Shown: in pieces, positions 1-53,373 of the stretch
How the letters are laid out: each line of letters opens with the position of its first letter
Numbering within the stretch: position 1 is the stretch's first letter
Source of the DNA: a virus
Lineage: Duplodnaviria; Caudoviricetes
DNA length: 53,373 bases
Virus record (IMG/VR): IMGVR_UViG_3300041964_000194
Coordinates: 1 to 53,373 of that record
Reading direction: 5' to 3' (one strand)
Translations under genes and position numbers: made by a program
Notes under the pieces: generated by a model
The model's input: the letters and a program-made list of their open reading frames with translations, nothing else
Database searches by the model: none
Told to the model about the DNA's origin: nothing

Positions 1-165
1 ATGCTGCGAAAGCTTTCTCCCGACCAAATCACCACGCTGCTTGGCGTTGTCGCCGCCTTCAAAGTTTACGTCTTTGCTCAAGGCTGGATTGACGCCAATA
101 CAGATGCCCTTTTCAATGCGCTGCTGGCGATCGCCGCAGGCTACTACAGCAACAGGAAGGCATAG
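1..165 (+). CDS. Small two-TM membrane protein, holin-like (54 aa, not in ORF track)
   Basis: ATG at 1 to TAG at 163-165 gives MLRKLSPDQITTLLGVVAAFKVYVFAQGWIDANTDALFNALLAIAAGYYSNRKA, with two hydrophobic segments and a basic C-tail. The holin role is inferred. Confidence 0.6.
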   Translation: MLRKLSPDQITTLLGVVAAFKVYVFAQGWIDANTDALFNALLAIAAGYYSNRKA

Positions 166-167
166 CC

Positions 168-506
168 GTGGAAAGCCTCTATCCCGTCCTGGCTGGCGTT
201 ATTGGCGCGATCGCATCCTGGAACCTATCGAGGATTCAGGAGCGGCAGAAGTCGAAAACCTTCGACCTTGAGTACGTGCGCTCGGTTGTAGCTGAGCAAA
301 TCAAGGATCTCCGCGACGAGCGCGATCGAAATCACGCCGAAATCGTCTCTCTTAGGGAACGCATGGCTGTGCTGGAAGCCGAGCACAAGCAAGCAGAAAG
401 AGCGCGAGCAGCGGTCATCGTCCGGTTGCAGCGTGAGAACGACGAGCTGCGCCAGCAAAATGTGAGCCTGCTCTCGGAAGTTGAAAAATTGAGGACGGCC
501 TCATGA
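168..506 (+). CDS. N-terminal TM plus coiled-coil protein (possible lysis accessory)
   Basis: Hydrophobic N-terminus LYPVLAGVIGAIASW followed by a heptad-rich helix; starts 2 nt after the holin-like gene. Confidence 0.6.
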   Translation: MESLYPVLAGVIGAIASWNLSRIQERQKSKTFDLEYVRSVVAEQIKDLRDERDRNHAEIVSLRERMAVLEAEHKQAERARAAVIVRLQRENDELRQQNVSLLSEVEKLRTAS

Positions 507-634
507 GCCGAGACTTGATAGCCCTTGAAGTTTGGATGCTGTTCAACCTGCCACTGTTCGCGCCGAAACTGCGACGGCAACGGCAGGTTGAGCACTTGGA
601 GTACTGCCTAAAATTGCAGGGACAAAAGTCGTAG
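503..634 (+). CDS. Hypothetical protein, 43 aa
   Basis: ATGA overlap with the upstream stop; MSRDLIALEVWMLFNLPLFAPKLRRQRQVEHLEYCLKLQGQKS. Confidence 0.4.
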   Translation: MSRDLIALEVWMLFNLPLFAPKLRRQRQVEHLEYCLKLQGQKS

Positions 635-641
635 GAACGAT
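631..641 (+). promoter_or_regulatory. Late-gene upstream motif GTAGGAACGAT (copy 1 of 10)
   Basis: Same 11-mer recurs upstream of structural genes; this copy ends 32 nt before ATG 674. Confidence 0.6.
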
Positions 642-644
642 TGC

Positions 645-672
645 AGCGAACAAAACTATACTTTTGTCCGCT
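645..672. other. dif/res-like recombination site (11-6-11 inverted repeat)
   Basis: AGCGAACAAAA-CTATAC-TTTTGTCCGCT; arms are 10/11 complementary with a 6-bp spacer, directly before the recombinase ATG. Confidence 0.6.
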
Positions 673-673
673 C

Positions 674-1504
674 ATGGATCAGCTTGCCAAGCTCGATGAT
701 GACGATCGCCTGATTGCGATGTGGCTGCATGGCCGTCCCGACTCAACCCAGAAAGAGTATGCGCGGGACGTGCAGAAGTTTCGATCGATCATCGGCAAAG
801 CTCTCAGGGCAACATCTCTAGAAGATTTGCAGCATTACCAGAATTATTTGCTGTTGCGCGACCTCAAGCCTGCCACGCTGAGGCGCAAGCTCAACACGAT
901 TAAATCGCTGTATTCGTTCGCCGCATCGCTGAATTACTTGCCCTTCAATATCGCTGCGGCGCTGCGTCTGCCCAAAGCAAAAGCAGTTTCTGCTCAGCGG
1001 TTTCTGCGGCCAGACGAGGTGAAGCGGTTAATTGCGGCAGCTCCACCAGGGAAGGCGCGATCGCTGCTGCTGTTTCTCTACGGCACCGGCGTCAGGATCA
1101 ACGAAGCCTGTACGCTGCGCTGGCGTAACTGCTGGCAGCGGCTCGACGGCAGCACCCAGGCCACGATTACAGGGAAGGGCGATAAGCAGCGTGTAATCCT
1201 GATCCCTCCGCAAGTTTGGGCAGAGGTTGCAGCTCTAGCACCCCACCCCCCACAGCCAGACGCACTTGTCTTCAACCTCGATCGCCGTCGCGCCTGGGAG
1301 CTGGTCAAAGCCGCTGCGATCGCCGCCAATCTGCCCAAGGTTTCGCCGCACTGGTTCCGCCACGCTCACGCCATCCACTCACTCAAGGGCGGTGCACCGA
1401 TTGAACTGGTACGAGACTCGCTTGGGCACAGCTCGATCGCGGTGACGAACTGCTATCTAGAAGCGGCTCCTGACGATGGCAGCAGCCGCTATTTGAATCT
1501 GTAG
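674..1504 (+). CDS. XerC/D-like tyrosine recombinase (resolvase type, no arm-binding domain)
   Basis: SAM-like N-domain plus catalytic motifs GVRINE, GKGDK, HWFRH, LGHSS and the C-terminal Tyr (TNCYL). Probable start is ATG 674. Confidence 0.9.
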   Translation: MDQLAKLDDDDRLIAMWLHGRPDSTQKEYARDVQKFRSIIGKALRATSLEDLQHYQNYLLLRDLKPATLRRKLNTIKSLYSFAASLNYLPFNIAAALRLPKAKAVSAQRFLRPDEVKRLIAAAPPGKARSLLLFLYGTGVRINEACTLRWRNCWQRLDGSTQATITGKGDKQRVILIPPQVWAEVAALAPHPPQPDALVFNLDRRRAWELVKAAAIAANLPKVSPHWFRHAHAIHSLKGGAPIELVRDSLGHSSIAVTNCYLEAAPDDGSSRYLNL

Positions 1505-1696
1505 CTACTGCTGGCTGCACTGGAAGATTGAGTAGGTAGTCGTAGGGTTCCGAGAGGCGTGGCAAGTGAAAAATCATAAAAACAGTAGTAATTATTGCTC
1601 AATTTATTCTTCAATTTTCCGATCGCGCCCTCTCTTTAGGCAGCAGTAGATCTACTGGGATACAATTCCTGACAGCGTTTCGAGGATTTAACCCTC

Positions 1697-1972
1697 ATGA
1701 ATAAAGGTGAACTGGTTGATAAAGTTGCAGAAACAGCAAATGTCACCAAGAAACAAGCTGACGTGATTGTCACCGCAGCGTTCGAGAGCATCACTGAAGC
1801 AGTGGCGGCTGGTGAGAAGGTAACACTGGTCGGGTTTGGGACATTTGAAGCACGCAAACGGCAAGCACGCGAAGGCCGTAATCCCAAAACCGGAGAGACG
1901 ATGCAAATTGCTGAATCTGTTGTGCCTGCCTTCAGTGCGGGCAAGCTGTTTAAGGATAAAGTCGCAGGTTAA
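1697..1972 (+). CDS. hup: HU family DNA-binding protein
   Basis: MNKGELV...GEKVTLVGFGTF...REGRNPKTGE...VPAFSAGKLFK is the HU signature. Confidence 0.95.
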   Translation: MNKGELVDKVAETANVTKKQADVIVTAAFESITEAVAAGEKVTLVGFGTFEARKRQAREGRNPKTGETMQIAESVVPAFSAGKLFKDKVAG

Positions 1973-2011
1973 ATCAGCAAGTTAAGTTTGCCGTGTTTAC
2001 TCCCAGCTCCC

Positions 2012-2049
2012 GCCGCGATCGAATGTGATGAACTCGATCGCGGCTTTTT
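2012..2049 (+). terminator. Rho-independent terminator after hup
   Basis: GCCGCGATCGA / TCGATCGCGGC stem followed by TTTTT. Confidence 0.7.
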
Positions 2050-2224
2050 GTTGCCTGTGAGAATGACAGCTAAGACAAATTGCTCCGTGTGTCCCCACGA
2101 CCAGCGCCCGCTGCCTCAACCCTGCGCGATCGCCCCTGTTTTTCACCCATTGCAAAAACCGCAAAACCGCTCACTGTGGGAATTCCAGCAGTAGTGATGA
2201 AAATAAAACTTCGGTTTTTGCAAC

Positions 2225-2692
2225 GTGCCCAAGCAAATCGACTGGGAAGAAATTCGCAAGTATTGGCAGACCACCGGCGCATCTTCGCAGGCGATCGCGG
2301 ACCACTTCGGCGTTAGCAAACGAGCGGTTGACGATCGCCTGCCGCAGTGGAGATCGACTGAGAAAAGCCCGAAGGTTGTGACGCTCCAGGCCAGGTCGGA
2401 ATCGCGGCAGCCAACAACGCATCCGCCGATTCGCCGCCGCATTCCCAAAGGGCAAATAGACAAGCTCGAAATTCTTGAGGACGCGATCGCCCAGCTATCG
2501 GCGACGCTCAGCGGTGATGTTGACCCCAGGTCAATGGGCAGCATCGCAGGCGGCCTAATCAAGCTGATGGAATATCACGACAAAAAGCAGCCGCTGACAG
2601 CAGCAGAAGTTGTGGATCTGGCGATCGAGGTGGGAGTTACCCCGCAGCAGTTTGTCGATGAATTGAAGGCAGCATGGCAACAGCGAGCCTGA
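2225..2692 (+). CDS. Terminase small subunit (putative)
   Basis: N-terminal HTH (IDWEEIRKYW...SQAIADHFGVSKRAV); overlaps the terL start. Confidence 0.7.
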   Translation: MPKQIDWEEIRKYWQTTGASSQAIADHFGVSKRAVDDRLPQWRSTEKSPKVVTLQARSESRQPTTHPPIRRRIPKGQIDKLEILEDAIAQLSATLSGDVDPRSMGSIAGGLIKLMEYHDKKQPLTAAEVVDLAIEVGVTPQQFVDELKAAWQQRA

Positions 2693-4155
2693 AGCAGCAG
2701 TATCTCGCCGCGCTGGAAGCCGAGTTCTGTGAGCCGCAAGCAGAAGCTGAAACCAAGCCGCTCCTCACCTTCCGCGAATTTGTCGATCGCGTTTACCCGA
2801 AATATCAGTGGTATCGCCACAACGTTGTCCTGGGTAATGCTTTGCAGCGCGTGGCAGATGGCGAGCTAAAGCGGCTGATGGTGTTCATGCCGCCACGCGG
2901 CGGCAAGTCGCTGCTAACTTCCAAACTGTTTCCGGCCTACTACCTCTATCGCCACCCCGATCGCTTCGTTGGCTTGAATGCCTACAGTGCTGAGCTGGCT
3001 TACACCTTCAGCCGTGCTAGTCGCGAAGCCTTTCTACAGAATGGTGGCACGCTCAAGGGCGATGCAGCAGCAGTAAAGCATTGGGAGACTGAGCAGGGCG
3101 GTGGCTGCTGGGCGGCAGGTGTGGGCGGCTCAATCACCGGAAAGGGCTACTCGCTCGGACTGATTGATGATCCACTGAAGAACGCTGAGGAAGCCTTCAG
3201 CGACAAGATTCGCGCCAAGCAAAAGGAGTGGTATGAATCCACCTTCTACACTCGCGCTGAGCCAGACGGGGCGATCGTCGTGGTGCAGACCCGTTGGCAT
3301 CAAGACGACCTCAGCGGCTGGCTGCTGAGTGAGGAGGCCGGCAGCGACCAGCCGGAGGGTTGGCACATCGTCAACTTCGAGGCCATCAAGGAAGAGACGC
3401 TGCCCGACTTCCCCAAAACCTGCACGGTCGAACCGGACTGGCGATCGCCTGGTGAGGCACTGTGCCCGGAGCGCTTCACACTCAAGCGGCTGCTGCAAAT
3501 CATGCGCAAGGTCGGGACGCTGTTCTGGTCAGCCATGTACCAGCAGCGCCCATCTCCGGCTGAGGGTGACTACTTCAAGCGCAGTTGGTGGAAGTTCTAC
3601 CCGTTAGCTCCAGCGCAGTTCGATCGCGTTATTCTCAGCGCCGATTGCACCTTCAAAGAATCGAAAAAATCTGACTTTGTTGTCCTGCAAATTTGGGGAC
3701 AAAAAGGCGGTGAATTCTGGCTGCTAGACCAGGTGCGCGGGCGGATGGATATCAACGCCACCATCACTGCGATTCGCGCTTTGTGCGCCAAATGGCCGCA
3801 GGCGACAGCGAAATTAGTTGAAGACAAAGCCAACGGCTCAGCAGGTCATCGACCTGCTCAAACGCGAGATCTCAGGGCTGCTTCCCATCGAGCCAGAGGC
3901 GGCAAGCTGGTTCGTGCTGTGGCGATCGCCCCTTACGTTGAGGCGGGAAACGTCTATATTCCCGATCCGGCGATCGCGGCCTGGGTAAACGACTACATCG
4001 AAGAGTTCGCGGTCTTTCCGAATGGCGTGAATGACGACCAGGTAGACGCCACCTCGCAGGCGCTCAACTGGCTGAAACAGAATCCGCCGCCCTGTACCCG
4101 CCCGTCGCTACACTCCCACATCAAGCCGGAACTGGTAGGAACGCTGACGGCGTAA
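2674..4155 (+). CDS. terL: Terminase large subunit
   Basis: Walker A region MPPRGGKS, Walker B LIDDP, TRWHQDDL, and nuclease motifs SADC, VEDKANG, DDQVDA. A local compensating frameshift appears at ~3840-3900. Confidence 0.95.
   Translation: MATASLKQQYLAALEAEFCEPQAEAETKPLLTFREFVDRVYPKYQWYRHNVVLGNALQRVADGELKRLMVFMPPRGGKSLLTSKLFPAYYLYRHPDRFVGLNAYSAELAYTFSRASREAFLQNGGTLKGDAAAVKHWETEQGGGCWAAGVGGSITGKGYSLGLIDDPLKNAEEAFSDKIRAKQKEWYESTFYTRAEPDGAIVVVQTRWHQDDLSGWLLSEEAGSDQPEGWHIVNFEAIKEETLPDFPKTCTVEPDWRSPGEALCPERFTLKRLLQIMRKVGTLFWSAMYQQRPSPAEGDYFKRSWWKFYPLAPAQFDRVILSADCTFKESKKSDFVVLQIWGQKGGEFWLLDQVRGRMDINATITAIRALCAKWPQATAKLVEDKANGSAGHRPAQTRDLRAASHRARGGKLVRAVAIAPYVEAGNVYIPDPAIAAWVNDYIEEFAVFPNGVNDDQVDATSQALNWLKQNPPPCTRPSLHSHIKPELVGTLTA
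4135..4145 (+). promoter_or_regulatory. Late motif GTAGGAACGCT upstream of portal
   Basis: Exact motif ending 31 nt before GTG 4177. Confidence 0.6.
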
Positions 4156-4176
4156 GCTTTCCAGACGGCGATCGCA

Positions 4177-5632
4177 GTGAAAACCGCTCAAACTCTTAGC
4201 CTGAAATCGATTCAAGAAAACCAGCGGTACTACGACGGGGAATTTTGGTCTTCTTGGATTGGTCCCAGAATTCCAGATAATGAACCCGGCGCGGCTGACC
4301 TGATGGCCGAGGTGAAACGGATCTTCCAGTCGGTAAACATGGTGCGCGAGTGTGTCGATCGCCATGTTGCAGCACTCATCGGCAGATTCCCCGTCTGGTA
4401 TTTGAAGGACAAAAGCGGAGAGCGGATTGAAGCAAGTGAGGCGGAGAAACTGCTTCAACGCTGGCTCGATGCCGTGCAGCAACGATCGGCATCGGGAGCA
4501 ACTGAGCAAGGGCGATCCATTTTTGAGTCTGTCACTAACCTGGCTATCAACGGAGAAGGGGCACTTCGGCTGTGGCAGCCCGCTCGATTTGAGAGCGCCT
4601 CAGACCCGATCGAGCGCATCCACCTGCACGCTGTCAAACCTGGCTCGCTGGAAGTTGAGCGCGGCGATGATGGGTTCATTGACGAACTGCGCTACCGCTA
4701 CGGCCAAAACAAAACTGAGGTTGAGCGGCTGGAAGACAACGGCGATCTAACGATCGAAAGCGATGACCTGGAAGAGCCGCTGACGCTTCCCACAGGCGGA
4801 CGCTGGACGATTTCGCAGATGCGCTCGCCCTCACTGCTGACGCCACAAATTAAGCAGAACCAGGATGCGGTCAACCACAGCTTGACCATGATGCTTCGCA
4901 ATCAGGAGCAGGCTGGGTTTCTCGATCGAATCTTCCTCAATGCCCAGCCTCCTGGCGAGTGGGTGGACGATGCCACGGCTCCAGGCGGCCAGCGCTTCGT
5001 GCCCAACGGCAAGGGTCTGGAGAAGGGCGCTGGTATCGACAACTTCCTGTTCGGAGTCCCCACCGGCGACCCAGCAGAACCCCACGTACACGACTCCGAG
5101 CGTGGTGACGAATCAGCCGATCGCGCCTGATGGGTTTCTCAAGTCGATCGCCGCCTACCGCGAATTCATCTATCACAGCTTCGGTCAAGGTCATCTACTT
5201 GCCAGCGCCGATGGCAACATCAACGGTGTCTCTAGAATCCAGCTACGTCAGGATTTCGAGATGAAACTGACGCGGCAGAAAACGACGATCGAAGCGGCGA
5301 TCGCCAACATCCTCAACGTGGTCCTGCGGATTCTGGGCTACGAGGAGCTTGAGGCAGTGGTGCAGCTCCGAATCACCACTGGCAAGCTGTCACCTGAAGA
5401 GCGGCAGATGATTATCACCGAGTTCGATAAGGGACTGCTGTCAAAGGCCACGGCGATCGCGCTTTTAGGAAGTGTCGAGGATGTCGATAGCGAACTCGCA
5501 CTCATCAGAGAGGAGGCCACAGAGGAGATGCGATCGCGCTCCAGCGACGACGACGACGATCCGCCAGTGCCAAACAACGAACCAACACCGCCAAACAACG
5601 AACCAACCGACGAGGAGCCAGATGAAGCCTAA
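4177..5632 (+). CDS. Portal protein (frameshift at ~5080)
   Basis: Follows terL; ORFs 4177-5130 and 4940-5632 join into ~485 aa with 'YYDG' near the N-terminus and an acidic C-tail. Confidence 0.75.
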
Positions 5633-5810
5633 ACCACAAATCTCGGAGAACTTTCAGCCGCAGCGTAATTTCCAGATTCCTGGTGCGTCGGTGATTGTGC
5701 AAAGTGAAGATGACCCGATGGCGATCGAGCAACTGCTGGCGATCGTCTTTTCGATGGCTGGCTCAAATCCTGAGTGCAAAGTACATTTCTACATCAAGGT
5801 CGAAGGGTGA
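5622..5810 (+). CDS. Hypothetical protein, 62 aa
   Basis: ATG 5622 overlaps the portal end; MKPKPQISENFQPQ...HFYIKVEG. Confidence 0.45.
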   Translation: MKPKPQISENFQPQRNFQIPGASVIVQSEDDPMAIEQLLAIVFSMAGSNPECKVHFYIKVEG

Positions 5811-5829
5811 ATCCCCCTGACTGCGCACG

Positions 5830-5840
5830 GTGGGAACGCT
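5830..5840 (+). promoter_or_regulatory. Late motif variant GTGGGAACGCT upstream of scaffold/capsid operon
   Basis: Intergenic, ending 28 nt before ATG 5869. Confidence 0.55.
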
Positions 5841-5868
5841 GCCGAAGAACTGACGGCACAACTCCCAC

Positions 5869-6538
5869 ATGGAATTCAAAGAGGCTCTGGCAGCCCTTGA
5901 GAAACTAGAAGGCGGCGCGGCTCTGGCAGCCGTTTTCTCCTCCCACGTCAACAAGCTTGACGAGAAGATTTACACCACCATCGGCGAATCACGGACCAAG
6001 GGCGCGAAGGCATCAAGCCTTGAAGCCACCGTGCTGGCGATCGCCAAGTCGCTGGGCATTGAGGGCGATGTCGATACCGTACTGACTGGCCTGGAGCCGA
6101 AGGTAACGGCGATCGCCTCTGACCTCAAGGCTGCTCAAACCAAGCTGACCGAGACCGAAACCCGCGCCACGACCGCAGAAACGAAGGTGCAGGGTTTCGA
6201 GCGCAAAGGCAAGTTTGCAGACATTGCCAGCCAAAGCCGGTGCATCAGCAGCCGTGCTCGAAACGCTGTTTGGCGACAAGCTCGACCAGCTCGCGATCGA
6301 TGGCGAGACGGTCAAGTTTGGCGACAAGCTGCTGCGTGAGCATGTCGAAGCCGACGCCACGCTGAAAGATTTTCTCCCTTCGCTGTTTCCCTCCACCGAA
6401 CAGCCTCAGTCGAAACCCGCGCCGAAGCTGCCCAGCAGCCCGCCAAGCAGTGGGAACACCAGCAAAGACCCAGTTGGCGCTTATCTCAAGCGCACCTACA
6501 CCGGACGCAAGGCGTTCGAGAAACCGCAGGCGCAATAA
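5869..6538 (+). CDS. Capsid scaffolding protein (frameshift at ~6230)
   Basis: Coiled-coil with a Pro/Ser-rich C-terminus; located between portal and capsid; two ORFs join. Confidence 0.65.
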
Positions 6539-6592
6539 CTTCTGCTCGCGATCGATCGACTGAGCACTCACCCCTAATCCCTCCAAAACAAG

Positions 6593-7231
6593 ATGGCTCA
6601 AGTAACTTGGACTAGTTCAGCCTTTGCGCTACCCGGCTTTGCAGCAGAAGAACTGACTCCCGCAAAGCTGATTCCGGGTGGCGCTCGGCTCGATGTCGCT
6701 CAGTTTAATGCTGAGGACGCAATGACGATCGTGCTGGCTGCCGGTGCAGTCACAGCAGGCAACAACAAAACGCTGAACCTTACCGCACCACTACAGCACA
6801 GCATTCCAGCAGGCTTCATTCTCGACTTCGGCGCGGGTGAGTTTTGCAACCTGGTGAATGGTGCAACCAAAGGCACTAGCGCAATCACAGGCGTCACAGT
6901 GGCTGCTGACCTTGAAGGCGGCGAATCAGCTACGTTTCGCGGTGTTTCTCCTCGCAAGCCGATCGCCGCTGGCCTGTTGGTCGGTCGCACCTTCACCGAG
7001 CGCGATGCTGGCACTGGCTACGGCGTAGCCTCAGTTGCCGCTGGCTCAGTCGATGACGAGATTTTTCTGACTGCCTTCGGCGTGATGGACGCCAACATCA
7101 ACGCTGATGTAACGCTGTTGCGGCATCAAACGCTGATCTACGAAGACAAGCTACCCAACTGGGCAAGCCTCAGCGCCGATGCCAAGTTTGCGATTCGATC
7201 GCGCTACCACTGCATTCAATCGGCTGGCTAA
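6593..7231 (+). CDS. Head decoration or minor capsid protein (putative)
   Basis: Gly/Ala-rich beta-type protein directly upstream of the major capsid gene. Confidence 0.55.
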   Translation: MAQVTWTSSAFALPGFAAEELTPAKLIPGGARLDVAQFNAEDAMTIVLAAGAVTAGNNKTLNLTAPLQHSIPAGFILDFGAGEFCNLVNGATKGTSAITGVTVAADLEGGESATFRGVSPRKPIAAGLLVGRTFTERDAGTGYGVASVAAGSVDDEIFLTAFGVMDANINADVTLLRHQTLIYEDKLPNWASLSADAKFAIRSRYHCIQSAG

Positions 7232-7269
7232 TTCCTTAACGCTCTAGAACAACTCCACACTCTTTCACC

Positions 7270-8454
7270 ATGCAGAAGACTTTTCTCCAGTTTTATCGAG
7301 AGCTTCAGGAAGACGGCCACTTTGCGCGGCTAGCCCTCGATCCCAATGCTCAGTTTGGCTCGGAAGACCAGCCAATGCTGGGCGCGTCCATCCTGCCTGA
7401 ACAGTTTGTTACCGAAAACGCTTACGAAGAAACGCAAGTGCGCTATCGCACTCAGCCCGCCCTGGACGGCGCGCGCTACAGCCCTGCTCAGATGCAAAAA
7501 TCTGGGCACCTAGTTGGTTCGGTGAAAGTCGAACTCGGCAACACCGATACCGCTGACCAGCTCACCGGAGCTGACCACGATGGCCTAGTGAAGCTGCTGA
7601 TGCGCGGTGGTGACGAGCAGGCGATCGCTCAAGCCCTCATGTGGACAGACAAATCACTTATCCGTCCACACACCATCAAAAACGAAATTCAGCGCTGGCA
7701 GGCGATCATTCTTGGCGACGTGAAGCGACGTGGCTCAGACGGATATCAGGAAGACGTGTCGTTCTACGCTCCGAACGGCCATCGCCCAGTTGTTTCTAGC
7801 GGCACGATCGCTGCACCGCAAGGTTGGTATAACGACAGTTACGACCCGCTTGCAGACATTGCACTGGGTGTAGAGACGCTCGAAGATTTGGGCTACTCTG
7901 TGGCTGGAATGTTCTCGTCTGGCAAGCTTACCAGCGTCCTCAAGCGTAACGGGGAAGTTGCCAAGCGCAACAGCCGCGTCGTGATTAACGCCGGTGGCAC
8001 GATCGCCAGCACCTCTGCGCGCATTACCGACGCTCAATTGCGCGCCATTCTCGAAGAAGAAGAATTTCCCGCTATCACCAAATACAACGGTGGCTATGAG
8101 TCCCCGAACGGCTTCAAGCGCTTTATTGATGTCGCCCCCAACGCCGATCGCGACTACTTCGTGATTGTTGGCCGCACCGAACGGCAGTGGGATATGGCGA
8201 CCAGCTATGCAGGTGCCGTTGATGCTGATTTGGGTGATTTTGCTGACGGTGCGATCGTGCTGGGCAGCACGCTGGGCTACTACGCAGTAGGCCGCAACGT
8301 TGGTCAAGCTGCTCCTGGACGAACTGTATTTACTGAGCCGCAAGAGCGCAAGCCTGCTGGCATGTATGGCGAATCCTACCAGACTGGCTTCCCTGTGATT
8401 ACTGAACCACAGGCAATCTACGTGATTCAGGTCATGCGCCCGACTGCTAGCTAG
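7270..8454 (+). CDS. Major capsid protein
   Basis: 394 aa intact ORF in the canonical position; EIQRWQAIILG and GFPVITEPQAI resemble lambda-E-like capsids. Confidence 0.8.
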   Translation: MQKTFLQFYRELQEDGHFARLALDPNAQFGSEDQPMLGASILPEQFVTENAYEETQVRYRTQPALDGARYSPAQMQKSGHLVGSVKVELGNTDTADQLTGADHDGLVKLLMRGGDEQAIAQALMWTDKSLIRPHTIKNEIQRWQAIILGDVKRRGSDGYQEDVSFYAPNGHRPVVSSGTIAAPQGWYNDSYDPLADIALGVETLEDLGYSVAGMFSSGKLTSVLKRNGEVAKRNSRVVINAGGTIASTSARITDAQLRAILEEEEFPAITKYNGGYESPNGFKRFIDVAPNADRDYFVIVGRTERQWDMATSYAGAVDADLGDFADGAIVLGSTLGYYAVGRNVGQAAPGRTVFTEPQERKPAGMYGESYQTGFPVITEPQAIYVIQVMRPTAS

Positions 8455-8462
8455 GAGGGTTA

Positions 8463-8684
8463 ATGATGCAAGTCAATTTGACTGAAGACCAGTCCTGGCG
8501 CGGCGTGCTCTACCCAGCAGGCGATCGCGAGGTTCCTGATGAACTAGCGATCGCTCTGGGACTGATGGCACTGCCGACCGTCCCAGCAGCGCCGCCAGAA
8601 GTCACCGTTACCAGCAGCGATCCGGTTGCTGACTTTGCAAAAGTCCAGCAGCCGTCGAAAGCCACACGGCGCAAGGGGGCTTAA
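8463..8684 (+). CDS. Small head-associated protein
   Basis: GGAGG RBS upstream; 73 aa directly after the capsid gene; basic C-tail. Confidence 0.65.
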   Translation: MMQVNLTEDQSWRGVLYPAGDREVPDELAIALGLMALPTVPAAPPEVTVTSSDPVADFAKVQQPSKATRRKGA

Positions 8685-9057
8685 TGGCCTACACGATCTA
8701 GCAGCAGCATTGTCACGAGGCAAAGGAACGATCGGGAGCAACTGCTGCGAATGACGAATTTCTAACCGAGATACTGAACCTCTCAGCAGGCAAGGATGCG
8801 GCTGGAGCGACGCACTACAGGCCGATGTATGTGGCCGCCGACTTCCTTGAGCAGAATCGAGCCTTACAAGCACTCGAAGAGGCGAAAGGCGTGAAATTCA
8901 CCCGACAGGCCACGACGATCGCCAGCCTGCGAAAGCTGCAAGCCTCGATCGATGCCGCGCTCGGTTGACCGTTCCGCCAGGGTTTGAGGCGCTGCCCAGT
9001 GCAGCGTCCTCTCGCCGATATGCGTCCCGATCGCTACCCACCCAGGTGCGGCCATGA
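8684..9057 (+). CDS. Head-tail adaptor-like protein (reconstructed across indels; missing from ORF track)
   Basis: TAATG overlap at the start and ATGA overlap at the end. Reconstruction: MAYTDLAAAL..AKERSGATAANDEFLTEILNLSAGKDAAGATHYRPMYVAADFLEQNR...QVRP. Confidence 0.55.
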
Positions 9058-9692
9058 GCGACAGCCCTTTCGCGGCTTATGCCAACACGATCCTGCGGTT
9101 TGAAGTGCCCAGCGGCGAGCTGACGACAGTCCCAGCAACGGCAACATCAAGCCCGCAGGAACGGCGGTTGTGCAAGTCACGGCCATGCTGCTGCAAGCTC
9201 GCCCTCCGTCTGATACGACTCGGCCTGGAGTCGATTCGACCGCAGTCTACCTGGAAGGCTTCGCTGTCGAACCAATGGCACTGCCCAGCATCGTGACGCC
9301 TCAGTCGCCCTGTGCGGCCACCTGGAACGGCAGGCGCGGCAAGTTCCTTCTGGAGCTGGACAGGGCGATCGCCCTTTGGCTATGAAGACTCAACGGGCGA
9401 AGAAATTAAGGGCTGGTTCCAAGTCTTGAGCTTTGCGGTTGAGGGCGATCTGTATGTGCCTCCGCCGCCTCCGCCGCCTCCCACTCCGATCGGCGATTTG
9501 ATTGCCTACACCCACACCCAAACAACTCCCAGCTTGGTTTGGGTAATCCAGCACAACCTCAATCGGGAGCCTTCAATCACGACCAGCACCACGACTAACA
9601 GCGTGATAGATGGCGACATCACTTACAGCAGCAGCAACGTGGCGATCGTGACGTTCTCAGTGCCGCTGACCGGACAAGCTTACTGTATCTAG
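9054..9692 (+). CDS. Head-closure-like protein with C-terminal 'HNL' beta domain (frameshifted)
   Basis: Three overlapping ORFs join; a poly-Pro linker precedes YTHTQTTPSLVWVIQHNLNREPS. Confidence 0.5.
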
Positions 9693-9700
9693 GCTCAGCC

Positions 9701-11016
9701 ATGCCCAATTTCAGAACACGATCGAGTGTAACCAGAACGAGGTCCGCAACCTAAAGCTTCACAACCTGGCGTCAGCTCCCACCTCGCCGACAGCGGGTCA
9801 GATGTACTTCGACACCACGCTGAACAGGCCGCGAATTTGGAGCGGATCGGCGTGGCTCAACCTCGAAGGCAATGCCGTCACCTCGGTTGGGGCGACTGCG
9901 CCGATCGCCTCTAGCGGCGGACAGGCTCCCACTATTTCGATTAGCCCTGCAACCCAATCAGCCGCAGGCAGCATGAGCGCGGCGGACAAAACCAAGCTCG
10001 ATGGCGCGACGGCTATAAACACGGCCAGCGCGATCGTGCAGCGTGATTCGAGCGGCAACTTTGCAGCCGGAACCATTACAGGAAACCTCACAGGCACAGC
10101 CAGTAACGCTTCCAACCTCAACAACCAGGCTCCCAGCTTCTACACCAATCGCGCCAACCAAACTGGCACGCAGACTGCCAGCACAATCTCAGACTTTGAT
10201 TCTTCCGTGCGATCGAGTCGCTTGACCAAATGGCCGCTCCAACGACGAAGCCTCTCGCTCAACTCGCAGCGCATCACTGGACTGGCCGACCCGCAGAACG
10301 CGCAAGATGCTGTCACCAAAGCGTATGCGGACGCGCTCAGCAACGGGCTGGACGTGAAGCAGTCAGTGCGTGTGGCGACGACTGCGAACATCAACCTCAG
10401 CGCTCCAGGAACGGCGATCGACGGCGTGACGCTGGCAAATGGCGATCGCGTCCTGGTAATGAGCCAAACGACCGCAAGCCAAAACGGGATCTACTTCTTC
10501 AACGGCTCGGCCACGGCGATGACGCGATCGGCAGATGCCGACGCGAATGCCGAAGTCACAGCAGGGTTGTTCGTCTTCGTGGAAGACGGCACAACCAACG
10601 CCGATGCTGGCTTCACCCTGACCACCAACAACCCGATCGTCGTTGGCACAACCGCGCTGGCCTTCGCTCAGTTTTCGGGCGCAGGGCAAATCACAGCCGG
10701 AGCGGGTCTGGTCAAGACTGGCAACCAGCTCGCAGTCGGAGCCGGAACCGGAATCGCCGTCAGTACGGGCACAGTGGCGATCGATACGGGCGTCGTCGTT
10801 CGTAAGTTTGCTCAGAACATTGGAGACGGCACGAGTACGGCGATCGCGATTACGCACAACCTCAACAGCCGCGACGTGACTTGGCAGGTTTACCTAAATT
10901 CGGGCACTTTTGACGATGTGATCCCTGACGCCCAGCGCACATCAGCAAATGTTCTGACCCTGCTATTTGCCACGCCGCCAACCGCGAATCAGTATCGTGT
11001 CGTAGTCCACGTTTAA
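9701..11016 (+). CDS. Virion fibre or decoration protein
   Basis: Start is probably ATG 9701 (one indel). Thr/Ala/Gly-rich, with RITGLADPQNAQDAVTKAY, SVRVATTANI, GDRVLV..QT..SQNGIY and a C-terminal ITHNLN domain. Confidence 0.75.
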
Positions 11017-11019
11017 CCG

Positions 11020-11811
11020 ATGCCACAATTTCTCAACACAGTTATCACTCCAGCTCTGAACAGTACGGGACTGCTGCAAATTCCGATGGGTTCGCCGGAA
11101 GGCTTGACGCTCAGCCCGAACAGCACAATCCCCGATCTACAGCTCGATATCGCGCCTGGAAGGGCGATCGTTGCAGTAGGCAGCAATCGATACGTTGCGA
11201 TCAACAGCTCAACCATGACCAAGCGGCTCGATGCGGCTTGGTCGATCGGCAGCGGCAGTGGCGGCTTGTTTTCGGGCCGTGGCGCAGGCAATACGACCTA
11301 TCACGTCTTCATCATTCGGCGAGCGACCGATGGGGCGATCGACTTTGGCTTTGATGCTTCGGCATCTGCGGCGAACGCTCCGAGCGGCTGGAACGCCCGG
11401 ATGATTGGATCGATCCGCACTCTGGCAAACGCATGGATTCGAGGTTTTTTTCAGGCTGGCGATCGGTTTCAGTGGACGACAGAAGGGGTAATTGATCTTG
11501 CGACTGGCACAACTTCCACTTCAACCACAAACCTGCAAGCGCTGACCGTCCCGACAGGGATTCGGGTCTGCCCGTTTGGAATCACTGATCACTTCAATCC
11601 TTCGAGCGTTGCGGGTCTTTTCCTTAGTTCTCCAGACGCATTCAGTGCGCAGCGCCACGCTTACAGCGCAGCAGTGAATACTCAGGAGCGTACTCCGTTT
11701 TTGACTCTCTCCAATACCAGCGGCCAAGTCCGGCTGTATTCTCCAGTAGCAAACACGAATACAACGATCTACACCTACGGTTTCTTCCACCCTAGAGGAG
11801 CGTGGAGCTAA
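11020..11811 (+). CDS. Tail fibre or receptor-binding-like protein
   Basis: Beta-rich 263 aa with TYHVFII and RMIGSIRT segments, as seen in phage fibre domains. Confidence 0.6.
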   Translation: MPQFLNTVITPALNSTGLLQIPMGSPEGLTLSPNSTIPDLQLDIAPGRAIVAVGSNRYVAINSSTMTKRLDAAWSIGSGSGGLFSGRGAGNTTYHVFIIRRATDGAIDFGFDASASAANAPSGWNARMIGSIRTLANAWIRGFFQAGDRFQWTTEGVIDLATGTTSTSTTNLQALTVPTGIRVCPFGITDHFNPSSVAGLFLSSPDAFSAQRHAYSAAVNTQERTPFLTLSNTSGQVRLYSPVANTNTTIYTYGFFHPRGAWS

Positions 11812-12235
11812 TGCCTTTCGGAAAATATGATGCGGCTGGCAATCCGATCGGCTATGCAGAAAATGCTCCTCCGACCGCAGAGGCGGAGCTTTGGAATTTG
11901 TCGCAGAGAACGATCCAAAGATGCAGGCGTTTCTAAATCCTGTAGTGCCCAGTCCGCCTGACTGGAACGGCTTTTTTGAACGGCTGGAGGCGTCTGATAT
12001 TGCCATGCAAATTATGAGTTCACGGTCGCCTGTCCTCATGTGGCTGGCCGTTGAGTTTGGGAAGCGATCGACAGACAGCATCGACGCTCAGCGGCTTCTG
12101 AACTATTGGAATCAAACCATGCTGGGGCTGAGTAGCCGATTGAGCAGCGAGCAAATCGAACGCCTAAACAGTTGGGCGATCGAGTTCCGGCTGCCCGTTC
12201 GGGCGCTGCCAAACAGCAACCTGGCAATGGTGTGA
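11811..12235 (+). CDS. Fibre-associated hypothetical protein (frameshifted 5' end)
   Basis: TAATG overlap at 11811 (MPFGKYDAAGNPIGYA...) joining ORF 11891-12235. Confidence 0.5.
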
Positions 12236-12258
12236 GCTGACCGAGCCAAGCCCGCAGC

Positions 12259-12269
12259 GTAGGAACGAT
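12259..12269 (+). promoter_or_regulatory. Late motif GTAGGAACGAT upstream of endolysin
   Basis: Intergenic, ending 24 nt before ATG 12294. Confidence 0.6.
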
Positions 12270-12431
12270 CGCCTGACGAAATTGGAACTTGCAATGGCGC
12301 GATCGATTAATGCAGAAGGCTTGGCGCTGATTAAGAGCTTCGAGGGCTGCCGACTGACGGCCTATCGCTGTCCGGCTGGCGTCTGGACGATCGGGTACGG
12401 TTCAACCGCAGGCGTGAAGGCTGGGCAACTA

Positions 12432-13396
12432 TAGCTATCACCAAGACTGTTAGGACACAGCATCCTTCAGAACCGACTCCATGACTTGCCGTAAAGAGCT
12501 AGAGCTAGACAAGCTTTTGCGAATGCGGCTTTTCAGCCAAGCCCAACACTTTTCAATCCGATTGAAATCTGGAGAATAAGCAGGTAGATACAACAAACGA
12601 CACCCCTTAAACTCAACCAGTTGAGCAATCCGTCCCCCATGATGAAACGTTGCGTTATCTAGAATCAAAACCTTTCCTGGCTTGAGTGTGGGCAGTAAAC
12701 AGGTTTCTAGCCAAGTTTCAAACACGACTCGATTACACGAACCATCGACGGTAAAAGCAGCACTCAATTGGTGCTCACAGTAAGCGGCGATCATATTGAT
12801 GCGTTCACTGCGCCGCCCTGACCTGAGTGCTTCAAAGCGCACTCCGCGTTCACACCAACCATAGGCATAATCGTCTCGTTCATCCATGCCTGATTCATCG
12901 AGATACACCCGGTCACAAACAGGCACCTGAGCAAGTTCTTCTAGAAATGCTGCTCGTTTGTCCTCATCCCGTTCTCGATAGCCATACGTCTTTTTTTTCG
13001 ACTCAAACCCAGCTTCTGTAACGCCCTGGCAATCGTACGGTCACTGATTGGGTCGTCCCACAACTGTGCCATCTGCTTTTGGGTTTTACCCCCATGCTGC
13101 TTAGCAAACTCGGCAAACTTGTCCCAATCGGTAATTTTGCTGGGCGTCTGATGCGGACGAGTGGTTTTGGCTTGATAATCTCCAGTGGTCTTCCGCCGCT
13201 TGAGCCACAAGTTGATGGTGTTGCGACTGATCCCAAACACTTGGGCAGCTTCGCTCTGCTTCATGCCGTCTAATTGGATGGCGTTGATCACCTTTTGTCG
13301 CAAGTCATAACTGTAGGCTTTTGCCATAAACACATTCAGGTTTTCTAGAGGGGGAGTTACCTCTAGTCTATGTCCTAACTGTCTTGGCGATAGCTA
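12432..13396 (-). mobile_element. IS630-family insertion sequence
   Basis: Terminal IRs TAGCTATCACCAAGACTGTTAGGACACAG and TAGCTATCGCCAAGACAGTTAGGACATAG (3 mismatches); TA duplication at 12430-31 and 13397-98. Confidence 0.93.
12450..13333 (-). CDS. IS630 transposase (HTH orfA plus DDE orfB, -1 frameshift at A8G)
   Basis: orfA begins AYSYDLRQKV; orfB has YLDESG, ILDNA and FNRIE. Slippery run at 12990-12998 gives the -1 frame KKTYGYRERDEDKR. Confidence 0.9.
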
Positions 13397-13720
13397 TATC
13401 ACCCAGGCTGAGGCTGAAGCGCTGCTGCGGAAAGATTTGCTGCGGTTTGAGGTCGGAGTTGAAGTGGCCGTCGAAGTGCCGCTGACCGACAACCAGTTTG
13501 CAGCGCTGGTCAGCTTCGCCTTCAACGTGGGACTGGGCGCGCTCAAATCTTCGACGCTGCTGGCGCGGCTCAACGCTCGAAACTACAGCGAGGCCGCTGC
13601 TCAGCTCGATCGCTGGAATAAGGCCAGCGGGCGCGTGCTGGCTGGCCTGGTGCGACGGCGTGCGGCTGAGAAGGCGCTGTTCCTGAAGCCATAGAGCCAA
13701 ACTATCAACAACTCCCCTAC

Positions 13721-13741
13721 AGCCGCCTCCAGGCGGCTTTT
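13721..13741 (+). terminator. Terminator after endolysin
   Basis: AGCCGCC-TCCA-GGCGGCT followed by TTT. Confidence 0.65.
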
Positions 13742-13747
13742 CGCTGG

Positions 13748-13758
13748 GTAGGAACGCT
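13748..13758 (+). promoter_or_regulatory. Late motif GTAGGAACGCT upstream of MuF gene
   Basis: Lies between the terminator and ATG 13765; its final T is at -7 relative to the A of ATG. Confidence 0.6.
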
Positions 13759-13764
13759 GACCGT

Positions 13765-16415
13765 ATGCCCAGCAAACCAGCAGCCGAATTAATCGCCAGA
13801 ACCGATCGCGCCCTCCAAGGATTAGAGGACTCCGCGATCGAAAGAATCAATGCCGCGCTCGACGCCAGCTATCTGCGGCTTGAGCGCGACTTAATCAAGG
13901 CTTACGAGCAGCACGCTGGCAACCTCTCGCTGCTGCCAAATCAGCGCAAGCTGCTGGTGCTGACCCAGGTCAAGGATTTACTGCGGCTGGTCGATCCCAA
14001 GTCGGCCAAGCAAATCCAGAAGGAATTTCAAAATTTACTGCGCGGCTCAACCGAGCAGGGGCGATCGCTCGCTGCTGCACTGACCGAGGCAATCGGCAAC
14101 GAGAAGGCAGAGACCTTCGCCGATGTGCCGATCGAGGCATTGCGGTTTCAAGCTGAGCAGGGCGTCAAGCGATTGGAGCGGCATGGCGAGGAGTTCGCCT
14201 CTAAAGCGAGCGCGATCGTTGAGCAGGGATTAGTCCAAGGCTGGGGCGCGCGCAAAGTCGCCACGATCATGCGTGGGGAGCTGGGAATCACGAAGGGAAG
14301 GGCAGAGCGAATCGCCCGAACCGAGTCGATTAATGCCCTAGACTCTGCCACCCGATCGAGCTATCAGCAGAACAATATCGCTTACGTGCAACGTATCGGC
14401 ACGGTCGATCGGAGGACGTGTCCTTTCTGCGCGGCAAGAGTGGGCAACGTTTATCCGGTCGATAAGGCTCCAGCGACTTTACACCCGAATGACAGCTGCT
14501 ATAACGCGCCGTGGAAGCGAGAGTGGGTCGAGGCTGGGCTGGTCGATACAGCCTGGATTGACAAGCACCGTGCTGACGTTTTGGCGCAGCTTGAGGCGCA
14601 AGGCAAACAGCCCAACCCAGGCGTTGCGCCGTTTGAGAAAGCAGCCGGAGCAACAGAACCGCTGAAGCCCTACTGGAAGCCTGGAGACAAGCTGCCGCGA
14701 GCGACCAAGCCCAAGCAGACCCAAGGCAGAACCGAAGCAACCCAAGGCCAAGGCCAAGACCAAGGCCAAGACCAGCACCAAGGCCACGAAGCCAGCGACG
14801 GAGTTCCCGCAGACCATAGACGGCTTGGAGGTGGTCGATCGCTGGGTGGCAGTACGGGCGCAACGCTAGTTCGTGACCCTGCATCCGGCCAGCAGTTCGT
14901 GCTGAAGCGTGGCAGCAGCCCAGACCACTTGCGCGAAGAGGCGATCGCAGATGAAGCGTATCGCGCCCTCGGCGTGCCAGTACCAAAGTCGAAGATCTAC
15001 GAAACCAGTGCGGGACCCGCGAAGCTGGCTGAGTTTATTGAAGGGCGATCGCTTGCCGAAGTGCTTTCAAGCCGCTCCAAAGAAAGCCAGCGAGTGCAGC
15101 AAGAATTGCAGAAACACTTTGCTGCTGATGCGCTCCTGGGTAACTGGGATGTTGTTGGCATGGAACTCGACAATGTGCTGGTCGCCAATGACGGCACGGT
15201 CTATCGCATCGACAACGGCGGATCGTTGCGATATCGAGCGCAAGGTGGGCTAAAGGGCGATCGCTGGAATGGATACCCAACAGAGCTGTGGTCGTTGCGC
15301 GATAAGAGCGTTAATGCCCAGACTGCACAATCCTTCGGCAACCTCACCTTTTCGGCTCTGGCTGGTCAGATTGAGGAACTGGCAACGAAGGAAGACGCAT
15401 TGCTTAAGGCGCTGCCCAAAGAACTGAAAACCACGATGCAGAAACGGCTGGCAGAGATGAAGCGAGTCGCCGACATCAACAACACGCTCGTGGCCGACCA
15501 GTGGAAGGAGAGCTACATCGACAAATTTACGCGCCACAGCATGGGACTGCGAGCGACTCCGGGAGTTGTCGATCGCCTGCCGCAAGAACTGAAGCAAAAA
15601 GGTGGCAAAGGGGTGCGGGTGTTCGACGAGAAGAAGCGCGAGTTCGACCACCTGCGTGGCGATAAATCGATCATGTATGACGTGCAGAAGTACATCGAGC
15701 GATCGGGTGGCAATTACAAACTGCTGCAACGCTGGATGAGCGCGCAGGCTGGATCGTCCTGGTCGATGATTCTCAGGCGCTCAAGTGGTTCTTAGCCGAA
15801 CAGCGCAACGCCAGCAATGAAAACTATTACTGGCGCGAGGGTGCTGACACCGCCAAAGGTCACCACAAACGAATCACAGGGCAGTTTGGAGCAGACAAAT
15901 TTACCGAGAGCTTTGCCGCATGGCACGCCTTCAACTATGAGCTGGTGAGTAACGTTCGCTTCGCCAAAAACAATGCAGAGACGCGCAGTATTCAACTGAT
16001 GCGAACTGAAGACCCGAATGTCATACAGAAGATTTATGGATTCAAACGCGGCGATCGCAACCTCCGAATGCAACGTGGTGCAGCAGAATCGACCTCAATT
16101 TATGAGCAAGTCAAAGTTTTTGGTTCAGAGGTGACTGTTCAAGAGGTTCCTTGGCATCGCGTCTTAGGCTGCTACTTCTATGAGCGGGTCTTGGGATCTG
16201 GCGGCACGGCATTCATGGGAGACGACGAAAACGAGTTCGTCTGCCTGCTCGATGACATTCCTTTCGACTACACCATGCCGAGCAGCCAGCCAGCCAGCAC
16301 CAGCACCAGCAAACCTGCCAGTACGACCAAGACCAAGACCAAGGCGAAGCCGAAGAGCAACCCGTCATTCCTGGAGGAGCTGGAAGCCCTGGCTAAGGAA
16401 ATCGATCCTGATTAA
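13765..16415 (+). CDS. MuF/gp7-type minor head protein fused to kinase-like and ADP-ribosyltransferase-like domains (~880 aa, indel at ~15765)
   Basis: MuF motifs RAERIARTE, DRRTCPFC, HPND.C; kinase-like LGGSTGA, FVLK, DALLGNWD...DN, RIDNGGSL; ART-like LMRTE, ESTS, ENEF. The reading frame continues across one indel (DDSQALKWFLAEQRN...). Confidence 0.75.
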
Positions 16416-16422
16416 CTAGAAC

Positions 16423-16701
16423 CTAGACCGGACCAGGCTCAAAGCGACCGTCCTGGACTGCCTGCCCAAACTCGTCATACAGCCGCAGGATCTCAGGATC
16501 GTTCGTGAATCCGCGCAAAGTCAGGCTGCCAAACACGATCGCAGGAAGTACTGACTCAAATTCAGCGCCCAAGAAAATGATCCCTGCCTCGTATAGGGTG
16601 GGCTTTTGCTCTAGAAAAATTCGAGCAAGGCGACCATTAATTTCTACTTCCAGGACGGAATAGCCCTGATCTTGAACATAGCGTGGGTTGCGAATTTCCA
16701 T
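16423..16701 (-). CDS. Hypothetical protein convergent with MuF gene (candidate immunity)
   Basis: MEIRNPRYVQDQGYSVLEVEINGRLARIFLE...; its stop lies 7 nt from the MuF stop. Confidence 0.6.
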   Translation of the reverse strand: MEIRNPRYVQDQGYSVLEVEINGRLARIFLEQKPTLYEAGIIFLGAEFESVLPAIVFGSLTLRGFTNDPEILRLYDEFGQAVQDGRFEPGPV

Positions 16702-16750
16702 AAGGTGATTGTAGTCGCAACCCACAGTCGCTGCGTGGTGTTAAATCGGC

Positions 16751-17170
16751 TCAAACAACCTGTGGCAGCAAGTCTAGGGCGCTGAGCATCTGTGACTTAC
16801 TGAGATGTTTACCTTCTGAAGTTGCATTGCGCCACTCAATCCCGTTGCGCTTGCAGACCGGGCGAAGCTGCTGGGCGTTGAGCGATCGCCACCAAGCGAC
16901 CTGCGGCTGACGGCGAGTGAAGGTGACGATGCGATTCCACTCCGCAGCCGGAGCAGGCAGCGCATCCGGTGAAGTGGCGGCGAAGGCTTCATCCCAAGCG
17001 GCCAGCAGCTCGGCATCAGACTTGATATCAGGCTCGATCGATTGCGGCTCAGTGACGGCAGCAGTTGAAGCGGTGCGCTGCCAGCAGTGCGCAAGGTGAA
17101 CGGCGAAGGCGATCGCGAAGTAGGCAGTAGGTGCTAGGACGATCGCGTTGCAGATGATGTGGTTAAGCAT
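16751..17170 (-). CDS. Hypothetical protein with N-terminal TM and C-terminal SAP/Rho-N-like helix pair
   Basis: Hydrophobic N-terminus; C-terminal LNAQQLRPVCKRNGIEW...LSKSQMLSAL; AAGGA RBS before ATG 17170. Confidence 0.6.
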   Translation of the reverse strand: MLNHIICNAIVLAPTAYFAIAFAVHLAHCWQRTASTAAVTEPQSIEPDIKSDAELLAAWDEAFAATSPDALPAPAAEWNRIVTFTRRQPQVAWWRSLNAQQLRPVCKRNGIEWRNATSEGKHLSKSQMLSALDLLPQVV

Positions 17171-17308
17171 TGAAGTTCCTTGAGAATGTGTCGGTTGCCC
17201 TCTCTGCATTCACCGCTCTTGCTTTGCGGAGTTTCCAGGCTTGAGACTGGCGTTGGCTGCATTAGGCAAGCCCTTAAGGGAGGGTCCTGACCCATGAATC
17301 TAAGATGC

Positions 17309-17352
17309 CATGATATCGCGGCAACGTCAAGCGGTCTTGCCGCGATATCATG
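17309..17352. promoter_or_regulatory. 16-bp perfect inverted repeat (operator) between divergent genes
   Basis: CATGATATCGCGGCAA-12 nt-TTGCCGCGATATCATG. Confidence 0.65.
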
Positions 17353-17357
17353 ACAGC

Positions 17358-17669
17358 ATGAGCAAAAAAGGCAATCCGAACCCCAAAACAGACCACCTGA
17401 AGGCGTACCAGAAGCAACCGAAGGGCGATCGCCCAATGGGAACGACAGTTGGCACGCGCTATCCGCAAGAAATCGACCAGCAGCTACGGGCGATGGAACC
17501 AGACGATCGCCAAGGATTTATTCGCGCTGCCGTCGCTGAGAAGCTGGCAGGGCAGTCGTCCGACCTCGATCGCCATATTCAAGCCGTGATAAATTCGCTG
17601 GAGCCGCAGGAGCAAGGCGCGGCGATCGCGCTATTTGAAAAGCTGCTGGAGCGGCTGAAGCAGCCCTAG
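17358..17669 (+). CDS. RHH/CopG-like small regulator
   Basis: MSKKGNPNPK...TVGTRYPQEIDQQLRAM...RQGFIRAAVAEKL fits a strand-helix-helix pattern. Confidence 0.6.
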   Translation: MSKKGNPNPKTDHLKAYQKQPKGDRPMGTTVGTRYPQEIDQQLRAMEPDDRQGFIRAAVAEKLAGQSSDLDRHIQAVINSLEPQEQGAAIALFEKLLERLKQP

Positions 17670-17693
17670 CGAAAAGCACGCCCGATCGCTGGC

Positions 17694-17704
17694 CTGGGAA
17701 CGAT
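17694..17704 (+). promoter_or_regulatory. Late motif variant CTGGGAACGAT
   Basis: Intergenic, ending 22 nt before ATG 17727. Confidence 0.5.
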
Positions 17705-17726
17705 CGAGCGTCGAACGGGCAGCACA

Positions 17727-18089
17727 ATGGTCAAGGTCAATCTGGATACGAAAGCGATCGAGAAGACGGCAACAGACGTCTTTCGGGAAGTTTGCTATTT
17801 GCAGGGACTTGAGTTCGTCAAGGTCATCACGGAGCCCGGAGCATTCGACGGCTTTCCGGACCAAGACATCGTGGACAAGGAGAATCTTCGAGCCAGCCAA
17901 GCGCTGACGTTTCCGCGCCCTGACATTGGCACATTTACTTGGTCGGTTGAATACGGAATTTTTGTGCGGTTCGGTTATCAGACGCGATCGGGCACGGAGG
18001 TGAAAGGTCGCGACTGGGTTGCGCTGGGTCTGGAGCGCTACGACTTCGAAGGCGCGCTGGCGAAGCTGCTGGCGTTCAAGCTGAAGTAG
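17727..18089 (+). CDS. Tail completion / HK97 gp10-like neck protein
   Basis: Position before tail genes; IVDKENLRAS and VEYGIFVRFG...GRDWV resemble gp10-like motifs. Confidence 0.6.
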   Translation: MVKVNLDTKAIEKTATDVFREVCYLQGLEFVKVITEPGAFDGFPDQDIVDKENLRASQALTFPRPDIGTFTWSVEYGIFVRFGYQTRSGTEVKGRDWVALGLERYDFEGALAKLLAFKLK

Positions 18090-18100
18090 GTAGGAACGAT
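18090..18100 (+). promoter_or_regulatory. Late motif GTAGGAACGAT
   Basis: Intergenic, ending 23 nt before ATG 18124. Confidence 0.6.
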
Positions 18101-18123
18101 CGGGCGACGAATTTGGTTGCTCG

Positions 18124-18555
18124 ATGATTGATGTTTTAGAACTGCGGGAGGCGATCGAAGACGCCCTCGCTGCTCACACTGGAATCTACACATACAGCGA
18201 CGGCTTAATCACTCCTGCCGTCTGGGTTGAGGATGGCGAGAACCTGCTGGAGCGATCGGTCGCTGGTCTGGAGATCGTGATTCAGCCCAGCCTGGACGTG
18301 CCGATCGTTCCAACTTTTGACGGCTATCAGCAAACATTCACGGCTGCGATCATGCTGAAGCAGTGGGACATCGAGAAGACCACGCTGGAAGCCATGCCGC
18401 TGCTGCTGGGAGCGCTGCACAGCCTGCCGCAGCTTCAGGTCGGGCAGCCGCGCCGCATCGTGCGATCGACCAAGCTTGACAACATCGAAACGCTGCGAAT
18501 CCCTGTCTCGCAGTCGTTCCTGACCCAAATCGAATTTGCCGACGACGAACCGTAG
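18124..18555 (+). CDS. Tail terminator-like protein
   Basis: Acidic 143 aa protein directly before the major tail gene; call is by synteny. Confidence 0.55.
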   Translation: MIDVLELREAIEDALAAHTGIYTYSDGLITPAVWVEDGENLLERSVAGLEIVIQPSLDVPIVPTFDGYQQTFTAAIMLKQWDIEKTTLEAMPLLLGALHSLPQLQVGQPRRIVRSTKLDNIETLRIPVSQSFLTQIEFADDEP

Positions 18556-18562
18556 GAACGCT
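18552..18562 (+). promoter_or_regulatory. Late motif GTAGGAACGCT upstream of major tail gene
   Basis: Overlaps the upstream TAG; ends 25 nt before ATG 18588. Confidence 0.6.
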
Positions 18563-18587
18563 CGCTCAGACTTTCTGAGCAAGCTTC

Positions 18588-19288
18588 ATGGCAAATTTTG
18601 TAATTGGTAAGGGCACAAAGGTTCGCATCGCCCTACTTCCACTCGGCGACCAGACCGAACCACTGACCGCAACGCTGACTACGGGCGCATCGCCAACCGT
18701 CAAAGACACCAGCTCGCCTGCAACCATCACCCTATCGGGAGCGATCGGAGATGGGGTCAAGATTCCGGCTGGCAATTATCTGTCGTTCAAGGCTCCCACC
18801 ACTGGCAAGCTCGTGCTGGTCAAGCTGGCTGCCGATGCGTCGAAGGCGCGAGCACTCTCAGCGTAGATGTAATCCCTGAAGAAATCGCCGCCTCGTCTGT
18901 CGCCGCCTTTCCATTGCGCCTCTCAGGTCGCACCAGCGCCAACCTCGATCGCAGTGGCAACCGCACCAGCGCCGTGGACTTCGACAGCGACGGCTACTCA
19001 ACCGGCTTAACCACCTCGATCGAACAAAAGCTCACGCTCAACGGCAACTGGCTCCCGTCCGACGCAGGCTTTGCCACAGCCGAACACGCCTTTGCCGAAC
19101 TGCGCGAAGTCTATGTCTGGTTGGAGCTGCCGCGCATCAGCGACGCATATTCAAAAGGCCGGATCTATCACGGTCCCGCTTCGATCGATTCCCTTCCCTT
19201 GGAAGTGGCAGCAGACGGCATCATTACCGGGAATATCGAGATCACCTTCAACGGTCGTCCTTCCTACACTCCCGACCTCCCTGTCTAA
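18588..19288 (+). CDS. Major tail tube protein (frameshift at ~18845)
   Basis: MANFVIGKGTKV N-terminus and ...ADGIITGNIEITFNGRP C-terminus, typical of siphovirus tube proteins. Confidence 0.7.
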
Positions 19289-19506
19289 TGCAGATCGCCC
19301 TGCTATCGGGTTCTGATGTTTTTGCCGTCTGCTGCTCAGTGGCAGACGGCAAGCTGGCCGTTGGGATTCTGGTTCTGTCCGAGGACTTTGAGCCAGGGAC
19401 GCACCAGCTTTGGCCGGAGGCAGGCGAGCCGATCGCCCTCGTCATTCCCAGCCTGCCTGTCGTGTCTTATGGAGTGGAGCTTGATGTCGTCGTATCTGCC
19501 GTTTGA
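19288..19506 (+). CDS. Hypothetical tail-region protein
   Basis: TAATG coupling with the tail tube stop; 72 aa. Confidence 0.5.
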   Translation: MQIALLSGSDVFAVCCSVADGKLAVGILVLSEDFEPGTHQLWPEAGEPIALVIPSLPVVSYGVELDVVVSAV

Positions 19507-20244
19507 AGTTGCAAGCGAGCATCCTCCGCTCCAATTGGGAAGCATCAGCATTCCGCGACTGGGCTGCCTGACAGTGGCCGAATCGATCGCCCTAGACCAA
19601 CTGCTGCCCGACGCCCTCGACCTCGTGAATATGGCGTCGGGCAGCTTCAGCCAGTTCGGTCGAAGCTCACTTGCAAACCCTGCTGGCGGCGCTGCTGCTG
19701 ATTTCACGAAACAGCCCGAACTGGACGCTGGAATCAGTGAAGGGCACTGCCGATCGAGCAGCAGGCCGCAGCCAGCAAGTTCTTCTTGCAAGAGCGCCAG
19801 CGCTGGAATGATGCACCAGCCGACGCAGAGCCGACACCAGCAGGCAAAAAAGTGGAGGTTGATTGGGCGCGCATCATCTGGCGTTTGCAGGCTAACTATC
19901 CAGGCAACCGACGCTTTGACGACTCCAACTTTGGCAACTGCCCGCTGCTGCTCGTCGAATCGGCGCTGGAAGCGATCGCAGATCGGGAGCTGCAACACTA
20001 CAGCGCGCTGGCACTGCCGATCGCCCTAATTGGAGCGCACTGGCAGGCATCAAAGGGAGCGAAAGATCCCAGCACGGAAACCTTCAACCCATACGGGCGA
20101 CAGCTCAGAAAGCAGGCTGCCAAGGCGCAAATCAGCCCTACAGCCGCACGAACTTTCCTGCAATTGAGCAAAGACCGGAAGCTGCCGCCGTGGGTAGTGA
20201 CGGTCGTCAATATCGAGCAAATTCGGATCGCTGCCGAAGATTGA
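19484..20244 (+). CDS. Tail assembly chaperone (frameshifted)
   Basis: Between tube and tape measure genes; MSSYLPFEV...DAEPTPAGKKVEVDWARIIWRL. Confidence 0.55.
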
Positions 20245-20259
20245 AGCTGGTGCAGTCCG

Positions 20260-20670
20260 CTACTTCGCGGATAGGTTTCGAGCCTTGCCAGCATTGCGCT
20301 TAGTGCGTTCTCTCAGCGCAGAAATTGGGTTCACTCCCCAATCCCCATCAGGGTTCGGCTGATAGGCGCGCGCTCGCAAATCACCATCACGTCGATCTGT
20401 TTTGTGCGGAGAGGCGATCGCCCAAAGCCTTTGCTGGAGGCGAGCTTGTACTTGACCTGCAACTGACACCCGGCTGGCTGAAGGACTGATGCGCTGAGAC
20501 GTCTCGATCTCGAATCCAGCGAGCAGTTTATGCCCGTAAGCCTCTCCAGCCACACGGCTGGGTCAGCGTGCCTCGATCGCCAGGTCAACTGCGTCAAGCT
20601 CGCCATCGCTGCCCAGTCCTGCGCTTTCCAGGCTTCTAGAAATTTGGTGAGTGCATCGGTGATCTGCCAT
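20260..20670 (-). CDS. Antisense moron gene, NTF2-like start (frameshifted)
   Basis: ITDALTKFLEAWKAQDWAAMASL...GDWGVNPISAL reconstructed from ORFs 20331-20939 and 20260-20553. Confidence 0.5.
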
Positions 20671-20686
20671 CTCTTGATTCTGCCCA

Positions 20687-20697
20687 GTAGGAACGCT
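20687..20697 (+). promoter_or_regulatory. Late motif GTAGGAACGCT upstream of tape measure gene
   Basis: Intergenic, ending 24 nt before ATG 20722. Confidence 0.6.
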
Positions 20698-20721
20698 AGC
20701 CGCAACGGGACGAGGTTTGGG

Positions 20722-23700
20722 ATGACAGCAGGCGGCAGCGTAACAGTATCAGTACGTTTGGGACTCGAACGCCTTCGGCAGGATACCGAAGAAGCGACGA
20801 GGCAAATCGATCGACCATGCAGGCGGCAGAGAAACCCGTCGCAATCACGTTCGAGAATGCCGGAATCGCGAAGCTGGCTCAAGACGTTCTCAAGGCGAAG
20901 GCAGGGTTGGCAGATACGGGCAGCGCTGTCTTTCTGCAAAAAGAAGCAGCCCTGCTCCAGGAGTCGTTGCGCTTTAAGCAGCAGCTCGCGGACATCAAGA
21001 ACGCCTATGTCGAGCCGGAGGACATCAAGAATGCAGAGCGCCTCGCGGCTGAGCTAAATGACCTCAACAAACAGCAAATCGATCGCGACTTCAAAGCGCC
21101 AGAGCTGACCGCGCCCAAAGGTCTAGCAGGCCAAGCAGCAAATTTCCAGGAGGCTGTTGATAAGGCCAGCCTTTACACTCAAGCCCTCAGTCAGGTTTCA
21201 GACCAGCTCCTGAGAACGGGCGATCGCATTAACGATTTTACGAAGCAGGCCGCTGCCGCCGCGATCGCCTTCGACGACGCCAGAGCGAAGGTTGCCACGT
21301 TGTCAGACGACGCTGACGGCATGGCTTCCCGCATGAAAGATTTATCAGCCGAGCTGGACTACCAGGCGAACTCAACCGACCTGCTCAATGCCAGCTATGA
21401 CGTCTCTCGTCTGGATTTGAAGACAGTGCGGACGTCACAGAAATCCTGCGGGTTTCGGCATTAGGGGCGCAAGGCGGTTTCTCAGATGTCGGGACCGTCG
21501 CCGACGCCACGACCACAATCCTGAACAGCTACAAAATGTCGGCGCAAGATGCCGCCAAAGTGGTCGATGTTCTCGCCCAGACTCAGGACGCGGGCAAAAT
21601 CACGATCGACCAGTACGCCCAAGGCATCGGTCGCGCTGCCTCAATCGCGGCCACTGCGGGCGTCACATTTGAGGAGTTTAGTGCGGCGATCGCCACGGCC
21701 ACGGCCAAGGGCGTGCCCGCAGAATCGGCCATCAGCGGCACTCGGCAGGCGATCGTCAACTGCTCAAGCCAACAGCAGATGCCCAGGCATTGCTGGAGAA
21801 ATACGGCATCAACAATGCGACCGCAGCCCTCAAGAGCGAAGGCTTGATCGGCGTCCTGGAGCGGCTCAAAGCGGCAGGAACGACCAGCGACGAACTGTCC
21901 AAGATCTTCAGCGACGTGGATGCGCTGGCGACAGTCTCTACCTTGGCAGGCGAAAACCTGGAGGACTTTAAAGAGAATCTGGACGGCATCAACAACTCCG
22001 CAGGCAAGGCTGCTGCCTCCGCCGAGCAGGTTGCGAACAGCTTCAGCGGGCAGATGACGGCGGCAGCGAACCAGGCGAACGAAGCGTTGGTAAGCATGGG
22101 AAATGGCGTCACAAAAGCCCTGATGCCACTGCTGCAAGCCCTAGTTTTCCTGGTCGAAAACTTCAACAAACTGCCGGAGCCCGTCAAGGAAACGGTCGGC
22201 GTGGCGATCGCGCTTACAGGCGGATTGCTCACGCTCGCAGGCGCAGTCGCCGCCGTTGCCGCCGTTACTCCGACCGTTCTGGCAGGCTTGACCGCGCTCG
22301 GCATCGGCGGCGCTGGCGGCGCGGCGGCGGCAGGTATCGGCGGCATAGCAGCCGCCATAGTTCCGCTGCTACCGCTGCTGGTTGCCCTAGCTGGCGCAGT
22401 CGCTGCCGTGAACTTCCTGCGGATGGTCGATTCGACCGAAGAGATCGAGTCGGCCATGCAATCGTTGGGAGCTTCGGCAGACAACGCGATCGGAGCGGCG
22501 CAGCGGACCAAGACAGCGATCGACCAGCTCACCGCAGCACGAACGGCTGGGCGCGCCCTGACAAAGCAAGAAATCGAAGGCGCTAGAGACCTGGCGGACG
22601 CTAACGCAAAGCGGCTGGAGCAGCTTCAGCAGGATTTGCAGCTCGCCCAGGCGCTGCCTGCGGTTGATGACGCCCAGCGCAATGCGAAGGCGGCGCTGGT
22701 CGCCCAGACAGAGGCGGCGATCGGAGTCCTGACCCGACAGAATGCGGGACTGAAGGAACTGGTCGGCGAGTCGGGCAATGCGGCCAGCGCCACTACTGAA
22801 GCGGCAGATGCCGCCGAGAATGCTGCCACAGCCTACCAGAAGCTAGGCGATCGCTATCAGCAAAGTGGCTCCCAGCTTGAGGCTGCCAATAAACTGCGGC
22901 AGGCCGAAACCGCTGAATCTGTGGCGGCAGGATTACTGACGAGGAACAAGGCCGGAAACGAAATCTGGAGGACGAGCAGCGATATTTGAGCGATCGCCTC
23001 GCCCTCAATCAACAGAAACTGGCCGAACTTCGAGAACTTCGATCGACCGACCCTGAAGAGCAGAAGAAAATTCAAGACGAGATTCTGCAAGTTGAATCTG
23101 AGGTCGCCGATGCGCGGTTGAGCGTGGCGCAAAACCTTGCTAGCCAGCGAGTAGAAGCCGAGAAACGGGCGACAGATGCAATCAAGAAAGAAATCGATAG
23201 CGTTAATCTGAATGCCCAACGGCAGACGACCGGAGTCCGGCAGCAGCAGGCGTCCGGCGGCATCTCGAAAGAAGATGCGGCGGCGGACATCGCCCAAATT
23301 GAAGCCAGCGCCACGGCTCAATCGATCGCCCTCATCCAGCAGCGGCTCGCAGTCGTTCGGCAGGGAAGTGAGGAGGAGCGCGACCTAACCCAGCAATTGG
23401 CCGACCTCCAAGAGCAGGCGGCCAACCAAGAAATCTCCAGACAGGAAGCGGTCAAACAGGCGCAGGAGGCTGCTGCCAAAGAACGGCTGGAGGGAATCGA
23501 GCGTGCCAACAAAGCCGCAGAAGCTGCGATCGAGCAGTCGCAAAACGGCGAGGTCACGGCAGTCCGGCAGCTACAGGCGCAACGAATCATCAGCGCCGAA
23601 GAAGCCGAAGACCGCATCGCCGTCATTCAACAGCGAGGCCTTGACCAGCAGCTCGCCCAGACGCAGCGCCAGATTGACCAGGTAACGCAGTTGCGGGCTG

Positions 23701-24962
23701 ACCAACTGCTGAGTGAGAAGATGCCGCCGATCGCCTGCTGGAGCTGAACGGGCAGCTTGGCACGCTGAACCAGCAGCGGATTGAGGCGGAGATTGCCGCT
23801 CAAGAACGGCTGCGGCAGGTGCAGATCGAAGCCCTGAATCAGGAGCTAGCAGCGGCGCAGAATCTAGCCGAAGTGCAGCAGGGATTGAACCAGATCCAGT
23901 TCAATTCACTCAGCAGTCAAAACAACCTGCTATCCGCTCAGAGCGGCTTGGTTCAAGCTCAGTCTGCTCTAGTGCAGCAGCGCCTGGGCTATGCGCTGGA
24001 AGAAGCCGAAGCCGCAGGAAATACCGCTCAGGCGGAAAGCCTCAGACGGCGAATTATCAACGAGCAAATCGCCACCCAGGAAGAGCAATTCGCGATCGCC
24101 CAAGACCAGCTTGACCTGAAGCGAGAGCAGGTGGAGCTGGAGGCGATCCAGCGGCAAATTCAAGCCGAAATCGCAATCACAGAGGCGGAGGTGGCAATCG
24201 CCACGGCGCAAATCAACGGCGAGAATCAGCAGGTCATCGCTGGCCTGGAAAGGATTCTGGGACTGCGCCGACAGCAACAGCAGGCGATCGACGACCAGGC
24301 ACGGTCCCAGCAGCGCGTGTTGGATTTAGAGCAGGAGACGCTGAACGTTGAGCAGCAGCGCGATCGCGAGCGACTGACACGGCAGCGGACGCTGGAAGCC
24401 CGCGACAACAATGCAGCCGGAGAAACGGGCAGCAGTGACACTGGCGACACTGATAGCAGCAGCACTGGCGGCGCTGGTAGCAGCGGCAGATCTACGATGC
24501 AGCCGGCAGGCGAACCGAACTGGCGGCGCTGGTAGCAGCAGCACTGGCGGCGCTGGCCTTACCGCTTATGGAAACCTCGCCGTTGGGCAGCTCGATCGCG
24601 CCTCAGAACTGCGGTCGGGCGGCGTATCCGACACGCTGGGACGGCTGCAAAACAGCGGCAACAATCCCTACTCCGAGGCAATTCTGGCGGCATCAGGGCG
24701 AACCGATGTCCTGAAGCTGCAAGACCTGGCGCGCAGTGGCTTCCAAGGCAATCTGCAAGCCGGACGGATTGCAGCGGCTCGCGATCGCGGCGAAATCGGC
24801 GGCGGCCAGGTTGAGCAACTAGTCGATCGCCTGTCGCAGGAAATTGGCAAGCTCGCCTTCAGCGGCAACACGTTCAACATTTCGGCAGCCGATGCAGTGG
24901 AAGGCGTTCAGCAGGTATCGGCTGACTTTATGCGGGCAAGAGTATCTGGAGCCGGACTATGA
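20722..24962 (+). CDS. Tape measure protein (~1400 aa, several indels)
   Basis: TP901-like core (AAKVVDVLAQTQDAGK, AESAISGTRQ), a hydrophobic TM block and long Q/E/A coiled coils; contiguous ORFs change frame. Confidence 0.85.
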
Positions 24963-25415
24963 GCAAGGGAATCACACTGGTCGGCGGCGGCATCACGCTG
25001 CCTTAAAACTTTTTTCGGGTTCGACCTTTCCGCGAGAGCAAATCACGCCAGCGATCGGCGTAGGCTTTTCTGCCTACGGCACGCCCAACACGGACGGCAC
25101 TAGCTACGAACCGAAGCACATTTGGAACTTCGTGGCGATCGTTTCGCCTGCCGACGCTGAGCTGCTGGACGTGCTGGAGACAATCGGCAGAACGGAGAAT
25201 ATCTTGATCTACGACTACACTCGGCGAGTGTGGGATACAGCAGCGCGATCGCGGGCGCTTGCACCAGGCGCGAGTGAGGTGACCAAGGCAGCCAAACCGG
25301 ATATTACGCGCAGTTTTATGGCCGAGTCACCCAACCGATCAAACCTGAAGAAGACGGCGCTTACCTCCTTTGTGCGGTGCAACTGACCGAGACCGATCGA
25401 GTGCTACCAGCGTAG
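24959..25415 (+). CDS. Distal tail protein-like (frameshifted)
   Basis: ATGA overlap with the tape measure stop; ~150 aa; call is by synteny. Confidence 0.5.
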
Positions 25416-25422
25416 GAACGCT
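25412..25422 (+). promoter_or_regulatory. Late motif GTAGGAACGCT upstream of tail-tip gene
   Basis: Overlaps the upstream TAG; ends 23 nt before ATG 25446. Confidence 0.6.
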
Positions 25423-25445
25423 ACGGCAGTCTCCCTCCCTGCCGA

Positions 25446-28258
25446 ATGGTCGTCGATCGCCGCTCTCGCCGCTTCAAAATCATCATTGTTCAGCCTGGAG
25501 AAACCGAGTCCACTGGGCTGGATGTGAGTGCGATCGTTGCCTCTTTTGAAGGCGGCAACAATGCGATCGGCCAGTCTGGGATTTGCTCTTTTACAGGCGA
25601 CCTGACGCTCAACGCCTATTCGCTGGGAAGTGGCATCAATACCAATCCCCGCAGCGATCGCAAGCGCTGGGCGCGAGGCAATCGCGTCATCATCTATCTG
25701 GCCGACAGCAGCGGCACTCTGCTTAAATACAAAACCTTACACATTCTCAAAGCACCGTTAGCGCCAACGCCACAGACGCGCCCAACGCTGCAAATCTCAA
25801 CCGGAGACAAGCTCAGCCTGCTGTCGTTCCGGCAGCCACCCGGAGACGAGAGCGGAGTCGAACCGGGAACCAGCAAGACTCGTTTGCAAGTGGTGAACGC
25901 CCTGCTCGCAGCAGCCGGAGCGGGCATGGTGTTCGGGTCGATTCCCGGCAACGTGCCCTGGCCGTTGCAGAAGCTCTGCAACGAATCATTCATCCAGGAA
26001 GCAGGGCAGATTGCCTTCGCAGCAGGGCGATATCTGTGGGTCGATCGAGCTGGAACGGTTCGCGCCAGCGCCCTGCCGCTCGACAACTCTGGCTCAGCGA
26101 TCGCACGCTCATCATTGGGCAGGATGAGCTGATTTATGAGCCGATCGAAGTCGCGGAAACGCCTGCCGAGGTCGTTCGCTGCATCGGCAGCGAGTATCTG
26201 ACCAGCTTTACCTCTGACTACACCAGGAGCGAAAACGAGTCCTGGGGACCAGCGGCGATCGTCAGTCCCAACGCAGGCGGAAAGACAATTCTGCTGCAAG
26301 AGACGATCGAGGAAACCTGGTCCGGCTCGGTGCGGAGCGTGCGGACTCATCGAGTCGAGCCGCGCGGCATCTTGTTCCTGAAGTGCAGAGCAACCGCACG
26401 ACGCTGGTTCCCAGCCTCAGCCAGGAAGAAAATTTTATTTACGAACCCAGCATCGAAGGCAAGCTGCTGAGAATTGAACGGTCAGCTCGCAGGCCATACG
26501 GCGTCGTGCTGCGCGAATACATGGCAACCCAGTCGCCGCTGGAGCAGGCGTTCAACCGCAGCAATATCATTCCGGCTGAGCGGACGACGACAACCTACAG
26601 CTACGAGAAAGGGCAGACCAGCGATATCTCCACGACCACAGCCGAGCCGCAGGGAGCGATTCTGCCGACTGAGGACTGGACGTATGGAAACCCAACATTT
26701 TTAGTTACTGCCAGCGCAGAGAAGCAGTCCTGGGAGGAGCTGTATCCGAGCGAGTGGCAATACAAAAAGCTGACTTATGCCGCCGCAGCGCGAGAGTATC
26801 CCGAAGTCATTGAGGCGATGCCACCCGAGTCGCCGACTCAGCCAAGCTGGGCGTCCTGCTGGTTGGCAAGCAAACAGTCACCTCCAACTCCGGCCAAGCC
26901 CAGCCACCCGCGCCCGATCGCCGCAAGCCGAAGGTCACGGTAAAGGAAAGCCCGATCGAAGGCGAGGCGAAGTTTAAGAGCTACGCAGGCTCGGAGTTTC
27001 AGGAGCGCGAGCGGGTTTACGACGTGCCCTATGCCACCCAACAGGAACTGGACTTGGCCGCTCAACGGCTGGGCAAGCTGCTGATCGGGCGCAACCAGGG
27101 GCAGCAGATTGGCTTCGCCCTGGACGACTACTGGCTTAGCGATCCGCCGCCGTTACAGACGATCGCAGTGACGGAGCCGGATGGCTCGAAGCAGAAATAT
27201 CTGCTCGACACCTCACGATCTCACTGGATGCGCGGACTGCCACTTGGGAGCAAACGGCATCTGGCTCGGCAGCTTGAAAACCAGCGTCATGAGTTCCACT
27301 GGTGAGACGGTCGAAGTGCTGGATCTGCCTTACCGTCAAGAGTTCAGCATGACCAGTCGATCGGATGGACGCGCAGAAATTCTCCTGTCGCCTTATTCGC
27401 TCGTTCCTCAGACGCACGAACTGCTCAGCCGCTCAGATGGGCGCGCAGAATTCTCGACGCTGGAGATGACTGGCGGAGATGACGGCAGAGGAACCTTCAC
27501 GATCATCCCAACACTGGCTAGCAATCGTGACGGCAGATCAACCTTCACAGCCGTGGTCAAATCCACGCTGACCAATAATGTCGCGGCGGCTTGGAACTTC
27601 AACGGCAACTTTACCGATGCCGTCGGCAGCAACAACCTGTCGATCGTCAAAACCTTCTCGGAGCTGGGAATGTTTCTTTTGTCAGCGGGAAGGTTGAGCA
27701 GGCCGCCTGCTGGACCGCATTGCCTATCTGAGCTGCCCTAGCCACTCAGCGCTGGGGCTGAGCAGTGCCAACAATTTCACGATCGCCTGCATTGCTTCAT
27801 ACACAGAAGCCAACCCTAATCTCAATCTTGCAGGTAAGTGGAGCGACGATTTCACCTCGATCTATTACGACAGCTTCCCCGAATATGCGCTGCGCCTCTA
27901 TACCAATTCCGGTGGCACAGGTTTCAGGTTCAGGCCGGATTCAATGCGGCTGCTGTCAGCGGCGGCATCGTAGCAGGCGTTTATCTGGTCGTCGGCTGGC
28001 AAGACGCCTTCAACCTCGCAGCTCGGCGTCTGGGTGCGCAGCTTCGACACCGGAACCGTCTGGTCTGCCACGACCACATATAGCGGCACTCGCAACTCAG
28101 AAGCCATCAGCAACTTCAGGGTTGGAGAGCAAAACACTACTGGCTCGCCTCCTGATATCTGGATTGACGGACTGGCGATCTGGCGGCGAGCGCTGACTAA
28201 CGGCGAGCGCAACGACTTGTACAACAACGGTTTGGGGCGCGAATACCCCTATCTATAG
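25446..28258 (+). CDS. Tail tip/hub protein with C-terminal LamG/ConA-like domain (many indels; may be more than one gene)
   Basis: Chain of overlapping ORFs; the C-terminus AAWNFNGNFTDAVGSNN...IDGLAIWRRALTNGERNDLYN is LamG-like. Confidence 0.6.
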
Positions 28259-28269
28259 GAGATCAAAAA

Positions 28270-28941
28270 ATGGCTGTTCAGTGGGATTATTCGTCGGTCT
28301 GGGAAGTTCGGAGCTTGAATCTGCGGCGCGGCATCGGACCGCTGCCCGACCCGAATCAGTTTCGCGTCCTGCTATTCAACGGATCGACGCTGACGAAAAC
28401 AATGTCCAAGGCTGCCATGCTCGCAGCAGAATTGCTCCAGCAAAACGGCTACGCTCGGCAGCCTTACAACCCGACCAACGCAACCTACAACGCCACGACC
28501 CAGCGGGCAGAGCTGCCGAGAGTGACGGCGAATTATACGGGAGCCGGAGCCACATTGCAGTGGGATGCGGCGGCAGTTTTGGCCGATTGCCGTGCCACTT
28601 CCTCAAGAGCCATCAGCGCGATCGATGCAAGTACAGACATCCTGACTATTAACAGCCACGGTCTCACCAACGGCGAAGAGGTCACGGTCAGCACAACCGA
28701 TACGTTCGCAGGCGGACTCGAAGGTAGCCTGATCTATTACGCCAAGGTCGTTACCGCAAACGCAATCCAGCTCTGCTCAGATGCCGCAACCGCCAGCGTT
28801 GTGAACATCACCAACGCTGGAGTCGGCACACATCACCTCCGTTACGCGAAGGGCGATATCGTCTTTTTCGGTAACTTTCCCGGTTCGCAGACCATCGGCG
28901 ACGGCGTGACCGAATCCCTGCAAGTTGATTGGAAGAGCTAA
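28270..28941 (+). CDS. Tail-associated structural protein
   Basis: AGGAG RBS; NGYARQ motif and a DILTINSHGLTNGEEV...IYYAK beta domain common in tail proteins. Confidence 0.6.
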   Translation: MAVQWDYSSVWEVRSLNLRRGIGPLPDPNQFRVLLFNGSTLTKTMSKAAMLAAELLQQNGYARQPYNPTNATYNATTQRAELPRVTANYTGAGATLQWDAAAVLADCRATSSRAISAIDASTDILTINSHGLTNGEEVTVSTTDTFAGGLEGSLIYYAKVVTANAIQLCSDAATASVVNITNAGVGTHHLRYAKGDIVFFGNFPGSQTIGDGVTESLQVDWKS

Positions 28942-30300
28942 TGGACGCCGCCGACAGCGCCAGGGATTTGCTCCGCAAGCGCCTGATGCGATCGCGGATG
29001 CAGCAGATTGAAGACTCGATCGCTCGCCAGCAAGAAATCGACACCACGCCCGCGCCGCTGCTCTATGAAGGGCTATGACGTAGAGCGGCAGCAGGCTAGG
29101 GCTTCAACCGATGGAGGCGAAGTTCATGTTCCGGTCATCACGAATGGGGCGATCGCAGAAGGTTCCAGCATTATCGGGAGTGGCGGCGTGATTGAGGGCA
29201 GACCCAGAGTGATTACAGAAGAAACCAGCAGCCGGACGCGCACGGCTCCCGGTCGTGGCCTGCCTATTTGAGGCACTACAAGAGCTTACGGCGGCGGCGA
29301 AGCGCTGCCATCATGCCGCAGACGACGCTGTATCTGCGCGTAATGGGCGAACCGTTGAGCTGCTGAATATTGCCAATCGGCTGAGCAACCGTCGAATCGA
29401 CTGGCATCACGCCGCTGTTTTTCTCGATCGTGGAGCGGCCTCGCCGCGCCGTGATTGTGCAGGGCATCACCGTGGCCGGCTGAAGCCTTCGGAGAGGGCA
29501 TCGCAGCAGATCGGTTATCCATACACCAGTGCGGCTGCATACCTGGATTGTGGACCCCAGCAACGGGCGATTGATTGCCACTCACGAGCAAATCCTGGGC
29601 GATCGCTGACCGACCAGACTTATCTATTTGGCACTTTCCAATCGGCTGGCCTGGAACGCTCAACGCCATGCAGAACGGGATGTTTCCAAAAGCGATCGAG
29701 TATCCTGCTGCGCTGGCGAGCTGGCAGCAGAATCTAGTGACCAGCGAGCTGACGGACATTCGGCAGCCTGACAGCCTATCAAGCTGTGCAGCCACAAAGC
29801 TGGGCGCGGGCTGACATGGCTGGCTTCTATCCTTTCCTTAATCCGGTCGCCAAGGCCAACCAGCTCACTCGCCTGCGCGTTTTTCGAGATGCAACTGGCT
29901 ATCAGCCGTCGCTGCCTGGTCTGTTTGGCAGCAGCCCAGTCGTGGCGATCGAAGTTGCACCCATTGCCCAGATCGACCAGGCGCTATTTGAGCCGGAGTC
30001 AGTGTTTCAGTTCAGGCAGCGCCTGCCGCAGCGAGCGGACCTGATTGCCGACTATCCATTTTTGGGCAGTGGGGATTTGACCTCAGCACCCAGCTCAGCG
30101 GGTTGTTCTATCCCTTCGACAGCATCGCCGCGATCGCGACGATCGCGCAGTTGCTCGCCGCCACGCCCAGCGACGGCTTCGGGATATTCGGCAGAACCGA
30201 GCTGGTGTTTGCGGACGTGGGCATTCCTGGATCGGGCACGATCGTGCGGCGGCGACCATCTCGCTACTTTCGTTTGTTGAACGCCTTGGGAGCGACTTAG
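28941..30300 (+). CDS. Hypothetical tail-region protein(s), heavily frameshifted
   Basis: TAATG coupling at 28941 and a chain of + strand ORF fragments; gene number is uncertain. Confidence 0.35.
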
Positions 30301-30302
30301 GT

Positions 30303-30578
30303 ATGGCTAAAAAAAACTGCCCGCGATCGGCTCAGATTCGCCTGCAACAGCAACAGCAGGCTTATGTCCAGCGCGCCACTCAGGACGATCGCCGACCCAT
30401 CAGCGGGACGTGCCTGGGCTACGATGCCGAGGCCGTTGGATATCGCATCCAGATTCCTGGCGGCGGCATCATTCGCGCCAGCAGCCTCACCAATGGCGCG
30501 ACCGAAACGGGCACTCGCCTGCGAGTCAACACGGCGCGAGGCAGCGTGCTGGCAACCATCAACGGAATGCCGAGGTAA
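30303..30578 (+). CDS. Hypothetical protein
   Basis: 91 aa ORF tightly packed in the operon. Confidence 0.6.
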   Translation: MAKKNCPRSAQIRLQQQQQAYVQRATQDDRRPISGTCLGYDAEAVGYRIQIPGGGIIRASSLTNGATETGTRLRVNTARGSVLATINGMPR

Positions 30579-30580
30579 GC

Positions 30581-30865
30581 ATGAACCTTTCGATCGTCGA
30601 TCGCATAATGTTAATGGCTGCCCAGAGCAACCGCTTCCAAGCCTGCCTCCCGATTGAGGGCGTCGTCGCAGGTTATAGCATCAGCGGGCAGGGCATCGAG
30701 ATCCACGTCCAGAAACCTGGAGACATCGATCGGCTCCGGTCGATGGAGGCAGTAGTTCTGCAAGCGGCTCGACTGATAGCCGGAGTCGAATATCTAAGTC
30801 TCTGGTTTTGCGGCGAGCTGGTCTGCGTGTTGGAGCGAAGTGAACTGGCACAGTCGATCGAGTAG
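30581..30865 (+). CDS. Hypothetical protein, 94 aa (last gene of late region)
   Basis: GAGG RBS and ATG 30581 (MNLSIVDRIMLMAAQSNRF...). A second diverged copy at 36434 shows synonymous changes, which supports coding. Confidence 0.7.
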   Translation: MNLSIVDRIMLMAAQSNRFQACLPIEGVVAGYSISGQGIEIHVQKPGDIDRLRSMEAVVLQAARLIAGVEYLSLWFCGELVCVLERSELAQSIE

Positions 30866-31029
30866 TCCAAAACTGAGATGCGAGAGACGTACTACAACGC
30901 TGGACTGATTTTGGACTCGATCGACCTGTAGCACGTTTTGTAGTACGAGTCTCAAGCCTGATTCTGTCGTGAGACTGGCAGACCTCGAAAAATGCTGGAC
31001 TAAACCGCTAAAAACGCCTCAGCGTGTGA
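30609..31029 (+). repeat. 421-bp imperfect direct repeat, copy 1
   Basis: TGTTAATGGCTGCCC...CAGCGTGTGA is colinear with 36434-36854. Confidence 0.9.
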
Positions 31030-31140
31030 CGACTATCAACTGTGGAATGCGAGTGTGAAGCATGACCCTATCGACCGTCGATCGCATGGCTTAGTTCGTC
31101 GCTCATCCATTGGAAGACAGTGTTAGTTTTAAGCAATCAG

Positions 31141-32925
31141 TCATTCAGCTAGGTCATCAGGAGCGTTGTTCACAATCCATTCTGTTAGTGCTACTCCGTA
31201 TCTCACTTTGTTGTCCTGAAGAGACATGGCTGTCAGAAGACTAATGAAAAGATCTGTCAGGATTTTTTGTTCCGTCTACCTCTTCTAGCCACTGTTGCGT
31301 GAGCGGATCAGCAGTGCTTGAATGTGGCTGAAAATATTTGTCTCCGTCCACGTTTTTGTAACACTGTTCAACCTCCTCCGAGGTAACTGATAGATTCTCA
31401 GAGCTAAGAACTGTACTAATTGCACCAGGGGTTTAGTAGATAGTATTCATACATCTTCCGCGCCAAAACGATACTTTTCCATTGCTTCGACGCGTCAAGA
31501 TCTGCTCGCTCTCTCGGAGTGCGCTTCTCCCGATCGAATATAAAGCCGATGGCGGGCGGCAATAAACCTCGTCCCTGGCTCAGGCGCTGGTAGATTTCAA
31601 AAACTGTTTTAGAAAACATGCAACAAAATCACCAGTTTGCAGTACTCCCATAATCTGTGTACCAACAAAGGAAGCCTTAAAATCTTCTCTACATTATGGG
31701 GAAGCACTCTTCTTCTGTTTTCCCTTCTACCCATAAGATATTAATCTGCTCCAAATGTGTCAGTAATTTTGCTCCAACCTCCTTAAGAAACAAGCTCCAT
31801 CTGTCGATTTCCGAAACGTCTATTGTCTCTACATCGCTTTCAAACTCAGTCTTACGAACTAAAAAAAGATTTCAGGATTTGTTGCAGTTACCGCTGTTGG
31901 GGAATGCGTTGTAATAATAAATTGATGCTCGAATGAAGCTTCAAAATCTCGATAAGTTTTCTAAGAGCACCTGGATGCAAAAAGCTCTGTGGCTCGTCAA
32001 TAACTATAGTCTGTGGCTGAGCCGAATTAATAACAACATAGAGTATTGCTAGAACTTGTCCAATTCCTGTTCCACTTTCCGATAGTGGCACTGCCAGATC
32101 ATTCCGCTCATATCTTGATCATGATGCCAGATAAGAATCTGAACTCGATTTCCACCAATTGGGTATGGTGTATACCCTGAATGGATGGAAAAACAGTTCT
32201 GGCAAAGAGAAGGAACCTGTCAAAGCGAGTTACGATTAGATTAGCAATAGATTATACTTGTAGCAAGATTTTCAGCGTTATTTGCTAAGTATGAGTTATT
32301 TCCGATTTCCCAGCTTCCGATGTTTACACCTTCGCCTTGAACATATAAATTTGAGCGAAAACAAATTTGCTAATTTAATTCCATATGATTCTTCTAGATT
32401 AAAATTTCCATAATTTCCTTGTTCAAGCTGCCTCGTTTCCAAATTAAATAAATATTCACTCCAGGCAGGTGTGAGGATGAGACGGTTGGTAACTAGCACA
32501 GCCTCTAAGCTAGTTTCTATATTGGTTAAAAGTGCTGAAGAGGAATTTGCCTTGTCTATAAACACACACTAAGCCCTAGACCTATGTATTGAAGTCAAGA
32601 ATCGTTGCAGGGAATTATTAAGGTCACGTTCGGCAGAAGGAATCAAAAAACTTGCAATTTGTTGTAGCGATTCAATGACTCTTTTGGCTCTAGAGAGAAA
32701 TATATGCGGCATTCAGCGACTGGATTGAATGTCTGGCTTGAGTCTGGTTGAGGTAGAGTTTATAGGCTTGCGATGAGGGTGGTTTCAAACTGTGAGCTAA
32801 TGCCTCTAGAAGTGCTGTTTTTCCAACATTATTCTGCCCAACAATTACGTTAAATCCTGGCTCAAGAAATAACCTGAATCAAGAAAGCTTTTATAATTAA
32901 CAACTTTGAATATGGATATATACAT
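31141..32925 (-). CDS. OLD-like ABC-ATPase plus TOPRIM nuclease (many indels; 3' end approximate)
   Basis: Walker A GQNNVGKT, SGTG signature, IDEPQSFLHP, TTHSP, and TOPRIM WVEGKTEE and FIFDRE; AT-rich. Confidence 0.75.
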
Positions 32926-33023
32926 GTAAAATTAACCTTTACGTGGTTTGTTAGAGATGGAGCAGTTAAGACAGCTATTGCCTATTCTCGATCGGGATAC
33001 CACTTAAGCCATCCATTCTAAAT

Positions 33024-33057
33024 AATCAAACCCCCCGCTGCACACAGGGGTTTGATT
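33024..33057. terminator. Hairpin terminator
   Basis: AATCAAACCCC / GGGGTTTGATT inverted repeat downstream of the minus-strand operon. Confidence 0.5.
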
Positions 33058-33096
33058 GACTGAGCGAGCGTCAGGCTACAATCGCGCTCATGTTTG

Positions 33097-33378
33097 CTAT
33101 TTCCACCATGCCGCGTTCCTGTCATTCTTCATCGTGGCGACAGTCAGAGCATGACTGGTAGCCTGCTCTAGCAGATTCGTGATCCGATCCCATTCCTGCT
33201 TGCAGTCAGCGTCTTCATCCAGCCGCGCCTGACTGCTGATCAGGTCAGCCAGTCGATCGAGTAGTTCGGCTAGGCCGTGACGATTGGCTAGGGTGTGCAG
33301 CTCGTCTCTGAGTAGGTTGACCTCACGCCGCCTGCACTGGCAAGCGATCGGGCTTGGGGGTTTAGCTTCAGTTTGCAT
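33097..33378 (-). CDS. Hypothetical protein
   Basis: GGAGG RBS before MQTEAKPP; helical. Confidence 0.6.
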   Translation of the reverse strand: MQTEAKPPSPIACQCRRREVNLLRDELHTLANRHGLAELLDRLADLISSQARLDEDADCKQEWDRITNLLEQATSHALTVATMKNDRNAAWWK

Positions 33379-33527
33379 GGTGTCCTCCCTACCAAGTGCT
33401 GAGCTGTGACTGTGGAACTTGCAGCACGGGCTGCACTGCCGCTGCTGGGCTGTCAGGATGCAGTTTGATGCTGTAGTGCCATTCGCCATCCAGGAACGCT
33501 AACCCTGCGATCGTGCCGAAGTTGCCC

Positions 33528-33938
33528 TCAGCTCACAACCGAGTCATCGAAGCCAAACTTTGGCTTTTTGTAGCCTCTAGGCAGTGGTAGGCTCTCGGCT
33601 GACCACCATCCGGTGCTGCTTTTGCACACTCCTAGCTTTTGCGCCTGCCGCACGATGTCAGCCAAGCGCAGCACGAATGGAATGTAGGCTGGGTACTTGC
33701 TGTAGTGCCTGCCCCATCTGGCAACCTCCCAGACTGCAAGCCCAGTCGCACGGCAAAGCGCATCTTCACAGGCTTGCTTGTAGTCGGGATCAGTCAGGGG
33801 ATAGCTCACCCACTTGTGGCAGAACTCAGCAGGCGTCATCAGCTGATGCACAACGGTGGCGATGTAGCTCAGCAAGGCTTTGGTGCGTTCATCGCGGGAA
33901 AGGGCAAAGGCCGGGATCAGAGTGATATCTGCTTGCAT
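33528..33938 (-). CDS. Hypothetical protein
   Basis: GGAGG RBS; coupled to the upstream gene. Confidence 0.6.
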   Translation of the reverse strand: MQADITLIPAFALSRDERTKALLSYIATVVHQLMTPAEFCHKWVSYPLTDPDYKQACEDALCRATGLAVWEVARWGRHYSKYPAYIPFVLRLADIVRQAQKLGVCKSSTGWWSAESLPLPRGYKKPKFGFDDSVVS

Positions 33939-33941
33939 GGC

Positions 33942-34271
33942 TTAGCCCTCCCCTTGCTGCTGGCATGGAGGACACAGGCAGCAACGCAGGCTGCGTTCGT
34001 AGACGTACTCAGTCGTTTCGTCGGCTAAGAGTGCCTCTTGTGGTGTTTTGCCAAAGATGTCGCTGATGGTGTAGCTCCAACCCCAATCGCTGGTACTCTC
34101 TGCCAGTGCCTCTAGCGGGCAGATGTAGCGCATACCAACGACAACGCCTTTGCGCTTGCAATAGTAGACCTCTTGAAACAGATGGAACTTGGGAGCGGGC
34201 ACATCGGGCGGTAGGACAAACGAAACTTGTGCCCCAACTAACGGGGCATCTGCGGATACGATATTCATCAA
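33942..34271 (-). CDS. Cyanobacterial phage-type hypothetical protein (DUF1392-like)
   Basis: PAPKFHLFQEV...GVVVGM...WSY pattern; family assignment is tentative. Confidence 0.55.
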   Translation of the reverse strand: MMNIVSADAPLVGAQVSFVLPPDVPAPKFHLFQEVYYCKRKGVVVGMRYICPLEALAESTSDWGWSYTISDIFGKTPQEALLADETTEYVYERSLRCCLCPPCQQQGEG

Positions 34272-34375
34272 GCTGTACCTCGGTTTAAGTGCTTAGGTGC
34301 AGTGGAAGCCCTCTGGTGAGCCGTCGAAAGTACACCAGGGGGTTTAGCTTTTGTTGAGCGATCGCTCTTAGTTTC

Positions 34376-34621
34376 TTAGTCGTTGGCAGCGCCTTCGTCT
34401 ACCAAAAAACTGCTCATCAATTCGTCAAGCTTCTCAAGCTGAGAAGGATTCTCTAGTCGCCAGCGATCGATACCTTCTCTAATCCACCGCTCCAGTTGGG
34501 CGGTATCGCTGCGATCCTCCAGAATTGCTACGCCCTTTAACCCAGCAAGAAGTTCATACGAAATCTTGTAGTTCTGACGCTTAGCTGGTTTTTTTGCTCT
34601 TCCCACTACGGCTTGTGTCAC
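34376..34621 (-). CDS. RHH-like regulator
   Basis: AAGGAG RBS then GTG 34621; RQNYKISYELLAGLKGVAILEDRSDTAQLERWIREG. Confidence 0.6.
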   Translation of the reverse strand: MTQAVVGRAKKPAKRQNYKISYELLAGLKGVAILEDRSDTAQLERWIREGIDRWRLENPSQLEKLDELMSSFLVDEGAAND

Positions 34622-34858
34622 AAGGCTTTTCTCCTTAATTGAACAACACAAACCCATAATTACACGATTTGAAGTAAAACGTATATACGATTGCATACGA
34701 AAAACTGATAACTGAGCGCTAAACTAATCGGGATTTAGTATGTATTAATGTAGTAATCGTATGTACGATATGCCATAATAGGTACAGAGAAAGCGCCCCC
34801 GACTCTCACATCTGAAGCGCTTCTCTACATCCAAACCCTCATTCAAGGATTTGCACCA

Positions 34859-35091
34859 ATGGTAGCTCAACTACAAGACCGCTTCGACATCCGCTCGATC
34901 GAAACCCCGACGATTTATCTGCATATCGTGACCTTGATTCACCGTCGCACGGGTCATGAAGTTTGCCTCAACATCGAAACCGACTCAGCCCGCTATGCGT
35001 GGTGAGTCGCGAAATTGCCCATCAGAAGGTAGTTCGCAAGCTGCTCGGTTACGAGATTTACGAAGTTCTCGACTGTAACGAACCGTTCTAA
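34859..35091 (+). CDS. Hypothetical protein ~77 aa (one indel; not in ORF track)
   Basis: AAGGA RBS; MVAQLQDRFDIRSIETPTIYLHIVTLIHRRTGHEVCLNIETDS...YEVLDCNEPF. Confidence 0.5.
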
Positions 35092-35148
35092 GTCGATCGG
35101 GCTTTGGGGATGCCTTCATCCCCTTCACTTCCTTCACCACTGCTCACC

Positions 35149-36383
35149 ATGCGCCTCTCCTACCAGTACCGCTTACGTCCAACCAAAGCTCAGATCGCCA
35201 TTATGGAGAACTGGCTTGAACTGCTGCGACGGCAGTACAACTACCGCTAGCGGAGCGGTTTCAACTGGTGGGAGCAAAATCGCTGTGATGTCAATGCTGC
35301 GCTCATCCGCCGTCTTCCCGCAGTTGCAGGATAAGCTCAGCCGCTAAAAGTCAGCAAGGCTGATTTGCTACTGACCAGAAGCGCGATGTTTCGTGAATAC
35401 GAAGACGCTGTATGCTCCTGTGCTATGGAGCGATTGCAAAGGGATGTATATGGGTGCTTCATTTGACGCGCGCGTTATTGCGTTTTATGGTAGATGAGAT
35501 TGTGGCGCTGGCTAGGGGACTGCCAGACGGCAGATCTGGTGTCAGGGATTAGATTTGAGCTGAGATTCAGAGCGTGCGGATCGCTGCTGTATCACTATCA
35601 GATTGTTCAGCTGATGGCATCATGAGCAGTTTACATGATCATTTTTGGGGTAGCGGTCAAGCTGAGCTGCATCGCCCTTCGATAAAGCGATCACCGTCAG
35701 GATACTGTCAGACTAGTTACGCGAGAGCTGATCGGTTGTATGGAAATCACTTCAGTGCTGATGCGATATGTGACCAGAACTCAGTCCCGGCGCGCAACAG
35801 TGGACAACACGATCGGCATTGACCTAGGCCTAAAGTCCTTTCTGGTCACAAGTGAGGTGAAGCGGTAGACATCCCCAGCGCTATCGCAAAGCTGAGAAGC
35901 GGCTGAAGCGGTTGCAGCGACAGTTATCCAAAAAGAAAAGGGGTCAAAGCGACGGGCTAAGGCAGTCAAGCGTGTTGCCAAAGCTCACCTAAAAGTTGCC
36001 AATCAGCGCCAAGATTTTCACCACAAAACGGTGAACTGGCTGCTAGCCAATCTAAGTTTATTGCTCATGAAGATCTCCATATCAGGGACTAGCGAGAACA
36101 AGGCTAGCCAAATCGATCAACGATGCGGGCTGGGTCAATTTCTGACAATTGCCGCTTACAAGGCTGAAGAGCTGGGGGCGGAACATTGCCAAGAAATCCG
36201 GCCAGAACCACGATCGACTGCTCAGACTGTGGGGCAGCAGTGCCAAAAACACTGTCTGACCGCTGGCATAATTGCGTGTGTGGTGCGTCCTACGATCGCG
36301 ACCACAACGCAGCCAGAAACATTAAGCAAAGGGCGGTGGGGCATCCCGTCCAGCTCCTGGAGGCGATCGGGATACGAGCCTGA
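35149..36383 (+). CDS. tnpB: TnpB RNA-guided endonuclease (IS200/IS605-IS1341 type); sequence degraded or low quality at ~35300-35800
   Basis: MRLSYQYRLRPT...RRQYNYR N-terminus; RuvC IGIDLGL, IAHEDL, DRDHNAA; Zn finger CSDCG...C.CG. No tnpA is present. Confidence 0.88.
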
Positions 36384-36453
36384 TGAAGGAGAAGCCAGCG
36401 CCACGCAACGCCGTAGCGCTGGAGCATGTCCACTGTTAATGGCTGCCCCAAGC
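36330..36453 (+). ncRNA. Predicted TnpB omega/reRNA 3' scaffold and guide (5' bound uncertain)
   Basis: GAGAAGCCAGCGC...GCGCTGGAGCATGTCCAC right-end-like hairpin ends at 36433; the predicted guide is the flank TGTTAATGGCTGCCCCAAGC. Confidence 0.5.
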
Positions 36454-36854
36454 AACCGCTTTTCAAGCCTGCATCCCGATTGAGGGGTCGTCGCAGGTTT
36501 TATAGCATCAGTGGGCAGGGAATCGAAATCCACGTCCAGAACCTGGAGACATCGATCGCTCCGGTCGATGGCGGCGTGGTTCTGAAGCGGCTCGACTGAT
36601 AGCCGAGTACGAATATCTCAGTCCTCCTGGTTTTGCGGCGAGCTGGTCTCGGATTTGGAGCGAGTCAACTGGCACATGTCGATCGAGTAGTCCAAAGCTG
36701 AGATCCGAGAGACGACTACAACGCTGGACTTGATTTTGTGGACTCGTGATCGACATTGTAGACATTTTGTAGTATGATCTCAAGCTGATCTGTCGTGAGA
36801 CTGGCAGAGTCGTAAAATGCTGACAAAACGCTAAAAAACACCTTCAGCGTGTGA
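36434..36854 (+). repeat. 421-bp imperfect direct repeat, copy 2 (5'-truncated allele of gene 30581-30865)
   Basis: Begins exactly at the tnpB right end and aligns to 30609-31029. Confidence 0.9.
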
Positions 36855-37126
36855 GCTTGAGGCTTTGACTAGTTTTTGCTTATTTGCCTTGTACAGCAGG
36901 CCATCTAGGGCGATCGATCGGTGGAACTAGAGCAACTGTCACAGTGTTGATGGAGCCAGCAAAATCTGTGGAATCTAAAAATAGGTGGAACAATTCGGCC
37001 TAAAAGCCGAATTTGAGGTGTTATACAGAAAGATTCTGCTTATCTACCTGCTACGAGATCTTAGCCGGAAACGTTCTGTCCAATAATTGTTGGGCAGCTG
37101 AGTAGGAGAGATTTTTTGAGGCCAAT

Positions 37127-38053
37127 ATGAACAGAATTGAGTTTTTGCGTTTTCGCCGATCTTACGAGTGGGTATTGCGTCAAGTTCTACTAGATCTTGA
37201 ATTTTTTATTGAAGATTTAGTTGGAATTAATGTTTATGCAGTAACACATCGACTAAAGACTTTTGAAAGTGCTCTTGAAAAATCAAAGCGGCTTAATCTG
37301 AAAATTGATGAAATGCAAGACATCGCTGGCATTAGAATTGTTGTAGCAACTTCAGATGAAGTTGCGATTCTTGCTCGCTTCTTCTCTAGAAAGGCTGATT
37401 TAAAAGATCTCATTATCAAGTCAGACGAAATAATTGATAGAAAAAATGGTTATCGAGCAAGGCATTTAGTCTTAGAGTTCTCAGGGCACTATTCGCGCTC
37501 AATGCATTCAGCCTTTGTAGAAGTTCAAATTCTCACTCTTTTGCAAAGCACTTTCAATTATATTTCAAGAGCTTGGGTATACAAAGCTGATTGCGCATTA
37601 ACGGATACATGGCGCTCCAATTTCCAAAGATTATCCAGTGATTTGGCGGAAATCGATCAAAGAATTGCTCAGCTACAGAAGCAAGTTGTTGAATCCTCTG
37701 TATCTTCAGCGCCAAACGATCCTCTCACTCCTTTTTCTTACCAACAAATCGTTACTGAAACCTTCGGAGAAACCATCAAAATAAACGATGCAGTAGATAG
37801 CGTACAAATGTTAATTGATCTGGGTTGTGATACAAATGGAAAATTACAAGATTTCTTCGGAAGAAATGACATTTTAAACATGCGTGAACAGATTATAGCC
37901 ACGAAGTCAGAAGCTGGACAAGCTTTTGCAGAACTTGTAACTAGCCTGTCAATCCATAGTTTTTATATGATGTTTGGTCTTCGAGTTGACTCGACCAAAG
38001 AATTGATTCAATGGCTTAATCAAGCTAAGCCAAAAAATGAAAGCTCACAATAG
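37127..38053 (+). CDS. RelA/SpoT synthetase-domain nucleotidyltransferase (SAS-like) with C-terminal extension
   Basis: HRLKTFESALEK, QDIAGIRIV, NGYRARHL, VEVQILT, WVYK. Confidence 0.85.
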   Translation: MNRIEFLRFRRSYEWVLRQVLLDLEFFIEDLVGINVYAVTHRLKTFESALEKSKRLNLKIDEMQDIAGIRIVVATSDEVAILARFFSRKADLKDLIIKSDEIIDRKNGYRARHLVLEFSGHYSRSMHSAFVEVQILTLLQSTFNYISRAWVYKADCALTDTWRSNFQRLSSDLAEIDQRIAQLQKQVVESSVSSAPNDPLTPFSYQQIVTETFGETIKINDAVDSVQMLIDLGCDTNGKLQDFFGRNDILNMREQIIATKSEAGQAFAELVTSLSIHSFYMMFGLRVDSTKELIQWLNQAKPKNESSQ

Positions 38054-38133
38054 TTCACACAGCTCAACAGCACTCACACACACCGATCGCCGAGGATTGA
38101 TTATTTCAGGAAAATTGAATTAATACGCTGAAC

Positions 38134-38569
38134 ATGACTGAACAAGAGAAGTGGGACTACATAAATAGGTTAGAGGAGGAGCTTTGCTGGGCGGTGTAGT
38201 TATCTCTGAGTGGTCAACTTTTCTTGCTAAAGATGCAGAGCTAGCATTTTGTTCAGGAGCTAATTTGGCGGCTATTCTAGCGGCACAAGCTGCTATTGAG
38301 TCCCATTTAAGATACGAGTACTTTGATCCGATTGAAACGAAAGGTTGGGGATTGTACCGCCTTCTTGAGAATGTGCAGTTACCACTTGGCTTAAAGAGCA
38401 ATTTACATAAGCTTAGACGTTTAGAAATCAGTGGGTGCATGTTGAAGATCCAGCTCACGATGCGGATCTCCTTAACAAGCCAGAGTACTATTCAGCAGAG
38501 CTAGAAGAAATGGCAAAACTAGCAATCGAATCTATGTTGAAAGTACTTTACGTAGAGCAGTCGGTATGA
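38134..38569 (+). CDS. HEPN-like protein (two indels)
   Basis: Reconstruction: MTEQEKWDYINRLEEEL...AAILAAQAAIESHLR...LHKLRRFRNQWVH, an R-x4-H motif with an upstream E. Confidence 0.6.
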
Positions 38570-38642
38570 GGATATTATTCAACTAATAGTTGTACTGAAC
38601 TTAATTCTAAAGTTAGAATTGCAACATCCATTTTTTAATGTC

Positions 38643-39460
38643 TTAAAATAAAGTTCCTTGAACTATTTCTGGTTGTGCCTTACTTGGCTTAGGTGGCCAG
38701 AAAACACCGAGCACAACCCATGTATTGTATGGAAATACTGTGCCCATGAAGAAACGGGTATCCTTGCTTTCGTTACATAGCTCGTCAAGGAACTTGTGGC
38801 GAACGCTTAAAGCTGCTTGGTTTTCATCCCTCAAACGAGCTACTTCATTCAGCCAAAGCACCCCTAGCTCCCAGTCCTCAATCATGGCATTGTGAGGTTT
38901 GTTGCTATCATTGCATTCAAAAACATAGCTAAACTTGTACGGTATTTTGCGAAGAGGTTTTTGAACTGGTCCAAAAAGGGTCAATTGATCGAACAAAGCT
39001 TGCCATTCTGGTTTCCATTCAGGATCAGCGGGTTCAATCTTTAAATCAAGTATCCTTGTAGGCTGCACAATACCAAGTGATACATGTTCAGATTGATGCA
39101 GTTCCCGTAACTGCTTTACCGTATGAACCGAAATCCGATCGATAATTTGACGCCGCTCTCTCCATCCATCTTTGTGGAGAGCGGTTCTCCTAAAACGCGG
39201 AGCGTATCTAAAATCGGTTTTCTACTTTCTTTCCTCCGATCATTGCCAGCTCCCTGGGGAAAGAGATCAACTTCTATCCACTGATATTTACGGAATTGTT
39301 GATTTCTGGGTCTGTAACGGTAGTCTACTGGATAAAGCCGTACCCATTCGCCCTGTTCAGTTACACCAGCTGTACAAACAAGTTCTTGATAACCTCTAGA
39401 TGGATGTGGGTAGGTCATCACAGTAATAAGAACTTTAGTTCTGATTGCCTGATTACTCAT
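38643..39460 (-). CDS. DUF488-partner protein, dual-OB-like (frameshift at ~39170)
   Basis: LITVMTYPHPS..YQELVCTAG...WVRLYPV and IPYKFSYVF...IEDWE motifs. Confidence 0.65.
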
Positions 39461-39462
39461 GC

Positions 39463-40327
39463 CTAACATCCCAAATGCTTGATCGGCATATCGATTAAAG
39501 TTGTTAGGTGTTGAGCTAAAACATTGCGATGGCAAAATTTTGGATTAGCTTCCATACACACGAGGACACTAGGGTCAGATTGCAATAACCTACTTACATT
39601 GGTCAGATCCTTTTCACGAGAGGGAAGATTACAACGATAATTTTCAAACAGGGCTGTGTATTTATGATGAGAGTCTAGATGTTCTCGTTCTGAGCTTGGT
39701 ATTCCCAAACCAGGAAGGTGTTGATAGTCTATTTTCAAAGAGCTGCATAAGCGTAAAAGAGTACTTTTATGGAAACCATATCGGCGTGAAATGGGATTAT
39801 ATCGGACATCAATCAAACGTGATATACCGGATTCCATAAGAAGATTTAGAAACTCATCAACGGTTTTGCCTTCATAACCAGCAGTATAGATAGATGTCTC
39901 AGCAACTGGGCGTCTTCTCTTTTCTTCCTCCAGGAAGATCACTGTTGATTGTAAACCAAGAGTACTTGTCGTAAATTAGACTTATTAACTGTTGTCCAGA
40001 TAATTTCCCGTAAATCTCAGAAATTTGGCAAATATCTTTAGTGACATCATTTGGCAAATTTATTTCTAGTTCTTCCCTAAGAGTAAGATTCCATCGATTG
40101 TCAAGTCCTTTTTCCAGGAAACCATTACGAATAAGTGAATCGGTTTCCTGATTGAGAGTAAAGGAGTAAGGACCGTACCGATACGGAATGAATTGATAAA
40201 ACGTTTTCCCGCCATGAGATGGCGTTTCACAAGACAATAAAAATGCCCACTTCATTATTTGCAAGCTGGAAGCTGCACCTCCAACTTGCTGAAGCATCAT
40301 CAGTAGGGCTTTTTGTCGGTGTAACAC
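39463..40327 (-). CDS. DUF488 protein with N-terminal winged-helix/Panacea-like domain (frameshift at ~39930)
   Basis: C-domain IYTAGYEG, LIDVR..PISRR.GF.K, LVCMEANPKFCHR; N-domain YQFIPYRYGPYS. Confidence 0.8.
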
Positions 40328-40524
40328 CTTGTTTATTAACCTCTAAATAGTTCATTTATACTATTAATTATCTCACAAGGTGAAGCTCGATCATCATCAC
40401 AGAGAGCAGAGCGTCTACTCCCAATTTTGCCCGTTTAGATGCTAGATGGGACTGGATTGAGATCTCAAGCTATTGCAAATCGCTGTAACGCTCGGCTAGG
40501 CAGCATCATAGGCTAGAAGATTTT

Positions 40525-40569
40525 ACTTTGGGGTAGTAGGGATCGTGGGTTCAAATCCCGCCGCTCCGA
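40525..40569 (+). other. att-like site: 3' half of tRNA-Pro(GGG)
   Basis: ACTTTGGGGTAGT...GTGGGTTCAAATCCCGCCGCTCCGA has the anticodon loop, T-arm and 3' acceptor strand; the 5' half is absent; an integrase lies ~550 bp away. Confidence 0.8.
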
Positions 40570-40825
40570 TCGCTGAAAACTCGTCATTTGGCGGGTTTTG
40601 CCGTATCCAGGAAGAGCTTAGCCGCAGTCTGTCAATTCACACATACCTTAACTTTTACACTGGCTGACCTCAAACAAGCGGCCAATACGGTAGCTCTGCA
40701 AACCTCACCCCGCGATCGAGCTGTGGTGCTAAAAACTTTTGGCAGGCTGGCAAAGCAGCTAGGTAGTCCTTAATATCAGCTCAAGCGATCTGCGGCGCGG
40801 GTAGCGATCGGGGTGGAGGTAGAGG

Positions 40826-41069
40826 CTAGTCACAGCACTAGTCACACTGGAAACAAAAAATTTTCAGAGCGCTTGTTTGGCAAGGAATTGAGCGATCGAG
40901 TTCGGACTGGGGGGCTAGTCCCTCATCTGCATTGGCTGAGATGTAGACGTAGCAAGAAACCTAGACACAGCAACCGCTTCCAGCCCTGCTTTTGCTTTGT
41001 GCAGCATTGAGCAATTTTGAGCAGGTTTTTGCAGTTTTGCCAAAACTTATAGTCACAAATCTAGTCACA
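40826..41069 (+). repeat. Integrase arm-type direct repeats (C/A)TAGTCACA x4
   Basis: Copies at 40826, 40838, 41049 and 41061; two tandem pairs, each with a 12-bp period. Confidence 0.65.
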
Positions 41070-41117
41070 GCGTAGGCTCTTACTAATCCTTCGATCGATC
41101 CTAAGGGATGTTTCCTA

Positions 41118-42233
41118 ATGGACGTTTCAGATCTTGTCGAGGCCGCAAACCAGAGGCTTAGGCTGGCACGGATTGCCGCGTCGATCGAGCTGCGCGGCAA
41201 AGAGCAGCGACTCTACCTGCGAGCCACACTGCCGCCAAAACCGGGACACCCGCGATCGTATCCCTACCAGCAACGCATTTGTCTGAACCTACTAGGAACA
41301 CCCAGAGCAGTGAAATTTGCAGAGGCGCAAGCAAAACTGCTGGGAGCGGAGCTGGAAACAAAAAGCTTTGATTGGAGCCGCTGGGACTATTCACCCCATC
41401 GCCCCACAGCAGAGACGATCGCGGACTGGGTGCAGCGATTTGAGGAGGATTTTTGGAGCCGGAGAGAGCGAGATTCTGGGCGAGAGGCAACCTGGAAGAA
41501 TTATCTGAAGGTATTTCGGCATCTACCACTCGATCGCCCGCTCACCAGTGAAGTGCTGCGAAAGCGAATTAAAGACACAGACGAAGACTCGCACCATCGA
41601 CTACAAACCACACTGGTGCTTTGGCGACTGGCGAAATTTGCTCAGATCAAGGGCTGGGAAGATTTGATCAAGTTGAAGGGCAGATACTCTCCCAAGCGAG
41701 TAAATCCTCGATCGCTGCCAACTGACGAGACGATTGCCAAGGTGCAGCAGTCGGTCAGCGACCCTGGCTGGGCATGGATTATCGGTATGCTTGCGGCTTA
41801 TGGTCTGCGCAATCACGAAGTTTTTAAGCTGGACTTGAGCCAGTTTCCCAACATCCGGGTGGAACCAACCAACAAGACTCGCTCTTCTAGGCTGATTTAT
41901 CCGCTGTATCCCGAATGGGCTGAGCGCTGGAAACTAGGCGATCGAGTTCTACCAAACGTACAAATTCGACCTGGGATGGGCAACTCTGCGCTGGGTGCCA
42001 AAATTACGGCGGCGTTCTGGTATCAAGATTTGCCTTTCACGGCCTACGACTTGCGCCACTGCTTTGCCCGCCGCTGCTTCGAGTTCGGCATTCCGATCGA
42101 GACCGCAGCTCGACTGCTGGGGCACTCGGTCGATCGCCATCGGGAGACCTATCAGGCGTGGATTGGCGAATCATCGCACCGGTTTGCCTATGAGCGGCAA
42201 ATTAACAGGAGCGATCGACCTCTGCCGCCCTAA
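41118..42233 (+). CDS. Tyrosine integrase with N-terminal arm-binding domain
   Basis: RLYLRATLPPKPG N-domain; YGLRNHE, YDLRH, LGHS...H...Y. Confidence 0.93.
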   Translation: MDVSDLVEAANQRLRLARIAASIELRGKEQRLYLRATLPPKPGHPRSYPYQQRICLNLLGTPRAVKFAEAQAKLLGAELETKSFDWSRWDYSPHRPTAETIADWVQRFEEDFWSRRERDSGREATWKNYLKVFRHLPLDRPLTSEVLRKRIKDTDEDSHHRLQTTLVLWRLAKFAQIKGWEDLIKLKGRYSPKRVNPRSLPTDETIAKVQQSVSDPGWAWIIGMLAAYGLRNHEVFKLDLSQFPNIRVEPTNKTRSSRLIYPLYPEWAERWKLGDRVLPNVQIRPGMGNSALGAKITAAFWYQDLPFTAYDLRHCFARRCFEFGIPIETAARLLGHSVDRHRETYQAWIGESSHRFAYERQINRSDRPLPP

Positions 42234-42493
42234 CGCTGACTCTCAGGCAGCGACAGCCATTGCAGCACGCCTTCAATGTAGATTTTGATTTTGCGGTTGC
42301 GAGCACCGCGCGGCGCGGCATTACTCCAGATGCGCCCCTCATATTGCTGCCAGTCAGTGTCGATGCGGCGTCGCAGGCTGTGATAACTCCAGCCTGACCC
42401 TGCACGTTCAGATAAAATTTTTGCCGCCTCAGTTAAGTCGTGCAGCGTGGCAGAGCCAGGGAAGCGTGGTAGTGGAGAGGAAGGTTTAGGCAT
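42230..42493 (-). CDS. Excisionase-like winged-helix protein
   Basis: Small basic protein convergent on the integrase; LTEAAKIL...SLRRRI...KIKIYIEGV. Confidence 0.6.
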   Translation of the reverse strand: MPKPSSPLPRFPGSATLHDLTEAAKILSERAGSGWSYHSLRRRIDTDWQQYEGRIWSNAAPRGARNRKIKIYIEGVLQWLSLPESQR

Positions 42494-42707
42494 TGCGATC
42501 GCCTCCCTCTTTGCGTTTCACAGCTTCGATCGCTGCTGTTCTGGCTTTCACATACCTCTCGACTGGCTCTGAGGCGTGCTGTTGCACCGCCCAGCTTTGA
42601 TAGACCGATCGCTGGATTTGTGGCGGAACCATCCGCCAGTGCCGCCTACACATCAGCATCTGAGTTGGCATGATCGTCGTGCATCCGTCGGCGTGGCATT
42701 TGTGCAT
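42486..42707 (-). CDS. Small Cys/His phage protein
   Basis: CHADGC...MCRRHW..VP pattern. Confidence 0.65.
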   Translation of the reverse strand: MHKCHADGCTTIMPTQMLMCRRHWRMVPPQIQRSVYQSWAVQQHASEPVERYVKARTAAIEAVKRKEGGDRNA

Positions 42708-43139
42708 CTAAATCACCTCCACAATCGGCAGCTGCACCCGCCCAGGCGCGATCGCAGCAGGCTCAGCCAGCGGCTTTATCAGTTCGTCCCACTCGATCAG
42801 CACGCCTTCAAATGGGTAGCTGTACTGCTTGAGAAAGAACAGAAAAAACTCTTCGACACTGCCAAAGCCGTCCTTCGTCGCTAACTCAAGCAGTTGATCG
42901 AAGCTCAGTGCTGCCTGTGAGCCGTCGAGCCACACTTGCGCCTGGTCGATGCGAATCTGGCGAGTCGCAGTGCAAATGGCCTCTCCCAGCTTGCGCCGTT
43001 GGGGTGTGCGCTGCTGCTGCCAGTGGTAGAGCCGATCGCCCACTTTAATGGGGCGTTTGCGCTGCTGCCGGATGGTGCAGCGGCATTCGCCCGATTCAAC
43101 CTTGGCAGCCTTCCAGGGCTGAAATGAAAGTCCTGGCAT
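42708..43139 (-). CDS. ASCH-domain-like protein
   Basis: LSF...VESGECRCTIR...IKVGD...ATKDGF; start is ATG 43139. Confidence 0.7.
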   Translation of the reverse strand: MPGLSFQPWKAAKVESGECRCTIRQQRKRPIKVGDRLYHWQQQRTPQRRKLGEAICTATRQIRIDQAQVWLDGSQAALSFDQLLELATKDGFGSVEEFFLFFLKQYSYPFEGVLIEWDELIKPLAEPAAIAPGRVQLPIVEVI

Positions 43140-43525
43140 CAGCTCACCTCCGAGGCGATCGCGCCACTGAACGCCCGCGCAAACGATTCGGTTGCCTGTT
43201 GCAGGTCGGGATCGACCCACCATTTGGGGTTGCAGCGAACCTCGACCTTGCGGCCGTCGGTGGTGAGTGTCAGCGTTGCACCATCCCGAATGACAGAGAT
43301 GAGCGTGCCGCCAAAGCTAACGATCGCCACCGAGTTGAGGTGGGTCAGGTGATTGGCTGGCTCGCATTCTTCGAGCAGGTACTCGGTCGCCTGCTGGCCG
43401 CGTGGAGCATCGAGCAAGTAGAGGCGGAGCGATCGCCGGATGCGGTGTTCGCAGAAAAACAAAACGTTCTGCGGTTTGTGTCGAATCAAGGCTTTAGGGC
43501 GAACCCAGTCGGGGAATTTGCTCAC
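43139..43525 (-). CDS. Hypothetical protein
   Basis: 128 aa, with stop/start overlaps on both sides. Confidence 0.6.
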   Translation of the reverse strand: MSKFPDWVRPKALIRHKPQNVLFFCEHRIRRSLRLYLLDAPRGQQATEYLLEECEPANHLTHLNSVAIVSFGGTLISVIRDGATLTLTTDGRKVEVRCNPKWWVDPDLQQATESFARAFSGAIASEVS

Positions 43526-45888
43526 GATTCGTTTTCCCAGGGAATGTCTTCGTAGTCGTCTTCTGTCGCTTCTGACCGACTTGATGCACCGCTTTCGGAG
43601 GTGGGTCGGGAGGTGGGTCGCGCTAAAAGTGCTGAATTTTCGACACTTCCATCTTCTTTAGACCCACCTGACCCACCTGACCTACCTATTTGAAAGAAAG
43701 AAAGTCCGGGAAAAGTTGAAATTAGCGGCGGCGAATGATTTTCTTTTTGTTTGGTAGTTGATGCTGCCCCAAAAGGTTGGTCAGGTTGGTCGGCGATCGC
43801 CTGACTGTTTGCCTCGCTTGAGTTTGAGGTGTGACCCACCTCTGACAATACAGGTTGGTCAGGCGGGTCAGGTTGGTCGGGAGCCAGCCAAATTCGCAGC
43901 CGCTCCAGTCCTTTGCGAGCTTTGCGCCACCCAGCCATTCGCAGAATGTCGGCCACGCGCATCAGCATCCCCCGGTCTTGCCGTCCGGGTTCGATTTTGA
44001 GAACTTGGTCAAGGATGCTGCGGGTGGTCGTTTCCTTCAGTCCACTGAGTTCGGGCAGAATCACTTCTTGCCACGGGTCAGAGGTTTGGTACTCGGCGGC
44101 GATCGAGGCGGCGATCGTGTCCTCGTCCTGGGTCAAGTGCCACTGCTCCCCAGCTTTGTAGAGGGCGACTGCCGCAGCCCAGATGCGATCGCGTTCTGCT
44201 CCAACCGCTGGATATCGATCGGCTTCCGCAGTGGGACAACCCAAAAACGGCGGCTCCCAGTTGGGTCGCTCAAGAACTCGTCTTGGTTGGTCGTCCCGCA
44301 GATGACGCTGTGGCGCGGCATCCGCTCAACCTCGCGGCCATAGGGCGGACGCAGGTTGTCGGCAACTGAGGTCATGAACTGCTTGGTCTGACCGATCTCG
44401 CGGCGCTTGAAAATCGCCTCAATTTCGCCCCACTCAGCGAACCAGGTGCGATGCAGCTTCAGTCGCTCATCTTTGTCGGACGCATTGCCAAGCGAATCGT
44501 CGAACCAGTCAGGACTTGCCAGCGTCCGAAAGAAACTGGTTTTTTTGAAGCCTTGCTGGGCGCTCTGCAAGACGAGCGCTGTGTCCGCTTGGCAACCGGG
44601 ATTGAGGGCGCGGGCGACGGCAGCGATTAGTGTGCGTTTGGCAAAGACGTTGTAAATCGGTGCAGGTTGGCCGAAGTAGCGTACTGCAAAGGGTTCAAGC
44701 TCGATCGAGCCATCTGCTGCTGTAATGCCATCCAGAATGCTCGTGTCACTGCCGTGCCGCTGGTAGACCGGCTTCGAGGTATTCAGCAACCGGACTGTAG
44801 GCGTTGCGCTCTGCGAGTTCGCGAATAAACTCTTCGACATCTTCGCGCTTGAGTCCAATGTCGTGCTCGGTTGCTAGCTTCAGCCGCCACCGGCGCATTG
44901 GAAATGGCTTGCCATCTAGCTCGATCTGCTGGGTCAGTGTGTTGAGCCGCAGCCGCTTGCCCAGCAGCCGCTCGACTTTCTTAAATTGCAGGGCGATTTC
45001 GTTGGTTGGCTCTGGCTGCTCTGTGGCCGATGCTCGCTTCTTGCGATCGACGATCTGCTGTTGAGTTGCCAGCTCCCGTCTGAGCGTCTTGATGCCAAGG
45101 TTGGGGCATTCGGTCGCCACAACACCTAGCAGCAAATCTTGCTCTAATGCGGGCAGGTAAAGCGCTGCCAGTCGGAACAGCGATTTGACGCACCGCCCTA
45201 GCTTCTGAATGGGTAGCTTATCCCAGCGCTTGGGCAGCTCCAGCAGGAACTCGAGGGCTTCATTGCCAGCTTTAGCATTCGCTGATAGTCGCCAGCGGTG
45301 CGGCCTGACTTGAAGTACTCGCAGAGTCCAGCCTTTGGTTCGCCAGAATCTCCGGCACAAGCTGGATTTTGCCGCGCAGATAGTAGCCAGCGTGGACCAG
45401 GTTTGAGAAGACCTGCGGATTGGTCCAGCCATCGGCGTCGAAGACGATCGTCTCGCCACTGCCCTGCTTGAGCGCTTTGCGGTAGTGACTGACGCCTGCC
45501 AGCGCACCAGTGGCGATGCCGCCATGCAGCGTGCCCGCTGCCGCATCTTTAAAGCCCTCGGTGAGCACGCGACAGTTTGGCTCTGGCCTCCAGACTTGCG
45601 ATCGCGCCCCAACCGGGGTGAGATATTTGGCTGTGTCGCCGTTCGATCGCACCATGGCACATCGCACCGGAGCTGACTAAACGTGGACGTGAACGGGAAG
45701 TAGAGGCCATCTGACGATCGCCAGTGATTTCCCTCTTGGTCCCAGATTTTGAGATTCAAGGCTACAGCTTCGGCGGCGGTGAGCGATCGCACGCCCAGGC
45801 GCTGAAGCTGCTCGATCTGGTCGGGGGTAAAGCCTTCGCTAGTGAGGTGAGCGATGTGGCTTGCCGTGAGAGTGGAAGTTGCTTGCAT
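43522..45888 (-). CDS. Primase (DUF3854/TOPRIM-like) fused to VirE/VapE helicase (several indels)
   Basis: LTEGFKDA, ALAGV, IVFDAD; QQGFKKTSFF, EWGEI, RPPYGR, GTTNQDEFLSDPTGSRRFW. Confidence 0.85.
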
Positions 45889-46051
45889 TGCTAGTTACCT
45901 CTCTCGATCGATTGCTTGGCGGTCTTCGAGAGATTTCAGCTCGGTTGCAAGGGTGTGTAGGGTGACTTGAGTAAGGTCGGACATGATTAACGTAATCTCC
46001 GGTCTCGATCAATCGGTCTCTAGCTGCTGGGTCAGGTCGGACAGGGATTCA

Positions 46052-46345
46052 TCACGCTGCCACCTCCAGCCATTGAGCAGGGACAGCCAGAACCTCATAC
46101 GCGCAAAACGCCCGACCAATGCTCTCAGGCATGTCGGGCGCAAATACAATCTCGGCAACATCAGCGGCGATCGCGGGGGGCAGAATGCTGAGCGGAATTT
46201 CGTAGCACTCCAGACCGTCTAGGTCTAGCGTTGGCTCAACATCGATCGTGGTGACTGCCCAAAGTAGGGTGCTGAGGCGATCGAACAGGGTGTCTGTTCG
46301 CACAGACGAGTTCGGTTGTAAAGTACCGTTTACAGTTGTTATCAT
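46052..46345 (-). CDS. Hypothetical protein
   Basis: 97 aa acidic ORF in the leftward early operon. Confidence 0.5.
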   Translation of the reverse strand: MITTVNGTLQPNSSVRTDTLFDRLSTLLWAVTTIDVEPTLDLDGLECYEIPLSILPPAIAADVAEIVFAPDMPESIGRAFCAYEVLAVPAQWLEVAA

Positions 46346-46569
46346 TGGCTTCTATTGAAATTTGGATGGGCGCAGCGGGGTCGAAATCGCTGCGCCTGTT
46401 TTTTGTGGGCTATTGAGTTGTGATGCCTGCCTGCTGACGTGCGGACTCGGTGAGCCGATAAGTCAGCAGATCGTTTGCAGGCGGAAAATACTATTTGGCT
46501 GATGAAGGTATAGGGATTGAGGGATTTTCCCCGTCATCGTTTTTGGCGATCGATTGGGCAGACTCAGGG

Positions 46570-46760
46570 CTAGGAGGCGACGGGTTCGGCAGTCCTAATC
46601 GACGGCAGGTGTTGTTCTTCGCGATCGAGGTACTCGACTAGCGCTCGCTCAACCACGCCGTGCTCGCGCATTCCGCTCAGCCTTGCATAGTCCTTCAACC
46701 GTGCCGCAGTCGTTGGAAGCAGCAGAAGTTGCTTGCGAACAAATCTGTCTGGATGGTCAT
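46570..46760 (-). CDS. RHH regulator divergent from CI (Cro position; one indel; not in ORF track)
   Basis: MTIQTDFVRKQLLLLPTTAARLKDYARLSGMREHGVVERALVEYLDREE. Confidence 0.6.
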
Positions 46761-46774
46761 TGCTTTTACCAAGG

Positions 46775-46841
46775 TGGTAGTAGTTGCTATCACTAAGAAG
46801 ATAGTAGCACCTACCTACTGTCGGTCAAGCAACTACTACCA
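46775..46841. promoter_or_regulatory. Lysis/lysogeny switch operator region
   Basis: TGGTAGTAGTTGCT (46775-88) and AGCAACTACTACCA (46828-41) form a perfect 14-bp inverted repeat between divergent regulators. Confidence 0.65.
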
Positions 46842-46853
46842 GGGCTGCATGGT

Positions 46854-47249
46854 ATGACATGTCCTATTGATTGGTATGAATCCTTGATGAATGCTGAGTA
46901 CCGCCAGAGATTGTCTGATGCTGTCAGACGAGCAAGAGGCGATCGCACAATGCGGCGATTCGCCAAAGATCTCGGTGTCTCATACCCAGCGGTACGCAGT
47001 TGGGAAGAAGGCGAAAGTCTGCCAGGGCTGGAAAACCTAGAGGCGATCGCGGGAGCACTGGGTATGTCACTTGAGGAATTCCTTGCGTACCTACGAGACG
47101 AACCCTTGGAAGCCTCTACTCCAAGACCAAAGATTGCTGATGATCTGCTGCCCTTGGTGAAACATTTATCGCCAGATGAGCGCCGTCGTCTGGTGCATCT
47201 GCTTGTTGATCTGCTAGGCAGGGAGCAGGAAACCGATGAAAAAACATAA
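46854..47249 (+). CDS. XRE-family HTH repressor (CI-like)
   Basis: TMRRFAKDLGVSYPAVRSWEEGESLPGLENLEAIAGALG. Confidence 0.85.
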   Translation: MTCPIDWYESLMNAEYRQRLSDAVRRARGDRTMRRFAKDLGVSYPAVRSWEEGESLPGLENLEAIAGALGMSLEEFLAYLRDEPLEASTPRPKIADDLLPLVKHLSPDERRRLVHLLVDLLGREQETDEKT

Positions 47250-47368
47250 GCCAAAACGAGCCAAGAGTAGGCACAGCCCGATCGCCTACCCAATTCCCTA
47301 ACGGTTAGGGATTCTGGCTTTGTCCGGCAGCTAGCGAACTTAGGCCAAAATGAATTCAGAACATCAGC

Positions 47369-47393
47369 GCCCCGCCTCGTCGTGGGGCTTTTT
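47369..47393 (+). terminator. Terminator after repressor
   Basis: GCCCCGC / GTGGGGC stem followed by TTTTT. Confidence 0.55.
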
Positions 47394-47472
47394 CATGCAA
47401 TCTTTGCAGAGCTGATCTGTGGAAGTTTACGAATCGCTGAGGACAGTGAGATCGATGTTCTGACTCCCCCTC

Positions 47473-47814
47473 ATGAAACTCAAAGCTCTGCTTGGAGCGA
47501 TCGCGCTGCTGCCCGCCTGCTCTACAGCGCCGACATCTAAACAGAGTTGCCACACGCTCTCACTGCATTTCAAACGCGGAGCCACTGCAATGAGCCAATC
47601 TAATCGGCCTCCACAAAATCCCAGCCTCGTTGAACTTCGATTGATGCGACAGGAGCTTGCAAAACTTCGAGAAGAAGTCGCTGCATTTCGCGCCGAACTC
47701 GGCAGCAAAAAGCCGCCCGACATCACAGACCAGGTAGCCAGAGGCGTTGTCTTGGCTGGAGTTTTCTGGTTTGCGCTGATTTTCCTCTTTCAGGCTCTAT
47801 TCGCCCGACTGTGA
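47473..47814 (+). CDS. Membrane protein (lipobox-like N-terminus, coiled coil, C-terminal TM)
   Basis: MKLKALLGAIALLPAC and a C-terminal GVVLAGVFWFALIFLF; an alternative start is ATG 47590. Confidence 0.5.
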   Translation: MKLKALLGAIALLPACSTAPTSKQSCHTLSLHFKRGATAMSQSNRPPQNPSLVELRLMRQELAKLREEVAAFRAELGSKKPPDITDQVARGVVLAGVFWFALIFLFQALFARL

Positions 47815-47938
47815 GCGAATCGAAATCTCGATCGAGCTGTATTAGTCGATAAAATGCTACCTTTCGACGAAGCATTCTAGATCTTGGCAGCAAAACTCAT
47901 AGACTTTCTAGAAAGCAAAAATCTTTCATTTAAAGAGC

Positions 47939-49233
47939 ATGACTAATCAACCTTCTCAGCTAGATTTGTTTGGCTCGTCTGATGATAGCGAAAACTTCTT
48001 CAATCGCAAACAAAACTGGTCAATCATTAAACATCGCGTCATGCTGAGATATATTCAGTCGTTTTGTTACAACTTGGGTGGAGACAGCGAGTACCAATCT
48101 AAAACGCTGAACTATGTTGATGGATTTGCAGGTGAGGGACGGTATGAACAGGGAATTGGTATTGAGGAATTTGTAGATAAATCTAGTTTTTGGCAGCGGT
48201 ACGAGCATCGTTTTTCAAACACAGATGGCTCCCCTTTGATTGCCTTGCGATGCGCCAAAATCTTTCAGGATGAAGATCGAGTCAATTTGCGCTGCTTCTT
48301 TGCAGAAGCAGGAAAAAAAGAATACCCAAAATTAGTTGATAATTGTGCTTCTGTAGGGCAGGTTTGGAGTACAAATTTATGAGAGACAAACATTTGCCAA
48401 GACCTTGCCACAAATTATGAAAGATCTGCATGGATATCCAACTCTATTTTTCCTAGATTCCTATGGAGTCAAGGGAGTCGATTTTGAGCAGATGTGTTTG
48501 ATTGGTGACTATTTGAGCCAGTACAAGGTGAATTATTTGTGCTGTTTCACAATCGAACTGTAGCCGTGATGCAGGCTATTTCACTCAAAATCTGAAAAGC
48601 CGCGCATGATCCAAGCCGCCCAAACTTGTATGGGTCATCTGACCAAGCATTTAGGTGTAGATTCAGATCGTGATTGGCAACCACAAATGGTTGACACTTA
48701 AAGATCAGCCACAACAATTTGAGCGCTGGGCATTGCGCTACCTCAAAACAAGACTTCGGCGGGAGAGCCAGTTCAAGGGAGCTGCTAGCTTTGAGATTAA
48801 AGAGACTTATAACGAAACCCGACCTCAATACAGCATTTTAGTGTGCAGCAATCATCCAAAGAGGCGTTTGGGGAATTTCTAAATGAGTTTCGTCGCAGAT
48901 GAGAATCGATTGTTATATCATCAGGTCGATAAATCAGGACGGATCGCCAGTTTCTTGAGCGGGAATGGAATCGCGAAGTTAAAGAGCGAGTTGAACAATA
49001 GAGCCTGAAGTTAGAGCAGCATTAAAGCGAGTTAATCAAGGCTGGAGCCACTCAAAGAGGTTATCACTTTAGTTATTATAGAAATGATTTTGCTTGACTA
49101 TGATTTAGGCTATTTAAAGCGAACTCAATACAAAGAAATCATTCTTAATTTATACCAAGAAGGCATAATACAGGCTCAAAAACTAAATAAAAAAGGTGAT
49201 TTAACCCTTGAAAGTTTAATCAGAATAATATAA
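47939..49233 (+). CDS. tcmP: Three-Cys-motif partner protein TcmP-like (several indels)
   Basis: FF..KQNWSIIKH, YVDGFAGEG.Y, GSPLIA, LFFLDSYG; directly upstream of DUF5131. Confidence 0.75.
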
Positions 49234-49270
49234 GATTTAAAGTTTAAACAGTTTATTATCTGGGACTGTT

Positions 49271-50022
49271 ATGTCGGCACTTTCAGCGATCGAGTGGACT
49301 GAATCTACTTGGAACCCTACAACAGGCTGTAATAAAATCAGTCCAGGATGTACGCATTGCTACGCTGAAAGATTTGCTGAAAGATTTCGAGGAGTTCCTG
49401 GGCATCCCTATGAACAAGGATTTGATATCCGTCTTTGGCCTGATCGATTAACAATGCCACTGACTTGGAAAAAACCACGCTTAGTTTTTGTAAACTCGAT
49501 GAGTGATCTTTTTCATCCTGAGATTCCAGATGAGTTTATTAAAGCGGTATTTTCTATGATGCAGCAAGCACATTGGCATCAATTTCAGGTACTTACAAAA
49601 CGCCCTGAACGAATGCTTGAAATTGCTAAACAGATAGACAAGCTCTGCTAATGTTTGGGCTGGTGTGAGCGTAGAATCCCAAGCTTGGGCTTGGCGCGTT
49701 GATGTCTTAAGAGAGATTCCTGCTCAAATCCGGTTTCTGTCTTGTGAACCGCTGCTGGGAGATTTAAAGCTTCTGTTGGATGATATTCACTGGGTCATTG
49801 TTGGAGGCGAATCTGGTAATGGCGCAAGGCCAATGCAGGCAGAAATGGGTCAGAAACATTCGAGAGCAGTGCATCAGCGCCAAAGTTCCCTTTTTCTTCA
49901 AGCAGTGGGGCGGAGTGCAGAAGAAGCGGAACGGACGAACACTTGACGATAGAACTTGGGATGACTTTCCTCAATTTGGTGCAGCCCGCTGCTCAATCAA
50001 ACAGATAGCATTACCACTGTGA
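49271..50022 (+). CDS. DUF5131 (phage Gp37/Gp68, radical-SAM-like) protein (two indels)
   Basis: [70 protein letters not shown]. Confidence 0.92.
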
Positions 50023-50168
50023 GTAAGGTCTGCGTTTTACAGCCTTACTCAAAACTTATCCTCTAGGGGCAGGTTCTACAAAGCTCCGCACTGCTTGGGC
50101 TCTCACACAAAAAACAATTGCAACCGTGAGCGATGGGGTTTTTGATGCTTGTGTTTAGACGATCGCGT

Positions 50169-50673
50169 CTAAACAGCTTTCGTCTTAGCTCGTTGTCTAA
50201 ATCGTTTCAAAATCAATAACTTCAGATTTTTTCGCTGCCTCCAGATTTCATTAACGATGTTAGTGAGGGGTGGAATTACAAGCAGCATGTACTGTCCCAC
50301 AGTGTTGCTCTTGTTGCTTGCAACTTCAAGGCGGCTGGCATTTGCTCAGAGAAATCTTTCCAGTCAGCCCTGACCCAGAAAACATCGTTGTCAACCACAA
50401 TCAGTTGCTTGTTTCTGAGTGTGTCATCCAGGCCGCTGTCATCTAGAAATTTAATAATCTTTCTCACTGTTTGAAGCGAGGCTTCTTGCCGCAGATTCTT
50501 GATTGCTCGAATTTCGAGGATTTGCTCCCAAGCGTAAAGCACTGTTGGCTTAGAAGTCGCTCAATCCTCTCAGGTATAACTAGCCCCACTCGCTCTAAAT
50601 ACTGCAATCGATTAGACGTTGTTTCTGTAAGGGCTAGGGTTTCACGCCTTGTGAATCCCTCGATAAGACTCAT
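50169..50673 (-). CDS. MerR-like HTH regulator (indels; 3' end approximate)
   Basis: GFTRRETLALTETTSNRLQYLERVGLVIP...YAWEQILEIRAI..LR. Confidence 0.7.
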
Positions 50674-50885
50674 AGCCAGCTCCTCTTGTAAGGTGTACGA
50701 GCCTACCGATTGTATTCCTTAATAAAACTTATGTCACTGAGAGCATGATTTTTAAAGTTTTTAAGAAGCCTACGTATTCTTTCTGATGATATTTAGAATA
50801 CTCACCTTTACCTTTAAAAGCACATGAGCCAGAGATAGCGCTCTGGCTCATGTGTAAATCTACTGCCTAGAAGGAGGCATATCTC

Positions 50886-51017
50886 ATGAGCAAACAACGT
50901 AGAACAAGTGCTGGAGCAGCTAAAGCCGCTTCTCAAGTTCTCCGTAGCAAGACCGCTAGCAAGGCCGCTAAAAAAGCGGCTGGCTCTGCGCTCTCGCAGC
51001 GTGCTCCTAAAAAGTAG
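50886..51017 (+). CDS. Small basic Ala/Lys/Ser-rich protein, 43 aa (not in ORF track)
   Basis: AGGAGG RBS; MSKQRRTSAGAAKAASQVLRSKTASKAAKKAAGSALSQRAPKK. Confidence 0.7.
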   Translation: MSKQRRTSAGAAKAASQVLRSKTASKAAKKAAGSALSQRAPKK

Positions 51018-51152
51018 AATCCCTATTCTACTCGAAGCGAAACCCTTCTAGCACCTAGTCTTTAGTTGCTAGAGGCTGTTACGACAAACCCTCCTGAAAC
51101 TCAAAACTTGGGAGGGTTTTACCCCAAATGGTTTACCCGTTCATCCAGGTAA

Positions 51153-51449
51153 GTGTCAGCTGCAAGTATTTTAGGAGAACTAAAAGTGGATGTCCAACTA
51201 GCTCATCTTCGGGTTCAGGGTATCAATTTTGCCGTTTTTGATGCAGATGCTCGTTCTGGCCTGGATAGTGATAGAGCAAAATTGTTGCAGCAACTAACTG
51301 TCGCAGCCCGTGGCGCTGGCTTGAAAATTGACAAATCTGCTTTGGCTTACAGCAGGGCAGGAAGGCGTGAATACTACGGAACCAAGGATCTTGTTCGATA
51401 TTTAGCAAACAATGGAGTATCTCATTGGAATCACACAATCACCACTTAG
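51153..51449 (+). CDS. Hypothetical protein
   Basis: QGINFAVFDADA...YYGTKDLV.YL; the start may be later, after AGGAG at ~51173. Confidence 0.6.
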   Translation: MSAASILGELKVDVQLAHLRVQGINFAVFDADARSGLDSDRAKLLQQLTVAARGAGLKIDKSALAYSRAGRREYYGTKDLVRYLANNGVSHWNHTITT

Positions 51450-51680
51450 AATAAGAACCCCAAAGCCCGATCGAAATGCTCGATCGGGCTTGTTATTTTG
51501 TTGATTGAAGTAGAAGTAGTGGCAGTAGTTTTCCAAGCTTTAACCGTGCGACGCTGAAGCGCTGGCGTTAGATTCAGCAGGAGCTTGAGGCTGCTTGAAC
51601 CGCTGTGGGGAGAGGCTAGCACGGGAGCATCAATCCCTATCCCAAAGTGCCTTGTGTGGGGCTGAAGGCAGCCCCCAATC

Positions 51681-52398
51681 CTACCTAGCGACCGCTGCCG
51701 CGATAGAGCGAGGGTTGTCTGGCTGCGTAGTCTGTGCGCTGCCCTGCTCAGTGGCGATCGCGCCCGGAGCAAGCGTGGCGATGGCGATCGCAGCCACAGC
51801 CAATCCAGCAGTCCACTGACTCAACCGACCACCGTTAGCCCGCTCGACTGGGTTGCGAGCCAACTTCAGCAGTGCCTTTGCCGCTTCGGTGTAGCTGGGA
51901 TGCCGCACGCCATCGTTGTGAGGTTGGCGATCGACGTTCGTCACAATCCAGCCGCTGACTGACAGCTCGATCCGTCCCAAGAATTTGCGGTAGGGAGACT
52001 GCACAGAGACATCCCAAACGGCGCGATCGGTTTGGATGAGGCCAAACAGCGTTGCTCCTTCCCAGTGGTAGCTAGGCGGCAGAGCGCGATCGACCAATCC
52101 CAGTTCAAGAGCTGGCTGCATCGTGTCTGCGAAGCCTGCGATCTCAATCTCGCAGGTGTCGCTTGCGGGTTCGTTGCCGAGCGTGATCTGGTCGAACTGG
52201 CAGCAGCGCCCAACATTGGGAGTGCGATCGGACGGCTGCCAGAAGGGGCAGTTTGCACAGGTGCGGGCGATTCGAATTTCGCGAAAGTGTTGATACCATT
52301 TGATGAAGACCTCGTAAGGGTTGTACAGAGGCGATCGCGAGAGCTGTCCAGGCGTAGCGATCGCTTTTGTTTTGGGTAGGTGCGGTTGATTGCCTCAC
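51681..52398 (-). CDS. Hypothetical protein(s) with C-terminal TM (frameshifted)
   Basis: ORFs 52144-52398, 51941-52420 and 51681-52121 overlap in different frames. Confidence 0.4.
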
Positions 52399-52482
52399 CT
52401 AAACTAATATTACTACACACCTACACACATCAACAAGTATGTGTACTATGAACTCAGGTAAAGTTTATGTGTAGGTGTTGAT

Positions 52483-52710
52483 ATGGTCAGAGTCTTGTCG
52501 AAAGATTACCGAGTGAAGCCGGGTGCGTGGGGCGAGAGCAAGCAGCGCGTTCAAATTATGTTGACTCCGACTGCGATCGAGCGTGTCGATGCCCTTGCGG
52601 AGACAATGCAGCTTACTCGCGCCGAAGTGATTGAGAGATTAATTCGCTCTGACTGTCTTGACGCTGAAACCCTTCTATCTATCGATGGCGGAGATCTAGG
52701 CTTGTCATGA
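52483..52710 (+). CDS. RHH/CopG-family regulator
   Basis: KQRVQIMLTPTAIERVDALAETMQLTRAEVIERLIR. Confidence 0.75.
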   Translation: MVRVLSKDYRVKPGAWGESKQRVQIMLTPTAIERVDALAETMQLTRAEVIERLIRSDCLDAETLLSIDGGDLGLS

Positions 52711-53024
52711 CCCCATCTGAACCCTCTAGACTCGATCGCATCGAAGCACTGCTGGGCGCACTAGCCGATCGCCAGGAAGGCACCCAGCGGCAGCTTGACC
52801 AATCGATCACCGCCTCAAATGCCCGCACCGAGACGATATTTCTGGCGATTCAGCAGGTTGTTGAACAGCAGCAAGCGGCGCAAGCAGACTTTCGCGCCAG
52901 TATCACCGATGTCATGCAGATGCTCACGCTCCAGGCCGAGCAAATTGCTGAGATGCAGTCTGAAGTTCGCGGACTGCAAACAGAAAGTCGCCGAATTCTC
53001 GATGTTTTGCAAAACAGAGCCTGA
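52707..53024 (+). CDS. Coiled-coil hypothetical protein
   Basis: SRLDRIEALL...EVRGLQTESRRIL; ATGA overlap with the upstream gene. Confidence 0.65.
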   Translation: MTPSEPSRLDRIEALLGALADRQEGTQRQLDQSITASNARTETIFLAIQQVVEQQQAAQADFRASITDVMQMLTLQAEQIAEMQSEVRGLQTESRRILDVLQNRA

Positions 53025-53071
53025 CGAGCGCGAGTGATGGCGGCTGGCGATCGTCGTATTCCATTGGTATA

Positions 53072-53127
53072 CACAAAACATGAACCCCGCGATCGAGCTG
53101 AGGCGATCGCGGGGTTCATGTTTTGTG
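53072..53127. terminator. Bidirectional terminator, 24-bp perfect stem
   Basis: CACAAAACATGAACCCCGCGATCG-8 nt-CGATCGCGGGGTTCATGTTTTGTG between convergent genes. Confidence 0.75.
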
Positions 53128-53136
53128 GCGTGAAAG

Positions 53137-53373
53137 CTATTCGCTGCCGTCTCTGAGCCACTGCTCAATCAGTTCGTCCAGCGTAAGCCCTTGGTATTTT
53201 GCGATCGCCTCCAGCTCTCTCTCGATTTCTGGCCAGTTCGCTTCGATTCGGTTTTGCACAATATTCGCTGCCAGTGTTGCGCGGGTCGTGCCCTTAAGTT
53301 TTGCCCACAACACTAACTTGCGGTGATACCAGTCTGGCAGTCCGATCGTAAAGCGAACCATGAGATTTTCCAT
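53137..53373 (-). CDS. RHH-like small protein
   Basis: VRFTIGLPDWYHRKLVLWAKLKGTTRATLAANIV. Confidence 0.65.
   Translation of the reverse strand: MENLMVRFTIGLPDWYHRKLVLWAKLKGTTRATLAANIVQNRIEANWPEIERELEAIAKYQGLTLDELIEQWLRDGSE

What the first reader, a model, noticed from the sequence alone, without database searches (positions are those of the whole stretch)
13765..16415. MuF head protein carrying two tandem enzymatic domains: kinase-like plus ADP-ribosyltransferase-like
Seen: a MuF domain is followed by a Lys-rich linker and a kinase-like domain (Gly loop LGGSTGA, VLK lysine, helix-C EE, DALLGNWD..DN, IDNG). Across one indel at ~15765 comes a domain with R (LMRTE), STS (ESTS) and ExE (ENEF), the R-S-E ART signature. 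Known: MuF proteins are packaged in capsids and can carry polymorphic toxin tails. Inference: this is a virion-delivered dual protein-modifying effector (phosphorylation plus ADP-ribosylation) for host takeover or anti-defence in a cyanobacterium. The ORF track splits the gene and hides the fusion.
Basis: partly seen in the sequence, partly recalled or inferred. Interest (0 to 1): 0.8.

Follow-up and report, generated by a model that had tools for sequence, protein, structure and literature searches.

The report
Phage head protein carrying kinase–ADP-ribosyltransferase toxin
A prophage head protein carries a kinase joined to an ADP-ribosyltransferase, an unnamed but widespread pairing, next to a small gene that probably blocks the toxin, and the apparent breaks in the gene are most likely sequencing errors.

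Summary
Window 13765-16415 (+) is one gene. It encodes a MuF/SPP1-gp7 head domain (Pfam 1.3e-9), a Lys/Pro-rich linker and a conserved module of about 500 aa. The module has three parts. The first is a protein-kinase fold closest to H. pylori CtkA (Z 15.1) and actin-fragmin kinase. The second is a helical middle domain. The third is a divergent ART-fold domain with invariant R / S-T-S / E-x-E; its best structural matches are SpvB, C2-I, Tre1 and VIP2, at Z no higher than 5.2.

The split at about 15764 is absent from public contigs. Every contig bridging it, in 4 runs from 4 studies, has one extra base that restores the frame. A second indel lies at 14835, and a third is inferred upstream.

All 120 listed homologues carry kinase, middle and ART domains contiguously. 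No Pfam or NCBIfam model covers the module.

New here: the convergent 92-100-aa ORF at 16423-16725 (-) is a conserved neighbour. In a homologous pair it is predicted to sit on the ART catalytic face (ipSAE 0.79, best control 0.00). It is a candidate immunity protein.

Reading: a capsid-delivered MuF toxin/effector with a new obligate kinase-ART module. Enzyme activities, targets and delivery are inferred.

The parts
13765..14690 (+). MuF / SPP1-gp7 minor head (head morphogenesis) domain, frame 1
   Evidence: Pfam PF04233 E 1.3e-9 at aa 152-245. PHROG 115 'minor head protein' E 3.9e-18. TIGR01641 E 3.9e-13. Aligns to P0001 residues 5-302.
14666..14835 (+). Lys/Pro/Ala-rich linker ending in the family motif EFPQTIDGLEVV. 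It is readable only in frame 2. The entry point from frame 1 (about 14690-14799) was not located.
   Evidence: Three-frame translation. Family consensus FPxxxxxLExVRxLGGSTGA. L002 and L003 homologues read ...EFPLKRGLKKLEVVRSLGGSTGA and ...FPDNSDELTVVRQLGGSTGA in one frame.
14835..14836 (+). Indel site 2: the window lacks one C that public contigs have
   Evidence: read-laying table 4: 'put in behind 14835: C' at full depth in X1 (7.18/7.18), X2 (9.65/9.65) and X3 (6.13/6.13); X7 has no cover there. With it, frame 2 runs into ...VVRSLGGSTGA.
14836..15498 (+). Protein-kinase-like domain (CtkA / actin-fragmin-kinase-like), frame 1. Positions: Gly loop 14845-14862, Lys 14905, Glu 14938, D..L.GNWD 15127-15150, DN 15169-15174, IDNG 15208-15219.
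   Evidence: Model m3f95baa18666, pLDDT 92.8. Foldseek: at least 500 hits with E<=0.001, the 50 shown all kinases. VIA: CtkA 3akk Z 15.1, RioK1 12.4, AFK 1cja 11.8. Invariant columns.
15499..15764 (+). Middle, mostly helical domain that always links kinase and ART, frame 1
   Evidence: Secondary structure of the model. Present between kinase and C-terminal domain in 120 of 120 homologues.
15763..15765 (+).
   Evidence: read-laying table 4: extra C behind 15763 (X1 10.5, X7 3.3) or extra G behind 15764 (X1 6.2, X2 8.78/8.78, X3 4.48/4.48, X7 2.8). The only other X1 record there (record 4) ends at 15764 and does not bridge. Homologues are contiguous.
15765..16280 (+). Divergent ADP-ribosyltransferase-fold domain of the R-S-E type, frame 3. 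Positions: R 16002-16004 (LMRTE), S-T-S 16089-16097, E-N-E 16227-16235.
   Evidence: Model m0346c8af8b8c, pLDDT 85. R lies in strand 75-82, STS in strand 108-111, and ENE at 155-157 runs into strand 157-160. Invariant R80 E82 S109 S111 E155 N156 E157. VIA wide: SpvB Z 5.2, C2-I 5.1, Tre1 4.8, VIP2 4.3 and others. The weak Foldseek list is also dominated by ARTs.
16281..16415 (+). Low-complexity Ser/Thr/Lys-rich tail with a short terminal acidic helix, then the stop codon
   Evidence: pLDDT 48-58 over most of it, with a helix at 202-212. One X1 contig skips 16300-16405, so the tail varies in length (table 5).
16423..16725 (-). Convergent small gene (100 aa from GTG at 16725; probably 92 aa from ATG at 16701): candidate immunity protein / inhibitor of the ART domain
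   Evidence: Homologues sit directly after the module gene in L002, L003 (convergent) and L005, L006, L007, L008 (co-directional), with blastp E from 2.6e-18 to 8.5e-10 for four of them. Close homologues P0229-P0231 are 91-92 aa. 41 further relatives, no Pfam or NCBIfam family. The homologous pair from L002 is predicted to bind at the ART motifs.

Best explanation
**What it is.** This is one gene of about 883 codons. The deposited assembly breaks it with single-base undercalls.

**The protein, N to C.**
- A MuF/SPP1-gp7 domain, which places the protein in the capsid at the portal.
- A flexible Lys/Pro-rich linker.
- A conserved effector module of about 500 aa: a CtkA/actin-fragmin-kinase-like protein kinase, a helical middle domain, and a divergent C3/VIP2/SpvB-like (R-S-E, ExE) mono-ADP-ribosyltransferase.

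**Proposed mechanism (inferred).**
1. A few copies are packaged with the DNA and ejected into the next host cell.
2. There the kinase phosphorylates host proteins, and the ART ADP-ribosylates them. Arginine is the expected acceptor, because of the ExE motif.
3. The result is to redirect or arrest the cell, or to disarm a defence.

**The neighbouring gene.** The convergent 92-100-aa gene next door encodes an inhibitor that caps the ART catalytic face. It would protect the lysogen or producer cell, as in MuF polymorphic toxin-immunity pairs.

**Shown here:** domain folds, motif invariance, obligate linkage of the three parts, the artefactual nature of the split at 15764, the conserved neighbour, and a predicted interface.

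**Inferred only:** enzyme activities, targets, packaging and ejection, and the role of the inhibitor.
For: **MuF.** Pfam, PHROGs and NCBIfam all match.

**Other head anchors.** The same module is fused to other virion parts or enzymes. Examples: Mu portal (P0012, E 5.7e-112), MuF+NUDIX (P0056, P0082) and InPase (P0028).

**Kinase fold.**
- Foldseek finds at least 500 matches with E<=0.001, and the 50 shown are all kinases.
- VIA gives CtkA Z 15.1, rmsd 3.3, 210 aligned, about 2.7 above the next family.
- All canonical positions are invariant in 50 sequences.

**ART.**
- An unbiased VIA search of 48,161 chains returns almost only ART folds, with R-S-E toxins on top.
- R / STS / ExE are invariant and sit on strands 1, 2 and 5 of the model.

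**Linkage of the three parts.**
- 120 of 120 homologues have kinase, middle and ART in that order.
- Of 108 further representatives found with the ART part alone, 76 have all three. 29 of the other 32 are short proteins (349 aa or less) whose match starts within their first 37 residues. The remaining 3 have 165-207 unmatched N-terminal residues.

**The same kinase with a recognised ART in a cultured phage.** Pseudomonas phage Dolphis gp117 has the kinase at 636-821 (hhalign probability 99.7) and Pfam ADPrib_exo_Tox (E 1e-7) at 1119-1196.

**The split is an artefact.**
- All bridging contigs in 4 runs from 4 studies have the extra base.
- Both indel sites are two-base runs read as one.
- The portal gene and a further head gene in the window are also frame-split relative to single ORFs in L002/L003.

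**Immunity candidate.**
- The neighbour is conserved in either orientation.
- It stays next to the gene even though the gene sits at a different place in the window than in L002/L003.
- Predicted complex of the L002 pair: ipSAE 0.79, best of 3 controls 0.00. That mark was reached by 58 of 80 solved complexes and 2 of 110 mismatched pairs. These counts hold only roughly, because my own alignments were used.
- The runs agree in at least 90% of contacts, and the partner's pLDDT is at least 88.
- The interface includes P0016 residues 740-743, 766, 773-778 and 811-813. That is beside R737/E739, on S766 of STS, and on E813 of ExE.
Against: - No enzyme activity, target, virion content or toxicity was measured.
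- The ART fold match is weak. The best Z is 5.2, below the level at which the tool says a match stands out, and Foldseek had no hit with E<=0.001.
- No Pfam or NCBIfam ART or kinase model matches the window's protein.
- A profile search of all PDB sequences found nothing relevant.
- hhalign of the family profile against the Dolphis ART region is not significant (E 0.14, probability 0.4). Its one alignment does pair STS with STS and ENE with EDE.
- The complex was predicted for a homologous pair, not the window's own. The L002 partner is 40% identical to the window's, and the module about 45-55%.
- The partner family was found by tblastn in only 6 of the 25 fetched loci that have the ART part. 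Verrucomicrobial loci carry other small conserved ORFs there.
- The frame 1 to 2 transition upstream of 14800 was not covered by the one read-laying run. In this strain MuF and the module could therefore truly be separate or frameshift-coupled products.
Confidence: 0.6

Rival explanations
1. **Small-molecule NAD+/ADP-ribose pathway rather than protein modification.** The ART domain acts as an NAD+ glycohydrolase or makes an ADPr derivative. The kinase-fold domain phosphorylates that nucleotide. A linked NUDIX cleaves it. The purpose would be to drain NAD+ or to destroy or mimic NAD-derived immune signals.
For: - NUDIX recurs with the module. It is fused between MuF and the kinase in P0056 and P0082.
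- Several more listed homologues carry precomputed PF00293.
- NUDIX is a separate gene two ORFs downstream of the kinase-ART gene in phages ST4 and Dolphis.
- An inorganic-pyrophosphatase domain is fused in P0028.
- Kinase-fold enzymes include small-molecule kinases; APH(3') and WaaP appear in the match list at Z about 10.
- The phage NAD-ADPr review describes head-packaged Nudix, and R-S-E/H-Y-E ARTs acting as NADases (PMC9503650, passages seen).
- HopAG1 combines ART and NUDIX (PMC9963460, passages).
Against: - The closest structures are protein Ser/Thr kinases (CtkA, RioK1, AFK, HipT).
- From general knowledge (recalled), the full R / S-T-S / E-x-E set is typical of protein (arginine) transferases.
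- The window's own protein has no NUDIX.
Confidence: 0.2
2. **The gene is truly broken.** On this reading it is a pseudogene in a decaying prophage that has accumulated frameshifts and an IS insertion, and it makes no full-length effector.
For: - There are three frame changes in this gene.
- There are frame splits in the portal (4207-5094 / 5060-5488) and in gene 5830-6517.
- An IS630-family element at 12450-13333 lies next to a lysozyme fragment that holds only profile positions 50-125 of 125.
Against: - No contig in 4 public runs reproduces the window's shorter version at 15764 or 14835. All bridging contigs have the extra base, while flanking contigs are otherwise 99-100% identical.
- Both sites are two-base runs, which is the usual pattern of read or assembly undercalls.
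- All catalytic residues are intact in the window.
Confidence: 0.12
3. **The kinase-fold domain is not a phosphotransferase for host targets.** Instead it is a regulatory or targeting part of the ART. It could act as a nucleotide- or host-factor-sensing switch, or as an autophosphorylating activator. On this reading there is one effector activity, not two.
For: - The ART part was found without a recognisable kinase and middle only in fragments, whereas the kinase occurs with other C-termini. This fits an accessory role for the ART-proximal parts.
- From general knowledge (recalled), many ART toxins need a host cofactor.
Against: - The Gly loop, Lys, Glu, catalytic-loop Asp/Asn and the Mg-binding Asp of IDNG are invariant in 50 of 50 sequences, which pseudokinases usually do not keep.
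- The same kinase stands without this ART in many giant proteins (about 55 of 80 loci), so it has a function of its own.
Confidence: 0.1
4. **Programmed ribosomal frameshifting joins the pieces in vivo.**
For: The three pieces are open and overlapping in the window.
Against: - Homologues are single ORFs.
- Public contigs of near-identical strains are in frame.
- There is no slippery run at 15760-15766.
Confidence: 0.02

Closest known systems
MuF polymorphic toxins of temperate phages (Jamet et al. 2017, PMC5576092; e.g. the MuF-ART 'EFV toxin' of an Enterococcus faecalis V583 prophage)
   Same: N-terminal MuF domain, variable C-terminal toxin domain (ART in 14% of their 191 toxins), temperate phage context, adjacent immunity gene, and proposed delivery with the DNA (passages seen). 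The window has an integrase and a terminase.
   Different: The word 'kinase' does not occur in that paper's main text. Here the ART is a divergent family with no Pfam hit, and it is always preceded by a kinase and a middle domain. The immunity candidate is a new family, and in the window it is convergent.
H. pylori CtkA (PDB 3akk/3akl) and Physarum actin-fragmin kinase (1cja), atypical Ser/Thr protein kinases
   Same: Best structural matches: CtkA Z 15.1 / 210 residues / rmsd 3.3; AFK Z 11.8 / 202 residues. Foldseek TM about 0.45 for both.
   Different: No detectable sequence relation (profile against PDB sequences; no Pfam kinase model). 13-17% identity in the structural alignments. Different context: the domain is fused to a phage head protein and an ART.
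Large 'ADP-ribosyltransferase' proteins of cultured ~90-kb phages (Pseudomonas phage Dolphis gp117, Aeromonas phage ST4 ST4_109; also Yersinia fHe-Yen8-01 and others)
   Same: They hold a clear homologue of this kinase domain (hhalign E 1e-25 and 3e-27). Dolphis gp117 also has a C-terminal ART (PF03496). So the kinase-then-ART order recurs.
   Different: - They are 1177-1222 aa, with about 600 unrelated N-terminal residues and no MuF hit.
- Their ART is of the ordinary ADPrib_exo_Tox type and is not significantly similar to ours.
- Each is followed by a ~165-aa ORF and a NUDIX gene.
- The kinase part is not annotated in those records.
C3 / VIP2 / iota / SpvB-type R-S-E ADP-ribosyltransferases, and the Tre1-Tri1 toxin-immunity pair (6drh)
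   Same: R, S-T-S and E-x-E in the same order and on the equivalent strands. They are the top structural matches. An inhibitor is predicted to cover the active face.
   Different: Z only 4-5, with 8-14% identity. No Pfam PF03496 match. Shorter spacing between R and STS (29 residues). The partner has no recognisable family.
Phage T4 Alt (head-packaged ART) and the kinase domains of 'polyvalent proteins' (Iyer et al. 2017, PMC5512222)
   Same: Both rest on the concept of capsid-packaged, injected protein-modifying enzymes. That paper describes a kinase family in (pro)phage polyvalent proteins of Verrucomicrobia-Chlamydia and Bacteroidetes (section read). These are the same phyla in which this kinase occurs alone in giant ORFs.
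   Different: Whether it is the same kinase family could not be tested, because their alignment is in an external file. They describe loss of the C-terminal kinase lobe and a His...Asp motif. Our model aligns over 210 residues with CtkA and has D.....N.D instead.

Membership tests
MuF / SPP1 gp7 minor head protein (PF04233, TIGR01641) | Sequence match to the family model above its curated cut-off | tested here: met
   PF04233 39.2 bits against cut-off 29.6. TIGR01641 49.7 bits against 39.65.
MuF polymorphic toxin system (Jamet et al. 2017) | MuF N-terminus plus a variable C-terminal toxin domain in a temperate phage | tested here: met
   Domain order. Integrase, terminase and portal in the window. 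The window is classed as a provirus.
MuF polymorphic toxin system (Jamet et al. 2017) | Adjacent cognate immunity gene | tested here: inconclusive
   Conserved ~100-aa neighbour. The predicted complex passes (0.79 against 0.00). Neutralisation was not measured, and the neighbour was detected in only 6 of 25 loci with the ART part.
Protein-kinase-like superfamily | Bilobal kinase fold | tested here: met
   At least 500 Foldseek matches with E<=0.001. 580 of 1000 chains with Z>=8, best 15.1. Model pLDDT 92.8.
Protein-kinase-like superfamily | Conserved Gly-rich loop, ATP-binding Lys, helix-C Glu, catalytic-loop Asp/Asn, Mg-binding Asp | tested here: met
   Invariant G17 G18 T20 G21 A22, K37, E48, D111/N116/D118, D125 N126, D139 in 50 sequences. 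Assigning each residue to its role is inference from order and spacing.
Pfam kinase families (Pkinase, Act-Frag_cataly and others) | Sequence match to a curated model | tested here: not met
   No kinase family with E<=1. None in NCBIfam. No PDB sequence match. It therefore works like a CtkA/AFK-type kinase but is not filed in those families.
R-S-E clade ADP-ribosyltransferases (C3/VIP2/CT-like) | Arg on strand 1, Ser-Thr-Ser on strand 2, Glu-x-Glu at strand 5 | tested here: met
   R80, S109-T-S111 and E155-N-E157 are invariant. They lie in or at strands 75-82, 108-111 and 157-160 of the model.
R-S-E clade ADP-ribosyltransferases (C3/VIP2/CT-like) | ART fold | tested here: inconclusive
   Nearly all of the 50 best of 48,161 chains are ARTs, but the top Z is 5.2. 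Foldseek's best E is 0.088.
Pfam ADPrib_exo_Tox (PF03496) | Sequence match to the model | tested here: not met
   No Pfam hit for the 244-aa frame with E<=1. hhalign against the Dolphis PF03496 region gives E 0.14.
ADP-ribosyltransferase / protein kinase (function) | NAD+- and ATP-dependent modification of a substrate | not testable with these tools
   Needs biochemistry.
Kinases of polyvalent proteins (Iyer et al. 2017) | Their diagnostic residues and loss of the C-lobe | not tested
   Only the text section was read. No sequences from that paper were available.

The most novel reading that the evidence does not exclude
The kinase, middle and ART domains form a single two-centre enzyme. Its activities would be mechanistically coupled on one substrate. 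One possibility is phosphorylation that primes or locks an ADP-ribosylation. Another is an ADP-ribose-phosphate type product made together with the frequently linked NUDIX. This would define a new class of capsid-injected phage effector with its own immunity family. It is spread over at least seven bacterial phyla and has tractable relatives in cultured Pseudomonas, Aeromonas, Yersinia and E. coli phages.
Probability: 0.25. Interest if true: 0.8.

Novelty: new variant of a known kind. Interest (0 to 1): 0.62.

Why it matters
MuF-anchored toxins and head-packaged ARTs are known. This adds several things.

- **A large, unnamed family.** 466 clusters at 50% identity match the ART part alone, and 408 or more proteins match the kinase part.
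- **A fixed pairing.** In this family an atypical protein kinase and a divergent ART are locked together. No Pfam or NCBIfam model covers it.
- **A cognate inhibitor family** that also has no name.

Current annotation calls these proteins only 'minor capsid protein' or 'ADP-ribosyltransferase', so the kinase is invisible.

The same kinase sits in ART proteins of cultured phages such as Dolphis and ST4. The pairing can therefore be tested at the bench.

There is also a practical lesson. This provirus record carries many one-base undercalls, so ORF-based annotation of it is unreliable.

Tried and rejected
**Searches that found nothing**
- Sequence profile of the family against all PDB sequences: only low-complexity noise (Mediator 15) and two hits with E>0.7.
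- ESM Atlas search with the C-terminal part: no usable hit.
- The search for related loci in viral contigs with the 244-aa frame: 169 pattern matches, none confirmed.
- Exact 40-base pattern in viral contigs and in metagenome contigs: no match. I could therefore not fetch a near-identical contig to locate the upstream indel.
- tblastn of the ART part against 50,697 phage records: no match.
- hhalign of the family profile against the C-terminal regions of Dolphis gp117 and ST4_109: not significant.

**Frames and indels**
- tblastn of five homologues against the window showed only the frame change at about 15765. The short out-of-frame linker was bridged by gaps, so that approach cannot locate the upstream indel.
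- Programmed frameshift: rejected (see rivals).

**Literature (search listings and passages only)**
- 'actin-fragmin kinase' + phage: 0 papers.
- 'kinase-like' + ADP-ribosyltransferase + MuF: 2 irrelevant papers.
- 'ART domain' + 'kinase domain' + 'Nudix domain': only PMC9503650, where the kinase mentions are unrelated.
- I recalled from memory that HopAG1 may also contain a kinase-like domain. The library gave only ART + NUDIX for it (PMC9963460 passages; listings). The kinase claim is therefore unverified and not used.
- I found no paper describing this kinase-ART module in those searches.

**Host and runs**
- Host identity was not tested. 'Cyanobacterium' rests only on the best homologues being cyanobacterial at about 50-64% identity and on the holders being biocrust and soil metagenomes.


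Full report
**1. What is in the sequence**

The window is a 53,373-base provirus record. It carries an integrase (641-1504), a large terminase (2674-4155) and a portal (4177-5632).

At 13765 a 676-aa ORF starts in frame 1 and stops at 15795. A 244-aa open frame (frame 3) runs from 15681 to 16415.

The N-terminal part is a MuF/SPP1-gp7 head protein:
- Pfam PF04233, E 1.3e-9, aa 152-245.
- 18 PHROG head families, the best being 'minor head protein' at 3.9e-18.
- TIGR01641, E 3.9e-13.

Nothing in Pfam, PHROGs or NCBIfam matches the remaining 550 or so residues.

**2. The breaks in the gene**

Five homologues give the same junction by tblastn.

I laid Logan contigs of four public runs on 14800-16500. 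They are biocrust and soil metagenomes from four studies.
- Every contig that bridges 15763/15764 carries one extra base. It is a C behind 15763 or a G behind 15764. These are two synonymous strain variants, and both give ...SSWSDDSQALKW...
- In X2 and X3 this is the whole depth.
- In X1 the only other record ends at 15764 and does not bridge.

*A second difference.* The same call showed an extra C behind 14835, at full depth in X1, X2 and X3. With it, frame 2 upstream (...KAKAKTKAKTSTKATKPATEFPQTIDGLEVV) runs into RSLGGSTGA. This reproduces the family consensus FPxxxxxLExVRxLGGSTGA.
- The frame-1 text there (...QGQGQDQGQDQHQGHEASDGVPADHRRLGGGR) is out of frame.
- A third change, from frame 1 to frame 2, must lie between about 14690 and 14799. 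I could not locate it. The single read-laying run began at 14800, and exact-pattern scans of two contig collections found no near-identical record.

*Why I read these as assembly errors.*
- Both located sites are two-base runs read as one.
- Elsewhere in the window, the portal (4207-5094 / 5060-5488) and the gene at 5830-6517 are also split between frames, where L002 and L003 have single ORFs.
- Odds: assembly or read undercalls about 0.85, true decay about 0.12.

**3. The C-terminal module is one conserved unit**

A search with residues 340-676 gave 408 proteins with E<=0.001 among the 8000 candidates scored, and 120 were listed.
- In all 120, local BLAST finds the kinase-like, middle and C-terminal parts in that order in one chain.
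- 40 of the 120 also match the window's MuF part by BLAST.
- Others carry different N-terminal parts: Mu portal, MuF+NUDIX, an inorganic pyrophosphatase domain, or a weak intein-like match inside MuF (33.1 bits, below the 35.8 cut-off).
- Six start with the kinase within their first 60 residues.

A full phmmer scan of 1.84 billion representatives with the 216-aa C-terminal part alone gave 466 proteins with E<=0.001, of which 320 had E<=1e-10. Of the 108 new proteins among the best 150:
- 76 have all three parts.
- 29 of the other 32 are short (349 aa or less), with the match starting in their first 37 residues. They are probably gene fragments.
- 3 have 165-207 unmatched N-terminal residues.

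I saw no clear case of this C-terminal domain without the middle domain and kinase.

The reverse is not true. Of 80 loci fetched from species-representative genomes, 25 have kinase plus C-terminal domain. They come from Cyanobacteria, Chloroflexota, Phycisphaerales, Holophagales, Verrucomicrobiota and Kiritimatiellota/Lentisphaerae. The rest have the kinase alone, inside ORFs of up to about 2900 aa. Those come from Verrucomicrobiota, Chlamydiales, Planctomycetes, Legionella longbeachae, Saccharibacteria and other Patescibacteria, and Omnitrophota.

**4. Folds**

*Kinase and middle part.* With a 50-row alignment, AlphaFold2 gives the kinase+middle part (323 aa) pLDDT 92.8 and pTM 0.89.
- Foldseek finds at least 500 PDB chains with E<=0.001, and all 50 rows shown were kinases.
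- Re-alignment with VIA puts H. pylori CtkA first (Z 15.1, rmsd 3.3 Å, 210 residues). RioK1 follows at 12.4, then actin-fragmin kinase at 11.8, then PRPK/Bud32 and HipT-type kinases at about 11.
- The invariant columns are GG.TGA, K37, H44/E48/D52, D111, N116-W-D118, D125-N126 and R137-x-D139-N-G. In order and spacing they fit the Gly loop, the ATP lysine, the helix-C glutamate, a catalytic loop and a DFG-like Mg site. That assignment is my inference.

*C-terminal part.* The 216-aa model has pLDDT 85. The first 170 residues are mostly above 90.
- Foldseek has no hit with E<=0.001, but its weak list is almost all ART folds.
- The Foldseek-independent search of 48,161 representative chains returns SpvB (Z 5.2, 133 aligned), C2-I (5.1), an ART-ARH toxin (4.8) and Tre1 (4.8). 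After these come CPILE-a, Vis, HopU1, VIP2, C3 enzymes, Certhrax, diphtheria toxin and PARPs, with almost nothing else.
- These Z values are below the level at which a single match would be convincing, as the tool itself warns. The case rests on four things taken together:
  - the hit list is homogeneous;
  - R80/E82, S109-T-S111 and E155-N-E157 are invariant;
  - those residues are placed on strands 1, 2 and 5 of the model;
  - the independent observations in sections 5 and 6.
- By sequence it is not a member of Pfam ADPrib_exo_Tox.

**5. The same kinase sits in front of a recognised ART in cultured phages**

tblastn of the kinase part against 50,697 phage records found 20 records. Four of the matched genes are annotated 'ADP-ribosyltransferase' or 'ADP-ribosyltransferase toxin' (rows H1, H6, H17, H18).
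- Dolphis gp117 (1222 aa) has the kinase at 636-821 (hhalign E 1.1e-25). It also has Pfam ADPrib_exo_Tox at 1119-1196 (E 1e-7).
- ST4_109 (1177 aa) has the kinase at 609-777.
- In both phages a ~165-aa ORF and a NUDIX gene follow.
- The kinase-then-ART order and the link to NUDIX are therefore general. The kinase part is not annotated in those records.
- Our ART part has no tblastn match in the phage collection.

**6. A conserved neighbour: a candidate immunity protein**

Directly after the gene, on the opposite strand, lies ORF 16423-16725. Its homologues are the first ORF after the module gene in several loci:
- L002 and L003 (cyanobacterial MAGs, convergent, as in the window).
- L005 (Phycisphaerales) and L006-L008 (Chloroflexota), co-directional. 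In L008 it overlaps the stop codon.
- blastp E ranges from 2.6e-18 to 8.5e-10 for L002, L005, L007 and L006. L003 and L008 were found by tblastn.

Other points about this neighbour:
- In L002 and L003 the MuF gene follows the portal. In the window it lies 8 kb further on, behind a lysozyme fragment, yet it keeps this neighbour. That argues for a two-gene cassette.
- The family has 3 close and 41 more distant relatives, all 'hypothetical', with no Pfam or NCBIfam model.
- I tested binding on the intact pair from L002: P0016 residues 335-843 plus its neighbour, each with an alignment.
  - ipSAE was 0.79 (three runs: 0.80, 0.79, 0.75). The best of three controls was 0.00.
  - That mark was reached by 58 of 80 solved complexes and 2 of 110 mismatched pairs. 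The counts hold only roughly, because my own alignments were used.
  - The runs agree in at least 90% of contacts, and the partner's pLDDT is at least 88.
- The confident contacts on the effector are all in the ART part: residues 652-658, 679-683, 740-743, 745-747, 760, 766, 773-778 and 811-813. In P0016 the invariant residues are W680, R737, E739, S766, S768 and E813-N-E815. The partner therefore sits on the catalytic face.
- This supports, but does not show, a toxin-immunity relation. It also adds to the evidence that the domain is an active ART.

Limits:
- The test used a homologous pair, not the window's own.
- tblastn found the partner in only 6 of the 25 loci with the ART.
- Verrucomicrobial loci have other conserved small ORFs at that place.

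**7. Most likely mechanism and rivals**

*Best reading (0.6).* This is a MuF-anchored, capsid-packaged effector of the polymorphic-toxin kind. It combines a protein kinase and an arginine-type mono-ART, and a small inhibitor neutralises it in the lysogen or producer cell. Packaging and ejection are inferred from the MuF and portal fusions and from published work on MuF proteins and T4 Alt (PMC5576092, PMC5512222 and PMC9503650; passages only).

*Main rival (0.2).* The recurrent NUDIX and pyrophosphatase links point to NAD+/ADPr small-molecule chemistry instead of, or as well as, protein modification.

*Others.* True pseudogene (0.12), a regulatory kinase domain (0.1), and programmed frameshift (0.02).

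**8. Comparison with what is known, and novelty**

MuF-ART toxins with immunity genes are known. So are head-packaged ARTs and injected phage kinases.

I did not find the following in Pfam, NCBIfam or the papers I could search:
- the obligate kinase-middle-ART module;
- its divergent ART;
- its inhibitor family.

I rate it a new variant of a known kind, with interest 0.62.

**9. Not available**

Noticed in passing
window 12450-13333 (-) and 13437-13694 (+): An IS630-family transposase sits just upstream of a phage-lysozyme fragment. The transposase is in two pieces in different frames: DDE_3 (E 6.6e-38) and HTH_Tnp_IS630 (E 9.8e-13). The lysozyme fragment holds only profile positions 50-125 of 125. 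The IS may have cut the lysozyme gene, which lies directly before the MuF gene.
   Followed up: partly
window 4177-5632 and 5830-6517: The portal gene and the next head gene are each split between two frames, where L002 and L003 have single ORFs (496/481 aa and 243/238 aa). Many other overlapping same-strand ORF pairs (for example 23819-25386 and 25446-26943) suggest one-base errors throughout the record.
   Followed up: partly
window 13765 compared with L002:1057-5106 and L003:2770-7623: In the two closest cyanobacterial loci, the MuF-kinase-ART gene directly follows the portal. In the window it lies about 8 kb downstream, after the lysozyme/IS region. The small neighbour gene has moved with it.
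   Followed up: partly
L043 (Legionella longbeachae), L047, L049, L070 and about 50 other loci: The same kinase domain occurs without the ART inside giant ORFs of 1000-2900 aa. These come from Legionella, Chlamydiales, Verrucomicrobiota, Saccharibacteria/Patescibacteria and Omnitrophota. They may be the 'polyvalent protein' kinases of Iyer et al. 2017.
   Followed up: no
L082:1132-5942 (Aeromonas phage ST4) and L083:790-5802 (Pseudomonas phage Dolphis): A large kinase-ART protein, then a ~165-aa hypothetical ORF (overlapping or abutting), then a NUDIX hydrolase form a conserved three-gene run in ~90-kb cultured phages. The 165-aa ORF could be their inhibitor.
   Followed up: partly
window 16281-16412; X1 contig joint 16299 to 16406: The Ser/Thr/Lys-rich tail of the protein varies in length between strains; one public contig skips 106 bases. 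It ends in a short acidic helix (FLEELEALAKEIDPD). Similar acidic ends are seen in L003.
   Followed up: no
window 37127-38053 (+), 41118-42233 (+), 43522-44244 (-): The lower-GC 3' part of the window (GC 0.41-0.52 over much of 30-42 kb and 46-52 kb) holds a RelA_SpoT-type small alarmone synthetase-like gene (E 5.4e-14), a weak second integrase-like ORF and a VapE-like fragment. It looks like a mosaic of other mobile elements.
   Followed up: no
P0020 (1172 aa homologue): A weak intein-splicing match (33.1 bits, below the cut-off of 35.8) lies inside the MuF part of one homologue.
   Followed up: no

Follow-up and report, generated by a model that had tools for sequence, protein, structure and literature searches.

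Does a tnpB gene whose predicted guide matches a gene of its own phage mark an RNA-guided homing nuclease, or does the match simply follow from where the element lies? The question arose from an earlier note on a 53,373-nucleotide stretch of caudoviricete DNA (the window, analyzed here at its full length), which read positions 30609 to 36433 as a possible TnpB-driven homing cassette carrying a replacement allele of the gene it disrupts together with defense cargo, with a decayed insertion sequence (IS) as the fallback. Our analysis makes it probable that tnpB instead belongs to a TnpB-only IS200/IS605-family element that forms the right margin of a block of 5,344 bp inside the second copy of a duplicated gene and that the guide match is a trivial consequence of paralogy.

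The tnpB gene, its right end, and its predicted guide

The gene lies on the plus strand at 35149 to ~36410 and was assigned to the IS200/IS605-family RNA-guided nucleases on the basis of domains, motifs, and homologues. Its fragments matched HTH_OrfB_IS605, OrfB_IS605, and Cas12f1-like_TNB in the expected order (PF12323, E = 4e-7; PF01385, E = 7e-5, which falls short of the curated threshold; and PF07282, E = 3e-10), and PF07282 was also recovered in a six-frame search. A 64-amino-acid piece is 81 to 91% identical to intact cyanobacterial TnpBs of 404 to 406 amino acids. When the fragments were aligned with P0001 to P0003, all three RuvC acidic motifs were locally present (IGIDLG at ~35808, AHEDL at ~36060, and DRDHNAA at 36294), as the earlier note had stated, and so was the zinc motif CxxC...CxC, in the form CSDCG...CVCG. 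The RuvC and zinc-motif residues probably correspond to the catalytic ones in TnpB of ISDra2. Among intact homologues the nearest is P0002, for which solved structures of ISDra2 TnpB were matched with an E value of 3.8e-38.

As assembled, tnpB cannot yield a protein. Where a single ORF of ~400 amino acids would be expected, comparison with three intact homologues gave 20 to 26 frameshifts and 0 to 2 stops; when intact relatives were counted in the same way as a control, 14 of 15 runs were free of frameshifts and the other showed a single one. The longest ORF overlapping the gene spans 150 amino acids and is partly out of frame, and the middle part (35290 to 35800) carries many small insertions. 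Neither a Y1 TnpA nor a serine/resolvase-type TnpA gave a match in the window at E ≤ 1, which agrees with the earlier statement that tnpA is absent, and no second TnpB was found in the 53 kb, the tnpB copy being single.

The right end lies at 36433, where the window sequence ends with ...ATGTCCAC. In 15 of 15 aligned relatives the conserved block ends at ...GTATGTCAC, in the form ...GGGAGTATGT(T)CAC, and the sequences diverge immediately into unrelated flanks, such that the position given in the earlier note was borne out. An omega-RNA-like scaffold (36254 to 36433, plus strand), delimited by this conservation stop and by RNAalifold, overlaps the 3′ end of tnpB and runs up to the right end; its predicted fold has 31 pairs, 9 of them with compensatory changes, and the stems are kept in the window. 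The 16 nucleotides directly 3′ of the conserved right end, TGTTAATGGCTGCCCC (36434 to 36449, plus strand), form the predicted guide, and the premise that the guide is the right-end flank holds.

In ISDra2 and Geobacillus IS605-type elements, RNA transcribed across the 3′ end of tnpB matures into an omega-RNA whose last ~16 nucleotides come from the flank, and the TnpB-RNA complex cuts DNA in which a TAM is followed by a match. Normally, the empty site is re-cut after excision, and recombination restores the element. By the same logic, a transcript through the 3′ end of the present tnpB would yield an omega-RNA with a flank-derived guide of ~16 nucleotides; TnpB with this RNA would cut a TAM followed by a match, and an empty site would be re-cut and the element put back.

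The duplicated gene and the block inside its second copy

The small prophage gene matched by the guide, copy 1 (30581 to 30865, plus strand), is an intact ORF of 94 amino acids. Its protein family has 10 members that are 91 to 99% identical, and nine full-length uninterrupted homologous proteins are encoded on other contigs. Pfam and PHROG searches with the copy 1 protein gave no match; its AlphaFold model had a pLDDT of 65, and Foldseek against the PDB returned no fold match at E ≤ 0.001. Alignments and repeat families place copy 1, its ribosome site, and ~190 nucleotides downstream in the first unit of a tandem duplication (30565 to 31044, plus strand). This unit is followed by a 5′ stub of copy 2 (31045 to 31089, plus strand), which consists of the ribosome-site region and the first 28 nucleotides of an ORF that starts at 31062 (MTLSTVDRM.); within repeat family D9, positions 31058 to 31087 are identical to the ribosome site and start of the intact gene (30577 to 30606) at 27 of 30 positions (90%). 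The 3′ part of copy 2 and its downstream sequence lie at 36434 to 36854 (plus strand), a 421-nucleotide segment that is 87% identical to 30609 to 31029.

Joining 31089 to 36434 restores the reading frame (MTLSTVDRMVLMAAPSNRF... in copy 2 and MNLSIVDRIMLMAAQSNRF... in copy 1), which indicates, at the level of sequence, that the small gene is tandemly duplicated and that its copy 2 is interrupted by a clean 5,344-bp insertion with tnpB at the right edge. The inserted block (31090 to 36433), whose limits are given by this join and the alignments, sits after the 9th codon of the 94-codon gene, with no target bases lost or duplicated. In stating that the gene's 5′ part was joined to no left end, the earlier note had missed the stub. 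The unit that it drew, 30609 to 36433, does not fit with the stub, which also shows the supposed replacement allele to be a pre-existing tandem duplicate.

The match of the guide to the phage's own gene is real. The 15 nucleotides TGTTAATGGCTGCCC occur exactly at 30609 to 30623 and at 36434 to 36448, with GCATAA before them in the intact copy, as had been reported; at ≤2 mismatches, the sequence has two matches against 0.06 expected from shuffles. The predicted guide matches copy 1 at 15 of 16 positions, and its 12 TAM-proximal positions match perfectly. The guide matches copy 1, however, because copies 1 and 2 are paralogues and the guide is the right-end flank: judged from the alignment, the 15-nucleotide identity is the start of the 421-nucleotide duplicated segment and not an independent coincidence. 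The bases before the match are CATAA in copy 1 and CATGG at the used site, the two that adjoin the match being different, and the residues at the TAM position are IM in nine of nine family members covering it, as in copy 1, versus MV at the used site. If the TAM is the sequence flanking the insertion, this difference implies that copy 1 and IM-type alleles would be no obvious targets. The predicted guide falls within the protein stretch M10 to Q20, in which none of the 10 family members varies.

In GC content, the block is a mosaic (~38% at 31.1 to 33.0 kb, ~57% at 33.0 to 34.3 kb, and ~51% across tnpB). Its left part holds an OLD/GajA/AriA-like AAA_15/AAA_21 ATPase gene (31100 to 32925, minus strand), recognized by PADLOC and Pfam matches on fragments and by frameshift-aware alignment to P0128, P0132, and P0155. 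The homologues are ~606 amino acids long, and 319 of 606 residues are identical to P0128; by eye, the C-terminal part appears Toprim-like. The gene is broken by 25 to 30 frameshifts and 1 to 5 stops, and its 3′ end lies within ~15 nucleotides of the block's left junction. Next come four intact small ORFs on the minus strand (33097 to 34696 in the ORF list: 34376 to 34696; 33942 to 34271, of the "PKFHLFQ" family; 33528 to 33938; and 33097 to 33489), for which no Pfam or PHROG matches were found and which are followed by a terminator-like hairpin at 33050 to 33032. Directly upstream of tnpB, homology identifies a small ORF of ~77 amino acids (34859 to 35091, plus strand) with one frameshift at ~34994; its full-length homologue is a single ORF 1.2 kb upstream of tnpB at two Pantanalinema loci (L008 and L010), and homologues of the PKFHLFQ-family gene adjoin related tnpB genes in other genera. 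Since both genes recur in this way, part of the block may travel with tnpB. As a whole, the block, which comprises a shattered OLD-like ATPase gene, a four-gene operon, and the small ORF with tnpB, probably arose in several steps or was imported by recombination and is probably not one transposon.

A conserved hairpin leader (34783 to 34835, plus strand) follows a −10-like CATAAT upstream of the small ORF at 34859 to 35091 and is 87% identical over 53 nucleotides to a stretch ahead of another small ORF at a Nostoc locus (L015). We considered this hairpin, with CATAAT as the TAM, as the left end of an IS and rejected it in favor of a leader because in Nostoc the hairpin comes after TATAAT, and the small ORF that it leads there is a different one and lies on the opposite strand. 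We also considered, and dropped, an inversion with CTTAG (31090) and CTAAG (35089) as its ends, as it made the map no simpler. Rfam searches over 30000 to 38500 gave no credible family (best match, fluoride riboswitch, E = 0.52), the hairpin leader and the omega-RNA region being without a family, and promoter and terminator scans did not rise above shuffles.

Both ends of an IS200/IS605 element carry subterminal hairpins. The right-end hairpin is present here, and no left-end-like hairpin was found at 29000 to 37500 among the matches listed, in which the right end of the window, apart from itself, is matched over 12 nucleotides at best. Relatives with a left end (L020, L033, L038, L039, and L043; L009) have a ...GCAGCAGCCCCGCGCTCTAC... 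hairpin at the left boundary, among the matches listed. The left boundaries of relatives otherwise show only loose, weak upstream motifs, TTAAY or TTGAG, and similarity among relatives begins ≤26 nucleotides from the tnpB ATG in 46 of 60 pairwise comparisons. The upstream DNA common to related tnpB genes is of variable length, whereas on the other side the shared sequence always stops at the right end. At none of 57 related right ends did the 16-nucleotide flank recur within the ~7-kb locus, and none repeated the block architecture.

The nature of the damage and the rival explanations

The damage to tnpB, copy 2 (8 to 10 frameshifts within 255 coding nucleotides), and the ATPase gene consists almost entirely of 1- to 2-nucleotide indels, with few stops, preserved gene lengths, and no deletion beyond a few bases. 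Summed over the three, there are 53 to 66 frameshifts versus 1 to 7 in-frame stops, an indel load 50 to 100 times that of the structural genes. Frameshifts read from whole-window frame decoding are approximate. Over the C-terminal 540 alignment columns of tnpB, which contain about 9 single-base deletions, the differences to L004 at the three codon positions are 0.12/0.09/0.45, compared with 0.23/0.15/0.51 for pairs of intact genes, such that the C-terminal half has no excess of nonsynonymous change. In bacteria, natural pseudogenes show numerous nonsense mutations and deletions of larger size. Because the lesions are 1- to 2-nucleotide indels with few stops and no excess amino acid change, we suspected patchy sequencing error, and most of the indels in the three genes are more likely than not to be sequencing or assembly errors rather than decay. 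In line with this, PDC-M19A, PDC-M19B, and the portal gene, elsewhere in the window, are each split once. The four open ORFs at 33.1 to 34.7 kb, which lie between damaged patches, argue against a uniform error rate.

The three damaged stretches could be true, old pseudogenes: a minimal TnpB IS would have entered copy 2, later insertions and an inversion would have destroyed its left end, and the whole would have decayed in a cryptic prophage. This history, which we consider unlikely but the most serious of the competitors, is favored by the concentration of indels, the left end not found among the matches listed, the GC mosaic, and a CheckV completeness of 61%. It also draws on the middle of tnpB, where the divergence from relatives is nearly even across the three codon positions (0.42 to 0.48, 0.43 to 0.46, and 0.56 to 0.61), a pattern that could reflect true decay instead of misalignment. 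It is at odds with the unexceptional amino acid change in the C-terminal half, the scarcity of stops among the frameshifts, the preserved lengths, the small deletions, the four untouched small ORFs, and the pattern of natural pseudogenes described above. The fallback of a decayed IS comes close to the sequence picture. Alternatively, the duplication itself could be an assembly artifact, in which error-prone long reads or a hybrid assembly placed two haplotypes, with and without the insertion, side by side and left indel patches unpolished. In its favor, the patchy indels come without matching substitutions or stops, and single splits occur in the otherwise well-matching genes PDC-M19A (E = 6e-54), PDC-M19B (E = 1e-36 and 7e-35), and portal. 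A frameshifted relative, P0121, comes from another contig, and the stub (MTLSTVDR, as at the N terminus of P0123) and copy 1 (MNLSIVDR) resemble two population alleles, both of which occur among relatives. We nevertheless regard a false duplication as improbable: the junction at 31031 to 31057 holds ~14 nucleotides of unique filler and the units differ by 13%, which exceeds usual haplotype merging unless inflated by errors, and open frames of 1.5 to 2 kb elsewhere show that most of the contig is accurate.

The headline of the earlier note, an active homing cassette, in a form adjusted to the limits of the block, asks for an intact TnpB with its omega-RNA that cuts the sister copy or uninterrupted alleles in related phages, for which we see a very slim chance; that break repair then copies all of 31090 to 36433, including the OLD-like defense gene, while TAM-position bases protect the resident copy, we hold to be just as improbable. 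A clean 5.3-kb insertion with an exact TnpB right end is unlike a minimal 1.3-kb IS and is the expected product of nuclease-driven gene conversion of a larger cassette. Homology flanks the insertion on both sides, the RNA scaffold is kept by covariation, and the RuvC and zinc motifs are present. If the error-like indels are indeed errors, then tnpB, the scaffold, and the seed-perfect match to copy 1 are all intact, and calling the system inactive would be wrong. The guide would target an invariant stretch, copy 1 departs from the used site precisely in the pair of bases beside the target, uninterrupted alleles exist on other contigs, and what related tnpB genes have in common extends upstream to differing lengths, with the right end as its constant limit on the other side. 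TnpB "restorative homing" and the intronless homing of phage endonuclease genes have both been described (PMC13565253, PMC10055086). As assembled, however, tnpB and the ATPase gene are broken at every one of the sites counted above, as is copy 2; the wild-type alleles have IM rather than MV at the TAM position, such that common alleles may be without a TAM; and the architecture is unique among the 57 related right ends. The stub leaves the cassette with no built-in replacement allele, and the block is a GC mosaic. Neither an empty nor a second occupied site was found in viral and metagenome contigs with copy 1 as the query, in collections that may omit the records nearest to the window. A neighboring tail-like protein yielded no usable empty-site relative in viral contigs, nor did a degenerate DNA pattern for copy 1 residues 7 to 22 give anything usable in viral and metagenome contigs. 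The copy 1 family profile likewise gave nothing usable against 401 genomes of the phylum of G001, and copy 1 gave one weak match (E = 1.3e-4) in the four genomes holding related tnpB genes. These points leave the homing cassette unsupported; it keeps its very slim chance because the lesions resemble sequencing error more than they do decay.

A TnpB-only element that lies in a duplicated gene of a cyanobacterial prophage is the reading that we prefer, and it carries two cautions: when an element enters a duplicated gene, a match between its guide and its own genome can follow trivially, and indels concentrated in patches can give genes the look of pseudogenes. There is a faint prospect, conditional on the indels being errors, that an intact, nuclease-competent TnpB acts as an RNA-guided "intronless" homing nuclease against the invariant stretch of the small phage gene. 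If so, break repair would copy a 5.3-kb block with an OLD-like defense gene and a small-gene module, also found beside related tnpB genes in Pantanalinema and Nostoc, into cassette-free relatives, and two altered bases at the TAM position would shield the resident intact copy. This would explain the clade's sharp right-end stop, variable upstream reach, and lack of a left-end hairpin. It would also be a natural case in which a phage uses a transposon nuclease as an RNA-guided homing endonuclease that drags defense cargo, a link between TnpB restorative homing and phage marker exclusion. A literature search, which was not exhaustive, returned no paper on such homing by a nuclease-competent TnpB.

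Relation to known systems

Free-standing homing endonuclease genes of phages are associated with intronless homing and marker exclusion (PMC13565253). The locus resembles them in that a nuclease gene lies between homologous phage sequences, neighbors could be co-converted, and a small number of base differences may protect the home allele (PMC13565253). Unlike those genes, it would rely on RNA-guided recognition, and its architecture does not recur in relatives.

A second parallel is TldR, a nuclease-dead TnpB that is encoded in prophages with fliCP (Wiegand et al.; PMC10705468). As in TldR-fliCP loci, a TnpB-family gene and guide RNA lie in a prophage beside a homologue of the guide-matched gene, and the resident homologue differs in the TAM or seed (PMC10705468). 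TldRs act as repressors of a host promoter and no longer have the RuvC triad or the C-terminal zinc/RuvC part (PMC10705468), whereas the tnpB of the window keeps the triad and the zinc motif. Also unlike TldR, the guide matches coding sequence of the phage itself, in a copy that stands in tandem with its interrupted paralogue. We considered tnpB as a TldR and rejected this assignment, given that the triad and zinc motif are present.

In our preferred reading, the element itself is ordinary, a TnpB-only one of the IS1341/IS891 kind that is common in cyanobacteria, and it is the setting that is unusual; the likeness to IS891 is presumed. The IS1341 group comprises TnpB-only elements by definition (PMC13565253). 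Unlike members of this group, the element has no left-end hairpin among the matches listed, the inserted unit is 5.3 kb long with unrelated genes, the ORF is shattered as assembled, and 5.8 kb upstream lies an intact paralogue of the flank. It shares with the IS1341 group and ISDra2 the domain set, the RuvC D-E-D residues, and the zinc motif, with P0002 matching ISDra2 TnpB, and also an omega-RNA scaffold that overlaps the 3′ end of tnpB up to the right end and a guide that is predicted to be flanking DNA. As in the IS1341 group, there is no target-site duplication at the 31089|36434 join and no tnpA in cis.

Duplicated gene, inserted block and right end

This locus is best read as an IS1341-type TnpB/omega-RNA element at the right margin of a mosaic block that interrupts one of the two copies of a duplicated gene of the prophage. 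The 421-nt segment 36434-36854 is 87% identical to 30609-31029, which includes most of the intact copy (copy 1; 30581-30865, + strand, 94 aa), and the first unit is followed directly by another ribosome-site region and start of the gene (31045-31089), in which 31058-31087 match 30577-30606 at 27/30 nt. The 5' part of the interrupted gene, which the earlier note had not seen, is thus present as this stub. When 31089 is joined to 36434, the frame is kept and the resulting MTLSTVDRMVLMAAPSNRF... is colinear with MNLSIVDRIMLMAAQSNRF... of copy 1; the family member P0123 begins MTLSTVDR, as the stub does. Given the stub, the 87% identical segment and the in-frame join, we conclude that the gene was tandemly duplicated. 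Copy 2 holds a clean insertion of 5,344 bp (31090-36433), with target bases neither lost nor duplicated.

In an alignment of the window with the 3' regions of 15 relatives, taken from genome contigs, the block common to all ended in ...GGGAGTATGT(T)CAC, with complete divergence beyond; at the 36433/36434 boundary, the window reads ...TGGAGCATGTCCAC followed by TGTTAATGG. The right end had therefore been placed correctly at 36433. RNAalifold predicted 31 pairs in the last 180 nt before this end, 9 of them with compensatory changes, and the stems are kept in the window; this fold would be the expected omega-RNA scaffold. With the predicted scaffold ending at 36433, a guide would start at 36434. 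The first 15 nt from that position, which open the 421-nt segment, occur exactly twice in the window, versus 0.06 times expected, so the reported identity between the right flank and the intact gene is real. The match of the guide to the phage's own gene is not independent, however, since it follows from the paralogy of copies 1 and 2. Immediately 5' of the match, two bases differ (CATGG in the interrupted copy versus CATAA in copy 1), and 9/9 members of the copy-1 family covering that position have IM, like copy 1, rather than MV. Another member, the 57-aa P0121 from a different contig, ends ...DIDRLGRWRQ, its frame being shifted compared with the 94-aa members, a possible sign that related assemblies contain indel errors as well.

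The tnpB gene and the nature of its damage

The pieces of the tnpB relic (35149-~36410, + strand) match three TnpB Pfam domains in order, and the RuvC/zinc motifs IGIDLG, AHEDL, DRDHNAA and CxxC...CxC were all found. A 64-aa piece is 81 to 91% identical to intact proteins of 404 to 406 aa, and the best of the intact homologues, P0002, matched the solved ISDra2 TnpB with an E value of 3.8e-38. No Y1 TnpA, serine TnpA or second TnpB was detected within the window. Both the retention of the acidic RuvC motifs and the absence of tnpA, as originally described, therefore held. Because its catalytic motifs are kept, the protein differs from TldR proteins as presented in PMC10705468, and a TldR identity was rejected. 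A 551-aa relative, P0004, carries the pentapeptide-repeat domains PF13576, PF13599 and PF00805 as well as TnpB domains in a precomputed Pfam list, and may be a fusion.

Frameshift-aware protein-to-DNA alignment gave 20 to 26 frameshifts and 0 to 2 in-frame stops for tnpB, 8 to 10 and 0 for copy 2 (255 coding nt), 25 to 30 and 1 to 5 for an OLD-like ATPase gene in the block, and 1 frameshift for the small open reading frame (ORF) preceding tnpB. Intact relatives, run as a control through the same alignment, had 0 frameshifts in 14/15 runs and 1 in the remaining run. Summed over tnpB, copy 2 and the ATPase, there are 53 to 66 frameshifts versus only 1 to 7 stops, without any long deletion and with gene lengths preserved; in natural pseudogenes of bacteria, nonsense mutations and larger deletions make up a sizeable share of the lesions. 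Over its C-terminal 540 columns, tnpB differs from locus L004 at 0.12/0.09/0.45 by codon position (0.23/0.15/0.51 for intact-versus-intact pairs), yet about 9 single-base deletions occur there, several beside homopolymers. The middle of the gene (35290-35800) is still homologous (alignment score of 35 versus 3.4 +/- 1.8 for shuffles), with 56 gap events, mostly small insertions, versus 15 in a control pair. Outside these genes, single splits occur in PDC-M19A, PDC-M19B and the portal gene, though their profile matches are strong; ORFs of 1.5 to 2 kb elsewhere in the window are open. We lean toward patchy sequence error, in long-read-only or unpolished stretches, as the source of the damage, the alternative being true decay.

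Block content and related loci

The block begins with an OLD/GajA/AriA-like AAA_15/AAA_21 ATPase gene (31100-32925, − strand; homologues of ~606 aa), whose end is no more than ~15 nt from the left junction. It continues with a terminator-like hairpin (33050-33032), four intact small ORFs (33097-34696, − strand), a 160-nt divergent spacer containing a conserved hairpin (34783-34835), and the small ORF (34859-35091, ~77 aa) that precedes tnpB. GC content along its parts, left to right, is about 38%, 57%, 43% and 51%. The 53-nt hairpin (AGAGAAAGCGC...GCGCTTCTCT) is 87% identical to 2116-2166 (other strand) of the Nostoc locus L015, and in both it closely follows a -10-like box and precedes a small ORF by ~25 nt; L008 has a 14-nt part of it upstream of its homologue of the window's small ORF, and no Rfam family was matched. 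Among the matches listed, there was no IS605-type left-end hairpin in 29000-37500, and the right end at 36433 had a best non-self match of 12 nt. TnpA-linked relatives, unlike the window, have a clear ...GCAGCAGCCCCGCGCTCTAC... left-end hairpin, which is seen only in a subgroup with an upstream gene (L020, L033, L038, L039 and L043; L009).

We fetched 79 distinct loci with related tnpB genes, the nearest having ~76% DNA identity to the window. For pairs with at least 80% identity, similarity began no more than 26 nt from the tnpB ATG in 46/60 and reached about the right end; the remaining 14/60 had 219 to 3000 nt of upstream DNA in common. Most copies of this cyanobacterial clade (L004-L064) have common DNA only from start codon to right end. 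Two loci ~100 kb apart on one Stenomitos contig (L004 and L005) contain 7,218-bp stretches around tnpB that are 100% identical, either a duplication that is large and recent or a repeat far longer than the IS. In Pantanalinema (L007, L008 and L010), the DNA upstream of tnpB encodes homologues of the small ORF and the 33942-34271 protein, and an iterated search placed the latter family no more than 3 kb from tnpB in 12/78 loci (these three plus L006, L015, L031, L034, L037, L040, L041, L050 and L062). Part of the block may thus be a module tending to accompany this tnpB clade. The 33942-34271 family, found in several cyanobacterial genera, has the motif P-K-F/Y-H-L/F-F/G-Q, and in L040 its gene adjoins a homologue of window ORF 33097-33489. 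A right-end regex gave 57 matches in 56/78 loci, leaving 22 unmatched, and 0/57 had a second copy of the 16-nt flank (up to 2 mismatches) in the ~7-kb locus; the window's specific architecture is not recurrent among these right-end-matched relatives.

The earlier note had suggested that 30609-36433 could be a TnpB-driven homing cassette bearing a replacement allele and defence cargo, with a decayed IS as its fallback. Restorative homing by TnpB and intronless homing in phages are described concepts (PMC13565253, PMC10055086 and PMC8612924). Several features seen here are expected of such a cassette: a clean insertion, a boundary exactly at the right end, an RNA scaffold and motifs that are preserved, error-like damage, and a resident copy that differs at the TAM position. 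Nevertheless, the duplication was pre-existing, the MV allele of the used site is rare, the architecture does not recur across 57 related right ends, GC content is mosaic, and neither an empty nor a second occupied site was found, so we consider homing improbable. Any present action of the TnpB element on copy 1, or on relatives, is hypothetical. The observation was thus confirmed in part and, of its two interpretations, the IS, decayed or poorly sequenced, is partly supported, whereas the cassette is not.

Prophage setting and neighboring genes

The provirus record (IMG/VR; 53,373 bp) has a cyanobacterial style: GCGATCGC-like motifs are abundant, and the TnpB relatives all come from cyanobacteria. 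Its first ~30 kb comprise structural genes (terminase, part of portal) at 57 to 61% GC, and the tnpB block lies between these and a weak integrase match (41118-42233), in a stretch where GC content is mosaic and defence-like genes occur. The portal gene (4177-5632, + strand) is apparently split near 5070: only 4940-5632 matches PHROG 64 (C-terminal positions 374-531 of 547), and a 317-aa ORF lies upstream in a different frame. At 23700-27250 (+ strand), a same-strand run of ORFs overlaps by 90 to 125 nt in different frames, with frame switches inside the overlaps by codon-usage decoding, suggesting that genes of the tail region contain several further breaks of the frameshift type. PDC-M19B and PDC-M19A (DUF488; 38643-40327, − strand), a candidate pair of defence genes, each comprise two ORFs with a single, frameshift-type break (E values of 1e-35 to 6e-54). 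PDC-M19B profile positions 3-86 fall in 39116-39535 and positions 128-265 in 38643-39068; PDC-M19A positions 141-293 fall in 39463-39942, its N-terminal half being presumably in 39899-40327. Directly after the copy-2 remnant, in 38%-GC DNA, an intact gene (37127-38053, + strand) encodes a 308-aa RelA/SpoT-domain protein that matches PF04607 (E value of 5e-14) and PADLOC PDC-S33 (E value of 3e-19) and may be a defence or toxin gene of the nucleotide-pyrophosphokinase type.
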